DNA of 64,000 nucleotides from an uncultured candidate division Zixibacteria bacterium (GTDB taxonomy: Bacteria; Zixibacteria; MSB-5A5; GN15; FEB-12), in contig CAWDXE010000007.1 in the NCBI GenBank assembly GCA_963806185.1, positions 224,001 to 288,000 of the forward strand, written 5' to 3'. The notes under the pieces are model-generated. The model saw nothing but the letters and a program-made list of their open reading frames with translations, did not search any database and was not told the origin of the DNA. This document shows positions 1 to 64,000 of this stretch, piece by piece. Numbering within the stretch: position 1 is the first letter of the stretch; every line of letters begins with the position of its first letter. The position numbers were made by a program, and so were the translations under genes.

Positions 1-1622
1 CCACCCAGACTCGTGACGGAGATTCCAGTCAGGAGCGAAGCGGAACTGATCAGGTTTGCATTTGATGGGACGGTAACGATCATGCGTACACTGTCGATGA
101 CGTTACTGTTCCTGATCCGCACGGTTTGCCAAATGCACCCGTTGCCAGAGACCGTGGTAGTGCCCGGCTGGGCCATTTCCACCAGGACAGAGTCGACCGT
201 ACCCCGCTTGGGTGTGGCAATAAGATAGTCACAGAGCGCCGAGGGCGCTGTAGTCACGTATCCGTTCCACGTGGAGTCGAAGTGCGGTTTCAGATACCGT
301 CCGGCCCATGTTGGAGAAAAACCGGCGGGGTCCCACTTCAGGATCAGCGCTACCCGATCGGTCAGGGGACTGGCCGGTATTGTGTCAACCGTGTTCTGAT
401 AGATAGCCGTCTCGTCGCCCTGGAGAGGGGCCACGGCTTCCCAGCCCAGATTGGTGTCGAGGACAGTGTAGTCCGTAGCATCCAGATTGGCGGAATTGTC
501 ATTGAATACAATGGTAACACCAGGATCGTATTGGCTCTGCTTCCCGACGGCAAGAGTATTCATGAGCTGAATGGTGTAGGTGACCGAACTCGTGTCTACT
601 CTGCTGACCGTTGTCGACGAAGGCAGAGTCGCCTTGACTTCGGTCGAATCACGCATCGACAACGTGCCGCCACTGAAGACGGCCCCGATGCCGGCAAAAC
701 AAAGATCAAAATGTTGACTTAGGCCGTAAGGGAAAGCGAGCTTGGCCGTATCCATGATGGACGAACTGCACTGGGGAGTTACCCAAATGCGGTAAAGGGT
801 ATCACCCGTCGGTTCCGCTTTGGGTGTGAGAGTATATGTGGAAACGCCAATCGTATCGGTTCTGGTCGCGTCAACATCTTCGATAAACCAAACGCTGTTG
901 AAGGAGATCGAATCGAAATGCAGCTTTGAGTGATTGTAACGAATGACGTGATCAAAACCTGCATATCGGTGATTCCCCTCGGCCAAAACAGGTATTGGGA
1001 TCGAGCGGCCGCGCGCGTTTGACACGGTCTGATAGGGAGTCCAGTACGCAAACCAGGAATCATCGACCGTCACGCCGCCTGCATAGCAGTGCCCGGAGAT
1101 CGGCGTGAAGAGATTTCCCGTGTGCTTGCTGACCAGATAGGTTCGTTCGCTTTGCATGACGGTCAGCGACATTGAGCTGAAATCGGGCAGGCACAGGGGA
1201 CTGAAATAGGCTGTCGCGAATTGGACGTAGCTGCTGGTCAGCGGCTTGCCGCCACTGGCAAAAGAGAGCGTGACCCGACCAACGGAAGCGGAGTCGATGA
1301 CGGTAAAACTACCATTCCAGTTTGACGTGGCTGCGGCACTAATGAAGTCGAGACTGCCCTGGTCATACTGAATGACGACAGTCATATTCAGAACCGAATC
1401 GGTGGTCCAGAAAGAACTGCTCGATTTCAGGTTGATCGGGATTTCTGCGCGAGTCAACGAGGTGTCGGTTCGCGTACCGTAGTTGAAAGAATAGTCACTT
1501 CCAAGTTGAAGATAGAGGCTGGTGTCGGAAATGATGATGTTAGGCGAGGCCATGATCAGCGGTGCCGTCAGGCACAGGGCGATCATGAGCGCGCTCAGGA
1601 GAATTATCCTTTTACCAAACAT
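1..1622 (-). CDS. Secreted multi-domain protein with cohesin-like beta-sandwich repeats (partial, runs off window start)
   Basis: Not in the ORF track because there is no stop inside the window. My translation from ATG 1622 (RBS AAAGGA) is open to base 1: signal peptide MFGKRIILLSALMIALCLTAPLIMA, then cohesin-like segments 'EIPINL...VVIQYDQGSLDFISA' and 'IPIPVLAEG...GFDHVIRYNHSKLHFDSISF'. Confidence 0.7.
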   Translation of the reverse strand, partial: MFGKRIILLSALMIALCLTAPLIMASPNIIISDTSLYLQLGSDYSFNYGTRTDTSLTRAEIPINLKSSSSFWTTDSVLNMTVVIQYDQGSLDFISAAATSNWNGSFTVIDSASVGRVTLSFASGGKPLTSSYVQFATAYFSPLCLPDFSSMSLTVMQSERTYLVSKHTGNLFTPISGHCYAGGVTVDDSWFAYWTPYQTVSNARGRSIPIPVLAEGNHRYAGFDHVIRYNHSKLHFDSISFNSVWFIEDVDATRTDTIGVSTYTLTPKAEPTGDTLYRIWVTPQCSSSIMDTAKLAFPYGLSQHFDLCFAGIGAVFSGGTLSMRDSTEVKATLPSSTTVSRVDTSSVTYTIQLMNTLAVGKQSQYDPGVTIVFNDNSANLDATDYTVLDTNLGWEAVAPLQGDETAIYQNTVDTIPASPLTDRVALILKWDPAGFSPTWAGRYLKPHFDSTWNGYVTTAPSALCDYLIATPKRGTVDSVLVEMAQPGTTTVSGNGCIWQTVRIRNSNVIDSVRMIVTVPSNANLISSASLLTGISVTSLG

Positions 1623-1896
1623 GGTGAATCCTTTCTTGGGATATGACGATGCAATTTTCAGGTTCTCGTGGCCCTTTGCGTGTGTGCGGCCGTTCTCACC
1701 TCCTTTGGTCAGACAAGGCAAACGGGAAGACAGAGGCCCTGCTCTGCGCCGAAGTGTTAGTATGTGGCGACAACCTATTGCTCGATCCGCAGCTCGCGCA
1801 CGGTCTGCCAATGATTCGTTGGAACGGAGGATCCGAAGGCGCCTGGTCGCCAGTTGCCTAATGCCGATCTTCTCCGGAAAGAAGGATGCAATACGT

Positions 1897-1935
1897 CACT
1901 GTCAGAATCTGACAGTGCGAGTCAAAAAAAGTGAC
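1897..1935. promoter_or_regulatory. Palindromic operator/enhancer-like sites
   Basis: Perfect inverted repeat CACTGTCAGA-A-TCTGACAGTG (1897-1917) followed by GTCA-N7-TGAC (1921-1935) in a divergent intergenic region. Confidence 0.5.
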
Positions 1936-2314
1936 ACCCCGGCCAACATTTCTCGGAGCATCCAGACAAGGCGCTCGCCGACGGCATTGTCCGCTCGAAT
2001 GAATGAGGACCAGCCGGCGGCACGTGTTCAGAGAGGCGCGGAAGAATCGATGCCAAAAGGAGATAGCTGAATGAGCGCGGGGGCGAAATGTACTCGGGAT
2101 CACTTTGGATATGGATGCGTCATCGTTGTGCCGCACGATCTGTCAGGATGCCGCTGTCTTCTGCGAGAGTGGAAAGTTCAACTTCCGACCGGTGAGAATC
2201 TGCTTGTCCTTGTTCGCCAATCAGTTGTCTGGATGCACCGGCATCGGTAGATTTTTCGCATGTGCTGTTGAGGCCACGATTGTCGACGGACACATGCGTC
2301 TCCATTTTTCCCGC

Positions 2315-2343
2315 TTGCCCTCCGCACTGACTATTTCTATCTT
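2315..2343 (+). promoter_or_regulatory. Possible sigma70 promoter of the HMGCS operon
   Basis: TTGCCC-N17-TATCTT about 100 bp upstream of ATG 2443. Confidence 0.3.
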
Positions 2344-2442
2344 AGTACTCTATGATTGCGGACGTCACACTCCATCTATGCTATTATTGCATTGAACCAC
2401 AACATATTAGACTTGCCCGCACAACCTGTATCGAGGTGAATT

Positions 2443-3492
2443 ATGGCAGGAATCGTCGGTTACGGCGCCCATCTCCCGCGACATCGCATTAGAGTCGAAG
2501 AGATTGCGAAAGTCTGGGGCATGGATGCCAACAGCTACAAAAAGGGACTGATGCTACGGGAAAAATCCGTGCCACCTTCTGACATGGACACGATCACCCT
2601 GTCGGTCGAGGCGGCGCGCAATGCACTCCGGCGGGCGATGATCGTGAAGCCGGCGGATATCGGAGCGATTTACATCGGTTCGGAATCTCATCCGTACGCG
2701 GTGAAGCCATCCGGAACGACTGTCGCCGAGGCAATCGGCGCGACGCCCGATATCCATTGCGCCGATTTTGAGTTCGCCTGTAAGGCAGGCTCGGAAGCGA
2801 TGTTTGTCGCCCTGTCGCATGTCCAGTCAGGATTCATGAAATATGCTCTGGCAATTGCGGCCGATACCTCGCAGGGTGCGCCGGCCGACGCGCTGGAGTT
2901 TTCCGCGGCGGCCGGAGCGGGAGCCTTCATCATGGGGATGGATCACCTGGTGGCGGAGTGTCTTTTCACCCACTCGTATATGACCGACATGCCCGATTTC
3001 TGGCGACGCGAGCACCAGTTTTATCCTCAGCACGGTGGACGGTTCACCGGTGAAGAAGCCTATTTTGCACACACCAAGGGTGCTTCGAATGCGATTTTGA
3101 AAAAGGCGAATATGAAGCCGAAAGACTTTGCCTACGCTGTCTTCCATCAGCCGAACGGCAAATTCCCGCAGCGGGTTGCGCTGGAGCTGGGCTTCACGCA
3201 GGAACAGATCAATCCGGGATGGCTGTCACCGACTCTCGGCAACACCTATTCGGGTGCGTCGCCAATTGGATTGACGGCGACGCTCGATGTCGCCAAACCG
3301 GGTGATATGATTTTCATGTGCTCCTACGGTTCCGGAGCGGGGTCGGATGCTTTTGTCTGGAAAGTGACCGATCGAATCAACGAGGTACGCGACAAGGCGG
3401 TTCGCACCAGGAAGCTGCTCGAGGAGAATCTGACCTATGTCGATTACGGCACGTACGCCAAGTACCGTCACAAAATCCGGAAGAACGAGTAG
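2443..3492 (+). CDS. Hydroxymethylglutaryl-CoA synthase, archaeal type
   Basis: GIVGYG start, [11 protein letters not shown], catalytic [21 protein letters not shown] and [11 protein letters not shown] motifs; 349 aa. Confidence 0.92.
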
Positions 3493-3506
3493 GAGGTGAT
3501 GAGCAT

Positions 3507-4669
3507 ATGAGAGAAGTTTGTGTCGTTGGCGTCGGCCTGAGTGAATGGGGTGAGGTCTGGCGGTCGTCGATTCGCGATTTATGGGTCGATGCCGCCATGG
3601 CGGCGATCAAGAATGCCGGTGTGGATCATATCGACTCGATGTATGTCGGATGCATGTCCGGCGGATTGTTTACCGGACAGGAACATCTGGGTCCGCTGAT
3701 GGCGGATTATCTCGGCATGCGGGGTATTCCGGCGACGCGAGTCGAATCGGCGTGTGCGTCGGGGGGAATGTCTTTCCGGCAGGCGTACATCGAAGTTGGT
3801 TCGGGGTTGTCGGAGATCGTACTCGCGACCGGTGTCGAGAAGATGACTGACATCTCCGGTGACGACGCGACCTACGCGCTCGCGACGGCCGCGGATCAGG
3901 AATACGAAGTATTTCACGGCGCGACATTCCCCGGCCTCTACGCCATGATGGCCCATGCCCATATGGCGAAGTACGGAACGACGCGCGAGATGCTTTCGGC
4001 CGTCGCGGTGAAGAATCATCGCAACGGTGCAAAGAATCCGGTGGCGCAGTATCCGTTCGAAGTGACCGCCGACACAGGTCGGAAGCTCAGTGATGATTGC
4101 CGATCCGCTGCGGGTGCTGGACTGCTCGCCGATTACCGACGGTGCGGCCGCGGTAGTAGTGTGTTCGGTCGACGTGGCCAAGAAATTGAAGAAGCCGTAC
4201 ATCAAAGTGACCGGCTCGGCCATCGGTACCGATTCGATGGCGCTCTGTCAGCGCGATGATATGACGACCATCAAGGCAGCCACGATCGCCTCGAAAAAAG
4301 CGCTCCAGATGGCCGGGCAAGAAGATCGAAGAAATCAATTTCGCCGAATTGCACGACTGTTTCACGATCGCCGAGATCATGCTGGCGGAATCGCTCGGCA
4401 TTTTCCAGCCGGGTAAAGCCGGACAGGCGGCGCTTGACGGGATTACGTCACTCGAAGGGAAATTCCCGCTCAATCCATCGGGCGGTCTCAAATCCAAGGG
4501 ACATCCGGTCGGCGCGACCGGGGTGGCGCAGATCGTCGAGGTATACAAGCAGCTCACCGGCATGGCCGAGAATGGTCGCCAGATTCCGAAGGCGCCGAAG
4601 ATCGGCATGGCCCAAAACATGGGCGGCTCGGGCGCATCATCGGTCGTTCATATCCTGGAGGTGGCGTGA
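3507..4669 (+). CDS. Acetoacetyl-CoA thiolase, archaeal/SCP2-like type (two apparent frameshifts, ~4075 and ~4320)
   Basis: Consecutive fragments carry ESACASGG (catalytic Cys), [38 protein letters not shown] and QNMGGSG. Confidence 0.88.
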
Positions 4670-5070
4670 TGACTATGTTCAGCGCGCGCAATTGGCGCGA
4701 ATATCCGCAGCGCTACCGTCTGGAGGCGGTGCGCTTCAAGAAGAGCGGCAAGACCTATTATCCGCCGCGCAAGGTCGATCCGGAGACGGGTGACACCGAA
4801 TTCGAGAAAGTGATTCTTCCGGATACCGGCAAGGTGCTGACTTATACGGTCATTCGCACGGCCCCGCCGATGTGGAAGGACCTGGCGCCGTATGCGCTGG
4901 CGATTGTCGAGCTGACCGACGGCACGCGCATAATGGTGCAGATGACCGACTGCGACGTGGACAAAGTGCACATCGGTATGGAGGTCCGGCTGGAGTTCCG
5001 CAAGATTCAGAACGAAGGTGATGCCGGTGTGCTCAGCTACGGGCACAAGGCCGTGCCGAAGTGGTATTGA
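4669..5070 (+). CDS. DUF35 (ChsH2-like OB-fold) scaffold protein
   Basis: WREYPQRYRL...YYPPR, GKVLTYTVI, PYALAIVEL, IGMEVRLEFRK and YGHK motifs; overlaps the thiolase stop (TGATG). Confidence 0.88.
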   Translation: MTMFSARNWREYPQRYRLEAVRFKKSGKTYYPPRKVDPETGDTEFEKVILPDTGKVLTYTVIRTAPPMWKDLAPYALAIVELTDGTRIMVQMTDCDVDKVHIGMEVRLEFRKIQNEGDAGVLSYGHKAVPKWY

Positions 5071-5524
5071 GGGGGCAATCTGCCGCGAGAAAGCGGCAGA
5101 TCCGATCTGACCTGTCGCCATCATCTTAGATGGGGGACCTCCCCGATTGGAATTCTATCGCGGGGGTCCTTCGAACTCTATATCTAAGCTATAACAGCAG
5201 TTGTAACGGTAGGAGCAGCCAATTCTCCGCTTTGTCTAAAGCAATTCAACCATCGTGAAAGCGGATGATTGTTGTGGCGACTTCTTTACGGTCAACTTGG
5301 TTCGCAAATACTGCTTGACATGAATGGCATGTAGTTCGTCATTGTAAACGGGGGCTAATTTCGCGATATACCGTTTTCAAGGATTTCTGGGATGCGTGAC
5401 GGCAGGGCAAAGGCGCATTTTGAATCGTCCATTCGGAGTAAGATTCGCGTGGGGGATACCGTATTCAGGAAGAAGATTTACACTCTTCCTGCCCTCAAAG
5501 GGAACGTATTAGCAATGAAAGGAG

Positions 5525-5887
5525 GTGAGTACATTGAAAAGATCGAAAACATTTGAATTGTCAGTTATTGCGGTCTCGTTACTTGTGATTTTCATCGGTT
5601 GCGAAGAATCGACGGATGATAATTGGGTAACAGTGCGCGGTATCGTCACAGATGCGACAACCGGCGTGCCACTGGATTCCGCTTTGATCCACTTGCGGGA
5701 CACACTTACTGATCCAGCGGGTGAATCCGATTCGCTTGGCAACTATTCGGCGACTGATCTCGGCTCCGCTCCGGTCGAAGTGTACTGTGTGCGCACGGGC
5801 TATGTCACGCAAATGCGATTGGTGCAAAAGCAGAAATTCCAAAACTCGTATAGGGGAATCAATTTCAAGATGGTGCAACAACAATGA
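5525..5887 (+). CDS. Lipoprotein with carboxypeptidase-regulatory-like beta-sandwich
   Basis: RBS AAGGAG, hydrophobic stretch ending in lipobox FIGC; 'VRGIVTDATTGVPL...SDSLGNY...GY' pattern. Confidence 0.65.
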   Translation: MSTLKRSKTFELSVIAVSLLVIFIGCEESTDDNWVTVRGIVTDATTGVPLDSALIHLRDTLTDPAGESDSLGNYSATDLGSAPVEVYCVRTGYVTQMRLVQKQKFQNSYRGINFKMVQQQ

Positions 5888-5897
5888 GGGAGAGGGT

Positions 5898-7907
5898 ATG
5901 AAATCTTGTACGTTTTGGCTATTCTTGATAGTCATTTTGGTTGGGGGGGGGGCTTACTGCATTCCGCTCAGCAACTGCTACATCGCAGGCGATAGCTCCG
6001 AAGTCAATTATTCGAATATCGAATCGCTTGGTGGCCGCGTAATCCACTACTTCCCACCCAACGAATACCTCTGTCATTTCCAGCCAAGTTTGCTGCAAAA
6101 GGCTGTTTCGGTAATGACCGCCTCCGGAGTCAAAGTATTATCTCTGACTGACGACAATTCATCGCTATCGACGTATTCTGTTGAAAATGGTGGATACGGA
6201 TTGATGTGTTTTATGGCTGGACGGGGTTTCTCGACCGAGGAATTGTCTCCAAGCCGGATCGCACCGGACCCCGGAGACACGATGCCATTCCAGTGCAGTT
6301 TTCATCACGAGGAGGGAGGCAGTTCAGCGGCCGCGTCATCATCAATTATGCGGCCTTCACTTGCAAACATGAATACGAGTGAATATCTAATTGGGCGTAT
6401 AGCTGTCTGCGTCATGCTGATGGAAAGCACAGGGCCCATGGAAAATTGGACTACCTCCAAGGAAAACACTTCCATTCTGAATGCGTTCGAAGCGTGTGAC
6501 GAGCTCAGTGCCCAAGCCCTAGCGTACAACGTTCCGTTAACCTGGGTGTACGAAATACACACTCAGGTATCGACGCCGGAAGAGCCGATCATGACTTATT
6601 ATCCATATTGGGGCGGCCTTCCACCTCAATGGATCTTCGGTTGGATCGATGACGCGTGGGAAGCACTGGGAGTCGGCGAAGAGTGGGATGGATCGTATGC
6701 CAATGCGAACAGAATGCGCAGGCAATACGGCGCAGATTATGGCCTGACGCTTTTCATTGTAATGAATCAGACGGTGCCGACATTTCCAACTGGTGCCAAC
6801 GGTTATTCACAATCGTGGTCGGAATCATTAGGGGAACGTTGGCAGGCACCGTTTGCGGTCGCTACTCATTATCGAGGTGAAGGCACGGCGACCTACAGCG
6901 ACAGAGTATTCGCACACGAAATGCTACATGTCTTCGGGGCATCGGACGAGTATTCTGATGCGCCTGGTTGCTCCAGTGAAGACAATTGTAGCGACGAATA
7001 CGGTTTCCTGCATCATGATAATTTGAATTGCGCACACTGTGGATCCCAGGACGATTGCATCATGTTAAGCGTAGGCTACGGGTATCGTTTTTGTGCGCAC
7101 TCCCGATACCACATAGGATGGGTCGATTCCGACGGGGATGGAGCCCCGACGCCAATTGATCCAAATGCCGAGTCGTGGTTTACGATCGGACCCGTCATCA
7201 CGGGTGACTTGGCGAAAATTTACACCGTAAGCGGATCGGCGGTTCGGACAATTAGCGTAACAGACGACAAGCGTGGCGTCTACCCAGGCGGTGGCGGTAT
7301 TCTGTTTGATTGTCAGAATTATGGAGGCGGGGAAATCGCTCCCGGAATCTATTACTGGACCGTTAACGACGGCCCACCGCATACCACCACGCTCTTTCAA
7401 GCAGAATCACCATCATTGACGGTGAATTCAATTGCATACTCTAACGATACCCTGAGATGGGAAATGCCAAACTCCTTCGCGTATCTGACTCTCGAGATTC
7501 TGGCCGTCGATCGTTGGCACAATGATGACACGTTTCTACTGGCGAAACCGCAGTGGAATAAATTTCACTTCAGTTCCGTTGATATGCCACACAAGAAACA
7601 GGCAATGACGGGCATAGAATGCAACCCGTGCCGTGCACGGTTCATGTTATGGTTGCCCATGGGTAACGTGGGTCCAACTGTGGAATATTCGTTCGACACA
7701 TACCAGTGCGGTGATTTCGATGGCGTACCGGGTGTGGACATTGGCGATGTGGATTGGCTAATCGCGTTTCTCTTTTCCGATGGCCTACCACCGAGTCCTA
7801 TGGTAGCAGCCGATGTCGATTGTACGAATAACGTCGATATGGGAGATCTCACTGCGCTCATAGACAATCTTTTTATATCTTTTTCGCCTCTGATGTGTTG
7901 TTGGTAG
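5898..7907 (+). CDS. Secreted zinc metalloprotease (metzincin-like) with C-terminal dockerin
   Basis: Signal peptide from ATG 5898; AHEMLHVFGASDEY Zn motif; Met-turn-like CIM; dockerin pair GDFDGVPGVDIGD / ADVDCTNNVDMGD ending in CCW. Confidence 0.75.
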   Translation: MKSCTFWLFLIVILVGGGAYCIPLSNCYIAGDSSEVNYSNIESLGGRVIHYFPPNEYLCHFQPSLLQKAVSVMTASGVKVLSLTDDNSSLSTYSVENGGYGLMCFMAGRGFSTEELSPSRIAPDPGDTMPFQCSFHHEEGGSSAAASSSIMRPSLANMNTSEYLIGRIAVCVMLMESTGPMENWTTSKENTSILNAFEACDELSAQALAYNVPLTWVYEIHTQVSTPEEPIMTYYPYWGGLPPQWIFGWIDDAWEALGVGEEWDGSYANANRMRRQYGADYGLTLFIVMNQTVPTFPTGANGYSQSWSESLGERWQAPFAVATHYRGEGTATYSDRVFAHEMLHVFGASDEYSDAPGCSSEDNCSDEYGFLHHDNLNCAHCGSQDDCIMLSVGYGYRFCAHSRYHIGWVDSDGDGAPTPIDPNAESWFTIGPVITGDLAKIYTVSGSAVRTISVTDDKRGVYPGGGGILFDCQNYGGGEIAPGIYYWTVNDGPPHTTTLFQAESPSLTVNSIAYSNDTLRWEMPNSFAYLTLEILAVDRWHNDDTFLLAKPQWNKFHFSSVDMPHKKQAMTGIECNPCRARFMLWLPMGNVGPTVEYSFDTYQCGDFDGVPGVDIGDVDWLIAFLFSDGLPPSPMVAADVDCTNNVDMGDLTALIDNLFISFSPLMCCW

Positions 7908-8206
7908 CCGAGTCTCCAATCCTATGCACGCGGAGGATTCGTTTCCTTCGCGTGCCATGAACGGCATCGTCGACTATAGATGGTGCAGTGCTCCGTCTCT
8001 CGTTAGCCTGTTCCGATGCCCTCAAACCCAGAGCACTATCACTTTCAGTGTCCTGTTTCTGGATCGCCGTCGTTGAATGACCACGGGTCCGACGCGACTA
8101 CCCCCTTTACAAATCGCCCCGATCCCCCTATATTCTCGGCTTTCCAGACGGAATGCGAACCGGGTCGAGATTGACCCACAACCATTTAGGCGAAATCATA
8201 GGCTAC

Positions 8207-10008
8207 GTGAAGAAAAACATTCGTGTCGGCAATGCCGGCGGCTACTGGGGCGACGATCTCTCGGCGCTCAAACGTCAGCTTATGGGCGGGCCGCTTGACT
8301 ATATCACCATGGATTTCCTCGCGGAAATCACCATGTCGATTCTCCAGCGTCAGCGCAAACAGAACGCCGATCTTGGCTACGCCGTTGATTTTCTCGATCA
8401 GCTTTCGGAATGTCTCCCGTTGATTGTAAAGAAGAACGTGCGCGTCATTTCCAACGCCGGCGGGATCAACCCGATCGGCATGGGGCGGAAGATCGTCGAG
8501 ATGGCCCGGAAGATGGGGCTGGATATCAAAGTCGGCATCGTCTATGGCGACGATATCGTCAACAACCTGTACGAACTGAGTGCGGCCGGCGAGCGCTTTA
8601 CCAATATGGAGACGGGCGAGGACTTCTTCGGCGTCCGTTCTCGGATTTCGTCGGCCAATATCTATCTTGGCGCCGAGCCGGTCGTGAAAGCGCTCGAAGC
8701 GGGGTGCCAGATTGTCGTCACCGGACGGGTCACCGATACCGGCATCACGCTCGCGCCGATGATTCACGAATTCGGCTGGGCGATGGACGATTGGGACAAG
8801 ATGGCGGCGGGCATCATCGCCGGACATATCATCGAGTGCGGCGCGCAGGCGTCGGGCGGGAATATCAGCGACTGGCACGAGGTGCCGAGTTTCCACAATA
8901 TCGGCTATCCGATTATCGAGATGGAAGCGAGCGGTGAGTTCACCGTCACCAAGCACAAGGGAACAGGCGGGCTGGTAAGTGAAAAGACGGTCAAGGAACA
9001 GCTGGTGTATGAAATGGGGGATCCCTCAAATTACATCTCACCCGACGGTGTGGCGCGGTTTGATACGATTCAACTCAAGCAGGACGGCAAGGACCGGGTC
9101 CGCGTATTTGGTATCAAGGGAAAGCCGGAGCCGGATTGCCTGAAAGTATCGATGTCATTCGAGGACGGTTGGAAATCCTCGGGCGAAGTGCTGGTCTGCG
9201 GTCCGGATACGTCGCGCAAAGCGAAGATCATCGCAGAAATCTTCTGGAAGAAACTGAATCACAAGTACGAGGCGACATATACGGAGATGATCGGCTCCGG
9301 GTCGATCTGGCCGGCAGCAGTGGCCCAAGGGCGAGTCGAACGAGATTTTACTGCGTTTCGGCGTTCGCGACAAGAAGTACGAAAAGGTGCGCGACTTCGG
9401 CAAAGCGCTCTCTACATTGATTCTGTCCGGTCCGGCGGGGATGGCGGTGACGGCGAAGGGTCGTCCGAAACCGACGCAGGTCATTGCCTACTGGCCGGCG
9501 CTGATGCACCGCAGCCGCGTCAAGGCGAAAGTGCTGACGATCAATACGCAGGGTGACGAAGATTTCTTCGAGATTACGTTCCCGATGCGGGTACATTCTC
9601 TGCAGGGCGATGAGGTCAAGGCTGTTGCTCCCGCCAGACGAAAGAAGGTGGTCGGTGGTCGGCAGATCGCGGCACGACTCCAGGACATCTGCTATGCGCG
9701 GTCCGGCGACAAAGGGGATACGTGCAATGTCGGCGTTCTGGCGCGATCGCAAGAGGCATATGACTGGATCGTTCAGAATCTGACGGCTGAAAAAGTTCGG
9801 CAGTTCTTCAAGGGGATCACGCTCGGCAAGGTGATTCGCTATGAACTGGACAATCTTGCAGGGATTGAATTTCCTGTTGGAGGAAACGCTGGGCGGTGGC
9901 GGTACCAAATCGCTCAAGATAGATCCTCAGGGCAAGACCCTGGCGCAGGCATTGTTGCAAATGCCGGTCAAAGTACCGGCGGGCCTGGTGAAAACCGGCA
10001 GGCGGTGA
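8207..10008 (+). CDS. atuA: AtuA (DUF1446) family protein (frameshifts ~9330 and ~9860)
   Basis: IRVGNAGGYWGD, DFLAEITM, NAGGINP, SANIYLGA, TGRVTD, GHIIECGAQASGGN, EQLVYE, ARSGDKGD and DPQGK motifs across the fragments. Confidence 0.85.
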
Positions 10009-10013
10009 AAAGT

Positions 10014-11624
10014 ATGTTCCGGATTGAATCGAAAATCGATACGTCATCAGCGGCTTTCAAAGAAAACCGCGACAAGAATCTGGCCTCGCATAATCTCTTC
10101 AAAGAGACGGCTGGAGAAGGTCAAACTGGGCGGACCGGAGAAGTCGCGACAGCGCCATGTCGAGCGCGGTAAGACTGCTTCCGCGCGAGCGGCTGTCGCG
10201 TCTGCTCGATCGCAACACGCCGTTTCTCGAATTGTCGCGCTTGCGGCTTACGACATGTACGACAACGACGCACCGTCGGCCGGCATGATCACCGGTATCG
10301 GCGTCGTTCACGGTCGCGAAGTGATGGTGGTGGTGAACGATGCCACGGTCAAGGGTGGCACCTACTATCCGATGACAGTGCTCAAACATGCCCGGGCGCA
10401 GGAAGTCGCCGAGATAAACAATCTGCCCTGCATCTATCTGGTCGACTCGGGCGGCATCTTTCTGCCGCTACAGGCAGGGACCTTTCCGGATAAAGATCAC
10501 TTCGGGCGGATATTCTACAATCAGGCCCGGATGTCAGCCAAGGGATCTGCCGCAGATTTCGGTCGTCATGGGTTCCTGCGACGGCGGGCGGCGCGTACTT
10601 GCCCGCAATGTCCGATGAGACGATCATCGTTCGGAAGCAAGGGACGATTTTCATTGGCGGCCCGCCGCTGGTCAAAGCGGCCACCGGCGAGATTGTCAGC
10701 GCCGAGGATCTGGGCGGCGCCGACGTGCATTGCCGCAAATCGGGCGTGACCGACCATTATGCCATGAATGATGAGCATGCCCTGCAAATAGCCCGTAATG
10801 TCATCGAGAATTTCAACCGACCGCCGCGGTGGGAGCTCGATCGCGCGACGCCGGAGGATCCGTATTACGATCCGGAAGAATTATACGGGGTCGTCTCAAA
10901 CGATCTGCGGAAGCCGTACGACGTACGCGAGGTTATCGCGCGGATTGTCGATCGGTCGCAATTCCACGAATTCAAAGAGCTGTACGGGGCCACGCTGGTC
11001 ACCGGGTTCGCCCGGATCATGGGGTATCCAGTGGGGATCATTGGCAACAACGGTGTACTCTTCGCCGAATCGGCGCAAAAGGGGGCGCACTTCATTGAAC
11101 TGTGCACACAGCGGCGGATTCCGCTGATCTTCCTGCAGAATATTTCCGGCTTCATCGTTGGTCGGCAATACGAGGCGGGCGGGATCGCTCGCGACGGCGC
11201 CAAGATGGTGCATGCCGTGGCGAATGCCGACGTGCCCAAGTTTACAGTAGTGGTCGGCGGGTCGTACGGCGCCGGTAACTATGCCATGTGCGGGCGCGGG
11301 TATTTCCCGCGCATGCTCTGGATGTGGCCGAACTCGAAGATTTGCGTCATGGGGGGAGAACAGGCAGCGGATGTACTGGCGCAGGTCAAGATCGAGCAAC
11401 TCGAGAAAGAAGGGCGGAAGCTGAGCCGCGGACGAAATCGAAGCCATCCGCCGTCCAATTATCGACAAGTACGAGTCGGAATCATCAGCGTATTACTCCG
11501 GCGCGCGGCTCTGGGATGACGGCATCATCGGCATGACCGACACCCGGCAGGCGCTGGCACTGGGGATTGCATGTCGCTTAATGCGCCGATTCCGGAACAG
11601 AAGTTCGGCGTCTTCAGGATGTAA
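10014..11624 (+). CDS. liuB: 3-methylcrotonyl-CoA carboxylase-like carboxyltransferase subunit (multiple frameshifts)
   Basis: [52 protein letters not shown] and C-terminal FGVFRM. Confidence 0.85.
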
Positions 11625-11626
11625 GT

Positions 11627-12408
11627 ATGACCTATTCCACAATAAGATATGAGCCGAGGGACGCGGTCGCTCGGGTGACGTTCAATCGTCCGAAGATCCA
11701 CAACGCCTTCAATTCGACTGTTATCCAGGAAATGCTCGAGGCGTTTCGGATCATCGAAAACGCGACCGACATTCGCGTGGTCGTCCTGACAGGCGAGGGG
11801 AAATCGTTTTGCGCCGGTGCCGATCTGAACTGGATGCGCGGCGTGATCAAACAGACCTTTGATGAGAATCTGGCCGAAGCCAACGCGCTGGCTGATCTCT
11901 TCTGGGCAATTTATACCTGCCGGCGGCCGGTGATCGCGCGGGTCAATGGCGCGGCGATCGGCGGCGGAACCGGCTTTGTCGCCGTATGTGACATGGCGAT
12001 TGCGGCAAGGTCGTCGCAATTCTCATTCTCCGAAGTGAAGATCGGCGTCGTGCCCGCCTGCATCGGACCGTATGTCATCAAGAAGATGGGCGAGGGGAAA
12101 GCGCGCGAGCTGTTCATCACCGGCGAGCGGATGAATGCCGAACGCGCGCAGGAAGTCGGACTGGTCAATAAGGTGGTGGATGACGACAGCTCGATGACGA
12201 CGTGAACACGCTGGTGAAAACAATTCTATCCTCGGGTCCGGAAGCCGTCGCGATGGCGAAAAGGCTAATCGGTACAGTGCCGGGGATGTCGCCCGAAGAG
12301 TTCCGGCCGTACACGGCGGAGATGATTGCGAAGTTGCGGGTCTCGCCGGAGGGTCAGGAGGGGATGGACGCGTTTCTGAACAAGCGAAAACCGAAGTGGG
12401 CGGAGTGA
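11627..12408 (+). CDS. liuC: Methylglutaconyl-CoA hydratase-like crotonase (frameshift ~12190)
   Basis: FCAGADLNWM, AIGGGTG, FSEVKIG, EGQEGMDAFLNKRKPKW; lies between the carboxylase subunits. Confidence 0.8.
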
Positions 12409-12422
12409 GGGCAGGTTATGCG

Positions 12423-13946
12423 ATGACAAAGCTATTCGAAAGAATCCTCGTCGCCAATCGGTCGGAGATTGCCGTTCGTGTAATCAACGCGTGTAAGTCA
12501 CTCGGTATTCGCACCGTGGCAGTCTATTCCGAGGCTGACGTCAATAGTAAGCATCGTTTGATGGCCGATGAATCGGTACTGATCGGTCCACCGCCACCAC
12601 GCGAATCATACCTCGACATCGATAAGCTCATTATGGCGGCGAAGCAGACCGGGGCCGACGCCCTTCACCCCGGATACGGTTTCCTTGCGGAGAACCCGGC
12701 CCTCCCGGAGCGGTGCGCCAACGAGAAGATTACGTTTATCGGACCCGGCGCCCGGGCGATGAAATTGCTCGGCAACAAAATCGAATCGCGGGTGAAAATG
12801 GCAGACGTAGGTGTGCCGTTGATTCCCGGCATGACCGGGAAGGGCTCGGACTTCGCTTCCTATGAACAGGCGGCTGAGAAGGCCGGCTACCCAGTCATGG
12901 TGAAGGCCGCCGCCGGCGGTGGCGGCAAAGGGATGCGAATCGTACGCGAACCGGCGCAGTTACGCGGCGCGCTCGAAGCCGCACAGCGCGAGGCGCTGAA
13001 CGCCTTCGGCGACGATTCGGTGTATCTGGAAAAGTACATCGCCAATCCGCGTCATATCGAATTCCAGGTGCTGGCCGACCATCACGGTCACTGCATACAC
13101 TTGTTTGAACGGGAGTGTTCGATCCAACGAAGGCATCAGAAGATTATCGAAGAAACGCCGTCGGTCGCGCTGACGCCGGAGCTTCGCACCCGCATGGGGG
13201 CCGACGCGGTGAAGGTTGCCATGGCGGCCGGGTACACGAATGCGGGAACGGTCGAGTTCCTCTTCGACGAGTCCGGACATTACTACTTTTTGGAAATGAA
13301 TACGCGAGTCCAGGTGGAACATCCGATTACAGAATACGTGACCGGAGTGGACCTGGTAGTCGAGCAGATTCGCGTCGCAGCCGGACTCCCACTCGGAGAG
13401 CACCTGTACAACTTGCATCAACGCGGTCATGCGATTGAGTGTCGCATTTATGCTGAAGACGGCGAAAACGGTTTCCTGCCGTCGACCGGAAAAATACTAC
13501 TGTACTCGGAACCTGCCGGCCCGGGCGTGCGGGTGGATTCCGGGGTCATGCTCGGAACGGAAGTCAGCATCAATTACGACCCGATTATGGCCAAGTTGAT
13601 TGTCCACGCCCCCGATCGACCGGCGGCCATAGCAAAGATGATCGACGCGCTGTATCAGTACAAGATTCTCGGCGTAAAGACATCGAAGCGGTTTATGGTG
13701 GAGGTGCTGGAACACCCGGCGTTCGTCGGCGGGAAGACCTACACGAATTTCATCGAGACGCACATGGCTGCCCGTACGGATCGACGGGCGGATTACACAT
13801 CCATCGCCGCCGCATCGGCGTCAGCCACAGCCATGACGGTGCCGACGGCGGGCGGGGTTGGCGGAGACAGCAAAGCGACTGTGGCGACCCCGTGGCAGTC
13901 AATCGGCGCCTGGCAGATTGGAGACGACATCCATGCAAAAGCATGA
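12423..13946 (+). CDS. Biotin carboxylase subunit (LiuD/AccC-like)
   Basis: ILVANRSEIA, HPGYGFLAEN, KAAAGGGGKGMR, ECSIQRRHQK, FLEMNTRVQVEHP, ECRIYAED, YDPIMAK. Confidence 0.93.
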   Translation: MTKLFERILVANRSEIAVRVINACKSLGIRTVAVYSEADVNSKHRLMADESVLIGPPPPRESYLDIDKLIMAAKQTGADALHPGYGFLAENPALPERCANEKITFIGPGARAMKLLGNKIESRVKMADVGVPLIPGMTGKGSDFASYEQAAEKAGYPVMVKAAAGGGGKGMRIVREPAQLRGALEAAQREALNAFGDDSVYLEKYIANPRHIEFQVLADHHGHCIHLFERECSIQRRHQKIIEETPSVALTPELRTRMGADAVKVAMAAGYTNAGTVEFLFDESGHYYFLEMNTRVQVEHPITEYVTGVDLVVEQIRVAAGLPLGEHLYNLHQRGHAIECRIYAEDGENGFLPSTGKILLYSEPAGPGVRVDSGVMLGTEVSINYDPIMAKLIVHAPDRPAAIAKMIDALYQYKILGVKTSKRFMVEVLEHPAFVGGKTYTNFIETHMAARTDRRADYTSIAAASASATAMTVPTAGGVGGDSKATVATPWQSIGAWQIGDDIHAKA

Positions 13947-14439
13947 GTGGGCCATTGACGATTGCATTTTGGAATCAGAGGTAGAGCGCCGTGACGCGGA
14001 ATTCACGGTTACGGTTGGCGGGAAGTTCCACTCCCTGACATCGCTTGGCAACGGGCTGTTCGCGACGGTGATCGACGGTCACAAGCGAATCGTAGCGGCA
14101 GTGCGGGATAGGGACAAGTACCTGGTGGATATCAACGCCATAGTGTATGAAATCACCGAACCGTCGGCCTCGTCAGGCGTCAGCCTGGATGAAGGCCACG
14201 GGGCGAAAGACAAAGTCTATGCGCCGATGCCTGGGAAGATCGTCAAACTGCTGGTCAAAGTGGGCGATCAGATAGTCGAAAAGCAGCCTTTGGTGATTGT
14301 CGAGGCGATGAAGATGGAAAACCAGGTGACAGCCAAGGCGCAGGGGAAAGTGAAGGCCGTGAATTTCGCCGAGGGCGACCAAGTGGATACGGAACGGCCG
14401 ATCATCGAGCTTGAACTAACTGACATCGTTCACCAATGA
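13933..14439 (+). CDS. Biotin carboxyl carrier protein (C-terminal part of a split carboxylase alpha subunit)
   Basis: APMPGKIV...EAMKMEN biotinylation motif; start ATG 13933. Confidence 0.88.
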   Translation: MQKHEWAIDDCILESEVERRDAEFTVTVGGKFHSLTSLGNGLFATVIDGHKRIVAAVRDRDKYLVDINAIVYEITEPSASSGVSLDEGHGAKDKVYAPMPGKIVKLLVKVGDQIVEKQPLVIVEAMKMENQVTAKAQGKVKAVNFAEGDQVDTERPIIELELTDIVHQ

Positions 14440-14452
14440 TTTTCTAAGACTT

Positions 14453-14890
14453 ATGAGTGAAGCGAAGCTGGCCGACGTACGCGTAGCGCGACACATGAGT
14501 CATGCTGCCGAGAGAGTTTTCGACGCCTGGTTGAATCCGGCCGTGGCCTGTAAGTGGCTGTTTGCCACGCCAAACGGAACCGTGGTGCGGGCCGAAATTG
14601 ATGCGCGACCCGGCGGCGCGTATACTATTGTCGATCGACGTGACGGCGAGGACGTTGCGCACACCGGCATCTATCAGGAAATAGTTCGGCCAAAGCGACT
14701 GGCCTTCACGCTGGTCGTTGAGAAGTACTCCAAAGAAGTCAGCCGCATTGTCGTGGACGTCTTTCCTACCGGCGGAGGTTGTGAAGTTGTCCTGACCCAT
14801 CAGCAGGTAGTCCGGGATTTTGAGGAATCGACCAAAGCGGGCTGGTCCGGCTTGCTGGCGAGGCTCGACGCCGCTCTTGACGAGTCATAG
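14453..14890 (+). CDS. SRPBCC/AHSA1-like (START-fold) protein
   Basis: AERVFDAW, DARPGGAY, G-Y-EIVRPKRLAFT and C-terminal GW...L helix. Confidence 0.8.
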   Translation: MSEAKLADVRVARHMSHAAERVFDAWLNPAVACKWLFATPNGTVVRAEIDARPGGAYTIVDRRDGEDVAHTGIYQEIVRPKRLAFTLVVEKYSKEVSRIVVDVFPTGGGCEVVLTHQQVVRDFEESTKAGWSGLLARLDAALDES

Positions 14891-14895
14891 GACAT

Positions 14896-14926
14896 AAAAA
14901 AACCGGAGCCTTATCGACCCCGGTTT
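14896..14926 (-). terminator. Probable intrinsic terminator
   Basis: A-run plus AAACCGG...CCGGTTT stem between convergent genes. Confidence 0.45.
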
Positions 14927-14956
14927 CCGAGTTCATCTCAAACTCAACGAGCGATT

Positions 14957-15565
14957 TCAGAAAAATTTCAGGCCGAGGGTAAGCGGGATAAATGCTGACG
15001 ATTCGCCGTCGGTCTGAATCGAAACGTAGCGAACCTGCGCAAACAAATTGAACGCCGGCCCCATCTTCATTTCCACCCCGCCACCAAAGTTGTAGTACAA
15101 CTTGCTCTGATTGTCCGGAATCAGGCCGTTGAGCTGGCTGGTCGCCAGGGTATTGGTACCGGAGAAATCCGTCTGCTGCATGCTGGCGAGTCCCACGCCA
15201 CCCAGAACGAACGGGTGCAGGGGAGCGGCCGGGAGGTTGGGGGCGAAGCGCAGGTCCGCTCCATACATCCATACCTTGTTGGTGCCGCCCTCGACGCCTT
15301 CATACGCGGCGAAGTCGGAGCTTTTCCAGTCGATCGCAAACGAATGCAATTCGACTTTACCGATCACCTGGAACGCAGGCGACATGTTGAATCCGAGGCC
15401 GACTGAACCGTGCCAGCCGTTTTTGAAGCTCTGCTTGAAACCTTCAGGCGCGCTGGGCACTGAGATCAGGCCGCCCGCATAAATGCTGAACGGCATCGGC
15501 ACCTGAGCCGACGCGCCGGCAGCGAGAGCCAGACAAAACAGAGCGACCAACCAAACCTTCTTCAT
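14957..15565 (-). CDS. Outer-membrane beta-barrel protein
   Basis: Signal peptide ending ASA, amphipathic strands, C-terminal IPLTLGLKFF; RBS GGAGG. Confidence 0.8.
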   Translation of the reverse strand: MKKVWLVALFCLALAAGASAQVPMPFSIYAGGLISVPSAPEGFKQSFKNGWHGSVGLGFNMSPAFQVIGKVELHSFAIDWKSSDFAAYEGVEGGTNKVWMYGADLRFAPNLPAAPLHPFVLGGVGLASMQQTDFSGTNTLATSQLNGLIPDNQSKLYYNFGGGVEMKMGPAFNLFAQVRYVSIQTDGESSAFIPLTLGLKFF

Positions 15566-15917
15566 GTTTTCCTCCTGGAAAATGAGTGTGCCGAATTATC
15601 AGGCATGTGTATAGATATTTTCGGCACGGTCATGCCCTTCCTTGACCTCGAAATTATACTCGGCCAAAGTGTCATCGGTCGCGCGGAACCTCGAATACGG
15701 TCCGAATTGGTCCAGATGAGCCTTTGTATCTTCTTGTCACATATTGCCTAGCGATTGGCTGCTGGACGGAAGTTCAGCAATTGGCCGGTAAATTCCCGGC
15801 AAGTTGAGCAGTGACAGAAAGATAGCCGGTCGGAACGGTTGCGCGTCGGGCGGAAATTCGTTATATACCCGGCACTAACGATTACATGTCATCTCAGAAG
15901 TGAATCTGGAGGCTACG

Positions 15918-17108
15918 ATGGCTGATAGACAGGATGCGTATATCATCTCGGCCTGCCGTACAGCAATTGGGACGCTGCATGGTGGCTTGGGTCAATTCAC
16001 CGCTCCGCAGTTGGGCGCGCTGGCGATCAAGGAAGCCGTGAAGCGGGCTGGTGTCGACGCCAACGATTTCGACGAAGTGATCATGGGACAGGTCGTGCAG
16101 GGCGGCGCGGGGCAGGCACCCGCTCGTCAAGCGGCCATTCACGGCGGCATTCCCCCGGCCGTGCCGGCCCTTACGATCAACAAGGTGTGCGGCTCCGGAC
16201 TGAAAGCGGTGATGCTGGCGGCCCAATCCATCAAGGCCGGTGATCAGAATCTGGTGCTTGCCGGCGGGATGGAATCGATGTCGCAGACGCCCTATGTCAT
16301 ACGCGGCGCCAAGCAGGGCACCAAGTTCGGACATCAAAAACTGGAAGACATCATGATCTCCGACGGATTGTGGGATAGTTTTAACAACTACCACATGGGG
16401 AGTGCGGCTGAATACACGCGTCGTAAAGCGAATATCACTCGTGAAATGCAGGACGAGTTCGCGCTGAACTCCCACAGGAAGGCAGCCGCCGCCCAGACCG
16501 GCAACAAGTTTGCCGGCGAGATCTTTGCCGTACCGGTGCCGCAACGCAAAGGCGATCCGGTAATGTTTGTCAAGGACGAGGCCATTCGCGCGGACATCTC
16601 TCTGGAGGGTCTGGCGAAACTTAAGCCGGCCTTTGAGAAGGACGGGACAGTGACGGCCGGCAATGCGCCCGGACTCAATGACGGCAGTTCGGCCAGCGTT
16701 ATCGCCTCGGCCAGCTACGTGAAAGCGAAGAATCTGAAACCGCTCGCCCGAATTGTTGATTATGCGACCGCCGGTACTCCGCCCGAGGAGCTCTTCTTCG
16801 CGCCGATCTTTGCCATCCAGAAACTGATGAAGCAAATGAATGTCGGGATCAACCACTGGGATTTGATCGAGGCGAATGAAGCCTTCGCCGCACAGGCGCT
16901 GGCCGATGGCATCGGTCTCGGCTGGGACTGGAACCGGGTCAACGTGCATGGCGGAGCCATAGCGCTGGGCCATCCGATCGGCGCTTCGGGGACGCGTATT
17001 CTCACGACGCTGATCTATGCGCTCAAGGATCGCAACAAGAAGACTGGCCTCGCGACTCTCTGCCTTGGCGGCGGGAACGCGGTGGCTCTGGCTATAGAAC
17101 TGGTGTAA
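15918..17108 (+). CDS. Acetyl-CoA C-acetyltransferase (classical thiolase)
   Basis: NKVCGSGL, NEAF, GHPIGASG and CLGGG motifs. Confidence 0.95.
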   Translation: MADRQDAYIISACRTAIGTLHGGLGQFTAPQLGALAIKEAVKRAGVDANDFDEVIMGQVVQGGAGQAPARQAAIHGGIPPAVPALTINKVCGSGLKAVMLAAQSIKAGDQNLVLAGGMESMSQTPYVIRGAKQGTKFGHQKLEDIMISDGLWDSFNNYHMGSAAEYTRRKANITREMQDEFALNSHRKAAAAQTGNKFAGEIFAVPVPQRKGDPVMFVKDEAIRADISLEGLAKLKPAFEKDGTVTAGNAPGLNDGSSASVIASASYVKAKNLKPLARIVDYATAGTPPEELFFAPIFAIQKLMKQMNVGINHWDLIEANEAFAAQALADGIGLGWDWNRVNVHGGAIALGHPIGASGTRILTTLIYALKDRNKKTGLATLCLGGGNAVALAIELV

Positions 17109-17134
17109 TTGGGACCGAGTCCGGGAACAACGGT

Positions 17135-17995
17135 ATGCAACTGGAAGACATCAAGCATGTGGCCATTATCGGCAGCGGTACCATGGGCAATGGCATCGCG
17201 CAGGTGTTCGCCTCGTACGGCTACGGGGTGACGCTCATTGACGTTCAATCGACTGTGCTGGAGAAGGCGGTCAATTTCATCAGCGGCAGTTTTGATAGAT
17301 TCATCAAGAAGGGCAAGTTGACCGAAGCTGACAAAGCGGCGGCCATGGCCCGGATCAAGACCACCACCGATCTTCACGAATCAAAAAATGCGCAACTCGT
17401 CATCGAGGCGGTGCCGGAAGTACTCAAGCTGAAGAGTGATATTTTCGGACGACTCGAAGATCTCTGTCCTAAGGAAACGATTTTCGCGTCGAACACGTCG
17501 TCGCTGCCGATCACGCAATTGGCGTCGACAACCCGGCGGCCGGACAAGTTCATCGGCATGCATTTCATGAATCCGGTGCCGATGATGCAGCTCATTGAGT
17601 TGATTCGCGGGATGGTGACCAGCAATGAAACGATTGCGCTTATTCGCGACCTGTCGGTGAAACTGGGCAAGACGCCGGTCGAAGTGAACGATTACCCCGG
17701 CTTCATCTCCAATCGCATTCTGATGCCGATGATCAACGAGGCCATTTACGCCTATTGGCAGGGCGTGGGGACAGTGGAGTCGATCGATGAAGTGATGAAA
17801 CTGGGTATGGGACATCCGATGGGACCGCTCACCCTGGCCGACTTCATCGGCCTCGACGTCTGTTTAAATATCCTGGAGGTAATGGACAGCGGGCTGGACA
17901 CGTCGAAGTATCGCCCCTGCCCGTTGCTCAAGAAAATGGTCCATGCCGGGCACCTGGGACGCAAGTCCGGCCGTGGCTTCTACGTGTACGCATGA
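17135..17995 (+). CDS. hbd: 3-hydroxybutyryl-CoA dehydrogenase
   Basis: GSGTMGNGIA, SNTSS, GMHFMNPVP, HPMGPL and GRKSGRGFY. Confidence 0.93.
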   Translation: MQLEDIKHVAIIGSGTMGNGIAQVFASYGYGVTLIDVQSTVLEKAVNFISGSFDRFIKKGKLTEADKAAAMARIKTTTDLHESKNAQLVIEAVPEVLKLKSDIFGRLEDLCPKETIFASNTSSLPITQLASTTRRPDKFIGMHFMNPVPMMQLIELIRGMVTSNETIALIRDLSVKLGKTPVEVNDYPGFISNRILMPMINEAIYAYWQGVGTVESIDEVMKLGMGHPMGPLTLADFIGLDVCLNILEVMDSGLDTSKYRPCPLLKKMVHAGHLGRKSGRGFYVYA

Positions 17996-18010
17996 TTGAG
18001 GAGGGGCTGA

Positions 18011-19153
18011 ATGGAATTTCATCTGTCCGATGAAGATCTCGAACTGAAACAGATGGCCAGGGATCTGGCGGTCAAACGGATATTTCCCATCGCCATGGAG
18101 ATGGACGAACTGGAGAAGACGCCGGACGATCTCATCAAAGAATGCGCCGACCTCGGGTACTTCGGCTTTACCGCGCCGGAAGAGTACGGCGGATTGGGGA
18201 TGAGCACGACGTCGTTCATGGGCGTGCTTGAGGAAATCTGCGCTGCTTCAGCTGGTTTCGGCATTATGCTATCGGTACACAACTCCCTTACGTGCGAAAT
18301 CCTCAAGCACTTTGCGTCGGACGAACTGAAGAAGAAATATCTTCCCAAAATGGCCGCGGGAGAGAAGATCGGCGCCTATTGTATCACCGAACCAAACGCC
18401 GGAACGGATGTCGGTTCGCTGCAGACGACGGCCACGGAAAAAGGGAACAGCTTCATCATCAACGGCACCAAGAGCTACGTGACAAATGCGAAGTATGCCG
18501 GTGTGTTGATTGTCTTTGCCAAGTCCCATCCGGCCGAAGGGCGGCGAGGTATCTCCTGCTTTGTCGTCGACAAAGAGACGAAGGGAATTACGCTCGGCAA
18601 ACCGGAGCGGAAATGCGGCATCAAGGCGTCGGACACGCGCGAGATCAATTTCTCGGACGTGGAAGTACCGAAGGAAAATGTCCTGGGGCATCTCAAGGAC
18701 GGTTTCCGCATGGCGGTGTCGATTCTCAATTCAGGGCGTATCGGGGTATCGTTCCAGGCGATCGGGATTGCCCGTTCGGCACTGGAGGAAGCGATCAAGT
18801 ATTCCAAGCAACGCAAACAGTTCGATCAGCCGATTGCCAATTTCCAGGCCATTCAGTTCAAATTGGCCGACATGGCGATGCGTCTGGACGCCGGTCGGCT
18901 GCTCGGCTATCGCGCCGCCTGGTTGAAAGACACCAATCAGCCGGTTCACCGCGAGGCATCGATGGCCAAGCTCTTTTGCTCGCAGATGGCGAACTACGTC
19001 TGCAACGAGGCCGTACAGATTCACGGCGGCTATGGCTATATCAAGGAATATCCGGTTGAACGCTATTTCCGCGATGCCCGCGTGACCGAATTATACGAAG
19101 GAACGTCGGAAGCGCAGCGCATGGTCATTTCACGGGACCTGCTGAAGGATTAA
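18011..19153 (+). CDS. Acyl-CoA dehydrogenase (short/branched-chain type)
   Basis: ITEPNAGTD, RKQFDQPIANFQ, QIHGGYGY and LYEGTSE. Confidence 0.92.
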   Translation: MEFHLSDEDLELKQMARDLAVKRIFPIAMEMDELEKTPDDLIKECADLGYFGFTAPEEYGGLGMSTTSFMGVLEEICAASAGFGIMLSVHNSLTCEILKHFASDELKKKYLPKMAAGEKIGAYCITEPNAGTDVGSLQTTATEKGNSFIINGTKSYVTNAKYAGVLIVFAKSHPAEGRRGISCFVVDKETKGITLGKPERKCGIKASDTREINFSDVEVPKENVLGHLKDGFRMAVSILNSGRIGVSFQAIGIARSALEEAIKYSKQRKQFDQPIANFQAIQFKLADMAMRLDAGRLLGYRAAWLKDTNQPVHREASMAKLFCSQMANYVCNEAVQIHGGYGYIKEYPVERYFRDARVTELYEGTSEAQRMVISRDLLKD

Positions 19154-19164
19154 CGGAGGACGCG

Positions 19165-20325
19165 TTGCTCGAAAAAAAGCACCTGGACTATCGCGCGAAG
19201 ATGCGCGCCTTCTGTAAAGAAGTGATCGAACCGAAAGCGGCTGTCCTCGACGAGGAACAGCGCTTTCCGAATGAGCATATGGGACCGCTCACCGAGATGG
19301 GGCTGCTCAGCGCTTTAATCCCGGAACAATACGGCGGCAAGCCTGTCGACACACTTTCGTATATTATTGCGGTCGAGGAGTTGTCGCGTGTCTGCGGCTC
19401 TACCGGCATCATGATCGCCGCGCACAATTCGCTAGGGACATTTCCAATACTAAAATTCGGCACCGAGGCGCAGAAGCAGAAATTTTTGCCGCGTGCGGCC
19501 AAGGGAGAACTGCTGGCGTTCGGGCTTTCCGAGCCGGATGCCGGGTCCGACGCAGGCGGGACGCGGACCTTTGCCAAGCAGGCAGGCGACCATTGGGTGG
19601 TCAACGGCAGCAAGTGCTGGATAACGTCGGCGACCAAGGCATTTGCCACGATTGGCACAGCCAGGACGTCGCAGGACCCGACCGACAAACGCATCACGAC
19701 TTTTGTCTTTGAAAGGGATTTTCCCGGCTACGCCGTGGGGAAGAAAGAGAACAAACTTGGTTTGCGCGGCTCCGACACTGCTTTCCTTCATTTCGATGAC
19801 ATGAAGGTGCCGGTGGAAAATCAACTGGGCGAAGTTGGCCATGGATTCAAGCAGATGTTGATCACGCTTGATGGTGGGCGGATCTCCATCGGCGCCATGG
19901 CGCTCGGTTTGGCGCAAGGAGCGTTTGATTGTGCGCTGAAATATGCCGCCGTGCGCAAGCAGTTCGACAAACCGATCGCGGAAAACCAGGCTATTCAGCA
20001 CAAACTGGCCGACATGGCGACTGAGATTACGGCGGCGCGACTGATGATTTACGAAGCATCAATCATGAAAGACGCCGGCGTACCGTATGGAAGATTGTCG
20101 GCGATGTGCAAGTTGTATGCCTCGGAAGTGGGTACCCGTGCGGCGGCGACGGCGATCGGGATTCTCGGGGGGATCGGCTTTACCACCGGGCCATATCCGG
20201 CGGAACGAATCTGGCGCGACGTGAAGCTGTGTGAAATCGGTGAGGGGACGTCGGAAATACAGCGCCTGGTCATTGCGCGTGACTTGCTGAAAGCTGTGCA
20301 GACGCAGGATGATGTGACCCTCTAG
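19165..20325 (+). CDS. Acyl-CoA dehydrogenase
   Basis: LSEPDAGSD, KLGLRGSDT, RKQFDKPI and IGEGTSEIQR; TTG start with RBS GGAGG. Confidence 0.92.
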   Translation: MLEKKHLDYRAKMRAFCKEVIEPKAAVLDEEQRFPNEHMGPLTEMGLLSALIPEQYGGKPVDTLSYIIAVEELSRVCGSTGIMIAAHNSLGTFPILKFGTEAQKQKFLPRAAKGELLAFGLSEPDAGSDAGGTRTFAKQAGDHWVVNGSKCWITSATKAFATIGTARTSQDPTDKRITTFVFERDFPGYAVGKKENKLGLRGSDTAFLHFDDMKVPVENQLGEVGHGFKQMLITLDGGRISIGAMALGLAQGAFDCALKYAAVRKQFDKPIAENQAIQHKLADMATEITAARLMIYEASIMKDAGVPYGRLSAMCKLYASEVGTRAAATAIGILGGIGFTTGPYPAERIWRDVKLCEIGEGTSEIQRLVIARDLLKAVQTQDDVTL

Positions 20326-20350
20326 TCACCTTGGACGATCCGAATTACCG

Positions 20351-20384
20351 AACGGCGGGTGCACACACCTGCCGTTTGTTTTTT
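20351..20384 (+). terminator. Intrinsic terminator
   Basis: AACGGCGGGTG-CACA-CACCTGCCGTT followed by a T-tract. Confidence 0.8.
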
Positions 20385-20393
20385 ACCGGTGGA

Positions 20394-21758
20394 CTAGTCT
20401 CCTGAAGGAGTGGACATCCCGTACTTCTTCATCCGATAGACAAGAATATGTCGCGGGATATTCAGATATTGTGCCGCCTGCGACTTATTACCCCCAAAAC
20501 GGTTGAGTGCATCGACAATTAACTGTTTCTCGGCTTCATGAAAAGTCAGGTGCCGGCCGGTCGATAGTTGTTGGCGCGAATGGGGCGAGAGCGATCCGAA
20601 ATCGGGCGGCAAGTCCTCCGGTGTCAGGGTATCGGCTTTGCGAAGGATCACCATACGTTCGATGAGATTTTCCAGTTCTCGCACATTGCCCGGCCATTCA
20701 TACTGCTGGAGTATGGCGACCAGCTCCGGAGACATCGCGACGTTTTTCGGCGCTGCCAGCCGCCGGATGAACTCGCTCGCCAGAAGGGCGATATCCTCTT
20801 TACGCTCCCGTAGACTCGGTACGTAGACCGGGATGACATTCAAGCGGTAGTAGAGATCGTCGCGAAACTTCCCCGCGGCGATCTTCTCTCGAAGATCGAC
20901 ATTGGTGGCCGCGAGGAGGCGGACATCTATTTCTCGCCGTACCTCAGCCCCGACTGGTTCAACCACCCGTTCCTGTATCACCCGGAGCAACTTCGCCTGC
21001 AGCTCGATATTCAGTTCGCTGATCTCATCGAGGAGGAGTGTGCCCCCTTCGGCCAGTTCAAATTTCCCGCGCTTGTCTTTGATCGCTCCGGTGAAGGATC
21101 CCTTCATGTGACCGAAGAGCTCGGATTCAATCAGATCGCGAGGGATGGCCGCACAATTGACGGCAATGAGCGGCTTGCCGGCGCGGCCGCTCTGTTCGTG
21201 GATTGCGCGCGCAATCAATTCCTTGCCCGTGCCCGATTCGCCCGTTATGAGGACTGTCGCATCCGTGGGGGCAACCTTCTCGACGAGGGCCAGTAGTTCT
21301 TTGAAGCGGGGGGAAATCCCCAGCAAAGGGCGGGACGGTCGAGCCCGTTTCAATTCTTCTTTGAGCTGTCGATTTTCGTCAGTCAGCCGACGAAATTTGA
21401 CGGCTTTCTCAATAGCGAGCAGGAGCTGGTCGTCTTCAAACGGTTTGGTGATGTAGTCAAAGGCGCCCAGCTTCACCGCATCGACCGCTTGACGCACGTC
21501 GGCAAAGGCGGTGATTAACACGACGGGCAGGTCGGGGCGGATAATGCGTACGCGCTCCAGCAGCTCCAGACCGGTAACTCTCGGCATCTTCATATCGGAG
21601 AGCAGAAGGTCAAAGGGGTGACGGGCTATTTCATCAAGCGCCTCCTGACCGTCGCCGACCGCCGTAACTTCATATCCCAATCGCTGGAGTTTGAACTGGA
21701 TGACTCTGCGCAGGGCGGCATCGTCGTCGGCCAGCAGGATCGAAATCGGACTGTTCAT
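20394..21758 (-). CDS. Sigma54-dependent response regulator (NtrC/ZraR family)
   Basis: REC domain, GESGTGKE, ESELFGH-KGSFTGA, LLDEI, WPGNVREL and Fis-type HTH. Confidence 0.95.
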   Translation of the reverse strand: MNSPISILLADDDAALRRVIQFKLQRLGYEVTAVGDGQEALDEIARHPFDLLLSDMKMPRVTGLELLERVRIIRPDLPVVLITAFADVRQAVDAVKLGAFDYITKPFEDDQLLLAIEKAVKFRRLTDENRQLKEELKRARPSRPLLGISPRFKELLALVEKVAPTDATVLITGESGTGKELIARAIHEQSGRAGKPLIAVNCAAIPRDLIESELFGHMKGSFTGAIKDKRGKFELAEGGTLLLDEISELNIELQAKLLRVIQERVVEPVGAEVRREIDVRLLAATNVDLREKIAAGKFRDDLYYRLNVIPVYVPSLRERKEDIALLASEFIRRLAAPKNVAMSPELVAILQQYEWPGNVRELENLIERMVILRKADTLTPEDLPPDFGSLSPHSRQQLSTGRHLTFHEAEKQLIVDALNRFGGNKSQAAQYLNIPRHILVYRMKKYGMSTPSGD

Positions 21759-22807
21759 GTGGTTGTCTCCGGAAGCGCAATCGTCACAATCGTGCCTTCA
21801 TTGGGTCGACTCGTCAGCGTGATTGTCCCCCGGTGATTGTCTATGATCGCCTTAACGACAGCCAGCCCCAGCCCGGTGCCGGTGGCCTTGGTAGTGAAAA
21901 ACGGCTCGAAAACTTTGTCGACGTCGGCGGGATCAATGCCCCGTCCCTCGTCTCGGACGGTCAGATGCACCCGCAATTCATCATAATGATGCAGGTCCAG
22001 AGTTACATGAATGGTGGAGCCGTCCGCCGATGCCTCCATCGCATTCAGCAGTAGATTCAGCACTACCTGGTGCAGTTTCTCGGCATCACCCGGGCACTTG
22101 ATATTGGGGGCAATTTCGCTGGAAATCGTCATCTGCCCTGCCGCGAGCTGAGGTTCCGCCTGCCGGATGGTCGCACTTACCACCTCGCTGAGATTAAGGA
22201 TTTCAATCTTACTTTCCTTCGGGCGGGCAAAAGTAAGAAATTCTTTGACCGTGCCGTCGATTCGCTTAATCTCTCTGGAGACGATTTTCGAGAATTCTTC
22301 GCGCGAACCGGTGTCGACCGATGGATCGGCTAGAATTTCCACGGCGCCCTTGATAGAGGCCAACGGGTTTTTGATCTCGTGCGCCACACCCGCTGCCATA
22401 CGGCCGACCAATGACAATTGGTGTGACCGTTCCAACTGCAACTGGGTTTGTTCCTGGCGGCGACGAAGGAGCATCTCCCGATCGATCAGCGCGCCAATGA
22501 GAATGCCGATGGCAAAATAGAAGAAGATCTCAACCAGTTCACCGGACAGGTCCATCGGGTGCATGCCCGGATTCAAAAGATAGGGCACAACCAGTAGAGA
22601 AATGACCGCCGCTGTGGCCACGCCGCCTCGTATGCCGAACCAGGCGGCCGCGATAGCGATGGGGATATAACAGAAACGGGAGTGTACGGCGTGAACCCAA
22701 TCGTGATGACCAAAGATGAGCTCCAGGATCCAGCCGTAATGGATCCCCACTGTCAGGGCAACGACAGCTACGAGTATGCCGATTTTGATTTGTGTTCCTT
22801 TGCGCAT
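21755..22807 (-). CDS. Membrane sensor histidine kinase with His-rich intramembrane sensor
   Basis: About 4 N-terminal TM helices; AHEIKNPL, NLLLNA, DEGRG, FFTTK and GTGLGL boxes. Confidence 0.92.
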   Translation of the reverse strand: MRKGTQIKIGILVAVVALTVGIHYGWILELIFGHHDWVHAVHSRFCYIPIAIAAAWFGIRGGVATAAVISLLVVPYLLNPGMHPMDLSGELVEIFFYFAIGILIGALIDREMLLRRRQEQTQLQLERSHQLSLVGRMAAGVAHEIKNPLASIKGAVEILADPSVDTGSREEFSKIVSREIKRIDGTVKEFLTFARPKESKIEILNLSEVVSATIRQAEPQLAAGQMTISSEIAPNIKCPGDAEKLHQVVLNLLLNAMEASADGSTIHVTLDLHHYDELRVHLTVRDEGRGIDPADVDKVFEPFFTTKATGTGLGLAVVKAIIDNHRGTITLTSRPNEGTIVTIALPETTT

Positions 22808-22880
22808 ATCGCCTCGATAAGCTGCTCATGAACATGGACGCATGTCGCTGATAGTATAAGAAGATAATATCGGAGGAATG

Positions 22881-22912
22881 GAGAATATTCTTCAACGGGC
22901 GCTAATATTCTC
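22881..22912. promoter_or_regulatory. Candidate enhancer (UAS) inverted repeat
   Basis: GAGAATATT-N14-AATATTCTC about 80-110 bp upstream of a -24/-12-like element. Confidence 0.5.
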
Positions 22913-22988
22913 GGTTTCCTTTCGGGGATATAGGAGTATTGAGAATCGCATGTTATTTAATTTAAGTGACTTACGGAACAACTTTCAA

Positions 22989-23005
22989 TTGGCATGCAAA
23001 TTGAT
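22989..23005 (+). promoter_or_regulatory. Sigma54-like promoter for the YHS gene
   Basis: TTGGCATGCAAATTGAT: GG-N10-GA variant of the GG-N10-GC consensus. Confidence 0.55.
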
Positions 23006-23047
23006 AACTCCCCATAGTAAAGGACTCTGAACTGGAAGGAGATACAA

Positions 23048-23521
23048 ATGAAGATTGTGAATACGGCATTGTGCTTCATGACCCTCGGTGCGCTCTGTGC
23101 GGGCTCGGCGTTGGCGGGATCGGACACGGCCAAGGCCAAGGCCGCTGGCGCACCCCTTAAGTTCACGGCGCAGACGACCTGCCCTGTGATGGGCGGGAAG
23201 ATCGACTCGGCCGCTTACACTGATATACAAGGACAGCGAGTATATCACTGCTGTGGCGGTTGTTCGAAGAAATTGAAAGCCGATCCGGATACCTATTTCA
23301 AGAAGGCGGCGGCGCAGGGAGTCCTTTTCCAGAATATCCAAGCCACCGATCCAGTGTCGGGCAAACCGATCGACAAGAAGTTCGAATCCTACTTCGAAGG
23401 TCGACGCCTCTACTTCGCTGATGCGGAGAGCAAGGCGAAGTTTGATACCTCGCCCAGAGATTATCTGGCTAAAATGGCGCCGCCGACAGACTCAGAAGGA
23501 ACAAAGGACTCTCACAAGTAA
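23048..23521 (+). CDS. Exported tandem YHS-like domain protein (putative metal binding)
   Basis: Signal peptide; repeat 1 CPVMG...YHCCGGC; repeat 2 DPVSG...LYFADAES lacks the Cys residues. Confidence 0.75.
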   Translation: MKIVNTALCFMTLGALCAGSALAGSDTAKAKAAGAPLKFTAQTTCPVMGGKIDSAAYTDIQGQRVYHCCGGCSKKLKADPDTYFKKAAAQGVLFQNIQATDPVSGKPIDKKFESYFEGRRLYFADAESKAKFDTSPRDYLAKMAPPTDSEGTKDSHK

Positions 23522-23546
23522 CAACGGTGCCTGAGCACCACTGCGG

Positions 23547-23588
23547 CGACAGCCTCGGATGAAGGATCATCTGGGGCTGTCGTTTTTT
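23547..23588 (+). terminator. Intrinsic terminator
   Basis: CGACAGCCTCGGATGA-AGGA-TCATCTGGGGCTGTCG then TTTTTT. Confidence 0.8.
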
Positions 23589-25073
23589 CTACTGTGATCC
23601 GTCGTGTTCGGCAATCTGGATGGCGCGAAGGCCGATGGCCGACCCCATCCCGAAGCCGGTGTAGTTATCCACCGAATAGTGAACGCCGCCGTAGAGGCGA
23701 GAAACCATATCTTCAAGGGCCATCTGCTGAATATCCACGGCCTGATCCGGGAAAAGATAGCTGAGTATCACGGCCGCGGCACCGGCAGTGGTGGAATGTC
23801 CTGACGGATAAGCGGGAAAGGCCGGTGTTGTTATTGGTGAGAGCCAGAGCGGATCGTACATCCGGCGGACCTCGGTAATCGGGCGATCCGTCCAATAGAC
23901 ATACTTGGCATCCCAGCAGGCGATAAAGGCGTCAGCTTGCGCCGTCCCCAAGAGAGCCAGCATGCGCGCCATGCGCGGCTCCGACCACTCGTGTTCGTGC
24001 CCCATTTCACATCCAATAAGATTGAAGCGGCCGGGCGGGCCAAAGGTGCCCAAACCGTCTTCCCATACAACGGCCATTTGATATCGATCGTAAGTCAGAT
24101 CTCGCCAGGTCTGCCAAACCTCGGTCACCTGGGCATCGAACTCCGGCGTTCCGAAGGCAGGCGGTGGACCGGGACGGACGGCCGCACCGGCGGGAATAAT
24201 CCATGTGGTCCATTGGCCCGCACCCGGTTCTGTTGGATTGGTTTTGTACGCCGGAGGAGTGGGAACCCAATACCCCGGCCCGACTGGAGGAGTCGGCGCC
24301 ACAGTGATGTCGGAGTGGTCCGCCTCGGCACGTGCGACCACCGCCGCGCCAACCGCAAAACCCAACTTGGTCCCCTCAGTTACGTCAGTAGAGAAGTGTA
24401 CACCGGCGTAAAGGTCACAGACGCAGGAACTGTCGTAGATCGCTGAGAGGGAGTCCGACTTAGATGGGTACAGATACTTGAGCACGGTCAGAGCCGCGCC
24501 GCCGATGGCGGCACGTTCCGAGACAAATGACGGCGTGTTCACGAGCGTTCCATACGTCTGCGGTGCACTTGGATATTCGTATGGACGCGGGCGCCGGTAA
24601 GCATATTTGGCGTCCCACGCAGCTACCATGGCATCGTACATCGCGACAGAAACCAGTGCCAGGGCGCGGGCGGCCCGCGGCGGGTTGAGCGAATCCCAGG
24701 CCACCATGGCGCGGCTGATTTCATCCCAGCGGAGGACAGTTCCCTCGTTCCAGTGGTCAATCTCGGTCTCGATCTGAGGGGTGCGCTGGCTGACATAGCT
24801 GCGCACTTGAGCGAGTTCCTCAGCCGTAGATGGGGAGTCAGGAAACTCCGGTCGGAATGCTCTCCCGTCCGTGATCACCCAGGTGCGCCATTTGCCGGCG
24901 GCAGGTTCGATCCCGTCAGGAGCGCTCGACTGCGGAGCAGTCGGTGATTCGTCGCTGCAGCCGGACATGAAGAGGAAGAGGCCGGCAACTAAGGCTGGTT
25001 GCCAGACAGACAGAGGCCATGATTTTGATAGTCGCACAACAAGAGTATACGGTCCCGGCGGCGTGGTGGTCAA
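23589..25073 (-). CDS. Vanadium-dependent haloperoxidase/PAP2-family protein, probable lipoprotein (start uncertain)
   Basis: C-terminal half has WDAKY...RP, YPSGHS and SRLYGGVH; N-terminal half repeats these degenerately; lipobox-like MSGC. Confidence 0.82.
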   Translation of the reverse strand: MTTTPPGPYTLVVRLSKSWPLSVWQPALVAGLFLFMSGCSDESPTAPQSSAPDGIEPAAGKWRTWVITDGRAFRPEFPDSPSTAEELAQVRSYVSQRTPQIETEIDHWNEGTVLRWDEISRAMVAWDSLNPPRAARALALVSVAMYDAMVAAWDAKYAYRRPRPYEYPSAPQTYGTLVNTPSFVSERAAIGGAALTVLKYLYPSKSDSLSAIYDSSCVCDLYAGVHFSTDVTEGTKLGFAVGAAVVARAEADHSDITVAPTPPVGPGYWVPTPPAYKTNPTEPGAGQWTTWIIPAGAAVRPGPPPAFGTPEFDAQVTEVWQTWRDLTYDRYQMAVVWEDGLGTFGPPGRFNLIGCEMGHEHEWSEPRMARMLALLGTAQADAFIACWDAKYVYWTDRPITEVRRMYDPLWLSPITTPAFPAYPSGHSTTAGAAAVILSYLFPDQAVDIQQMALEDMVSRLYGGVHYSVDNYTGFGMGSAIGLRAIQIAEHDGSQ

Positions 25074-25190
25074 GGGGGTGGAAGCGGAGTTGAAATCATC
25101 CAGTTTTGCGAGGACAAAAGTGGGGCAAAAGGAAGCGCCGACGTAGATGTCTCTCCGCCGGCGCAGGCCCGTGTGATGCCGTAGAAGCCG

Positions 25191-25859
25191 CTAGTGCTTC
25201 TTGCGGCGCCAGACCATCGGCGCAACCAAGCCGAGACCGAGGGCCAGGAGGCTAATTGTCCCTGGTTCCGGAGTAGCAACGATCTGGACATTATCCAGCA
25301 GCATAGCTGAACTGGCCTGGTCCGGACCGTACCCCAGAGCAAAATAGAACAAGTAGAAATCCTGGGTCCCGCTCCACCCGGTGAGATCGTAGGTGAACCC
25401 TTTCATGGAGTAATAGCGCTGGCCCCACTGGTCGGTCTGCCAATCGCCTCCGCCCGTCCCTTTCGAGAAGATCGGATTGAAACCTCCACCTCCTGGATAC
25501 CCTACATTGATCTGCGCTCGGAAATCGTCGCCCCACGAAAGCTCATTGGTGATGAGTGTGAAGTCAAACCTCAGGGTCAACTGCTTGTTGGTAGGCAGAT
25601 TTAACACCTGATGCAACTCCGGATTCGGGTGATTGTCATCGCTAAACAGCACGGCGCACGGGGAATTGTCACCGCTCGGACTGCCGTACCCCATCCACGA
25701 GTTCGACGTAAAGACGTTCGAAGCCGGGCTTGAGGTCTGCCATCCGTTCAGGCCGCTGCTGAAGTCGCCATTGACGATCAGGTTGGGCAACGCGAACGAG
25801 CTGGTCACGCCCAGAAGAATCGCCACCATAATACCGGCGAGAATTCGCCCTCTTACCAT
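25191..25859 (-). CDS. PEP-CTERM sorting-domain surface protein
   Basis: Signal peptide, NLIVNGDFS carbohydrate-binding-like start, C-terminal TPEPGT + TM + RRKKH. Confidence 0.9.
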   Translation of the reverse strand: MVRGRILAGIMVAILLGVTSSFALPNLIVNGDFSSGLNGWQTSSPASNVFTSNSWMGYGSPSGDNSPCAVLFSDDNHPNPELHQVLNLPTNKQLTLRFDFTLITNELSWGDDFRAQINVGYPGGGGFNPIFSKGTGGGDWQTDQWGQRYYSMKGFTYDLTGWSGTQDFYLFYFALGYGPDQASSAMLLDNVQIVATPEPGTISLLALGLGLVAPMVWRRKKH

Positions 25860-25925
25860 ACTGCTCCTCCTCTTGGTGCGTTACTGAGTCAGGTTGCAAT
25901 GTAGACTGGATCAAATACATTTGCA

Positions 25926-25940
25926 GCAATTCGTGTACCC
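25926..25940 (-). promoter_or_regulatory. Sigma54 promoter of the PEP-CTERM gene
   Basis: Minus strand reads GGTACACGAATTGC, i.e. GG-N10-GC with TTGC, about 67 bp upstream of the ATG. Confidence 0.65.
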
Positions 25941-26463
25941 GCCGCCGGAGAGTTTATCGGCGTTGTGCGGCAACGGCCTGTGCGGGGCCCCTCTGACAAG
26001 TGTGCATTTGAGTGACAAGTTTCTGCAGGGGCCATGACACTTGCTGTCGCACACTTCCCGCAGCCGTCCTATCCCGGTCCGAGGTCGCACACCTCGTCGC
26101 GACGCATTGACGGAATCCCCCGGCAATCGACACCACGGCCAAAAGTATCCCTTCCAAATGTCGCCGGCGGCAAGCGGGATCGACAAACTCGGCATTACCT
26201 CGGTGAGATTCCAGGCCGAAACGGCCCTGTCCGGTTTAAAAGTACTTGCGTAGTATTCAACAAGTTATATTTTCTCTGACGTAAGCCAGGGGACAAAAGC
26301 TGGTCCCCCCTAAGACTCTTCGTGCTGCGCACGCGCGAGGAGCGATGGGTCAGAAGAACGATGCGAGCACAGGGATGCTGACATCACAACTGAACTTGGT
26401 CGTCGGGAGATGTCTCCTCGACGGTCGGGTATGTTTAACACCTACTCTTTAAGGAGGCCCACC

Positions 26464-26526
26464 ATGGCAAAAGGGAAAGACAAAGGCAAAAAGGAAACCA
26501 AGAAGCCGAAAAAGACCAAAAAGTAG
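26464..26526 (+). CDS. 20-aa lysine-rich small protein MAKGKDKGKKETKKPKKTKK
   Basis: Ideal RBS TAAGGAGG just upstream and its own terminator downstream; below the ORF-track size cut-off. Confidence 0.65.
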   Translation: MAKGKDKGKKETKKPKKTKK

Positions 26527-26571
26527 GCTTTGCCGAGGTTCCGAGTCGGACACGAGTCTGGCTCGAAAATG

Positions 26572-26600
26572 AAGCCCACCCCGCAAGGATGGGCTTTTTT
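26572..26600 (+). terminator. Intrinsic terminator
   Basis: AAGCCCA...GCAA...TGGGCTT followed by a T-tract. Confidence 0.75.
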
Positions 26601-26626
26601 ATTTTGATGGTCAGTGTCGGTGCGAA

Positions 26627-26827
26627 TCAGGCGTGACGGCGCTGACCCAGCAAACGGGAGGGAAGAAAGATGATGGCCCGGAAAAGCTCGAGCACTCCCG
26701 CGACGGCAATGCCGAGCAGCCTGAACGGCAGAAGGAAAAGCCAGACTATCGGATAGAGGATCAATGCCAGCAGCGCCAGCGGCCAGCACAAGACGAGCAG
26801 TATCATCCAAACAACAAAAGTGAACAC
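26627..26827 (-). CDS. Small hydrophobic membrane protein (about 66 aa)
   Basis: GTG start after GAAGGGA; WPLALLALILYPIVWLFLLPFRLLG hydrophobic pattern. Confidence 0.6.
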   Translation of the reverse strand: MFTFVVWMILLVLCWPLALLALILYPIVWLFLLPFRLLGIAVAGVLELFRAIIFLPSRLLGQRRHA

Positions 26828-26965
26828 GGCTGGATTCCCTTCGCTATTCCGCCCATTTCTCATACGAGATTGTCCGGAGTATGTTCGATGAAAGCAGGTG
26901 TGGGCCGGTCCGACCAAGTCCCGGATTTGGCTTGAATTGGCCTGTCCAATCCGTACATTCAATCC

Positions 26966-27568
26966 ATGCAGCTGGTTCTGGCCACCAACAACGAGGATAA
27001 AATCAGGGAGATCCGCCACCTCCTGGAGGACCTCCCGATCACCATTCTGACCCGTCGCGATTTTCTCGAGTTTCCTGACCCGGAGGAAACCGGCGCGACG
27101 CTCGAGGAAAACGCGATTCTCAAGGCAAGAGCCGTCGCCGAATTCTGCGACCTACCGGCGTTGGCCGACGACAGCGGGCTTGAAGTCGACGCGCTGGACG
27201 GCGCACCGGGCGTCTTCTCATCGCGGTACGCCGGCGAGAATGTCACTTACGCAGACAACAATCGGAAATTGATTCAAAGCATGCGAGAGGTACCGGCCGA
27301 GCGGCGAACCGCGCGCTTTCGCTGTGTCATGGCCATCGTGTGGAGTGACGGCGCAGTGGACACGGTGGAGGGAAAAGCCGACGGGTTAATAGCATCGGAC
27401 ATTGTCGGGAATGGCGGTTTCGGCTACGATCCGGTCTTTGTCTTTCCGCCGCTCGGGAGGCGGTTTTCCGAGTTGACGCTCGACGAGAAGAACCTCGTCA
27501 GCCACCGTGGCAAGGCACTGCAGGCCATCCGAACAGTCATCATCGAGAAACTAAACGGCTTGAGATAA
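26966..27568 (+). CDS. rdgB: Non-canonical purine NTP pyrophosphatase (RdgB/HAM1)
   Basis: LATNN-K, ENAILKA, ADDSGLEVDAL, GFGYDPVF and KNLVSHRGKA. Confidence 0.95.
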   Translation: MQLVLATNNEDKIREIRHLLEDLPITILTRRDFLEFPDPEETGATLEENAILKARAVAEFCDLPALADDSGLEVDALDGAPGVFSSRYAGENVTYADNNRKLIQSMREVPAERRTARFRCVMAIVWSDGAVDTVEGKADGLIASDIVGNGGFGYDPVFVFPPLGRRFSELTLDEKNLVSHRGKALQAIRTVIIEKLNGLR

Positions 27569-29579
<2,011 letters not shown>

Positions 29580-29615
29580 GACGCTAATCTATGCTGTCGC
29601 TTTGGGCGCTGTCAA

Positions 29616-30147
29616 TCATATCTCGTGCGGTGACTGGTGATCGGCGTGCCGAAAGGCGGCGATGTGCCGACCGGCGACATCATCGACAATTTCCGTTACC
29701 CATAGGCGGACGGCCGTATTAGCGGCATCGCTTTCGAGAACGACTGAACTAGCCAGTGATTGGATTCTGGCGGCCGGCCGGTCAGCGAACTGGATGCAGA
29801 CTACGTCTCGCTTCTGATTAGTGAGAATGTGCGGCTCGACGAACTGTTCGCGGAAATCGAGCCACCGGATGTCCGCATAACGAGGCCGCGGCCGGTGCTT
29901 TCAGATCGGGAATGACCTCCCAGAGCCGTCTGGAGCGCGAAATTTCTGCGAAGAGCAGCCGGCCGGTCCGGTCGATGTCCAGGCGGACGATTTCTGACTC
30001 GAGGAAGGAGAAAAAGGCGGTCCTGCTATGAGGTTGCCGACTGATCGGGACAAAGAGAATGTCCTCCTCAATCTGATAAAAACCCCGTCCGGGCGGAAGG
30101 CTATCGGACGGGGTGTCAATTCGAATCGTCAGTCTGTCGAGCGCCAT
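29616..30147 (-). CDS. Hypothetical protein (about 177 aa if the ~29885 frameshift is corrected)
   Basis: The 109-aa ORF continues in another frame (YADIRWLDFREQF...LWVTEIVDDVAG) to a TGA at 29616; directly follows cpoB. Confidence 0.5.
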
Positions 30148-30148
30148 C

Positions 30149-30913
30149 TTATTTGAGGTCTTTCAGACGCTCCTTCGATTGCTCGGCCTCAAGCGTATTG
30201 CCGAATTCGTTGATGACCTGCTGGTAGAGCTTCTTGGCTTCGGCAGGCTTGCCCAGTTCCTGTTTGGAGCGGGCCATCTTGTAGAGTGCCTGGCGAACAC
30301 GTTCGGAACTCTTGAAGTTGTTCACCAATCCCTGGAATTGGTCGAAAGCTTCCACATACTTTTTCTGTTGATAGTAGCTTTCGCCGATCCAGTAGACGGC
30401 GTCACCGACGTTTTCGGATGTCGGGCAAGCTTGCTGGAATTTTTGGAATTGGACGATGGCATTGTCGTAGTTGCCGGCCCGCATCAACACGAAGGCGCTG
30501 TCGTACATGTTCTGGCATTCGGCATTGACTTGGGGAAGCGCGCCGGGTCCGCCCGGTTGAACACCGGGTGAGCTACCCACCGTGCCACGGGAAGATCCCC
30601 GTCCCAGCTTGTCGATCTTCTCAGCCAACTCGTTATAGTTCTCGAGCAGCTTGGCGATCTGCGACTGAAGTTCGTTGACCGAAGTTCGCAGTTCATTGCG
30701 AAGCCGCGTGTCCGATTCCGAGCCACTGACCGTGAGCGAATCCATTCGGGTCACGGCGGCGAGAACCTGCTTGTTCTGTTCCTCGACCCGGCCGACCTGT
30801 TCCTGAAGGGTGTCGATGTCACGCTTGGTGACGCAGCCCGAGATGGCCGCTCCGACGATTAGAGCCGTTGCCACGAAGGCAACGGCCCTGTACTTGTAAG
30901 ATATTGTCTGCAT
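30149..30913 (-). CDS. cpoB: Tol-Pal TPR lipoprotein CpoB/YbgF
   Basis: Lipobox ISGC, coiled coil, TPRs (AVYWIGESYY, ALYKMA); downstream of pal. Confidence 0.85.
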   Translation of the reverse strand: MQTISYKYRAVAFVATALIVGAAISGCVTKRDIDTLQEQVGRVEEQNKQVLAAVTRMDSLTVSGSESDTRLRNELRTSVNELQSQIAKLLENYNELAEKIDKLGRGSSRGTVGSSPGVQPGGPGALPQVNAECQNMYDSAFVLMRAGNYDNAIVQFQKFQQACPTSENVGDAVYWIGESYYQQKKYVEAFDQFQGLVNNFKSSERVRQALYKMARSKQELGKPAEAKKLYQQVINEFGNTLEAEQSKERLKDLK

Positions 30914-30936
30914 ACCGATGTCCCTGCTGGCGTCGG

Positions 30937-31446
30937 TTACTGTGACACGACGCGGAATTCGCAACGGCGGTTCTTTGCCCAGGCATCCTCGTTACTTCCG
31001 GGGACGGCCGGACGCTCTTTGCCGTAGCTGATCACACTCAGGCGGCTGCCATTGATGCCCAACCCTGCAATGTAGTCCATAGCGGCGCGGGCACGACGTT
31101 CGCCGAGCGAGATGTTATATTCAACCGTGCCGCGTTCGTCGCAGTGACCCTCGATCTTGATGATCGCCGACGGATAGTCCTTCATGAGCTGGTAGTTGTG
31201 ATCCAGCGCCGCGCGGGCATCCGGGCGAAGATTATATTTGTCGAAATCGAAGTAAACGGTTTCGAACTGAGACTCGGTAAGGGCCTGCTTCGGCTCTTCT
31301 ACAGGTTTGACCTCAGGAGTCTTCGGTTCTTCTTTCACCGTGGGAGTGGTTGTGATCGGAGCTTCGGGCTGCGTTTTCGGTTTGGGACAACCCCAAACAG
31401 CCAGAGCCATCACCGCCAGAAGGATTACAAAAAGGGACTTTCTCAT
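30937..31446 (-). CDS. pal: Peptidoglycan-associated lipoprotein
   Basis: Lipobox VWGC, YFDFDK, EGHCDERG, SYGKERP and NRR. Confidence 0.95.
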   Translation of the reverse strand: MRKSLFVILLAVMALAVWGCPKPKTQPEAPITTTPTVKEEPKTPEVKPVEEPKQALTESQFETVYFDFDKYNLRPDARAALDHNYQLMKDYPSAIIKIEGHCDERGTVEYNISLGERRARAAMDYIAGLGINGSRLSVISYGKERPAVPGSNEDAWAKNRRCEFRVVSQ

Positions 31447-31617
31447 CGCGGTAAAACCCTCCGATAGCATTAAAAACTAATAGTTCAAATCCATGTGCGC
31501 CAATCTAAAAGGTCCTGTTGACAGTGGTCAACAAAAATCGGAAAAATTTGACCGGTGAGGCAAATCTGGACGACGGTCACTCTTTTATTACGCGCAAACT
31601 CACCGTTTGGCCCGTTC

Positions 31618-32931
31618 TTATTGCCGAATCGGCCCCCAGGCGGGGTTAGTGCAATTCCCCGATGTGGTTATGCGCCTTTGATTCCGGCCGGTAGCGTCGG
31701 CCATGTAGATGTCCGGTTTACCGAGCCGAGTGGAGGAGAAGATCAGGTGCTTTCCGTCGGGCGAGAAACTGGGATTCTCGTTCTGCCCGAATTCGGTCAT
31801 CACACGATACCCTTGGCCGGACGTGTCGATGGATGCCAGATCGAAGCGGCCGAATTGTGTTCGGCTCACAAAGGTCACCCGGTCACCGCGTTCCGACCAT
31901 TTCGGCGAATCATTGTACTTTCCTTCGAAAGTCAGGCGTTTGACGCTCTGACCCTCCTGATCGCAGAGATAAATTTGCGGTGTGCCGGTGCGATCGGACG
32001 TAAAAGCAAGCCAGCGGCCGTCAGGTGACCAGGTGGGGGCTGATTCGATGGCCGGGGTGTTAGTCAGACGCTTGATAACCTTGCCCTTCAGGTCGAGAAT
32101 GTACAGCTCGGAATTCCCATCTTTTGTCAACACACAGGCGAGCCGGTTGCCGTCGGGTGCGACCGCCGGCGCGGCGACTATGCCGGGGAAACTGGCGATC
32201 TTGGTGACCTGCTTGGTCTGGATATTCACTTTGTACAGGTGTGGTTCACCGTCGAGATAGGAGGTGAAGTAGACTTCCTCTTTGGCGGGATGAAAAGTCG
32301 GCGATATGTTGATGGAGCCGTTTTTGGTCAGCTGTTCCTCATTGGCGCCATCGTAGTCCGACATGTAGAGTTCTTTTCCCTTACTGTTGGAGCGGGCATA
32401 AACGATCTTGGTACGGAATATGCCGGCGTCGCCGGTGAGTGTCTTGACGATCTCGTTGGCTATCTCGTGGGCCAGATCGCGCCACATGGTCCGGTTGTAC
32501 TCGAGGTCGCCCTTGGCGAACTGCTGTTTGGTATTGGTGTCGAACAGCTTCCAGTAGACGTGCATGTTCGGGCCGGGGAATTCCGCCTCGAGACGCACGA
32601 GTCGGGTGGCGCCGAGTCGCAGCCAGCCCATGAGATCAAGTTCCATGATCTCGTACGTCTTCAAGTAGAAGCTGTCGATGAGCACCAGCCGGAAATCGGC
32701 GTAGAAGTCGAGATCTCTCCGCACCACACCGGTTATATCCTGCATGAGCATCGAGTCTTCATGCGAGATATATTGCAGCCCGATGTAATCCATATCGTCG
32801 ACGCCGATAGGGGTAGCTTCAAACGTCCCGCGAATGGTGTCGAAATAAATGTGCTGGGACTCGTCAAATTGGTCCTGTGCCAGAGCTGCCGACCCGGCAA
32901 TTAGGGCGAAAAGAAAAACGATATACTTCAT
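31618..32931 (-). CDS. tolB: TolB beta-propeller protein
   Basis: N-terminal domain plus PD40 repeats (P-WSPDG); operon context. Confidence 0.92.
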   Translation of the reverse strand: MKYIVFLFALIAGSAALAQDQFDESQHIYFDTIRGTFEATPIGVDDMDYIGLQYISHEDSMLMQDITGVVRRDLDFYADFRLVLIDSFYLKTYEIMELDLMGWLRLGATRLVRLEAEFPGPNMHVYWKLFDTNTKQQFAKGDLEYNRTMWRDLAHEIANEIVKTLTGDAGIFRTKIVYARSNSKGKELYMSDYDGANEEQLTKNGSINISPTFHPAKEEVYFTSYLDGEPHLYKVNIQTKQVTKIASFPGIVAAPAVAPDGNRLACVLTKDGNSELYILDLKGKVIKRLTNTPAIESAPTWSPDGRWLAFTSDRTGTPQIYLCDQEGQSVKRLTFEGKYNDSPKWSERGDRVTFVSRTQFGRFDLASIDTSGQGYRVMTEFGQNENPSFSPDGKHLIFSSTRLGKPDIYMADATGRNQRRITTSGNCTNPAWGPIRQ

Positions 32932-32948
32932 GCGTTGCCTTACATCCT

Positions 32949-33635
32949 TCAAAACTGATTGGTAAACGGAATCCACATTCCGATAATTTCATCGCCGTAT
33001 TCACGCGGTAGCGGCGGAAAGGGTGCGGAGCGATAGACCGCATTCAAACACGCATCGTCAAACGCCCGGATACCCGATCCCTGATCGATTGTTGCCTGAA
33101 TTACTCTTCCCGAGCGAATAATCTGAAAGTGAATCACGCAGACCAGCTTCCCCTGGACGTCTACCGGGCTTTTGAAATTCGCATTCAACTTGTAAAAGGC
33201 CTGGTCGAACCAGTAATCGTACTGAAAATTTGGGTTGTCGGTCCTCGCTCCGGCAAACGGTGACCCGGCCGCTTCCTTGATTTCGGTAGAGCCCGTTGCT
33301 GTTCCCGCGACATCTTCAGCTCCTTCTTCCGGCGATTCGCGGTACGGTTTCTTCTCCTGCTTCTTCGGCTTTGCCTGTTCGGTCTTCTTTTTGGGCAGCG
33401 TCTTAGCGTCCGGCTGCTTTACCGGTACAGCCTTCTGGGGTGCGACTACCGCCTTTGGCACCGTAGGTGATGGAGGCACCGGCGTGGGCGGTGTCGGGGC
33501 CCGGAACGATGTCAGGCTGACATGAATCACTTCACCCGGATCAATCTTTGGCTTAACGCTGAACGGCATAGTAATTAAGGTCGCGGCTACGACGGCCAGA
33601 TGGAGCGCCACTGAATATGCGAATTCTCGTTTCAT
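32949..33635 (-). CDS. tolA: TolA/TonB-family protein
   Basis: N-terminal TM with SxxxH, Pro/Lys linker and TonB_C-like SG...FD...APFPPLP. Confidence 0.75.
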   Translation of the reverse strand: MKREFAYSVALHLAVVAATLITMPFSVKPKIDPGEVIHVSLTSFRAPTPPTPVPPSPTVPKAVVAPQKAVPVKQPDAKTLPKKKTEQAKPKKQEKKPYRESPEEGAEDVAGTATGSTEIKEAAGSPFAGARTDNPNFQYDYWFDQAFYKLNANFKSPVDVQGKLVCVIHFQIIRSGRVIQATIDQGSGIRAFDDACLNAVYRSAPFPPLPREYGDEIIGMWIPFTNQF

Positions 33636-34072
33636 CGTCCCTGGTTGCGGGTGCGACGACCTGATTCCTGATGACCGGTCACCAAATTGATCTGATCGAT
33701 GCCCATTTCTTTTATACGTCCGATCACGGAAATAGCAACACCGTAAGCAATTGCCGAGTCGCTGCGAAGGTAAACCGTATTGGTGTTCTGCGACTTGAGT
33801 TCGTGTTTAAGCGCATCCTCGAACTTCTCCAAACGCGTCCACACGTCGTTGATATAGATGCCGCCCTTCTTATCTATTGTCAGAATGACCCCTTCAGCTT
33901 CCTCTTCCGGCACCGCCGTCCGCGTCTTGGGCAAATTGATTTCGATTCCCGACTGCAGGAGCGGCGCGGAAATCATGAAGATGATGAGCAGGACCAGTAC
34001 GACGTCTACCAGATTGGCGATATTGATGTCGGCCATCTGGTGATAGACGCGATGTCGCGGGCGGCGCATCAT
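33632..34072 (-). CDS. tolR: TolR/ExbD
   Basis: INIANLVDVVLVLLIIFMI...NLP. Confidence 0.9.
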   Translation of the reverse strand: MMRRPRHRVYHQMADINIANLVDVVLVLLIIFMISAPLLQSGIEINLPKTRTAVPEEEAEGVILTIDKKGGIYINDVWTRLEKFEDALKHELKSQNTNTVYLRSDSAIAYGVAISVIGRIKEMGIDQINLVTGHQESGRRTRNQGR

Positions 34073-34789
34073 CTACCGGCTCTCTTTCTTCACCCGGGTA
34101 ATGAAATCAAGAATGAAGCTGAATGCCTGATCGCTGATCGCCTTGGTCCGGTTGTTGGCCCAGTTGAAAGCGATCACGGCGGGAATTGCCGCACCTAGAC
34201 CGATGATGGTGGCAAGCAGCGCCTCGGCAATGCCGGGAGCGACAATTGCCAACGATGCGGAGCCGCGCTCGCCAATTGACCAGAACGAATCCATGATACC
34301 GACAACCGTGCCGAGCAAACCGAGAAATGGAGCGGAGCTGGCCGTGGTGGCAAGAAAGACGCTTTTCTTTTCAAGCTTGCCGACCTCATCGGTGAGCGAC
34401 TTTTCCATGGTCATTTCAAGGATGTCGTAGTCCTTGTCGTCAAGGGTGTACCCTTGTGCGCTGCCTGGATTGCTGCCGCCGCGACGTTCGGCCAATTGCG
34501 TGACTTCGTCGTAACCGCTCGCAAAAATCTGGGCGAGGGGGGAACCGGCACATACTTTGGCCTGCCCCTGCGAATCAGACAGTCGTCCCGAACGGCGATA
34601 GAAGGTAAGAAACCGATCGGAATCGTGACGAATCGTGCGGAACTGCCGCCACTTGATAAGTATGATCATCCATGAAACTATGGACATAAGCACTAGGATG
34701 GAGATAATCACCAAGCCGAAGGCTGATGAGTCGCCGAGAATTTGCCAGACCGAACCGGTCAACGCCACAGGGGGTAAGCCATTGAACAT
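34073..34789 (-). CDS. tolQ: TolQ/ExbB
   Basis: APFLGLLGTVVGIM, GIAEALLAT and AIPA. Confidence 0.92.
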   Translation of the reverse strand: MFNGLPPVALTGSVWQILGDSSAFGLVIISILVLMSIVSWMIILIKWRQFRTIRHDSDRFLTFYRRSGRLSDSQGQAKVCAGSPLAQIFASGYDEVTQLAERRGGSNPGSAQGYTLDDKDYDILEMTMEKSLTDEVGKLEKKSVFLATTASSAPFLGLLGTVVGIMDSFWSIGERGSASLAIVAPGIAEALLATIIGLGAAIPAVIAFNWANNRTKAISDQAFSFILDFITRVKKESR

Positions 34790-34955
34790 ACTGTTTTTAC
34801 GCTTTCGTGCCTCAATCGTTTACGCTCGCCGGACTATCGTTCCCGGCCGAATCAACAAAGTACCCCTGTCGCGACCCGGGGGTCAACAAAAACCACCCCT
34901 TTTGATACCCAAAGTTAAGGTTGATAATTCCCCGCTTTTCTCCGAGTTTTCGACT

Positions 34956-35201
34956 ATGAGAAAGATCATGTATCGCCTGCTCATCCTGGCGGGACTATTA
35001 GTGATCGGTCTTGGACTTTCGACTGGGGGGTGCAAGTCGAGCAGCAAGTCAAAAGATGATCACATGCCGGCGGCGGGTCATCCGGAAGAAGCGGCCGATT
35101 CCACTCGTCTGGACGCAGCGGAGGTCGACACGTTTCAGGAGGCGACGACGCATCCGGAGACCACCCAGTATCTACCGGCCGATACTGTCAGTCCGCGGTG
35201 A
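34956..35201 (+). CDS. Small putative lipoprotein
   Basis: Basic N-terminus, hydrophobic stretch, TGGC lipobox-like site and acidic low-complexity tail. Confidence 0.55.
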   Translation: MRKIMYRLLILAGLLVIGLGLSTGGCKSSSKSKDDHMPAAGHPEEAADSTRLDAAEVDTFQEATTHPETTQYLPADTVSPR

Positions 35202-35269
35202 GGTTTGTTGGCAATACCCCTCTCGACACGAAGAAGGGGTTGAGGTAATCAGAGTCCAATCGTCAGGAG

Positions 35270-36391
35270 CTAGTCTTCGATCATCTCCACATTTGCCCGG
35301 GGCACGATAGCTCGCTCACCTGTCTCCAGCTCAACTTCAAGCACACGCGCCGACGATTCCGATTGCAGTTTCTGCAGCGGTGAGGGGAGTTCGGTCACTT
35401 TGCCGAGCTGACCGAAATAAGGGTGCCGAATAATTCGAATCGGCGAACCAATCTTAAGTCCTTCGACCTGCCCGCCGTTGTCGGCGGCCAAAGCCTTTTC
35501 GGAGATCTTTGGAACGACGACTTCGGGTCGAATGACGCCGGCGCGAATCTGTGTGGCGCCATTAATACACGCCAGTTCGCCTTCATGCTTCTTCAACAAG
35601 TCGAATGTCTTGTGGGCCATGTTGATCTGGCCGAATCCTTCGGTGACCACCAGCGTGATGCCGATTTCCTCCGAGCCGGTGATGGCGACACCGATATCGT
35701 AGCCGAGGAAATCACGCAGGTCTTTATCGTCAAAGCCGCCGACGACAATCCCTTTGACGCCCAGTTCGATTGCCTTCTTGAGTGCGGGCGCTGTCACAAT
35801 CGAGCCTCCGACGACGATCTTTCCTTTCATCTCGGGGACGATGAGTTCCGGCGAGAGGATAGTCCTGGGATCAGCCGTCGCCACCTTGACGGGGCCGGAT
35901 ACCTCGCCGCCGATGCCGAAAATACCCTGCACGAACGACGCCTGGCAGGAAACGACCACACCCTCGTTGGGAATCACGCTGACCACCTCTCCGACGAGGT
36001 ACGCCTTCACCTCGACCGGAGTCGGTTCGGCTCGCTGCAGGACCTGGCCGGTAACATGCGAAATCGATTCAATTGTCCCATTAATCGTGGCGTTGCAGGA
36101 ATTCTTGAAGATGAACAACGTCGTCGACTGGGCAATGAGCTCGCCTTCCTTGATGGGATCGCCGGCCTTCTTCGTCATGTGCATGGCGATATCTTCCGGC
36201 GGAATGCCCAGTTTGTTGGCGACGTTTATGGGGACGACCGCGCCCGGAAGCAAAGTGCGCGCAACAACCGTGTCGGGCTGTACCTTGTCACCGACCTTGA
36301 CCAGCACGTCTCCCTTCAACGGGAGAATGCGGTTTTTCTTCACCAATATCTTCTCAGTTACTTTTAATCCAGGCGTATACGCGTGGCCCAT
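35270..36391 (-). CDS. Uncharacterised soluble protein (hybrid-barrel-like repeats, alpha/beta core, KOW/SH3-like tail); candidate partner of the GlmL-like ATPase
   Basis: VLVKVGDKV and KKAGDPIKEGELIA...GTIESI lipoyl/RnfC-N-like motifs; AIELGVKGIVVGG core; LKIGSPIRII...GQLGKV tail. Confidence 0.8.
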   Translation of the reverse strand: MGHAYTPGLKVTEKILVKKNRILPLKGDVLVKVGDKVQPDTVVARTLLPGAVVPINVANKLGIPPEDIAMHMTKKAGDPIKEGELIAQSTTLFIFKNSCNATINGTIESISHVTGQVLQRAEPTPVEVKAYLVGEVVSVIPNEGVVVSCQASFVQGIFGIGGEVSGPVKVATADPRTILSPELIVPEMKGKIVVGGSIVTAPALKKAIELGVKGIVVGGFDDKDLRDFLGYDIGVAITGSEEIGITLVVTEGFGQINMAHKTFDLLKKHEGELACINGATQIRAGVIRPEVVVPKISEKALAADNGGQVEGLKIGSPIRIIRHPYFGQLGKVTELPSPLQKLQSESSARVLEVELETGERAIVPRANVEMIED

Positions 36392-36420
36392 GGGGCTACC
36401 CTTTCTCTAACCGGGATGGG

Positions 36421-37167
36421 TTACTTGTTTGCTCTGCGGCGGCGAAGCCGGATAATCACGATGAGCAGAATCACAAACAGTCCGCTGTACGGAACCCAAT
36501 TCCATCTGGCTTTCTTCTTTTCCGGCTCGGCCTTGGTGACCTTTACTTCTTCCTTTGGCAGAGCGGATTGTATGTCGGTCGTGAACGATGCCACGATATC
36601 TTTGAATTCGGGAATGCTCTTGTCCATGAGGGAATCAGGCGCATAGAAAAAGAAATTCGCGATGCCCCGATCGTAGAACTTCATCACCATCAGGTTTCGC
36701 TTGACCGCCTGACCGCCTTCCGTCACCCGGCTGAGGACCGACATAGTATTGGTCGACGCGTCGAAGGTCGGCTGGTCGGACGCCAGGTTGGTGAGGAAGT
36801 TCCCTTGCGGCGCGTACTTGATGTCCTTGCCGAAGGTCTTCGACAATAATTCCTTAACCGAATCCACCTGCTTGGTGGACAGCGCGCCGACTGTATCCAC
36901 GGTGACTATGAGGTATTCGGCAGCATAGAAGGGGTTCGACGTCGCCGGGGCGAACACCGCCTCATACAGATACATTTCAGCGGTGGCCTGGTTTTGCTGC
37001 AAATAGTAATCGACTGTTCGAGTGTCGAGTCGGTCCCATCCCGCGGGATAGGTAATCGCGAACTTGCCGTTAAACGACACAAACGACTCGGCCGAAGCGC
37101 CCGCGGCGACCAACGTCACCAGAGCGACAATCAGGGACACGATGGCATAACGACTGGTACGTTTCAC
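36421..37167 (-). CDS. Exported protein with C-terminal membrane anchor
   Basis: Signal peptide ending ASA, 'FAITYPAGW' PsbP-like start, C-terminal TM + RRRRANK. Confidence 0.7.
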   Translation of the reverse strand: MKRTSRYAIVSLIVALVTLVAAGASAESFVSFNGKFAITYPAGWDRLDTRTVDYYLQQNQATAEMYLYEAVFAPATSNPFYAAEYLIVTVDTVGALSTKQVDSVKELLSKTFGKDIKYAPQGNFLTNLASDQPTFDASTNTMSVLSRVTEGGQAVKRNLMVMKFYDRGIANFFFYAPDSLMDKSIPEFKDIVASFTTDIQSALPKEEVKVTKAEPEKKKARWNWVPYSGLFVILLIVIIRLRRRRANK

Positions 37168-37178
37168 AACTCGTCCTC

Positions 37179-39042
37179 TCAGCGCAGAATCACGCCGTCT
37201 TTGGCCGGATAAATGTCAAGTTCGACCATCCACTTGTTCAGGTAGGAGACGCGCTCCTGTTCGCTGAGCTGCGACAGGTCAAACGGGCGGCCCCGTCCGT
37301 CGAGAATGATCCCGACCACGCCGCCGTGAATCTCCTTCTCAACCTTTACGCCGTTGCCCAGACCGCAGTTGTAGCCACGCTCCGGCTCAAAGGTCGCTTT
37401 GCAGGTTTTCGGGAGGCCGTTGTCCTGCAGGCCCAGTTTGAACAGCTTCATTTCCAGATGATTGAGCGTGCCGCTCACGGTGCCGTCCGGCAGCTCGATC
37501 GTGTATTTCATGACCGGTCCCGGCTTCTTGCTCGTCCCCGCCGGCGCGATGCAGGTGCCCAGGTGGATGAGGCAGTCCTTTTCGAATACTTCCGTTGCCG
37601 CCTTCGGCTGTACCTCGGTCAGTACGCCGAGCTGCGGCATCATGAAGATCGAATCCACGGCGAGTCGGGTGACTCCTTCCGGCATGAAGGAGTCGATCAT
37701 CATGAGCGCCGATTGCTGGCGGCGCGGAGCGTGCGACAGCACGCCGCCTGAGCCGATGAGCATATCGAGGGTCATCATGTTCACAATCGTCGCGCCGGAA
37801 GCCGACTGCTCGAAAGCGTCGGCGATGGTACGCTGCTGCTGGACGCCCTTCAGCACCGAGGCAAAGCTCTTGTGCTGAATGAAGGCGAGGCGGAGCGCTT
37901 CCTTGGCGATCGCCTGTTCGAAAATCAGTTCTTCCATCGACTGCGGGATGGTGGTCGGGCGGATCATCTTGTTCTTGACTCGGTTGCGCAGGTCGCGTTC
38001 TTCCATGACAAACGGCACCCAACGCATCACCATCGGCAGGGTTGCTTCGGCGAAAACGTTTGAAATCGAGTACGACATCCCCAGGTTGGCCGACACCGTC
38101 CGGTTAAATACCGGCGTCTTGCCATCGGGGCGAAAGACCGAAAAAACGTCAGTCGTGGCGCCACCGATGTCGACGCCCACTGCTTCAATCTTATACTGTT
38201 CGGCGATGGTCTGAATGATCAATCCGACCGCGCCGGGAGTCGGCATAATCGGTGCGTCGGCCCAGTCCATCAACTTCTTGTAGCCAGGAGCCTGTGCCAT
38301 CACGTGTTCCATGAACAGTTCGTGGATTTCTTCGCGGGCCGGGCCGAGATTCTCGCGCTCCAGCACGGGGCGAAGGTTGTCGACCATGCGCAGATCAACT
38401 TTGGAAGAGAGCGTTTCCTTGACAGCGTCCCGGGCCTGGACATTTCCGGCGTAGATGATCGGTAGTTTATACCCCGTGCCGAGGCGGGGGCGGGGATCTG
38501 CCGCCGAAACCAGTTCGGCAATTTCGACCACGTGCGTGGTCGTGCCGCCGTCGATGCCGCCTGAAAGCAGTATCATGTCCGGGCGAAGATGGCGGATTCG
38601 CTCAATCTGCTGGTGGGGGAGACGTTTGTCGTTGGACGCGATCACGTCCATCACGATTGCTCCCGCGCCCAGGGCGGCGCGTTCGGCTGATTCGGCCGTC
38701 ATCGACCGGACCACACCGGCCACCATCATCTGCAGTCCTCCGCCGGCGGACGATGTCGAGATGAAAACGTCGGTGCCGGTTCGACCGCTGGCCGGACTGA
38801 TGAACTTGCCCTGCTCGTCGAGAATCTTGCGGCCGGATAAGTTCTTCGAGTTCAGCGACGGCGTTTAGTACGCCCATGGTTACATCTTCAAACGGCGCTT
38901 CGACCGTTGTCGGTGCCTCACCACGGGACACCAGCCGGTATTCGCCGTTTACGTATTCAATGAGGATTGCCTTGGTCGTCGTCGAGCCGCAGTCGGTGGC
39001 GACGATTACTTTGATATCGTTCTGGTTCGCAAACTTGGCCAT
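37179..39042 (-). CDS. GlmL (glutamate mutase L)-like ASKHA ATPase (frameshift ~38838)
   Basis: ATDCGSTTTK, TSSAGGGLQM, LSGGIDGG, YAGN, MPTPGAV, VDIGGATTDVFS, RTVSANLGMSYS and GSGGVLSHAP. Confidence 0.85.
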
Positions 39043-39134
39043 TCGAAATCCTGGCGTCGGTCGGACGCGTTATCTATTTGGGCCGCAACATGTTGGGCGG
39101 CAAGTCGTTCTGTCCTTTTCACTGTCAGGCGGCC

Positions 39135-39163
39135 AGTATAACATAGATGGCCCGACTTGTAAA
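39135..39163 (-). promoter_or_regulatory. Sigma70 promoter of the GlmL-like operon
   Basis: Minus strand TTTACA-N17-TATACT with an extended -10 TG. Confidence 0.6.
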
Positions 39164-39460
39164 GTGGCAAAATGGGAATGTGGAGTGAGGAGCCGGATGG
39201 GGAGAGCAGATGTCGCTCAGCGTTTGTCGCAGGAGGTTCATCGACGGTCACTTGGCACGGCCGCGTTAACACGGCAATCGGTTGCGGCCAGTTCGGTTTC
39301 CGGTGTCACGACGCCAGAGCTTCTTCAGTTCAAATCGTCCCCTGCCGATATCTTCTCTAACAGAGTTTACCGATCCATATTGGCATTGATTTTGCCCGGC
39401 GGATTACCTATACTTTTGCGTTAACTGCAGAACCGGGTACACTTTGAGGACACCTAAATA

Positions 39461-40360
39461 ATGAATACTATCTTCCATGACTCGTCGGTCGGCGATGATA
39501 TCCGTCGCCAACAGCTCTACCGGGGCCAGCTCTACGTATTTTCGCCGCGCCCATCGACCATCGCTCTTTGCGACTTCGCCAAACAGATGATAGTCGACGC
39601 CTTTAAGCCGCTCGATCCGCGTACCGCCCAGTTTGACATGCCGGTCGAGACATACGCCGCGCTGCTGGCCGACTTCAAGCCGAAATTCATTCATCACCCG
39701 GAATCAAAAAGACTGCTTCAAGCGGTGCTCCGCGAGTTCGGCTGCGACCTGCAGCAGACCTATTTCGACGTCCCCCGCATTCGGACCTCGACCTCGGATA
39801 ACTACCTGACTACCGGTATCGCTTACGCTTTCCATCCGCACCGTGACACTTGGTACTCGGCGCCGCAATTCCAATTGAACTGGTGGTTGCCGGTTTTTGA
39901 CATCGTGCCGGAAAACGGCCTGGCCTTTCATCCCAAATACTGGTACACGCCGCTCAAGAACAGCTCTCGCGTCTACAATTACGCCGAGTGGAACAAGACC
40001 AGCCGCCAGAACGCCGCCCAGCATATCAAAGTTGATACGCGCGTCCAGCCGAAGCCGGAAGAAACAGTAGAACTCGATCCGCAGATCCGACCCATTTGTC
40101 CGCCCGGTGGATTGATATTGTTTTCGGCAGCGCACCTGCACTCGAGCGTGCCGAATACGTCGGGCTATACTCGCGTGAGCATAGATTTCCGCACCGTGCA
40201 TCTGGGCGACGCCGCGAACGGGATCGGCGCGCCGAATATCGATTCGCTGTGCACCGGCACGACCATGGCCGACTATCTGCGGGCGACTGATCTCGCGCAC
40301 ATCCCGGAAGAGGTCATTCGAAAATACGATACGCCTCCGCCGGCGTCGGTGGCGTCATAA
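39461..40360 (+). CDS. Putative Fe(II)/2-oxoglutarate dioxygenase (PhyH-like)
   Basis: HRD (HxD) motif, NWWLP, distal HLH and RVSIDFR. Confidence 0.65.
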   Translation: MNTIFHDSSVGDDIRRQQLYRGQLYVFSPRPSTIALCDFAKQMIVDAFKPLDPRTAQFDMPVETYAALLADFKPKFIHHPESKRLLQAVLREFGCDLQQTYFDVPRIRTSTSDNYLTTGIAYAFHPHRDTWYSAPQFQLNWWLPVFDIVPENGLAFHPKYWYTPLKNSSRVYNYAEWNKTSRQNAAQHIKVDTRVQPKPEETVELDPQIRPICPPGGLILFSAAHLHSSVPNTSGYTRVSIDFRTVHLGDAANGIGAPNIDSLCTGTTMADYLRATDLAHIPEEVIRKYDTPPPASVAS

Positions 40361-40569
40361 GCATTCTCATAGGTCGACGGTGGCTTCTTTGCCGAAATCG
40401 GCAGAGAAGCCGCCCATTCTTCGTCGCTCTGCCTACTGCTCTTCAGTTTTGATTCTGCTGATAATCGTTGACCCTGTTCCGCACAACCCGTTTATTGCCC
40501 CCAAGCATTTATTCACCCGGTACTGTTGTAGTTCGCGCGAGCCGAAGGATTTGGAAGAGGTATTACGAA

Positions 40570-41517
40570 ATGGAATTTCATTCGATTGGTCAATCTGATC
40601 TTCGCGTTGCCCGACTCGCCTTCGGCGGAAATGTCTTTGGCTGGACGGTTGATCAGACGACCTCCTTTGAATTGCTCGACGCGTTTGTCGATGCCGGCTT
40701 CAATCTGATCGATACGGCCGACGTTTATGCGACCTGGCTCCCGGCCGGCACCGGCGGCGAGTCGGAGACGATTATCGGGCGCTGGATGAAAGCGCGCCGC
40801 AATCGCGACAAAGTGATCATCGCCACCAAGGTCGGGCACGAGTTGTCGCCTGAAAAGAAGGGACTGGCCAAGGAGTACGTCATGCAGGCCGTGGAAGACT
40901 CTCTCCGACGACTGCAGACTGATTATATTGACTTGTATCAGGCGCATAAGGATGACCCGGTTGCTCCGCAGGAAGAGTCTCTGGCGGCTTTTGATCAATT
41001 GGTGAAACGGGGGAAGGTGCGGGTGATAGGCGCATCGAATTTTAAGGCCGAGCGGCTGGCGAGCGCCCTTGCGATCAGTGAAGAAAAGCACTACCCCAGG
41101 TACCAGTGCCTGCAACCGTGTTACAATTTATACGACCGAGTCGACTTCGAGGGCGAGCTCGAGGCGCTCTGTCTTGAGAAACAGATCGGCGTGATCCCAT
41201 ACTTCTCTCTCGGCGCCGGTTTCTTAACCGGCAAGTACAGATCCGAGTCCGATTTGTCGCAGAGTCCTCGCGGGACACGGGTGAAAAAATATCTGAACGA
41301 GCGCGGCTTCCGCATCCTGGCGGCCCTGGATGAGGTGGCAGCCGAGACGTCGGCCTCTCCCAGTCAGGTGGCCATTGCCTGGCTTTTGACGCGCCCGAGT
41401 GTTACGGCGCCGATTGCCAGCGCCACGACCATGGCCCAGCTCAAGAGCCTCATCGGGGCAACCCGGTTGCGACTCACTCCGGATCAGGTGAACCGCCTCA
41501 CTCAGGCCGGTGCCTGA
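40570..41517 (+). CDS. Aldo/keto reductase
   Basis: DTADVY, IATKVG, SLRRLQTDYIDLYQAH, IGASN and GFLTGKY. Confidence 0.93.
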   Translation: MEFHSIGQSDLRVARLAFGGNVFGWTVDQTTSFELLDAFVDAGFNLIDTADVYATWLPAGTGGESETIIGRWMKARRNRDKVIIATKVGHELSPEKKGLAKEYVMQAVEDSLRRLQTDYIDLYQAHKDDPVAPQEESLAAFDQLVKRGKVRVIGASNFKAERLASALAISEEKHYPRYQCLQPCYNLYDRVDFEGELEALCLEKQIGVIPYFSLGAGFLTGKYRSESDLSQSPRGTRVKKYLNERGFRILAALDEVAAETSASPSQVAIAWLLTRPSVTAPIASATTMAQLKSLIGATRLRLTPDQVNRLTQAGA

Positions 41518-41715
41518 CCGTCGCCAGTCGACGCTCTGACCAATTGTTCGTGTCTCGCGAGCGCGGAGCCCGCAGTGTGCATTGTTTGAACACAAACGGA
41601 TGGCGCTCCCATGGCGTGTTTCGCGAATTCGCTTTTCCGAATGGCCGAGCGTATCAAGCTTTAGAATCGTTACCCGATATATTTAAGAGTCGCTTACGGC
41701 GTAATAGAGAGGCGT

Positions 41716-42294
41716 ATGCACCGTTCTGAATCTGACAAGATAACCATTAGACGTGGATTTGTCGCCATTACGACCCTGGCCATCCTACTCTACGCGAGCG
41801 CACCACAGCTCACTACCGCACAATCGTCCGACAACGACAGTTACAAGGGCGACTTCATTGTCAAACTGCCGAATTACGTCGAGTGGCCCGCGGGAAAAGG
41901 GCCCGACGCTTCAGGTGCGGTAACGATTGGGGTGATCGGTACGCCAAGTTGCCTGGGGCAATTGAAGACTGCCGCTGCCGCACGGACCGCTGAGGGAAAG
42001 AAGACCGAGGTCAAATCGCTGGCGATTGGCGACAATTATGCGGGGTGCCAGATCATCTTCTTCCAGACCTGTGACAAGGCCGAGTTGGCACAGATACTCA
42101 AGAAAGCCGGCGTTCTGCCGGTTCTCACCGTAGCCGATTGCGCCGGATTCGCCAAATTCGGCGTGATGTTGAGCTTCTTCGAAGAAACCGTCGACGGCAA
42201 GCCGAAAGTAAGGTTCGAAGTGAACACACTGGCCGTGGGCGATGCCCAACTCAAGATAAATTCAAATCTCCTCAAGCTGGCGAAGATCATATAA
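41716..42294 (+). CDS. YfiR-family (DUF4154) periplasmic protein
   Basis: Signal peptide; NYVEWP, CQIIF, VLTV, VRFEVN and INSNLLKLA motifs. Confidence 0.82.
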
Positions 42295-42346
42295 CGGGGC
42301 GATGACCGACCGGCAACGAGGCCACGACGTAAGAAAGGCGCGGGTC

Positions 42347-44002
42347 ATGCTGAGATTCGTTGATTATCCGATCAAGGTCAAACTTGCCTTTATGATAGTG
42401 GCAACTACGCTTGGCGCGCTGGCGGTAGCCTTCGCCATATTTGTCGTAAATGACCGCGACGCTGCGAAGACCGCGATGGTCAACCACCTGACCATTCTCG
42501 CTCAAACGGAGGCTTCCAATTGCGCCAGTGCGGTGAGTTTTGACGATGCCGCGACGGCCACCGAACAACTGGCGGCGCTGGGCTTTGACTCGCATATCGT
42601 CGCCGCCACCATCGTGCGAAAAGACGGACGGATTTTTGCCGAGTACAATCCCAGGAGTGTCCAGTACGGCCCAACAAGCTACCCGGCGGCCAACAGTCAT
42701 GAATTCAGGAACGATGAGCTGGTCGTCTCCCGCGATATCAGCGCTGAGAGCAAGGTGATCGGATTCGTCATTATCCGTTCCGATCTGACGGCGTTGAGCG
42801 AGCGGTTCTGGTGGTTTATTCGTATGTCCGGCGCGACGATCACCATTACGTTCCTATTGTCCTGGCTGATTGTCTGGCTGGGTAACAGGATTATCGCCCG
42901 GCCGCTCGTTGAACTGACCAGATCAGCCAACGCGATAGCCCTGGGTGACATTCAGCAGGACGTCAATTTCGCTTCCAAAGACGAAATCGGACGATTGTAT
43001 GAATCGTTTCGCCATCTAATGACTTATCTCAAAGATCTGGTCGGCGTCGCGCAGCAGGTGGCGGCGAATAATCTTGCCGTGGAGATTACGCCGAAGTCTG
43101 AACAGGATCTGCTCGCCCGCGCTTTCAAGCAAATGGTGCTCAACCTGAACAGTATCATCGTTCAGTTGAGCGAACAGAGCAAGAGCATGGTCTCGGCGGC
43201 GTCCGAGATCAGCAGTTCATCCGAAGAAATGTCGGCTGGCGCCCGCGAACAGGCCAAGCGGATCGCGGAGATATCGTCCACGGTCGAGGAATTCAGTGTC
43301 TCTGTGCACGAATCGGCCACCAACGCGAGTACGGCTTCATCGGTCTCGCAGAGTGCTTCCGATTGCGCCTCGACGGGCGGGCAGCTGGTCACCGAGACCA
43401 TTCGCGAAATGGTTCGGACCGAGACCGAGGTTCGGCAATCGGCCGACACGATCGGCAAACTGGCGAAATCGTCCGAGGAAATCGGTGACATTATCGGTGT
43501 GATCAGTGACATAGCGGACCAGACAAATCTCCTGGCCCTTAATGCCGCCATCGAAGCTGCGCGGGCTGGAGAGTCTGGACGGGGATTTGCCGTGGTTGCC
43601 GATGAAGTTCGCAAGTTGGCTGATCGAACCGTGCATGCCACAAAACAGATTGCCACCATGGTACAAGGCATCCAGAAAGAGACCGGACTAGCGGTCAAAA
43701 CGATGCACTCCGGCATAGAGCAAGTGCACAAGGGACGGGAACTGGCCGATAAGGCGGGATCGAGCCTCAATGAAATTCTCGCTACCAACCAGCGGGTAGC
43801 CGAGATCATTCGTCAGATTGCCCTGTCAACGGAAGAGCAGTCGACCGCGGCCACTGATGTCGCCCGAAACCTTGAGCAGATCTCCGTTGTCACCAAGGAA
43901 ACAGCCGCCGGGGCGGTACAATCGGCCCAGGCCGCCGAGCAATTGAATGTACAGGCCGAGACGCTGCAGAGGATGGTCAGTCAGTTTCGACTCGCCAAGT
44001 GA
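42347..44002 (+). CDS. Methyl-accepting chemotaxis protein with YfiN-like (CHASE8-type) periplasmic domain and HAMP
   Basis: TM, '[18 protein letters not shown]' sensor, TM, HAMP (DEIGRL), then [37 protein letters not shown]. Confidence 0.9.
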
Positions 44003-44020
44003 GCCGACGGAACGACAGGG

Positions 44021-44064
44021 AAAAAGAACCGGGTTGGACGATTGTCCAACCCGGTTTTGCTTTT
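44021..44064. terminator. Bidirectional intrinsic terminator
   Basis: A-run, AACCGGGTTGGAC-GATT-GTCCAACCCGGTT, T-run, between convergent genes. Confidence 0.85.
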
Positions 44065-44087
44065 GCGGACCGATGAAAGGGCCTGAT

Positions 44088-45935
44088 TTATTGATCGCGC
44101 TTCGGTGCGGATACCGATTCGGGGCGTTTGACGTCGATCGGTTGAGGTAGCGGCTGACCGGCAGCGGCGACATTCTGGGTCGGGCGCTTGGCAGCAACCG
44201 AAGCCTCCATTTGCCGCCGGTAGTCAATACCCTTTTCTTTGGCGAATCCGAGTTCTTCGGCGTGGAGGTAAAGGTTTCTGTCACCCTCATCTTTGACCAA
44301 CTCTGTCTGAATCGGGTGAGCAACCGCGTAGGCGTCATGACGAATGCCGGTCACCATCCAACTGACTTTCACGTTCGGCTTATCGGTCTTGATGCTGAAT
44401 TGATTGTTGGCGATTTCAGAAGAGACAATCGCCTGTGCAAACTGCCCGATGCAAGTGAGTTGATAGCGAAAGTCCTTGTTGAGCGCGCCAAACCAGTCGG
44501 AGAGAGTAACGGTAGCATTGCCGGACGCGTCGGTGGTTATCACGCCGTCGTAGATATTCTTCATGTCGGGTGACTCAACGAACGAATGCTGAAGGTACTT
44601 GTTGGCTGGATCCAGGGGATGGTCAATGCGGAACGCCCCTGCCCCCTTCGTGAGGGTACCGGTAACAGTGCAATTGCCCTGGAAGTAACCAGCGTAGTTA
44701 GTCCCGCCACCGGAGGCTGAGCCAAAGACGCCGAATTTGGATCCTCCAGCGCCGGACGCTACCCCGTAGACGGCGACTTTGCCTCCCGTGCCGTCGCCAG
44801 AAGCGTTTCCGTACAAGCCGTAATACGAAGCGCCTCCGTTCTGAGCGACCAACCCCTCGGCGCCGATGAACCCGCCCTCAAACAGGCCGCCGAAGCCCCA
44901 GTTGTCGGCCGGGGTCGACTTGCCGTATACGGCAACGGCATCACTGGAGGACGTGTTGGTGAACTCGGCGTGGATTACGTGAGTGTTGCTCGATGGATAC
45001 CCTGACACGAATTGTGCCGCGCGAGAGCTGTCGCTGTGCACGTAAACACCTCTGCCGCGCTGAAAATAACCGGAATAGCCGCCGGCCCAGCCGTCAGAGA
45101 AGACGCCGATGCCACTATCGCTGCTGCAGGAGATCGCAGCCCCGGTGCCGAGACTCCGCGCATAGATGCAGCCGGAATTGCCATCGGCGATGAAGGTCGC
45201 CGCCATACCGCCGGTTACGCCCAGACAACTGGCTGAAACTGCCTGCGGATAATTCCACGTTGACAGATAAGAGCCAACGCCGAAGAGTCCAGCGGCCGAC
45301 GTCGTTGATGCGTTGAATGCCCGCACGGCATTGTCGTAGATACCGCTGCCATTGGCCTCAAAGAGGCTCGCCGTAAAGCCGCCGGTTTTGGCTCGGACCC
45401 GCAACTGTAAGCCGGCGGCAAGCGACTTCGTACCAATCAATACACTCTTCATAGTGTCCGCTTCCTGAAGATAGGAACCGGAAATTTCCCAGCCGGAAGC
45501 AAACGCCGACGGCAGTTGCCCGCCCAATTTATCGGCATTGTCGGCGTGCGAGGCCTGGTAGGCAAAGGCCCCGGTCGTGAAACGGGTGCGCGGAGAAATC
45601 TCCGGATCTACGTCGACTGTGATCCCGACGGTTAGAAGAGTGTCGGTTGCCCAATTCACGACCGGCAGCGCCGGCTGCGGCGACTGGCCGAGTTTGACTT
45701 CAAACAAGCCGTCGGTGAAGGTCACCGAGATGAAACCGCTGTTCCAAAGCGCGGCGCTGGTCCCGTCGTAAATCGTGAATTTCACCAGTTTGGCGCCGGT
45801 GTACGGCACACCGGTGCTGCTGGTCAGCCGACCCTGGTAGCTGATCAAGTGCGGAACCTCGGCCAAGGCCGCGCCGCATAACAGCAGTGACACGACGACC
45901 AGGTTGATTACCATGTGAATACGCGAGTGTGACAT
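44088..45935 (-). CDS. Secreted fibre-like protein with Gly-rich repeats and an intramolecular-chaperone-like C-terminus
   Basis: Signal peptide, VPHLISYQGRLT domain, AVYG/GVFG/GLYG repeats, and FRIDHPLDPANKYLQHSFVESP...NIYDG. Confidence 0.65.
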   Translation of the reverse strand: MSHSRIHMVINLVVVSLLLCGAALAEVPHLISYQGRLTSSTGVPYTGAKLVKFTIYDGTSAALWNSGFISVTFTDGLFEVKLGQSPQPALPVVNWATDTLLTVGITVDVDPEISPRTRFTTGAFAYQASHADNADKLGGQLPSAFASGWEISGSYLQEADTMKSVLIGTKSLAAGLQLRVRAKTGGFTASLFEANGSGIYDNAVRAFNASTTSAAGLFGVGSYLSTWNYPQAVSASCLGVTGGMAATFIADGNSGCIYARSLGTGAAISCSSDSGIGVFSDGWAGGYSGYFQRGRGVYVHSDSSRAAQFVSGYPSSNTHVIHAEFTNTSSSDAVAVYGKSTPADNWGFGGLFEGGFIGAEGLVAQNGGASYYGLYGNASGDGTGGKVAVYGVASGAGGSKFGVFGSASGGGTNYAGYFQGNCTVTGTLTKGAGAFRIDHPLDPANKYLQHSFVESPDMKNIYDGVITTDASGNATVTLSDWFGALNKDFRYQLTCIGQFAQAIVSSEIANNQFSIKTDKPNVKVSWMVTGIRHDAYAVAHPIQTELVKDEGDRNLYLHAEELGFAKEKGIDYRRQMEASVAAKRPTQNVAAAGQPLPQPIDVKRPESVSAPKRDQ

Positions 45936-46473
45936 CAGATTGTCTCCCGGTTGAAGGATTATTGTCTCGAGTCTGCATTTTCAAAGGGGTAATGACGCAA
46001 TATCCAATCGCTCATATCCCCCGGATATTGGTCGAGCACCGTCCACTGCCTTGGTGTACGAGAGCACATGATACGCCGTCATGCCTGAGTTATCGACCGA
46101 TTGTGTGGCCAATATAGGTCGAAGTACTCCAATTTAGCAATACCGAATTCATCGCGCCCAAAGGAGGGAGAAGCAGTTCATTTGCACCAATCTCGGACGC
46201 TGGGGAAAGAAGCAAGTTAGAGTGGTTTAACTGCTCGTCCCGTTGACTGCTATTTCTTTTCCTGCAACTGCTTAGGTGCATCTTTTCGCTTGACTTGCGG
46301 GCCGCGTCGGGGCTAGATTCGTAGGTCGATTTTTGAGGGCAGGGACGGGTTAGGTCGCCGTTGCGAAATTCGCGGGCGGACAGGCAAATGAGTTGGATGA
46401 TTTGACGTGTTGCACCGTCTTCTGAGGTAGTGAAGTACTGCCGCCAAGTTGAACTGCCAGCGAAGGAAACAAT

Positions 46474-47760
46474 TTGCTCGTGTCCCGAATCAAAACGGCG
46501 CCTCTCTCTTTTATTGTCTGGCTCGCCCTGACAGTCCTCGTCGCCTCCACTCCGGGAGCGGCGCAAGAGAAAGTCGCGGCGATTACCGACACGTTACCCT
46601 CTCCCTCTCCACTCACCCCGGACACTCTGGCCATCGCCAAAACGCCCCATCCACCCACGGATGTTCATGCTGAAGATCTGGACAATGACGCCGGCGGATC
46701 GCTCGAAATTGTCTGGACCTTGTCGTCTGACGACGTTTCTCCCTCCGGCAGAGTTCGACATTATCGAATCGAGCGGGCGAAATTGACCGGCGGCCAACCT
46801 GGCGGGTTTACTGAAGTCGGCGACGTATCGGCGGGGACCAAGGTATTTGACGACGGCCGGACCAGCGACGACGAGACATACATATATAGGGTCGTTGCGG
46901 TAAACGATTCCCTCTTTGATGACGAACCGGTCTGGCGATTTGTTGCGGCATCGGCCCCGAGCAATTCTGCGAAATCTTCGGCCCAGTGGTTCGACATGAG
47001 ACGGATCAATGTCTTCGTCGGCGTACTCCTGTTATGTGGCTTCATCATCTATTATATATCTCGGGCCAAGGCGGGTAAGGAGATCTTCATCCGCAAGATT
47101 GCCGGTCTTGAAGCGGTTGATGAAGCAGTCGGTCGAGCCACCGAAATGGGCAAGAAGATTTACTATATCCCCGGCTCTCAGGATATGGACAACGTACAGA
47201 CCCTGGCTGGAATCACCATCCTGGGCCGTGTCGCTGAACTGGCGGCGCAATACGATTCCAAATTGGAGGTGCCGGTTTCCCGCTCGCTCGTGATGGTGAC
47301 CTGCCGAGAAGTTTTGAAGGAGTCGTATGCGCGAGCCGGGCGAGTTGACGCGTTTCACGACGACCAAGTGAAATATCTGACCGACGATCAGTTTGGATAT
47401 GCGGCCGCGATTGACGGTATGGTGGTACGGGAACGACCGGCCACTATTTTTCTGATGGGCTCATTTTATGCCGAATCGCTGGTTCTGGCCGAGACCGGCA
47501 ACAGTGTCGGCGCGATTCAGATTGCCGGTACCGGGCAGCCGTCGCAGTTGCCCTTCTTCGTGGCGGCATGTGACTACACGCTGATCGGTGAAGAATTGTT
47601 CGCCGCCTCAGCTTATCTAAGCAAGGAGCCCCGGCAATTGGGCTCGCTGAAGGGGCAGGACATCGGCAAGGGGCTGATCCTGGTTTGTATCGTCATCGGC
47701 ATTATTCTGGAGACCTTCCACATCTGGAATATGCACAGGCTTTTTACGGTGATCGAATAG
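46474..47760 (+). CDS. Module 1 subunit A: Fn3-like ectodomain + DUF6754-like domain
   Basis: Signal peptide, Fn3-like region (Y-YRVVAV), TM, IRKIAGLEAVDEAVGRATEMG, QIAGT...QLPFFVAACDYTLIGEELFAASAYL, C-terminal TM. Confidence 0.85.
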   Translation: MLVSRIKTAPLSFIVWLALTVLVASTPGAAQEKVAAITDTLPSPSPLTPDTLAIAKTPHPPTDVHAEDLDNDAGGSLEIVWTLSSDDVSPSGRVRHYRIERAKLTGGQPGGFTEVGDVSAGTKVFDDGRTSDDETYIYRVVAVNDSLFDDEPVWRFVAASAPSNSAKSSAQWFDMRRINVFVGVLLLCGFIIYYISRAKAGKEIFIRKIAGLEAVDEAVGRATEMGKKIYYIPGSQDMDNVQTLAGITILGRVAELAAQYDSKLEVPVSRSLVMVTCREVLKESYARAGRVDAFHDDQVKYLTDDQFGYAAAIDGMVVRERPATIFLMGSFYAESLVLAETGNSVGAIQIAGTGQPSQLPFFVAACDYTLIGEELFAASAYLSKEPRQLGSLKGQDIGKGLILVCIVIGIILETFHIWNMHRLFTVIE

Positions 47761-47761
47761 T

Positions 47762-48409
47762 ATGCGGCGCGAAGTACCATTGCTGATCACCGGAATTGTC
47801 GGAATCATATTCGTCATTCAATATTTCATCCCCCATTTTCCATTCGGCCGCATGGCCAATTGGTTTGCCGACTGGTTCAGTATTGTTGCAGCCTGTGCGG
47901 TGTGGCTGGGTGTCCTGAATCTTCTGAAAATGTCGCTTGAAAAGATCGTCGCTCGTAAGGCGGATTGGGGCTACGCCATTATCATTGTCGTCTGTTTCTT
48001 CCTGATAACGATTATTGGGTTTGCCGAGGGGCGGGATTCGCGCAACGTGGGCACCGGCTTCGACTGGCTGTATACCTACGTGTATTCGCCGCTCTCGTCA
48101 ACGATGTTTGCCATTCTGGCGTTTTTCGTCGCCTCGGCATCCTATCGGGCTTTTCGCGCCAGGAATCTTGAAGCGACCTTGCTTTTGCTTTCCGCCTTTT
48201 TTGTGATGCTCGGCCGCGTACCGGTAGGTGATCTGCTCACCGGATGGCTGCCGGATTCCATGCAGCTCTCCGGCCTGGCCACGTGGATTATGAACTTTCC
48301 GAATACGGCCGGCCAGCGCGCCATTATGATCGGCATCGCTCTGGGTACCGTGTCGTCGTCATTGCGCATTATCCTCGGGATCGAGCGTTCATATCTGGGA
48401 GGGGAGTAG
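47762..48409 (+). CDS. Module 1 subunit B: polytopic membrane protein
   Basis: About 6 TM; MFAILAFFVASASYRAFRAR and RAIMIGI...LGIERSY. Confidence 0.85.
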   Translation: MRREVPLLITGIVGIIFVIQYFIPHFPFGRMANWFADWFSIVAACAVWLGVLNLLKMSLEKIVARKADWGYAIIIVVCFFLITIIGFAEGRDSRNVGTGFDWLYTYVYSPLSSTMFAILAFFVASASYRAFRARNLEATLLLLSAFFVMLGRVPVGDLLTGWLPDSMQLSGLATWIMNFPNTAGQRAIMIGIALGTVSSSLRIILGIERSYLGGE

Positions 48410-48412
48410 GGC

Positions 48413-49432
48413 ATGACCGAACACGCCAAAGCCAATCCCAAAATGGAGATCATCGCAACAGCGGCGGCGTTCGTTGCGCTAATCCTCATCTATGTGGGGC
48501 GGCAGAATGACTGGTTCCCGGCGATCGTGATGGGAACGCTGGTGTCGACGGTGGTCGTGTGCCTGATCTTTGCCGGGCTCCTCTGGATTCTGGTGCGTAC
48601 GATTCGGGGTAAACAGGCCGAGCGCCGCATTGTCTTTCTCTTTATTGCGCTGGCAGTGTCGCTGCCGTTGTTCATGAGCCTCAAGCAGACCATCAAGATT
48701 TCGCCGGAAGCCGCCACCTTTTATGCCGGGTTGGAGAGTCTCCCGGCGGGTTCCAAAGTGCTCGCCACTTTTGACTACGATCCGCCGTCGGCGCCGGAAC
48801 TCCAGCCGATGGCAGAATCGTTCTTCCGCTATGCGTTTCACAAGAATCTAAAGGTGATCATCATGGGGCTCTGGCCGCAAGGACCTCAGCAGGCGAACCT
48901 GGCGCTTAACAAGATTCTCGCTGAGGATGATATCAAGGCGATGGGGCTGCGGTATGGCGTTGATTATGTCAATCTCGGTTTTCAATCGGGCAACGAGTTT
49001 GTTATTCAGCGCATGGGTTCGGATATTCGATCAATGTTCCCCACCGACATGAATGGAACGCCGTATGACAGTCTGCAACTTGTGCACAACGTGAAGAACT
49101 TCTCCAACATTGATTATTCCTTCAATTTGTCAGCGGGGTATCCCGGTACCAAGGAGTGGGTGTTAGTGGCGGTAGACCGGTACGGCCTCAAGATCGGCGC
49201 CGGCAACACGGCCGTGCAGGTGACGGAAATGTACCCGTACGTTCGCACGGGCCAGCTTATCGGCATTCTGGGCGGCATGAACGGCGCAGCGGAATTTGAA
49301 AAGCTTACCAAGGTACTCGGCAAAGGAACCCGGTTCATGTTGTCGCAGTCATTCGCGCACCTGATGGTCATTGCCTTCATCCTTATCGGGAATGTCGCCT
49401 ATTTCAGGCTCGAGCGGAAAGGACGGAAGTAA
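48413..49432 (+). CDS. Module 1 subunit C: membrane-anchored protein with large soluble domain
   Basis: N-terminal TMs, FDYDP...ELQPM, GVDYVNLG, YPY...GILGGMNGAAE, C-terminal TM. Confidence 0.85.
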   Translation: MTEHAKANPKMEIIATAAAFVALILIYVGRQNDWFPAIVMGTLVSTVVVCLIFAGLLWILVRTIRGKQAERRIVFLFIALAVSLPLFMSLKQTIKISPEAATFYAGLESLPAGSKVLATFDYDPPSAPELQPMAESFFRYAFHKNLKVIIMGLWPQGPQQANLALNKILAEDDIKAMGLRYGVDYVNLGFQSGNEFVIQRMGSDIRSMFPTDMNGTPYDSLQLVHNVKNFSNIDYSFNLSAGYPGTKEWVLVAVDRYGLKIGAGNTAVQVTEMYPYVRTGQLIGILGGMNGAAEFEKLTKVLGKGTRFMLSQSFAHLMVIAFILIGNVAYFRLERKGRK

Positions 49433-49438
49433 GGCGCC

Positions 49439-50107
49439 ATGGAAAGCGGATTCATGTACCACTTCGCGCTCTGGGTAGCGGCCTTTCTCACGCTCGGCAT
49501 TATCTCATTTCTGTACCGTGACAACGTTTGGTACAAGATCTGCGAAGCGGTATTTGTCGGCATTTCGGCCGGGTACTGGTTTGTCACCTACTTCTGGGAC
49601 AACATCTACGGCAAATTCTGGATCGGCGTCTTTCCGCCTGGCGGCGGCGCCCGCACTGACGACTGGTATATGCTGCTCTTTGGAGGTGTACTGGGGATTC
49701 TCATGTTGCTGCGGCTGGTGCCGAAAATTGGTTGGATTTCGCGATGGCCGCTGGCCTTCATCGTCGGCGCCACGGCCGGTCTGTACCTGATTACGTACTT
49801 CGCGTCCAACGTGATGGTGCAGCTCCAGGATACGGTGCGACCTCTTTTCGGCGCCGCGGGCGAGACAGTCTCAATGTACGACGCCATCGGCAACATTGTC
49901 GTTGCCGTTGGCACCTTCAGCGGTCTGATCTATTTCTTCTTTTCCAAAGAACATAAGGGCGCCTTTGGAGCTACCGCCAAGGTGGGCATTTTCTTCCTCA
50001 TGATTACTTTCGGGGCATCATTCGGCTATACGGTTATGAGCCGTATGTCATTGCTCATCGGGCGCATTGATTTTCTCTTCACCGATTGGTTAGGATTGAT
50101 ACGCTAG
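49439..50107 (+). CDS. Module 1 subunit D: polytopic membrane protein
   Basis: AAFLTL..SFLYRDN, VGISAGY, YFFFSKEH and FGASFGYTVMSR. Confidence 0.85.
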   Translation: MESGFMYHFALWVAAFLTLGIISFLYRDNVWYKICEAVFVGISAGYWFVTYFWDNIYGKFWIGVFPPGGGARTDDWYMLLFGGVLGILMLLRLVPKIGWISRWPLAFIVGATAGLYLITYFASNVMVQLQDTVRPLFGAAGETVSMYDAIGNIVVAVGTFSGLIYFFFSKEHKGAFGATAKVGIFFLMITFGASFGYTVMSRMSLLIGRIDFLFTDWLGLIR

Positions 50108-51357
50108 TGCCACGACACGTCTCCATACATCGCAGGGCATACTCCCGTTTTGCGCTCTCGCTATTGGGTGTCTGCTTCTTTGCGGTCAATTCCCTCCTGG
50201 CCCAGGCCGACGCCGGCCTCACCGGAGATTCGTCTATTGTCGCCGTCCCGGTTGCACCGGCCACGTCGTTGATTGCGGAGGACCACAAGTACGACAACGG
50301 CGATGCCATCAGTTTGACCTGGGTGCCGTCGATCGACGACCAACTGCCGGCAGGTAAGCTCACCGGATATGCGCTGTTTCGCATCACCAATTCCTCCGCA
50401 CCCGAAAAGATCGCCGACCTGTTCCCCGGCGCCAACAATTATCTCGACGAGGGTCTCAGCGGCGACAGCAGCTACTCCTACTATCTTGTAGCGCTCGCCG
50501 GCAATGCGCGCTCGGAATCGATTCACACGGCGCAACTGACCCCCCACGTGGAATGGCTGAACCTCTCCCGGCTCAATTTGCTGCTCATCGCGGTCGTCTT
50601 CGGCGGTGCCGTAATCTACTTTATCGAGACCGCTCGCCGAGGGAAGAAGTATTTCATTCGCAAGATCGCCGGGCTGGATGCGGTCGACGAGGCAATCGGC
50701 CGGGCCACCGAGATGGGCCGGCCCATCCTCTTCATTCCAGGCATTCAGGATATGGACGACGTGCAGACCATTGCCGCCATTACGATTCTGGGGCGGATCT
50801 CTCGCACCATCGCCGATTATGATTCAAAAATTCTCATGCCCGTGTCACGTTCGCTCGTGATGACGGCCGCTCGTGAGACCATCAAGACGTCGTTTGCGGC
50901 GGCGGGTCGCCCGGATGCGTACAACGATGATTTTGTGCACTACGTCACTGATGAACAATTCGGCTACGTGGCGGCAGTTGACGGTATTATGGTGCGCGAG
51001 AAACCGGCCGCGACTTTCTTTCTCGGCGCGTTTTTCGCCGAATCGCTGATCCTGGCCGAAACCGGGAATTCGATCGGCGCCATCCAGATTGCCGGCACGG
51101 CCATGCCCACGCAGATCCCGTTTTTTGTCGCGGCCTGCGACTTTGCGCTGATTGGGGAGGAGCTGTTTGCAGCTTCGGCGTATCTGTCGGGTGAGCCGAA
51201 GCAACTCGGGTCGCTGAAGGGGCAAGATGTCGGCAAGGGAATCGCGCTGGCGACGATTCTAGTCGGCACGGCCGCCGTCACCATTGCCCTGGCCTGGCAT
51301 AATGAGTTCTTTGGTTCCGTGCTCCGGGTGCTTAACTCTGTCTTCAGGACGAACTGA
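50107..51357 (+). CDS. Module 2 subunit A (Fn3-like + DUF6754-like)
   Basis: Paralogue of A1: IRKIAGLDAVDEAIGRATEMG and FVAACDFALIGEELFAASAYL. Start uncertain; GTG 50107 overlaps the D1 stop. Confidence 0.85.
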   Translation: MPRHVSIHRRAYSRFALSLLGVCFFAVNSLLAQADAGLTGDSSIVAVPVAPATSLIAEDHKYDNGDAISLTWVPSIDDQLPAGKLTGYALFRITNSSAPEKIADLFPGANNYLDEGLSGDSSYSYYLVALAGNARSESIHTAQLTPHVEWLNLSRLNLLLIAVVFGGAVIYFIETARRGKKYFIRKIAGLDAVDEAIGRATEMGRPILFIPGIQDMDDVQTIAAITILGRISRTIADYDSKILMPVSRSLVMTAARETIKTSFAAAGRPDAYNDDFVHYVTDEQFGYVAAVDGIMVREKPAATFFLGAFFAESLILAETGNSIGAIQIAGTAMPTQIPFFVAACDFALIGEELFAASAYLSGEPKQLGSLKGQDVGKGIALATILVGTAAVTIALAWHNEFFGSVLRVLNSVFRTN

Positions 51358-51362
51358 CGGTT

Positions 51363-52034
51363 ATGAAACGCGAAGTCCCACTGCTCATCACCCTGTTTGT
51401 CGCCTCGCTCCTGATCATTTCCGTATTCATCCCTCCACTTGAGAGTGCCGGAGAGAATTTTACTCTGTTCTTCGACATCATCGCCGTCTTTGCATTCTTC
51501 CTTGGCGGGGGGAACCTGCTGCGTGTCCATCTGGACAAAGTGATAAGTCGACGCGACCAATGGGGATATTCCGTAGTGACGCTCGCCGGTTTCCTGGTCA
51601 TGCTGATCGCGGGCATCTCCAAGATCGGCTTGGCGACTATCGCCACGCCGGTGACCAATGACGGCGGCTGGTTCCAGACGATCTTTGCCAACGTGATGTC
51701 GCCGCTCAATTCGTCGATGTATGCGTTGCTGGCGTTTTTTGTCGCGTCGGCTTCGTACCGGGCGTTTCGCGCCAAAAATCGCGAGGCAACTCTGCTGCTG
51801 ATTGCTGCGTTCATTGTTCTTCTGGGTCGCACACCGTTTGGCACGGTGCTTACATCTTGGGTGCCGGACAATTTCAGTCTGCTGCAAATTCCCAATTTGG
51901 CGATTTGGATCATGAACTCACCCAATCTGGCCGGCCAGCGGGCAATTATGATCGGCATCAGTCTCGGCGTGGTGTCAATGTCGTTGCGCCTCATCCTCGG
52001 GATTGAACGAAGCTACCTGGGGGATGACAAATGA
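51363..52034 (+). CDS. Module 2 subunit B
   Basis: MKREVPLLIT, AFFVASASYRAFRAK and GQRAIMIGI...LGIERSY. Confidence 0.85.
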   Translation: MKREVPLLITLFVASLLIISVFIPPLESAGENFTLFFDIIAVFAFFLGGGNLLRVHLDKVISRRDQWGYSVVTLAGFLVMLIAGISKIGLATIATPVTNDGGWFQTIFANVMSPLNSSMYALLAFFVASASYRAFRAKNREATLLLIAAFIVLLGRTPFGTVLTSWVPDNFSLLQIPNLAIWIMNSPNLAGQRAIMIGISLGVVSMSLRLILGIERSYLGDDK

Positions 52035-52951
52035 CGGCGTCCCATATCGGCCTGATCATATCTCTCTGTATCATCGGCGGCGGCCTGGTCTGGATGCTCG
52101 TGCGTACGATCAGGGGCAAGGTTGTCGAGCGCCGCATCGTTTTTCTCTTCATCGCCGTCTCTGTACTGGCGCCGATTCTCTTCCAGTTCACTTTCACCGA
52201 GACGGCCTCGCCGATTGTCAAAGGTGTCTTCGAACGGATAGAGGATCTTCCCCCGCGCTCAACCGTGCTGATCTCGTTTGATTTTGACCCGGCGATGGCG
52301 CCGGAAGTCCATCCGATGGCCAACGCACTTGTCCGGCACTGCCTGGTGAAGAAGCACAAAGTGGTCTTCATGGCCCTCTGGGCCACCGGTCAATCGCTGC
52401 TCAATCAGACACTGACCAATGTCGTAAGAGCCGAATTCCCCGAGGTCACCGAAGGGATCGATTACATCAATCTCGGCTACAAGGCGGGCAATGAGGGCGT
52501 ACTCAACGTCATCGTCACCGACCTGCGGAAGATGTTCCCCAACGATGTCAACAACCGCCCGCTCGACAGTATTCCCTGGATGAAAGACATCAAGTCTTGT
52601 CGCGACTTCAATTTGATCCTGACCATCGGCGGTGGTAAACCGGGAGCCAAAGAATGGGTGCTGTTTGTCGGCGATCCGGGCAATGTGCCGATCGCGGCCG
52701 GCCTCGCCGCGGTGTCTACGCCGCAGTTGTATCCCTATTATCCGAAACAACTTGTTGGCCTGTTGGGCGGAATCAAAGGGGCGGCTGAGTACGAATCGGA
52801 ACTTCGTAAGCGATATCCTCAGTTCCTGGCCGTCCCCGCACCTGGCCTTCTTATGATGGGACCACAGACGCTGGCTCACATGGTCATCATCATCTTCATC
52901 ATTTTCGGCAATATTGCCTACTTCCGTGGGCGGAAGCGAGGGGAGAAGTGA
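52031..52951 (+). CDS. Module 2 subunit C
   Basis: ERRIVFLFIA, FDFDP...EVHPM, GIDYINLG and YPY...GLLGGIKGAAEYE; ATGA overlap with B2. Confidence 0.85.
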   Translation: MTASHIGLIISLCIIGGGLVWMLVRTIRGKVVERRIVFLFIAVSVLAPILFQFTFTETASPIVKGVFERIEDLPPRSTVLISFDFDPAMAPEVHPMANALVRHCLVKKHKVVFMALWATGQSLLNQTLTNVVRAEFPEVTEGIDYINLGYKAGNEGVLNVIVTDLRKMFPNDVNNRPLDSIPWMKDIKSCRDFNLILTIGGGKPGAKEWVLFVGDPGNVPIAAGLAAVSTPQLYPYYPKQLVGLLGGIKGAAEYESELRKRYPQFLAVPAPGLLMMGPQTLAHMVIIIFIIFGNIAYFRGRKRGEK

Positions 52952-53766
52952 TGAAGCGCTCAACCGTGATCCTCTCCATCATCATAGCCATTCTGTTCAT
53001 CATCAGTTGGGCCCTCAAGGCTCGGACTGCAGCGCCGGACGACAACGGAATGCTCAATGGATTTCTGGTGACTTTCGCCGCCTTTCTGACGTTGGCGATC
53101 TTCTCGTTCCTGTACCAGGACAATCCGTTTTACAAATTTGCGGAGCATCTTTATGTCGGCGTTTCCGCCGCCTATTGGATGACACTTGGATTCTGGTCGA
53201 CTATTGTTGGAAACCTGATTCCGCGGTTGTCGGAGAGAATATCGGGTTGGTTCCTGGTACCGTACAATCCGGGGGAATACAATTTCATTTACTGGATACC
53301 GGTCATACTCGGTCTGCTGTTGCTGATGCGGCTTTCGCCCAAAGGGGGGTGGTTATCGCGCTGGGCGCTGGCCTTCATCGTCGGCACGACGGCTGGATTG
53401 AATTTTGTGCGCTATCTCCGCTCCGATTTTGTGGAACAGGTTTCAGCCAGTTTTCTCCCGCTGCTCGGGACAAACTGGCAGGGGTTTGGCGCATTCATCG
53501 CCAACATAGATTTGAATGCCTCAGGTCAGTTCGTGGCTATTTTGTCCAACTGGGTAATATTTACTGGCGTTGTGTGCGGAATTATCTATTTCTTCTTCTC
53601 CAAAGAGCACACCGGCGCTTTCGGCAAGGCCTCGCGCTACGGAATCTGGATTCTTATGATCACCTTTGGCGCCGCATTCGGCTACACGGTGATGGGCCGT
53701 ATCTCGCTCTTGGTTGGACGACTGACATTTCTTTTCAGGGACTGGTTGGGAATGACGATTAGTTAA
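52951..53766 (+). CDS. Module 2 subunit D
   Basis: AAFLTL..SFLYQDN, VGVSAAY, YFFFSKEH and FGAAFGYTVMGR. Confidence 0.85.
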   Translation: MKRSTVILSIIIAILFIISWALKARTAAPDDNGMLNGFLVTFAAFLTLAIFSFLYQDNPFYKFAEHLYVGVSAAYWMTLGFWSTIVGNLIPRLSERISGWFLVPYNPGEYNFIYWIPVILGLLLLMRLSPKGGWLSRWALAFIVGTTAGLNFVRYLRSDFVEQVSASFLPLLGTNWQGFGAFIANIDLNASGQFVAILSNWVIFTGVVCGIIYFFFSKEHTGAFGKASRYGIWILMITFGAAFGYTVMGRISLLVGRLTFLFRDWLGMTIS

Positions 53767-53792
53767 CGCTTCTCTTGTGACAGAGAGGGAGT

Positions 53793-55317
53793 ATGCAATA
53801 CATTCTACGATTCTGTCTGGCCATGGCAATGCTATCTGCCGTTGCTTCGGCCCAGACCGATCCCCCGCAGGCTGCGCCCGGAGATTCGGCCGCGACTGCG
53901 GTGGTGACCGCCACACTTGCCGTTCCGCCGGCACCGCCCACCGAGGTAGCCGGTCGGGACACGAAGAATGATCACGGTCATTCGGTTACGGTGACCTGGC
54001 AAAAATCGGCTGACGATAGCGCCGGGGCCAATACCGTGATCGGGTACCAGGTTTTTCGCTGGATTCCATTTTACATCGATACACTGGACTTGCTTCGCCG
54101 CCGGATCGACTCGGTCGCTCAAAAGCGCGCCGAGTACGAGGTCTACATCGATCGCTCGGGCAACCGGATCAGCTCCGCGACGCCCGAAGCGCAGAAAGTA
54201 ATCCAGGATTCCGTCAGCGGGATGGAAGTCGCGCAGCCGAAACTCGCGGCTCTCGAGAGCCAGTTGCGCGATGAGTTTGAGACTGGCGTGCAGACGCTCC
54301 CCGAGAAGCACAAGTCGTATCCGAACCATGGCGAATTCAGGGCGGTTGGCGCCACCCCCGCCGGGACTACTTTGCTGATCAATTCCGGGTCCAAAGAGAA
54401 GGAATCAGGATCATACATCCCCGACTATTCTGATTTCTACTACAGAGTTGATGCGCTGACGGTCGACACAACGGTGCGATCGTCCTCCGAGGTCTGCGGA
54501 CCGGTGCAATGTAAGGGGCAGTGGTTCAACACCGGGCGTATACCCGTCCTGACCGCGGTCCTGATTTTCGCGGCACTAACCATGTGGTTTGTCTACCGTG
54601 CCAAACGAGGCGCCGACCTCTACGTTCGGCCGCTCGCCGGCATTGAGGCGGTCGACGACGCTATCGGTCGTGCCACCGAAATGGGCAAACCGATTCTTTA
54701 CGTACTTGGTCTGGGCACAGCGGCCGACATTGCCACTATCGCCTCATTCACGATTCTCGGCCGCGTCGCCAAGCGGGTGGCGGAATATCAGACCGACCCT
54801 GATTGTGCCGTGCTACGATCCGATCGTGATGTCGGTCGCACAGGAGGTGGTCAAGTCGTCCTATCTCGACGCCGGCCGCCCTGACGCCTATAAGGAAGAT
54901 CACGTCTATTTCGTCACGCAGTCGCAGTTCGCATACGTCGCTGCAGTCAACGGTATCATGCTTCGCGAGCTGCCGGCGACCAACGTCTACATGGGCAAGT
55001 TCTACGCGGAATCGCTGCTGCTGGCGGAAACCGGGGCGCTGGCCGGGTCGATTCAGATCTCCGGCACCGATGAGGTGTCTCAGATTCCATTCTTCGTCGT
55101 CGCGTGTGACTACACGCTGATCGGCGAGGAACTCTACGCCGCGTCGGCCTATCTTGCGCGCGAACCCCTGCTTCTGGGATCGCTCAAAGCGCAGGATTAT
55201 GCCAAGGCGGCCGTTATCATTCTGGCCATTGTCGGTATGCTGGCGGTCAATATCGGCGCCGCGGCGAATTCTCAATGGCTGATGGCTTTCAAAAACATTT
55301 TCCAGGTCGTGGACTAG
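53793..55317 (+). CDS. Module 3 subunit A (Fn3-like with helical insert + DUF6754-like; frameshift ~54797)
   Basis: VRPLAGIEAVDDAIGRATEMG in fragment 1; FVVACDYTLIGEELYAASAYL in fragment 2. Confidence 0.8.
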
Positions 55318-55327
55318 GAGGGCGCAG

Positions 55328-55978
55328 ATGAAACGACAACTTCCATTTGTCCTGGTGTTCATCTCCGGCGTCTTCATGATTTTCCAGTACTTCGTGCCTC
55401 ATGAAAAGTCGGAATGGCTCTACGAATACTTGCTCGACTGGATCACGATCATCGGGATATTTGCCCTGGCGCTCGGGATCTGGTCGCTGATTCTGGTGAG
55501 CGTAGACAAAATCAAGAACCGGCGGCTGCACTGGCAGTACAGCATCGTAACGCTGGCCGGCCTGTTCCTGATGATTCTCTTCGGCTTTACCGCTCAAATC
55601 GACGGTCACTGGGGATTTTACTTCTATACGCAGGAAGGGCTCACCAATCCGCCGTTCCGCCGTTTCTTTGAGTTTGTGCTGACGCCGATTCAGGCGACTA
55701 TGTTCGCGCTGCTGGCGTTCTACATCGCATCAGCGGCCTACCGCGCTTTCCGCGCGCGCAATGTGCTGGCGACGTTGCTTCTGTGTGCCGCCATCATTCT
55801 GATGCTCCGCTTCTCACCGGGCTTCGGTGACTACCTGTCCAAGACGGCCAGTTGGCTCCTCAATGTGCCGACGCTGGCGGCCAACCGTGCGATCATCATC
55901 GGCATCGGACTCGGCATGGTGGCCACCGCGCTCAAGGTCATTCTCGGCATCGAACGCGGCTACATGGGGAAAGGGTGA
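55328..55978 (+). CDS. Module 3 subunit B
   Basis: MFALLAFYIASAAYRAFRAR and RAIIIGI...LGIERGY. Confidence 0.85.
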   Translation: MKRQLPFVLVFISGVFMIFQYFVPHEKSEWLYEYLLDWITIIGIFALALGIWSLILVSVDKIKNRRLHWQYSIVTLAGLFLMILFGFTAQIDGHWGFYFYTQEGLTNPPFRRFFEFVLTPIQATMFALLAFYIASAAYRAFRARNVLATLLLCAAIILMLRFSPGFGDYLSKTASWLLNVPTLAANRAIIIGIGLGMVATALKVILGIERGYMGKG

Positions 55979-55981
55979 TCT

Positions 55982-56867
55982 ATGGCACAACAAGAAAATA
56001 TCTTTGATCACCTGATGTCGCTGGATCGCCGGTGGGTATTTCTCCTGCTCGTGATCGTCTGCGTTATCGGCTATGTCGCCGACTACGAAGTGCCGATTCT
56101 GGTCCAGCGTGAAGTGAAGTCGATCTACACGTTCATTGACACGCTAAAACCGAGACCAGACGATCTTCGTCGCGATCGACTACGATCCGAACTCTCAGGC
56201 CGAGCTCCATCCGATGACTTACGCCATCATGGAGCAGGCCTTCCGCAAGAACCTGAAGGTCATCTTCACGGCTCTGTCGCAGAACGGCCCCGGTATGGCC
56301 GATCAGGCGATTCGAGATATCGCCGATTCGGTTAAGCTCGATCGCACCTACAACGGTGTTGCGTACAAGGGGCGCGAAATCGTCAACGGTGTCGATTACG
56401 CGTTTCTCGGCTACAAACCGTACTACGCGCTGCACATTCTCGGCATGGGGCAGAATTTCCGCCTACCGTTCCCGAACGACTACTACGGCACGCCGCTGGA
56501 TTCGCTGCCGGTGATGAACGGTATCCTGAATTACAGTCAGGTGGCGTGTGTGATCGATCTTTCGTCGGGAAATATTACCGACGCCTGGATTTCTTACGGT
56601 CAGGGACGCTTCGACTTCCCGCTGGCGCTCGCGGTGACCGGCGTGCAAGCCACGCAGTACTATCCGTTTCTCAACTCCGGCCAGGTGTTCGGCATCATGG
56701 GTGGAATGCTGGGAGCGGCGCAGTATGAGAAACTGGCCGATAACCCGGGGCTGGCCATAGACGCCATGCGTGTGCACCTGCCCGCGCACTAGATGATCAT
56801 TGCATTCATCATCCTGGGCAATGTCGGCTTTCTCATGAGCCGTCGCGCAAGAAAGTTAGGGAGGTAA
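55982..56867 (+). CDS. Module 3 subunit C (frameshift ~56155; in-frame TAG at 56790)
   Basis: DRRWVFL, DYDP...ELHPM, GVDYAFLG and YPF...GIMGGMLGAAQYE. After the TAG the same frame gives MIIAFIILGNVGF, matching the C-termini of C1 and C2. Confidence 0.78.
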
Positions 56868-56872
56868 GGCAT

Positions 56873-57673
56873 ATGGAATTCTCAACCTATCTCTGGACGA
56901 CGCTCGCCGCTTTCCTGACTTTGTGCACGTTTTCGTTTCTGTACAAGGACAATCCGTTCTACCGGTTCGCCGAACATCTCGTGGTCGGCGTCTCGGCGGG
57001 CTACTTCGTGATTATTCTCTGGCACAATTCGCTCGTGCCGAACCTGTTTCAGCGATTGGCTGATGGCACGCCATGGCTCCTGTGGATTGACTCGTCGCAC
57101 CCCTGGTACCTGATACCGGCCCTGCTCGGCTTCATGATGTTCTCTCGTTTTTCGAGAGATTACACCTGGGTTTCGCGATGGCCGATGGCGCTGTATATCG
57201 GTATTTCCGCCGGCCTGGCCGTGCCGCTTGAAATGTCAAACCGCGTCAACAAGCAGTTGTATGCGGCGATGTCGAACTTCAATTGGTCGTACTTCGGTGG
57301 GTCGGGGTTCCTCGACACCATGTCAGGCTATTCGCAATTGATCATCTTCGTCGGTGCGATCGCGGCGCTCATATACTTTTTCTTTTCCAAGGCCCATACC
57401 GGCGCCTTTGGCGGAATCGCGAAATTCGGCTTGTGGATCCTGATGATCGGCTTCGGCGCGTCGTTCGGCTTCACGGTTATGGCGCGTATCTCGCTGTTTA
57501 TCAATCGTATTCAGTTCCTCGATAAATCATGGATTCAGACCGCCTTCAATGCGGAGAATGCGCATTACAACGGCGGGTTCAAGATTGTCTTTGCCCTCGT
57601 CGTCCTTATTGTTTTGGCGTACATTGTGTTGGAGTTGTTGAAGCACCTGCGGCGGCAAAGTGCGCAATCGTAG
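56873..57673 (+). CDS. Module 3 subunit D
   Basis: AAFLTL..SFLYKDN, VGVSAGY, YFFFSKAH and FGASFGFTVMAR. Confidence 0.85.
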   Translation: MEFSTYLWTTLAAFLTLCTFSFLYKDNPFYRFAEHLVVGVSAGYFVIILWHNSLVPNLFQRLADGTPWLLWIDSSHPWYLIPALLGFMMFSRFSRDYTWVSRWPMALYIGISAGLAVPLEMSNRVNKQLYAAMSNFNWSYFGGSGFLDTMSGYSQLIIFVGAIAALIYFFFSKAHTGAFGGIAKFGLWILMIGFGASFGFTVMARISLFINRIQFLDKSWIQTAFNAENAHYNGGFKIVFALVVLIVLAYIVLELLKHLRRQSAQS

Positions 57674-57725
57674 GGCAAAGTAGTCAAAGTTTTTATATTG
57701 CATCGCAAACACCGGTATTAAACAT

Positions 57726-57764
57726 TGGGCGAGCGGAACTCAGAGCCGTTCGCCCAGTTCTTTT
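57726..57764 (+). terminator. Probable terminator closing the 12-gene run
   Basis: TGGGCGAGCGG...CCGTTCGCCCA stem followed by GTTCTTTT. Confidence 0.6.
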
Positions 57765-57946
57765 GGGTGACTGGTGACCCCTTTGGCGGACATGGTGTTG
57801 ACCCGCGACGTCGGGTCGGCCGAGGAAACATGATTTGCAACAGCAAGGGAACCAATGAGTTGCGATGAATTGACAAAGTAGGACCTTTAACTCGTTTGAC
57901 GTAAGGAGGTTAGGCGGGATTTTTTCTATTTTCTATCATTTTCTGC

Positions 57947-57975
57947 TTGACATACGGGCAAAGTTTTCCTATGAT
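57947..57975 (+). promoter_or_regulatory. Near-consensus sigma70 promoter
   Basis: TTGACA-N17-TATGAT preceded by a T-rich UP-like tract. Confidence 0.75.
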
Positions 57976-58057
57976 TGGCGCGGTGTGAGGAACCACCACC
58001 TATTGCTGTTGTAAATTCAAGGGTAGCAACGTCAAACACAGGGAAAGTGAGGTGGGT

Positions 58058-58420
58058 ATGGCTCGGACTGGCAAATCTGCCCTAGCCACATCTGCATCCA
58101 CCGAGGCTACCAGCCAGGGGGAACAGCCGAGAGAAGCGGGCACACACGCTACCGCCAGATTGTCGACCGCGGAGGCCCGTCGGGAATATCAGCGTCGATA
58201 CTACCAAATGCACAAGGAAAAGGCTAAGGAGTATCAGCGGCAGTACAACCTGACACACAAGAAGAAAGCGCGCGGGGGACGGGGCAAGACGAGTTTCTTG
58301 CAGTCCCGCGAAGTTGTCCGGTCGACGTTTAACACCGGTGATATCATGCACTCGCCGGTCGAAAAGACGCTCAAAATGCTGGAAAAGATCATCCGTGGAG
58401 AACGTTTATTCACCATGTAA
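58058..58420 (+). CDS. Small basic hypothetical protein
   Basis: RBS GAGGTG; own promoter and terminator; REYQRRYYQMHKEKAKEYQRQY helix followed by KKKARGGRGK. Confidence 0.7.
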   Translation: MARTGKSALATSASTEATSQGEQPREAGTHATARLSTAEARREYQRRYYQMHKEKAKEYQRQYNLTHKKKARGGRGKTSFLQSREVVRSTFNTGDIMHSPVEKTLKMLEKIIRGERLFTM

Positions 58421-58462
58421 GCGATCTGGCACCGGCGACAGAGACAAAACAAACGATTCTTG

Positions 58463-58502
58463 GGCGGTCGATGGGGAATGAGCTAATTCGATCGCCTTTT
58501 TT
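58463..58502 (+). terminator. Probable intrinsic terminator
   Basis: GGCGGTCGA...TCGATCGCC followed by TTTTTT. Confidence 0.55.
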
Positions 58503-58576
58503 ATTGCGGGCGGGCGATTTCTGGTTAGATTTGAAGGTTCGTTTGGGAATATGTTGTTCGGAATTAAGGAGATAGT

Positions 58577-61357
58577 ATGCCAGCCAAAACAGTAACCGGG
58601 GCAAAGAAGGCGGCTGTCGAAAAAGCTCCCTCTCAGAAGCCTGCTCGTAAATCCAGCGCCGAGGCCAAGGCCGCCCATTACACAGGGAAGTATTACTACT
58701 TCTTTGGCGACGGCAAGGCCGACGGCCGTGCCGATATGAAGGAACTTCTCGGTGGCAAAGGGGCCAATCTGGCCGAGATGACCAATGCCGGGGTTCCGGT
58801 GCCTCCGGGTTTCACCATCACCACCGAGGTCTGCCGCATATTCTATCAGAATAATATGCGCGTCCCGAAGGATATCGACCATGAACTTGAAGAATTGGTC
58901 GGTCAAGATTGAGAAAGCCTCGGGCAAGAAATTCGGCGATCCGGCCAACCCGCTGCTCGTGTCCGTCCGCTCCGGCGCCAAGTTCTCCATGCCCGGCATG
59001 ATGGACACGATTCTTAATCTCGGTCTTAACGAGGAAACGGTCGAAGGGCTCATCAAGAAGACCAACAATCCGCGCTTCGCACTGGACAACTATCGCCGCT
59101 TCATTGCCATGTTCGGCAATGTCGTGCTCGGCATCGACAAGGAAGAATTCGAAGAAGTCATTACCAAGAAGAAGAAAGAGCGCCGCGTCAAGCAGGACAG
59201 CTCGCTTCAGGTCGACGATCTCAAGGACATCGTCAAAAAATTCAAGCAGATTATCAACCGCAAGTCTGGCGAGCAGTTCCCGGATGATCCTTGGGACCAG
59301 CTTCGCATGGCCCGGGACGCCGTCTTTCGCACTTGGAACAACCCGCGCGCCATCACCTATCGGCGTCTGAACAACATTCCCGCCGATCTCGGCACGGCGG
59401 TCAATATCCAGGCGATGGTCTTCGGTAACATGGGGAATCAATCGGCGACCGGTGTCGGCTTCACCCGTAATCCTTCCAACGGCGTCAAGGAATTCTACGG
59501 TGAGTATCTGGTCAACGCGCAGGGCGAGGATGTCGTGGCCGGCGTACGTACGCCGCAGCCGATCAAGGATCTGGGCAACGAGATGCCGGCGATCTACAAG
59601 CAGCTGAAGGACATCACCACGCGCCTCGAAAAGCACTACCGCGACATCCAGGACTTCGAGTTCACCATCGAGGAAGGTGAGCTGTACATGCTGCAGACGC
59701 GCAACGGCAAGCGGACGGTGCAGGCGGCAGTCAAGATCGCCGTCGACATGGTGAAGGAGAAGCTGATCACCAAGGAAGAGGCGCTCATGCGGATCGAGCC
59801 GGCACAGATCGATCAGCTGCTGCATCCGCGCATTGACCCGAAGGCGACTTATGATGTCGTCGCCAAGGGATTGGCCGGCGTCGCCGGGCGCAGCCTGCGG
59901 TCGCGTCTACTTTACGGCCGAAGACGCCGTAAAGCACGGCGCAGAAGGAATCGGTGATTCTCGTCCGTGACGAAACCAACCCGGACGATATCGAAGGGAT
60001 GAACGTCGCAGTGGGCATTCTGACCGCTCGCGGCGGGATGACCTCGCATGCGGCGGTGGTTGCGCGCGGTATGGGCAAATGCTGTGTCACCGGCGCCGAG
60101 ACGGTGCGCGTCAATCATCATAAGAAATTCTTCCAGGTCGGCACGCTGACCATTAAAGAAGGCGAAGTTGTCACGCTCAATGGTTCGACCGGTGAAGTCA
60201 TTCTCGGCTCGGTACCGACAATTGAGCCGGAATTGTCCGGGGAATTCTCGGAGCTGATGAGATGGGCGGACGAAATCCGTACGCTCAAAGTTCGCGCCAA
60301 TGCCGACATCCCGCGCGATGCGATCCAGGCGATCAAGTTCGGCGCCGAAGGGATCGGCCTCTGCCGTACCGAGCACATGTTCTTCGCCGAGGATCGCATT
60401 CCGATCGTGCAGGAGATGATTCTGGCCGATACGCCCGAGGCCCGTCAGGCCGCCCTCGACAAGCTCTTGCCTTTCCAGAAGAAGGATTTCAAGGGGTTGT
60501 TCGACGCCATGGACGGATTGCCGGTGACTATTCGGACGCTCGATCCGCCGCTTCACGAGTTCCTGCCGCGGAAGGAAGAGATCGAGGCCCGTATCAAGGG
60601 GCTGGATCCCAAAGGGGACAACTACGAGGACGATCTTGCGGCATTGCAGAAGACGCTCAAGCGAATCGACGAGCTCCATGAGCTGAATCCGATGCTGGGT
60701 CATCGCGGCTGCCGTCTTGGCATCGTTTTCCCCGAGATCACTGAGATGCAGGTGCGCGCAATCATCCAGGCCGCCTGTGACATCCAGAAGACCGGCAAAA
60801 AGGTATTCCCGGAAATCATGATTCCACTGATTGGACATGTTAACGAGTTCCTCAACCAGAAGGAAGTAGTGCATCGGGTTGCGAATGAGATGATCAGCAA
60901 GACGAAGATGAAGGATCTGAAGTATCTGGTCGGTACGATGATCGAAATTCCCCGGGCGGCAATAACGGCCGACGAGATAGCCGCTGAGGCCGAGTTCTTC
61001 AGCTTCGGCACCAACGATTTGACGCAGATGACGATGGGCTTCTCGCGCGACGACGCCGGGAAGTTCCTCGGCTATTACGTCAAGAACGGTATCCTCCCGG
61101 GCGATCCCTTCGTGTCGATCGACCAAAACGGCGTGGGCCAGTTGGTCAAGATGGGCAAGGAGAGGGGTCGGAGCGTTCGTCCTGACCTCAAGGTGGGTGT
61201 TTGCGGTGAACATGGTGGTGACCCGACTTCGATAGAGTTTTTCCACTCGATCGGTCTCGATTACGTCTCCTGCTCGCCCTACCGGGTGCCGATCGCACGG
61301 CTGGCTGCGGCCCAGGCGACGATCAAGTCAGGTGACAAGGCGAAGAAGAACAAGTAA
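58577..61357 (+). CDS. ppdK: Pyruvate, phosphate dikinase (frameshifts ~58895, ~59880, ~59945)
   Basis: [39 protein letters not shown] (phospho-His), [19 protein letters not shown] and CGEHGG. Confidence 0.93.
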
Positions 61358-61379
61358 ACCACTTTAAGCGATATGAGCG

Positions 61380-61411
61380 AAGGCCGCCAACTCCTTGTGG
61401 CGGCCTTTCTT
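61380..61411 (+). terminator. Intrinsic terminator
   Basis: AAGGCCGCCA...TGGCGGCCTT followed by TCTT. Confidence 0.7.
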
Positions 61412-61577
61412 ATGCCGGACACGAAAGGGACGAAAGTGGGAACTTTCCCTTGACTTTTCGCGTCTGTGCCGTTCCTTTGCCTCCAAAATTGAACTTAAGG
61501 AAAATTTCCCGCATCGCGCTTGAGGATGGCCTCTCCGGCCCCTCGCTCCATTCCGGGATACAGCATCTGAGCCTACC

Positions 61578-63701
61578 ATGAAACATGAACTTGATTATAT
61601 CTTCCGACCGCAATCGGTTGCCGTGATCGGTGCTTCGACTCGAAAGGGAACCATCGGTCGCGAAACCCTTCACAACATTCTGAGTGCGGAATTCAACGGC
61701 AAAGTCTTTCCGGTCAACCCGAAAGCGCCGGTCATTCATTCTATCAAAGCCTATTCAACCATCCTCGATGTTCCTGACGCCGTTGATTTGGCCATTATCA
61801 TCGTGCCCAAAGAAGGGGTACTCGAAGTCGTGCAGCAGTGCGGCATGAAGGGGGTCAAAGGACTGGTCGTCATCACCGCCGGGTTCTCGGAAGTTGGTCC
61901 GGAGGGCAAAGCGCGCGAGCTGGCGATTGTCGAAGCGGCACAGCGGCATGGCATTCGCATGATCGGTCCCAATTGCTTCGGCGTGGTCAATACCGATCCG
62001 ACCATTTCGCTAAATGCCACTTTCGGCAAGACCTTTCCCAAAGAAGGAAATGTGGGGTTCATCACTCAATCCGGCGCCATGGGCGAGGCGATCATGAGCC
62101 AGGCCCGCGAATTGGGCATTGGCTTTTCGGTTGTAGCGTCGATCGGTAACAAGGCCGATATCTCGTCGAACGATATTCTGGCCTATCTTAGAGATGACCC
62201 CCGCACCAACATTATCCTCATGTATCTGGAGAACTTCGGCAATCCGCGCAATTTCACCCGCATAGCTCGCGAAGTCTCCCGCCTCAAACCGATTGTCGCA
62301 GTAAAGTCGGGACGCACAAAACTCGGCGCCAAAGCAGCGTCATCGCATACCGGGGCGCTGGCGGGGTTGGACGTCGGCGTCGACGCCCTCTTCGAACAGA
62401 CCGGCATTATGCGCGTGGACACGATCGAAGAACTCTTCGATGTTGCGGCGGCCCTTTCTCAGCAGCCTATTCCGAAGGGTAACCGGGTCGTGGTCGTCAC
62501 GAACGCCGGCGGACCGGGCATTCTGGCCACGGACGCGTTGATCAATAACGGCATGGATATGCCACCACTGGCCAAGGCGACCATTGCTGAGCTGAAGAAA
62601 TTCAGCGCGGCCGAAGCGTCGTTCTCGAACCCTATGGACATGGTCGCGGGAGCCGGCGGACTGGCCTTCAATAATACGCTTTCCGCCATCAAGAAAGACC
62701 CGCGCTACGATACCATCATACCGATTTTTGTTCCGCCGGTGACGATCGACCAGCTGGACGTCGCCAAGAATATTTACGAGGCCGTGGCCGATACCGACAA
62801 AACCGTGCTCGCCTGCTTCATGGGCGCCGGTGAGGGCTCGGAGGCCGTTAACTATCTCAAAGCGCGCAATATCCCCGTCTACATTTTCCCGGAGGCAGTG
62901 GCCAAGACGCTGGCTCATATCTATGACTATAAGAAGTGGCTCGGTCGTCCGCGAGGGAAGGTAAAGACTTTCAAGGTGAATCAAGAGCGCGTCAGGCAGA
63001 CGATTGCCCGGACACTCAAAGACGGCGATGGCGCCATCGTGGGCAAGGATGCCGTGGAAATCCTCAGCGCTTACGGCATTCCGGCGGCCGATTACAAGTT
63101 CGCCTGGACACCCAAAGAAGTGGTCCAGGTTGCCAATGAGATGGGCTATCCGCTGGTCATGAAAATCAATACTCCTTCCGTGCTGCACAAGACCGAAGTG
63201 GGCGGCGTCATGGTCGACCTGCGCTCGGATAAGGAAGTACGCGATGCTTTTGCCGAACTCGAATCCCGAGTGGGCAAGTTGAAAAAAGGGGAGAAGTTCT
63301 CGGTCGCACTTCAGCACATGATCAGCGGTGATGTCGAAACCGTCATCGGCATGACGACCGATCCGTCATTTGGCCCGCTGATTATGTTCGGTCTCGGCGG
63401 TATCTATGTCGAGGTCATGAAAGATGTGGCCTTTAGGGTCAATCCCCTGACCGACGAGGGGGCGAAGGAGATGATTCGCTCGCTCAAATCGTATCCCCTG
63501 CTGACCGGATTCCGTGGAGCGCCGCCGGTCGATCTTGCGACGATTGAGGATACGCTGTTGCGCCTTTCTCAGTTAGTCCGCGATTTTGACTGCTTCTCAG
63601 AAATCGACATCAACCCGTTCATCGTCTCTTCGGACAAGGCGGCATGCAAGGCGGTGGATGCCCGGTTTATCGTGAAGCGCATTAAGCCGACCGCGCATTA
63701 A
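61578..63701 (+). CDS. ADP-forming acetate/acyl-CoA ligase, alpha-beta fusion
   Basis: SVAVIGAS, GPNCFG, TQSGA, AASSHTGAL (phospho-His), TNAGGPG, HKTEVGGV and DINP; no GNAT domain. Confidence 0.9.
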   Translation: MKHELDYIFRPQSVAVIGASTRKGTIGRETLHNILSAEFNGKVFPVNPKAPVIHSIKAYSTILDVPDAVDLAIIIVPKEGVLEVVQQCGMKGVKGLVVITAGFSEVGPEGKARELAIVEAAQRHGIRMIGPNCFGVVNTDPTISLNATFGKTFPKEGNVGFITQSGAMGEAIMSQARELGIGFSVVASIGNKADISSNDILAYLRDDPRTNIILMYLENFGNPRNFTRIAREVSRLKPIVAVKSGRTKLGAKAASSHTGALAGLDVGVDALFEQTGIMRVDTIEELFDVAAALSQQPIPKGNRVVVVTNAGGPGILATDALINNGMDMPPLAKATIAELKKFSAAEASFSNPMDMVAGAGGLAFNNTLSAIKKDPRYDTIIPIFVPPVTIDQLDVAKNIYEAVADTDKTVLACFMGAGEGSEAVNYLKARNIPVYIFPEAVAKTLAHIYDYKKWLGRPRGKVKTFKVNQERVRQTIARTLKDGDGAIVGKDAVEILSAYGIPAADYKFAWTPKEVVQVANEMGYPLVMKINTPSVLHKTEVGGVMVDLRSDKEVRDAFAELESRVGKLKKGEKFSVALQHMISGDVETVIGMTTDPSFGPLIMFGLGGIYVEVMKDVAFRVNPLTDEGAKEMIRSLKSYPLLTGFRGAPPVDLATIEDTLLRLSQLVRDFDCFSEIDINPFIVSSDKAACKAVDARFIVKRIKPTAH

Positions 63702-63786
63702 ATTGCTTGTACTTGGACGTGTCCCGTCCTATGTTCGACCGAACCAGCGCCACCATTACGGGCGGCAGAGAACGAGTCATTAGAGT

Positions 63787-64000
63787 ATGCGATACGAACT
63801 GAAGCGAATTCCCCTCTGGCCGTTTATCAAGGTCGCGTTCTTTATCAATCTCTTGATCGGCTTTGTTTTCGGCCTCTTTTATTCCCCGATCGTGAGCGTC
63901 ATCATGATGGTCCTCACCGCCACGCCGTATCTGGGTTCAGCCGGCGTGGAATCGGCCCCGGCGTCGTGGGGAATGTTGTTGTTTACCATTCCGTTCATTT
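63787..64000 (+). CDS. Membrane protein, DUF3566-like (partial)
   Basis: My translation: MRYELKRIPLWPFIKVAFFINLLIGFVFGLFY...; open to the window end. Confidence 0.55.
   Translation, partial: MRYELKRIPLWPFIKVAFFINLLIGFVFGLFYSPIVSVIMMVLTATPYLGSAGVESAPASWGMLLFTIPFI

Follow-up and report, generated by a model that had tools for sequence, protein, structure and literature searches.

What does an ATPase related to the glutamate mutase protein GlmL do in a genome where it stands near an array of membrane proteins? The DNA analysed here (the window) is a stretch of 64,000 nucleotides from an uncultured bacterium of the candidate division Zixibacteria. A preliminary description of it proposed that a promoter-led unit of three genes encodes one ATPase shared by three membrane modules, each composed of four subunits (A, B, C and D). 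We compared the locus with two sets of loci: 80 from the same phylum, which are kin of one another, and 80 distant metagenome loci (partner protein 37-69% identical, GC 0.30-0.71). One locus labelled Acidobacteriota proved to belong to the same phylum.

The ATPase unit and its split gene

The ATPase gene, the gene of a 248-aa protein and that of a 373-aa protein lie in the same direction on the minus strand (39042-37179, 37167-36421 and 36391-35270). The features of the unit and of the adjoining segment are as follows.

39135..39163, minus strand: sigma-70-like promoter, TTTACA-17-TATACT (sequence motif, aligned upstream regions)
38839..39042, minus strand: N-terminal piece of the ATPase, residues 1-68, with the phosphate-1 motif DCGSTTTK (PF13941 1-50, E 8.9e-12)
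38841: one-base frameshift splitting the ATPase gene (relatives intact; base absent from a near-identical contig)
37179..38858, minus strand: main piece of the ATPase in another frame, with TSSAGGG, DIGGATTD and GSGG motifs and the C-terminal extension (PF13941 52-450, E 4.4e-114)
36421..37167, minus strand: 248-aa exported, C-terminally anchored protein (weak PsbP-like match, E 0.027, below cut-off)
35270..36391, minus strand: 373-aa partner protein, modelled (pLDDT 93) with barrel-sandwich hybrid modules, a swivelling beta/beta/alpha domain and a KOW barrel
39461..45935: genes for PhyH-like, aldo-keto reductase, YfiR-like plus chemoreceptor and 615-aa unknown proteins, between the ATPase unit and the array

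The three genes were confirmed, and all 13 upstream regions that were aligned keep the promoter site. As had been described, the 373-aa protein is soluble (no hydrophobic segment in its sequence), and the 248-aa protein, with hydrophobic segments at both its N-terminus and its C-terminus, is exported and anchored. The ATPase belongs to PF13941 and has the motifs DCGSTTTK and DIGGATTD that had been described, but its gene is not a single open frame, being split near 38841. In all 61 related loci with the N-terminal part present, the junction was unbroken. In addition, one base at 38841 is missing from a 151-base contig of a public run (depth 2; one other letter differs). As the relatives are intact and this near-identical contig lacks the base, a programmed frameshift was rejected. 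The frameshift is probably an assembly error, for which the read support is one low-depth contig. Nearby, a ligase gene and the genes of the third A and third C subunits are also split.

The 248-aa gene had been taken as part of the shared unit. It was present in only 46 of the 80 loci of the phylum and 2 of the 80 distant loci, so that it is a lineage-specific passenger outside the core system. The third partner is instead a small helical protein, E, whose gene lies elsewhere in the source genome. It was found in 150 of 151 genomes of the phylum, as a single copy in 149, and is a core part of the system.

Relationships of the ATPase and its partner

Against the Pfam family PF13941 (MutL/GlmL; gathering cut-off 27), the two ATPase pieces scored 382 and 45 bits. 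An intact orthologue scored 239.5 against NF040745 (GlmL; cut-off 475), 174.9 against TIGR01319 (GlmL/MutL; cut-off 204) and 226 against NF040744 (Or-4; cut-off 600). Because all three NCBIfam scores were under their cut-offs, we rejected its identification as GlmL or Or-4. The earlier term "GlmL-like" is thus apt for membership of PF13941, but not at the level of the GlmL equivalog, nor for the neighbourhood, in which glmS and glmE are missing; a control locus had the order glmS-glmL-glmE. The ATPase shares with GlmL/MutL and Or-4 a homologous core of ~480 aa and the phosphate motifs within it; over ~490 aa, its identity to GlmL and to Or-4 is 29-30%. It differs from them in its length (~612 aa), with a C-terminal extension of ~120 aa that neither GlmL nor Or-4 has, in forming a separate clade in the tree, in having a swivel-domain partner, either as a separate protein or within a fusion, and in its linkage to membrane modules rather than mutase genes.

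Three motifs (D15-K22, D289-D296 and G428-G431) were conserved in an alignment of 71 sequences. We take them to be the phosphate-1, phosphate-2 and adenosine motifs of ASKHA (actin/Hsp70/sugar kinase) ATPases, and they suggest that the protein hydrolyses ATP. In 10 of the 71 ATPases, all from an archaeal-looking clade, DIGGATTD is replaced by GLGGATTN (D289G/D296N). With this motif, hydrolysis may be weak or different in that clade, where the linkage to ABCD is kept.

The partner was found in 199 of 201 genomes in a second draw from the same phylum. Its fold is predicted; in the model, the central domain matched the swivelling domain of enzyme I (Z 9.7, rmsd 2.6, 107 aligned). In some lineages the partner is fused to the ATPase (e.g. 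P0137, P0211), and these fusions suggest that the two proteins form a stable complex. Fusions of a second type, 919-933 aa long, lack the KOW barrel, and ABCD genes were absent near them in the four stretches examined.

Linkage to the ABCD modules

The membrane array was composed as follows.

46474..47760, plus strand: A1, DUF6754, with a periplasmic N-terminal part, a TM segment, a cytoplasmic Rossmann domain and a TM segment (profile and predicted topology)
47762..48409, plus strand: B1, membrane subunit with ~5-6 TM segments, no family (profile search, predicted topology)
48413..49432, plus strand: C1, membrane-anchored, no family; its soluble domain is predicted to be periplasmic
49439..50107, plus strand: D1, membrane subunit with ~5 TM segments, no family
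50086..53766, plus strand: second module, A2-B2-C2-D2
53793..57673, plus strand: third module, A3-B3-C3-D3, with one splitting frameshift in A3 and one in C3

Several statements about the array held: it is divergent from the ATPase unit, starting 7.4 kb from it on the other strand; none of its proteins has a match to an ATPase family; and the window encodes no B12-binding DxHxxG protein, the motif occurring only in shadow frames. The genes at 39461..45935 are unrelated to the system and represent an insertion in the source genome; in 26 related loci, the gap between the ATPase unit and the array is less than 0.75 kb. The proposal of one unit for several modules was right as to the single-copy unit but not as to the number of modules, which is five in the source genome rather than three.

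Presence was counted in 151 genomes, all from the one phylum Zixibacteria. PF13941 was found in 149 (exactly one match in 134) and DUF6754 in all 151 (730 matches, ~5 copies each), versus GlmE above its cut-off in eight, where it was on another contig wherever both positions were listed. Apparent losses of the ATPase in genomes G085 and G122 were rejected, an assembly gap or contig end being at the expected place. GlmE was also absent from the source genome (82% complete), in line with the search that had been proposed, and from all 160 loci. Thus, the ATPase clade tracks DUF6754 and not glmES, as anticipated. The ATPase, the partner and E occur 1:1:1 against ~5 ABCD modules, and these copy numbers suggest that the ATPase unit is common to all modules. 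As all parts are near-universal, co-occurrence in the phylum cannot distinguish them from the rest of its core genes.

Gene linkage extends beyond the phylum. Among the 80 loci of the phylum, 68 contained the ATPase and 31 had ABCD within 10 kb, 26 of them divergent and five following the partner on its strand. The 80 distant loci held the ATPase in 51 cases, A, B, C or D in 22 and E in 26. In these, ABCD stood beside the ATPase or partner in four different gene orders; the linkage recurred in several subclades of the ATPase tree, of which one has archaeal-type neighbours. Of the loci of at least 20 kb, 15 of 31 from the phylum and 9 of 14 distant ones lacked ABCD. We consider it very probable that the ATPase and its partner are functionally linked to ABCD.

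The topology and fold of A are also predicted. In a second fold comparison, the modelled cytoplasmic domain best matched Sir2 (Z 12.0, rmsd 3.4, 140 aligned) and transhydrogenase dIII (Z 9.9, rmsd 3.4, 140 aligned), which might place it in the DHS-like NAD/FAD-binding fold class; in a wide fold search it tied with many unrelated Rossmann domains (Z 8.7-10.2). As in the transhydrogenase subunit PntB, a membrane helix of A precedes a cytoplasmic domain, whose fold may be of the dIII type. However, the PNTB profile was unmatched in 77 A sequences (E up to 1), the gene set has no dI-like partner, and there is an extra periplasmic subunit. Sequence searches revealed no solved relative of A or C, profile searches no transporter family for B, C or D, and an Atlas search no named match for C. 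No longer fused forms of A occurred among 2337 candidates, which is weak evidence. A and C had looked by eye like inverted homologues; this was rejected, as the profile comparisons were not significant, although in one of them the first strands were in register (probability 0.8, E 0.07). The profile comparison of B with D was negative.

A possible energising role and its alternatives

We propose that the ATPase and the 373-aa protein would make up the soluble, conserved half of a system of seven proteins, the others being A, B, C, D and E. This half would act as a single ATP-driven, reactivase-like remodeller common to the five modules. It would dock on the predicted cytoplasmic nucleotide-binding domain of A and act on it through a swivel-and-release mechanism, as the analogy of glycerol dehydratase reactivase suggests, and the transport cycle would be driven in any of the five modules. 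By a further analogy, with energy-coupling-factor (ECF) transporters, the output may be solute import, with paralogous modules for different solutes. We give a probability of about 0.45 to the reading that the ATPase-partner half directly energises transport by ABCD.

In group II ECF transporters, one ATPase unit is common to several scattered membrane modules. The present system would likewise have a single energising unit for several modules, the sharing being suggested by copy numbers, but its ATPase is predicted to be of the actin-fold type and is not ABC: no ABC family matched the ATPase, the partner or the array proteins, and the membrane subunits matched no ECF family. Glycerol dehydratase reactivase is reported to combine an Hsp70-like ATPase domain with a swiveling domain and to act through subunit swapping (PMC7674605). 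The combination of ATPase and swivel domain, here in two genes or one fusion, resembles this reactivase and that of diol dehydratase. The differences are that the present ATPase has no relative among solved structures by sequence search and that its predicted target is a membrane complex; dehydratase reactivase was not among the fold matches listed for the partner, nor was a B12 dehydratase among the recurring neighbours of the distant loci.

The pair might instead maintain or control ABCD (nucleotide exchange, reactivation, assembly), with the modules run by an ion gradient or doing chemistry. Among named proteins, those closest to the ATPase serve enzymes as accessory factors; the A domain is similar to transhydrogenase dIII, a tight nucleotide binder, and to gating RCK domains; a single ATPase faces five often unlinked modules; and the phosphate-2 motif is degenerate in one clade. 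However, the ATPase is near-universal and 75-91% conserved across the phylum, which agrees at least equally well with a role that is constant and stoichiometric, and we regard maintenance as rather unlikely. An ordinary reactivase of a coenzyme-B12 enzyme, the putative role of GlmL or Or-4, would suit the PF13941 membership and the identity to those proteins. The source genome also has a split methylmalonyl-CoA mutase, and a B12-binding gene of this enzyme lies near the partner in 2 of the 80 distant loci. Yet that genome already has its own MeaB, and lysine/ornithine aminomutase (PF09043) was found in 0 of 151 genomes while the positive control worked. Together with the NCBIfam scores and the rarity and separate contigs of GlmE, this makes such a role very improbable.

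The swivelling fold of the partner raises a PTS-like group translocation, in which the ATPase would be a kinase and the partner would pass phosphate to A, the solute being phosphorylated on entry. Phosphohistidine swivel domains head the fold matches of the partner; as in PTS enzyme I and PPDK, a swivelling beta/beta/alpha fold would belong to a soluble unit common to several membrane complexes. There are also weak Hydantoinase_A and FGGY matches, near-invariant residues (T238, T250, E251, T280, R283) and one ABCD module of the source genome that comes after a PEP-utiliser gene. Against this, no column of the swivel domain has His above 25%, and no His or Cys is conserved (134 sequences); the motifs are of ATP type, with no PEP-binding barrel; RraA, LdcA and aconitase X have the same fold and tie on Z with the best matches; and the PEP-utiliser did not recur beside the distant loci. 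We consider a phosphorelay improbable. It is still harder to see the ATPase as a scaffold that anchors or assembles an envelope machine, like the actin-like platform proteins PilM and FtsA. Its extreme conservation would agree, as would TolQ genes within 10 kb in 40 of the 80 phylum loci and TolQ/ExbB-like genes near four distant loci, but the system also adjoins archaeal-type genes, where Tol-Pal is unexpected, and in the source genome an opposite-strand gene parts the partner gene from tolQ. The KOW barrel, the fold and profile matches to NusG/Spt5 and the RraA-like domain of the partner might indicate an RNA- or RNA-polymerase-associated factor, the pair linking membrane state to gene expression. 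KOW barrels are, however, common as interaction modules, the match to Thermotoga NusG (residues 15-371, Z 9.2) has a very high rmsd of 14.6, and the second-type fusions lack KOW; there is little chance that this reading is correct.

A literature search, without most subscription papers or supplements, found no paper on an ATPase-partner-ABCD system. To our knowledge, ATP-driven solute transport relies on ABC, P-type or rotary ATPases. Tentatively, and with more doubt than for the energising role itself, the system may represent a new class of primary active transporter that is core to a whole phylum and also occurs in archaea; in it, a chaperone-like actin-fold ATPase and a swivelling partner would drive interchangeable four-subunit modules via a transhydrogenase-dIII-like cytoplasmic gate. 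If true, transport powered by an actin-fold ATPase would add another design to the ABC, P-type and rotary ones. The fold leads open direct assays of nucleotide binding by the A domain and of ATPase stimulation. Because databases label the ATPase a glutamate mutase protein, false calls of glutamate fermentation are invited. As it is retained in nearly every genome of this uncultured phylum, with ~5 copies of the modules, the system is probably central to these organisms.

The unit and its split ATPase gene

As the preliminary description had proposed, a promoter-led unit of three genes lies on the minus strand of the window, and all three were found:

39042-37179, minus strand, PF13941 (MutL/GlmL family) protein, the ATPase, by profile match
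37167-36421, minus strand, 248-aa protein, one hydrophobic segment at each end
36391-35270, minus strand, 373-aa soluble protein, the partner

A TTTACA-17-TATACT site, 93 bases upstream of the unit, was kept in 13 of 13 aligned upstream regions (12 of them chosen from the closest loci), while the surrounding DNA had diverged. The nearest relatives were mostly Zixibacteria by name. The unit is followed by a tolQ-tolR-tolA-tolB-pal-cpoB-like operon (named by eye; 30149-34789), and 40 of 80 phylum loci had tolQ no more than 10 kb away.

The 248-aa gene was present in 46 of the 80 phylum loci versus 2 of the 80 distant metagenome loci. Therefore, this exported protein, previously counted as a unit member, is a passenger or local accessory; its gene exists, but it is not a conserved component.

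The ATPase was a protein of the described motif family but not a single open frame in the window: 68 residues lie in one frame and the remainder in another. The N-terminal part was continuous in frame with the downstream sequence in all 61 related loci holding it, and one 151-base public-run contig (one other letter different, depth 2) lacked one base at 38841. We read the frameshift as probably an assembly error, with that depth-2 contig as its read support. Of 42 places checked for splits against proteins of relatives, 6 were flagged, three of them in the ATPase gene. A3 and C3, subunits of the third ABCD membrane module, were also split. Some housekeeping genes appeared to be frameshift-split as well (thiolase-like, carboxyltransferase, DNA ligase and pyruvate phosphate dikinase; 2443-11536, 27569-29579, 58785-61357), which would point to an indel-prone assembly.

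Separation from GlmL and the B12 mutases

An intact orthologue of the ATPase scored 239.5 against the GlmL profile (cut-off 475), 226 against Or-4 (cut-off 600) and 175 against TIGR01319 (cut-off 204). This orthologue was 29-30% identical to both a glmS/glmE-flanked GlmL and an Or-4-type protein, and was about 120 aa longer than they were. A quick 36-row tree, subject to a long-branch warning, placed the long ATPases apart from both. Judged by its sequence, the ATPase is not GlmL.

Its orphan status held in the rest of the genome: neither GlmE nor OraE had a match in the source assembly, which is 82% complete. There, the only B12 mutase found, identified by eye from its sequence, was a split methylmalonyl-CoA mutase; MeaB is encoded as well. 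GlmE was above cut-off in 8 of 151 phylum genomes and in none of the 80 distant loci, versus DUF6754 (subunit A of ABCD) in 151 of 151, so the ATPase clade goes with DUF6754 and not with glmES, as had been suggested. PF09043, which tests for lysine/ornithine aminomutase, was over cut-off in none of the 151 genomes, and its positive control worked. The GlmE matches in the eight Zixibacteria had open frames of about 650 aa; at L083:871-2805, and also in L084, glmS and glmE were fused into a 645-aa protein, and no GlmL neighboured GlmE in these two loci.

Copy number and gene order

The ATPase was found in 149 of the 151 phylum genomes (a single match in 134), DUF6754 in all 151 (730 matches) and E, a small helical protein encoded elsewhere in the genome, in 150 (a single match in 149). 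A second sample of the phylum, 201 genomes, had the partner in 199. Of the two genomes without an ATPase match, one had a scaffold gap with the C-terminal part still visible and the other a contig end. The source genome has one ATPase, one partner, five complete ABCD modules and a single E:

G000:C1:177628-177912, E

Thus, a single ATPase unit alongside several modules was confirmed, but the modules number five rather than three. The phylum data show a ratio of 1:1:1 to about 5 and exclude glmE. As all the parts are near-universal in the phylum, these counts are not an independent test of co-occurrence, and gene order is a better test of linkage. DUF6754 and over-cut-off PF13941 were both absent from 14 control genomes. 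The partner's Atlas clusters occurred most often in Planctomycetota, Zixibacteria, Chloroflexota and Fidelibacterota.

ABCD lay within 10 kb of the partner in 31 of the 80 phylum loci. The array was divergent in 26 of these, with less than 0.75 kb between matches, and therefore the 7.4 kb gap here is an insertion; in the other five it followed the partner on the same strand. Among the 80 distant loci, 51 had the ATPase, 26 had E and 22 had at least one of A-D, in four gene orders spread over several starred subclades of the ATPase tree, one of which was flanked by SUI1 and FEN1-type genes. By our own arithmetic, five modules in 3.3 Mb would by chance lie within 20 kb in about 3% of cases. Speaking against linkage, ABCD was missing from 15 of 31 phylum and 9 of 14 distant loci of at least 20 kb, counts that for the distant genomes cover the loci only. 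ATPase and partner were fused in the related proteins P0137 and P0211 and at locus L140. A functional link of the pair to ABCD is well supported and highly probable.

A second, diverged fusion type (919-933 aa, without the KOW barrel) formed a separate tree branch, and no ABCD genes were present in the stretches covered around its four members:

L091:174-2930, second-type fusion
L092:9563-12355, second-type fusion
L093:2270-5068, second-type fusion
L094:7304-10075, second-type fusion

Five loci (L102, L127, L162, L169, L174) had tandem ATPase-partner pairs with an E gene in between, the first and second copies falling on separate branches. A 164-aa membrane gene without a Pfam match immediately preceded E (G000:C1:177092-177912; also the distant loci L138, L141, L158, L165, L170), and its product is a possible eighth component. 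The other two modules of the source genome (G000:C5:97846-104028 and C7:826517-832373) had a PTS enzyme I-like gene and a sugar isomerase-like gene before them and sugar ABC transporter-like genes in divergent orientation, all names being assigned by eye. In the window, neither a basic ORF of 122 aa downstream of the array (58052-58420) nor a 615-aa exported glycine-rich protein (44088-45935) had a Pfam match over cut-off.

Predicted structures and possible mechanism

The partner model (pLDDT 93) combined a central swivelling domain with barrel-sandwich hybrid modules and a KOW barrel. Its best fold match was enzyme I (Z 9.7, rmsd 2.6, 107 aligned), with which RraA, aconitase X and pyruvate kinase domains tied. 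The alignment had conserved T280, R283, P289 and TEGFG and no conserved histidine; a phosphorelay, which the enzyme I match might recall, is unlikely. In view of the KOW barrel, an RNA-linked role was considered and seems very improbable.

The model of subunit A (pLDDT 87) has a Rossmann domain between two helices, and basic residues put this predicted domain in the cytoplasm. Many Rossmann domains tied in a wide fold search. In a second look, Sir2 ranked top (Z 12.0), followed by transhydrogenase domain III (Z 9.9, over the whole domain). Both have the DHS-like nucleotide-binding fold, so an adenine nucleotide is the likely ligand of A as modelled. No family matched B, C or D in profile comparisons.

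The glycerol dehydratase reactivase is described as an Hsp70-like ATPase domain plus a swiveling domain, with a subunit swap on ATP hydrolysis (PMC7674605). The ATPase and partner offer a comparable set of parts, although that reactivase was absent among the partner's listed fold matches. Ordinary reactivation of a B12 enzyme, with GlmE and OraE unmatched in the source genome, has a very small chance of being correct. As a mutase client is lacking, the Rossmann domain of A would be the most probable target. By this analogy the pair may directly energise ABCD, to which we give a probability of roughly 0.45. A caution is that both phosphate-2 aspartates were lost in 10 of 71 ATPases, an archaeal-looking clade with GLGGATTN in place of DIGGATTD (L116, L122, L137, L140, L142, L146, L161, L164, L166, L168), and these remained ABCD-linked. 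Such retention would suit maintenance or control of ABCD, which is rather unlikely; a scaffold role is quite improbable.

At L172:1083-14429, an OPT oligopeptide transporter gene immediately preceded A and opp-like genes followed the partner; these neighbours are a weak hint at peptides.

A literature search of partial coverage found no published work on this gene system; the frameshift correction, the phylum-wide copy-number ratio and the two fold leads are new here. If the pair energises ABCD, one shared remodeller would cycle several paralogous modules, and the simplest output of this cycling may be solute import.

Follow-up and report, generated by a model that had tools for sequence, protein, structure and literature searches.

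A threefold four-gene membrane module in Zixibacteria that travels with an actin-fold ATPase: a possible ATP-driven import system

Organization of the locus

The window analyzed here, a 64,000-nucleotide stretch of a Zixibacteria contig, carries on its plus strand twelve co-oriented, tightly packed genes (46474–57673) in which the order A-B-C-D is repeated three times, as the preliminary description had reported. The first module consists of A1 (46474–47760), B1 (47762–48409), C1 (48413–49432) and D1 (49439–50107), the second of A2 (50086–51357), B2 (51363–52034), C2 (52031–52951) and D2 (52948–53766), and the third of A3 (53793–55317), B3 (55328–55978), C3 (55982–56867) and D3 (56873–57673). 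Intact open reading frames (ORFs) are spaced by −22 to +26 bp, confirming that several genes overlap: C2 shares an ATGA overlap with B2, D2 overlaps C2, and the GTG at 50107, a likelier start of A2 than the annotated one, overlaps the D1 stop. Downstream lies the terminal hairpin noted earlier, a terminator-like structure followed by a T-rich tail (57724–57758, plus strand; −22.7 kcal/mol, z −2.4, equaled by 6 of 200 shuffles). Promoter and terminator scans around the array stayed near chance level, and Rfam gave no match within 38000–59000.

Protein identities between module copies range from 35% to 55% (E 1e-121 to 1e-18), and the ABCD repeat is therefore not a product of chance. B2 is 51% identical to B1, C2 40% to C1 and D2 44% to D1, and in the third module B3 shares 38–39% with B1/B2 and D3 41–43% with D1/D2; D2 has an extra N-terminal transmembrane (TM) helix, and D3 an extra C-terminal one. 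Each of the ten motifs described as specific to individual subunits has exactly three occurrences, one in each module. The source genome contains five ABCD modules, three here and two elsewhere, so that the count of three holds for this locus but not for the genome. A recent tandem duplication or an assembly repeat was considered and rejected, since short DNA patches of the copies are less than 78% alike and the modules have position-specific orthologs across the phylum. Judged by sequence, the three copies are old, position-specific paralogs.

While all twelve genes can be recognized, two are broken in the assembly. The reading frame of A3 shifts near 54797, dividing its PF20539 match into two pieces; that of C3 shifts near 56155 and is interrupted by an in-frame stop codon (56790–56792). 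Because the third-module A and C genes are single ORFs in the three relatives used as queries, and because ligA, ppdK and the ATPase gene described below are likewise split in the same window, the breaks in A3 and C3 are probably assembly errors.

On the minus strand, 7.4 kb away from the array, lie three further genes, E, F and G; in 13 relatives the distance of the E-F pair from the module is 142–2088 bp. E (37179–39042; frame change near 38840) encodes a long GlmL/MutL-like ATPase of the ASKHA (actin-fold) type, of about 620 aa (PF13941), and F (35270–36391) its conserved 373-aa partner. Between them sits G (36421–37167), a secreted, C-terminally anchored protein with weak PsbP-like similarity; G is seen in close relatives only, and extracytoplasmic proteins are repeatedly found between E and F. 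Here E-G-F run into tolQRA-tolB-pal, an arrangement that would also fit an envelope role.

Subunit families and predicted architecture

A1 and A2 match PF20539 with 410 and 407 bits (cut-off 27; E 3e-123 and 4e-122) over profile positions 2–255 of 257; by sequence, A, previously called DUF6754-like, is a full member of DUF6754. This family is often annotated as "fibronectin type III domain-containing protein" and is catalogued without a function. A1 is predicted to comprise a signal peptide, a periplasmic FN3-like domain and the DUF6754 part, in which a cytoplasmic Rossmann-like domain is flanked by two TM helices (model pLDDT 92.9); a relative's A2 gives an fn3 match at E 8e-4, and long A homologs carry FN3 repeats. 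B1 has about six TM helices with predicted N-in/C-in topology, and C1 has extra N-terminal TM helices, followed by a TM helix, a predicted periplasmic Rossmann-like domain and a final TM helix. D1 is a multi-pass membrane protein whose core is predicted N-out.

B, C and D have no family match in Pfam or NCBIfam. PDB sequence searches with profiles of A to F returned nothing significant (B and D had no match even with the E limit raised to 10), and the profile searches found no match to a known transporter by sequence, in line with the earlier view of an undescribed family. No Foldseek match reached E 0.001 or better for the A model or for a C-D model; the matches of the latter are filled by the C domain and say little about D. 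In the ESM Atlas, C and D match unnamed clusters only. The model of D, taken from a C-D fused homolog, shows three pairs of a short and a long helix at a pLDDT of about 60–80. The fused homolog may itself reflect a lost stop codon. In the C-D alignment, C was represented by 30 of 77 rows and D by 30 of 72, drawn from random subsets and chosen for in-register alignment.

The models of A and C have a common element order, TM–helix–six beta/alpha–helix–TM, and 16 of the top 50 fold matches of each are shared, with the two proteins aligning to the same stretches of these targets. Their best Z scores, 10.0 (A) and 9.5 (C), come with many ties and denote a generic Rossmann fold. In the C search one sugar-binding protein appears at rank 31 (Z 7.7) amid generic matches; the fold matches do not point to solute-binding proteins in particular, which speaks against an importer. 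From Lys/Arg bias the two soluble domains are predicted to face different compartments, that of A the cytoplasm and that of C the periplasm; B and D are predicted to lie in opposite orientations and to form the membrane core. By hhalign, A and C share no sequence or profile similarity, and neither do B and D, for which 48 of 60 shuffles outscored the real pair in a C-terminal similarity test; the pseudo-symmetry is accordingly drawn from models and charge bias only.

Such opposite orientations of A/C and B/D would also suit an ion-gradient-driven carrier or gated channel of the inverted-repeat type, with E and F acting only as regulator or assembly chaperone, by analogy with RCK rings that gate Ktr/Trk channels and with GlmL, which remodels its enzyme. 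RCK domains (KtrA 5but, TrkA 4g65, KtrC 6i8v) are indeed among the tied top matches of both A and C (Z 7.8–9.8), but they tie with sirtuins, dehydrogenases and transhydrogenase domain III, and we regard this alternative as unlikely.

A is the best conserved of the subunits compared (median identity 58%, against 44% for B and 38% for C), with 35 invariant columns in 104 sequences, many of them polar. B and D have invariant polar and charged residues within or beside membrane helices. One conserved Cys is found in A, and no Cys column reaches 90% in B, C or D. A covariation analysis of 143 paired modules was set aside, as kinship dominates it and its top pairs connect opposite membrane sides.

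Linkage to an actin-fold ATPase

Among A genes with 3 kb of room, 81 of 84 sit in a full ABCD module, and of the three exceptions one locus contains Ns, another has C fused to D, and in the last the module is interrupted; the order is fixed across many phyla, so that the synteny claimed for this locus extends well beyond it. PF20539 is found in all 121 genomes of the phylum sampled, with 2–6 matches each, and F in 119, with a single match in 112 of those. E or F lies within the fetched DNA at 31 of 73 loci, including loci in Planctomycetota, Acidobacteriota, Fermentibacteria, Marinimicrobia and Coatesbacteria, and an operon x1-x2-E-F-A-B-C-D recurs among 20 chosen regions. F is fused to E in L063, L075 and L114–L118. 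F, x1 and x2 have no family match. Across 101 Planctomycetota genomes, which like the other genomes counted are related and not independent, A occurs in 28, D in the same 28, x2 in 27, and E and F in the same 26, all among the 28; x2, E and F occur in none of the 73 genomes without A. In Acidobacteriota, A and F are found in the same 4 of 121 genomes. No F match was obtained in 2 of the 28 A-positive Planctomycetota genomes and in 1 of 14 in a third phylum. The four-protein membrane unit proposed earlier is thus borne out in its multi-pass B and D, its soluble domains in A and C and its conserved order, but ABCD does not stand alone. The single-copy actin-fold ATPase E accompanies it, together with the partner F and two small genes; of these, E and F had been overlooked.

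The PF13941 match of E is full-length, and the E sequence in the window contains DCGSTTTK, DIGGATTD and IGSGGVLSH as the phosphate-1, phosphate-2 and adenosine motifs, which are near-invariant across 30 homologs. By sequence, E carries the ASKHA ATPase motif set, and ATP hydrolysis is predicted. An intact relative of E scores below the cut-offs of all three NCBIfam GlmL models used, NF040745, NF040744 (Or-4) and TIGR01319 (232/475, 218/600 and 173/204). GlmL and the diol dehydratase reactivase offer parallels for a further reading, in which the Rossmann-like domains of ABCD would hold the active sites of a membrane-bound enzyme, and E-F would use ATP to reactivate this enzyme or act as its cofactor chaperone. 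The invariant, often polar columns of A would suit such an enzyme, as would a GlmL-like E whose usual client is absent: glutamate mutase (PF06368) is found in none of the 26 E-positive Planctomycetota genomes and not in the source genome (82% complete), and its E subunit exceeds the cut-off in 2 of the 101 Planctomycetota genomes, both lacking E and F. We nevertheless give the enzyme reading little credence, as no B12-, heme- or Fe-S-type motif is present, conserved Cys is confined to one position in A, and no enzyme fold stands out in the fold searches.

GlmL, the only described relative of E, is presented in PMC4682846 as a chaperone that reactivates glutamate mutase. Since this relative is a chaperone and not a transport motor, the role of E could lie in assembly or gating, as the carrier or channel alternative supposes. 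Against such a role, E is 63–87% identical across phyla and E-F is present in nearly all module-bearing genomes, beyond what a dispensable regulator would suggest.

F has a barrel-sandwich-hybrid start and a KOW-like end, both weak matches. The former resembles NqrA/RnfC (E 0.014 here; 7e-7 in a fused homolog), and a pair of six-helix subunits with opposed orientations, as predicted for B and D, recalls NqrD/E. That the system is an energy-converting ion pump of Rnf/Nqr kinship is nonetheless very improbable, given that B and D lack conserved Cys, the operon contains no flavin or Fe-S subunits and A to D have no Nqr/Rnf match.

The neighbors of 79 scanned proteins are mixed, with peptide or solute transporters as single cases only; they point to no cargo, which weighs against the import proposal. 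TonB-ExbBD lies downstream of the module at 8 of 73 loci and a TonB-dependent receptor at 4, which would suit import. ABCD could instead be an envelope machine that exports, flips or inserts lipids, glycolipids or proteins, or a trans-membrane sensor in which C and the FN3 domain signal to A and E-F. Modules that are universal and multi-copy in the phylum, the common operon direction of E-G-F and tol-pal, TolQ/ExbB neighbors at 10 of 73 loci, long FN3 repeats on some A proteins and the extracytoplasmic proteins between E and F would all agree with this. However, the modules are patchy in Planctomycetota and Acidobacteriota, unlike a core envelope pathway, and their neighborhoods contain no recurrent output gene of the kinase, cyclase or DNA-binding type; an envelope or sensory role therefore seems doubtful.

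A shared-ATPase importer and its relation to known systems

As ABCD almost always occurs with E and F, together they likely form an ATP-driven transporter. Our favored reading, with a probability of about 0.45, is that one shared actin-fold ATPase powers several paralogous ABCD import modules; its observed basis is gene order, co-occurrence, copy numbers and ATPase motifs. Each ABCD set would assemble into one inner-membrane transport unit, with B and D in opposite orientations as its core, and the cytoplasmic domain of A and the periplasmic domain of C, alike in layout, would make the unit pseudo-symmetric. E with F would energize all five modules of the source genome, possibly by docking on the strongly conserved cytoplasmic A domain, and a cycle of ATP binding and hydrolysis may make the B-D core alternate between facing outward and facing inward. 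The cargo would most likely be a small organic nutrient, with specificity set by the variable outer parts, namely C, the FN3 domain of A and inserts in B; the old paralogous modules would then differ in the cargo that they carry. At somewhat under even odds, the system may represent a new class of primary active transporter with a pseudo-symmetric four-subunit core, an actin-fold ATPase and one E-F pair serving several cargo-specific modules. Even if E-F merely gates or assembles ABCD, the eight-gene system appears to be undescribed: with subscription papers and supplements, which may mention the genes, outside the search, we found no paper on DUF6754, PF13941 or uncharacterized Zixibacteria membrane transporters, and no function for an ABCD unit.

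The motors known to drive transport with ATP are few in kind (ABC, P-type, F/V-type). A transporter that works with an actin-fold ATPase would bring in a further one. It would also give a role to a family whose subunit B alone forms 3141 clusters at 50% identity, and define a transporter class that all Zixibacteria share and that extends to many phyla about which little is known. Because 2–6 copies are kept in every sampled genome of the phylum, the system likely matters for the feeding of these abundant uncultured bacteria; B homologs occur in the cultured planctomycetes Thalassoglobus neptunius and Planctomicrobium, making it directly testable.

Among known systems, inverted-repeat transporters may resemble the unit, in which A and C share a predicted layout with opposite charge bias; no sequence homology was seen between A and C or between B and D. 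RCK-gated Ktr/Trk channels likewise have Rossmann-type domains tied to a membrane part; here, however, there is no pore-family match, one domain is predicted outside the cytoplasm, and Z scores of about 8–10 to RCK and transhydrogenase domain III are generic. Rnf/Nqr complexes differ in that the gene maps here show no flavin or Fe-S subunits, B and D no conserved Cys, and A to D no family match. As stated in the preliminary description, TRAP and MFS signatures are absent (DctM, DctQ, DctP, TctA and MFS profiles, the TTT type included, gave no match at E up to 0.1), as are Walker A and the heme motif CxxCH in the three plus-strand frames of the module region. A to F have no ABC family match, and A to D no Pfam or NCBIfam match to a solute-binding protein or BPD permease of ABC importers. 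ECF transporters, and ABC importers whose ATPase is shared, combine one energizing module with several dispersed, substrate-specific membrane modules. The likeness to them is one of organization only: A to F match no S or T component, and the ATPase is actin-fold. GlmL/MutL proteins are akin to E in their actin-fold ATPase motifs and full-length PF13941 match, but E exceeds them in length by about 130 aa, is paired or fused with F, and co-occurs with a membrane module rather than with a B12-dependent glutamate mutase.

The triplicated array and its relatives

The preliminary description had proposed a four-gene module, A-B-C-D, in three copies at 46474..57673 (plus strand), and the array bears this out: twelve co-oriented genes follow in that order with intact ORFs spaced -22 to +26 bp apart, each named subunit motif occurs once per module, and the reported terminal hairpin, with a T-rich tail, ends the array at 57724-57758. 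The module copies share 35-55% protein identity with one another. In this assembly, A3 carries a frame change near 54797, and C3 a frame change near 56155 plus a stop at 56790. Because their counterparts in three relatives are single ORFs, and the nearby ligA and ppdK (27569-29579 and 58577-61357) and ATPase gene E are likewise split by frame changes, the breaks in all five genes, as well as in the B genes of both extra modules, are likely assembly indels. Upstream of ppdK, the stretch 57947-58420 holds a strong sigma-70-like site (11/12) followed by a 122-aa basic ORF without family. The genome holds two further modules on contigs C5 and C7, whose A proteins are short and lack the outer domain; the fifth module (L008:6515-9449) and a sugar-type ABC importer operon are, as read from sequence, divergently oriented.

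A matches DUF6754 (PF20539), as had been recognized, and B, C and D have no match in Pfam or NCBIfam and none among PDB sequences. Every one of the 121 phylum genomes carries PF20539, at 2-6 matches per genome, and none of 14 control genomes does. By estimate, ~5000 stretches matched in a GTDB contig scan; the best 73 loci span WOR-3, Cloacimonadota, Marinimicrobia, Fermentibacteria, Eisenbacteria, Planctomycetota and Acidobacteriota, among others. The synteny expected elsewhere was found: within these 73 loci, complete ABCD surrounds 81 of the 84 A genes having 3 kb of room, 39 A genes at contig edges being left out. Subunit B alone forms 3141 clusters at 50% identity. The named homologs nearest to the array are from Zixibacteria. 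In 12 close tandem loci and three loci from more distant families (L127-L129), every module position is most similar to its equivalent in the window, so the triplication is an old one; the remaining families hold two of the three module types plus others. At L080:7356-13900, gaps of ~2.0 and 1.4 kb, between A/B and C/D, break up the module.

The ATPase E, its partner F and the eight-gene system

PF13941 occurs once in the genome, as E (37179-39042, minus strand), a GlmL/MutL-like actin-fold (ASKHA) ATPase with its motifs kept. After E come the secreted protein G (36421-37167), the partner F (373 aa) and, downstream on the same strand, tolQ-tolR-tolA-tolB-pal-cpoB (30149-34789, minus strand). 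The tol-pal genes adjoining E-G-F favor an envelope link. An envelope or signalling machine is a reading we consider unlikely. Across the 73 loci, TolQ/ExbB genes adjoin the system in 10. Unrelated extracytoplasmic proteins occupy the slot between E and F by lineage, namely G, a PD40 propeller or a 1150-aa anchored protein (L147, L149). The E-A1 distance is 7.4 kb here versus 142-2088 bp, in divergent orientation, in 13 related loci, all missing the intervening stretch (39461-45935), which encodes a dioxygenase-like gene, an aldo/keto reductase, a YfiR-like gene with a CHASE8-HAMP-MCP receptor, and a 615-aa fibre-like protein with a weak Bdello_MAT_N match.

F is present in 119/121 genomes of the phylum, in single copy in 112. 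E or F lies inside the fetched DNA of 31/73 loci, often in the same operon directly upstream of A, and E-F fusions occur in L063, L075 and L114-L118. The last five, from five phylum genomes, encode a second, divergent fusion of ~930 aa with no ABCD module within the fetched DNA; four Planctomycetota genomes have comparable third types of E/F. In regions picked for adjacency, the recurrent order is x1-x2-E-F-A-B-C-D, including two small genes without family match, x1 (2 TM plus a small domain) and x2 (~125 aa), which here lie far from the other system genes (L154:7099-8030, equal to G000:C1 about 177100-178000). A second subtype (L134, L135, L137) has a short A, the order x1-x2-A-B-C-D-E(-F) and, in genomes with both subtypes, its own E/F copy. 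L139 and L140 show E/F-A without adjoining B-C-D, D being elsewhere in those genomes.

Where the system is patchy, its parts go together. Among 101 Planctomycetota genomes, A and D occur in the same 28, x2 in 27, and E and F in the same 26, with none of the five in the other 73; A and F share the same 4 of 121 Acidobacteriota genomes, a small third phylum gives 14/14 and 13/14, and F was found in 10/10 genomes chosen from other phyla. These counts carry no P value, since the genomes are kin and not independent. The eight-gene system is real, and apparently undescribed: searches of open-access articles listed nothing on DUF6754, PF13941 or the gene set.

Predicted anatomy of the membrane module

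In the A model (pLDDT 92.9), six beta/alpha units are flanked on each side by a helix and then, outermost, by a TM segment. The same element order, with two small inserts, recurs in the C portion of a model of a naturally occurring C-D fusion (pLDDT mostly 85-98); the D portion reaches 60-80. Foldseek found no match for either model at E 0.001, and wide fold searches returned generic Rossmann matches (best Z 10.0 for A, 9.5 for C), with 16 of the top 50 entries common to both over the same target ranges (e.g., 1kjn, 5but, 4g65, 4j16). K/R counts (4.6 after TM1 in A; K/R at both termini in C) place the A domain in the cytoplasm and the C domain outside by prediction, in accord, for A, with its signal peptide and FN3-like domain. 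B is predicted to have six TM helices, N-in, and D to be N-out, and the additional TM that D2 and D3 each have at one terminus fits this. A planctomycete B insert of 390 aa is located in a predicted outer loop; this ~390-aa unclassified insert (L068:4182-6017; P0121-P0240) lies between TM3 and TM4 and occurs in cultured species. The A and C models and the predicted B and D topologies suggest that A/C and B/D may form two inverted pairs; profile comparisons detected neither A-C nor B-D homology.

Putative mechanism and comparison with known systems

By sequence, the system qualifies neither as an ABC, TRAP or ECF transporter nor as Rnf/Nqr or GlmL proper; an Rnf/Nqr-like pump is very improbable. 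E scores under every NCBIfam GlmL cut-off. GlmL is described as a chaperone whose client is glutamate mutase (PMC4682846; PMC3958899). Glutamate mutase occurs in 0/26 E-positive Planctomycetota genomes and none was found in the source genome. A membrane enzyme with E-F as its reactivase is quite unlikely.

We tentatively favor, at a probability of about 45%, ATP-driven import by ABCD with E-F. Uptake is favored by TonB-ExbBD genes, which neighbor the system in 8/73 loci, and by a TonB-dependent receptor, present in 4; a scan of neighboring genes indicated no cargo, the rest being mixed. Transport powered by a gradient, E-F then acting as a gate or a chaperone, is unlikely. For ATP-driven import, one E-F pair versus five modules in this genome, together with the highly conserved cytoplasmic domain of A (median identity 58%, compared with B at 44% and C at 38%) and the variable outer domains, suggests that one shared E-F motor would drive several cargo-specific ABCD modules. 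If this E-F/ABCD coupling holds, the system is categorically new. ECF transporters have a shared motor driving cargo-specific units, and the system described here may, by analogy, be organized likewise.
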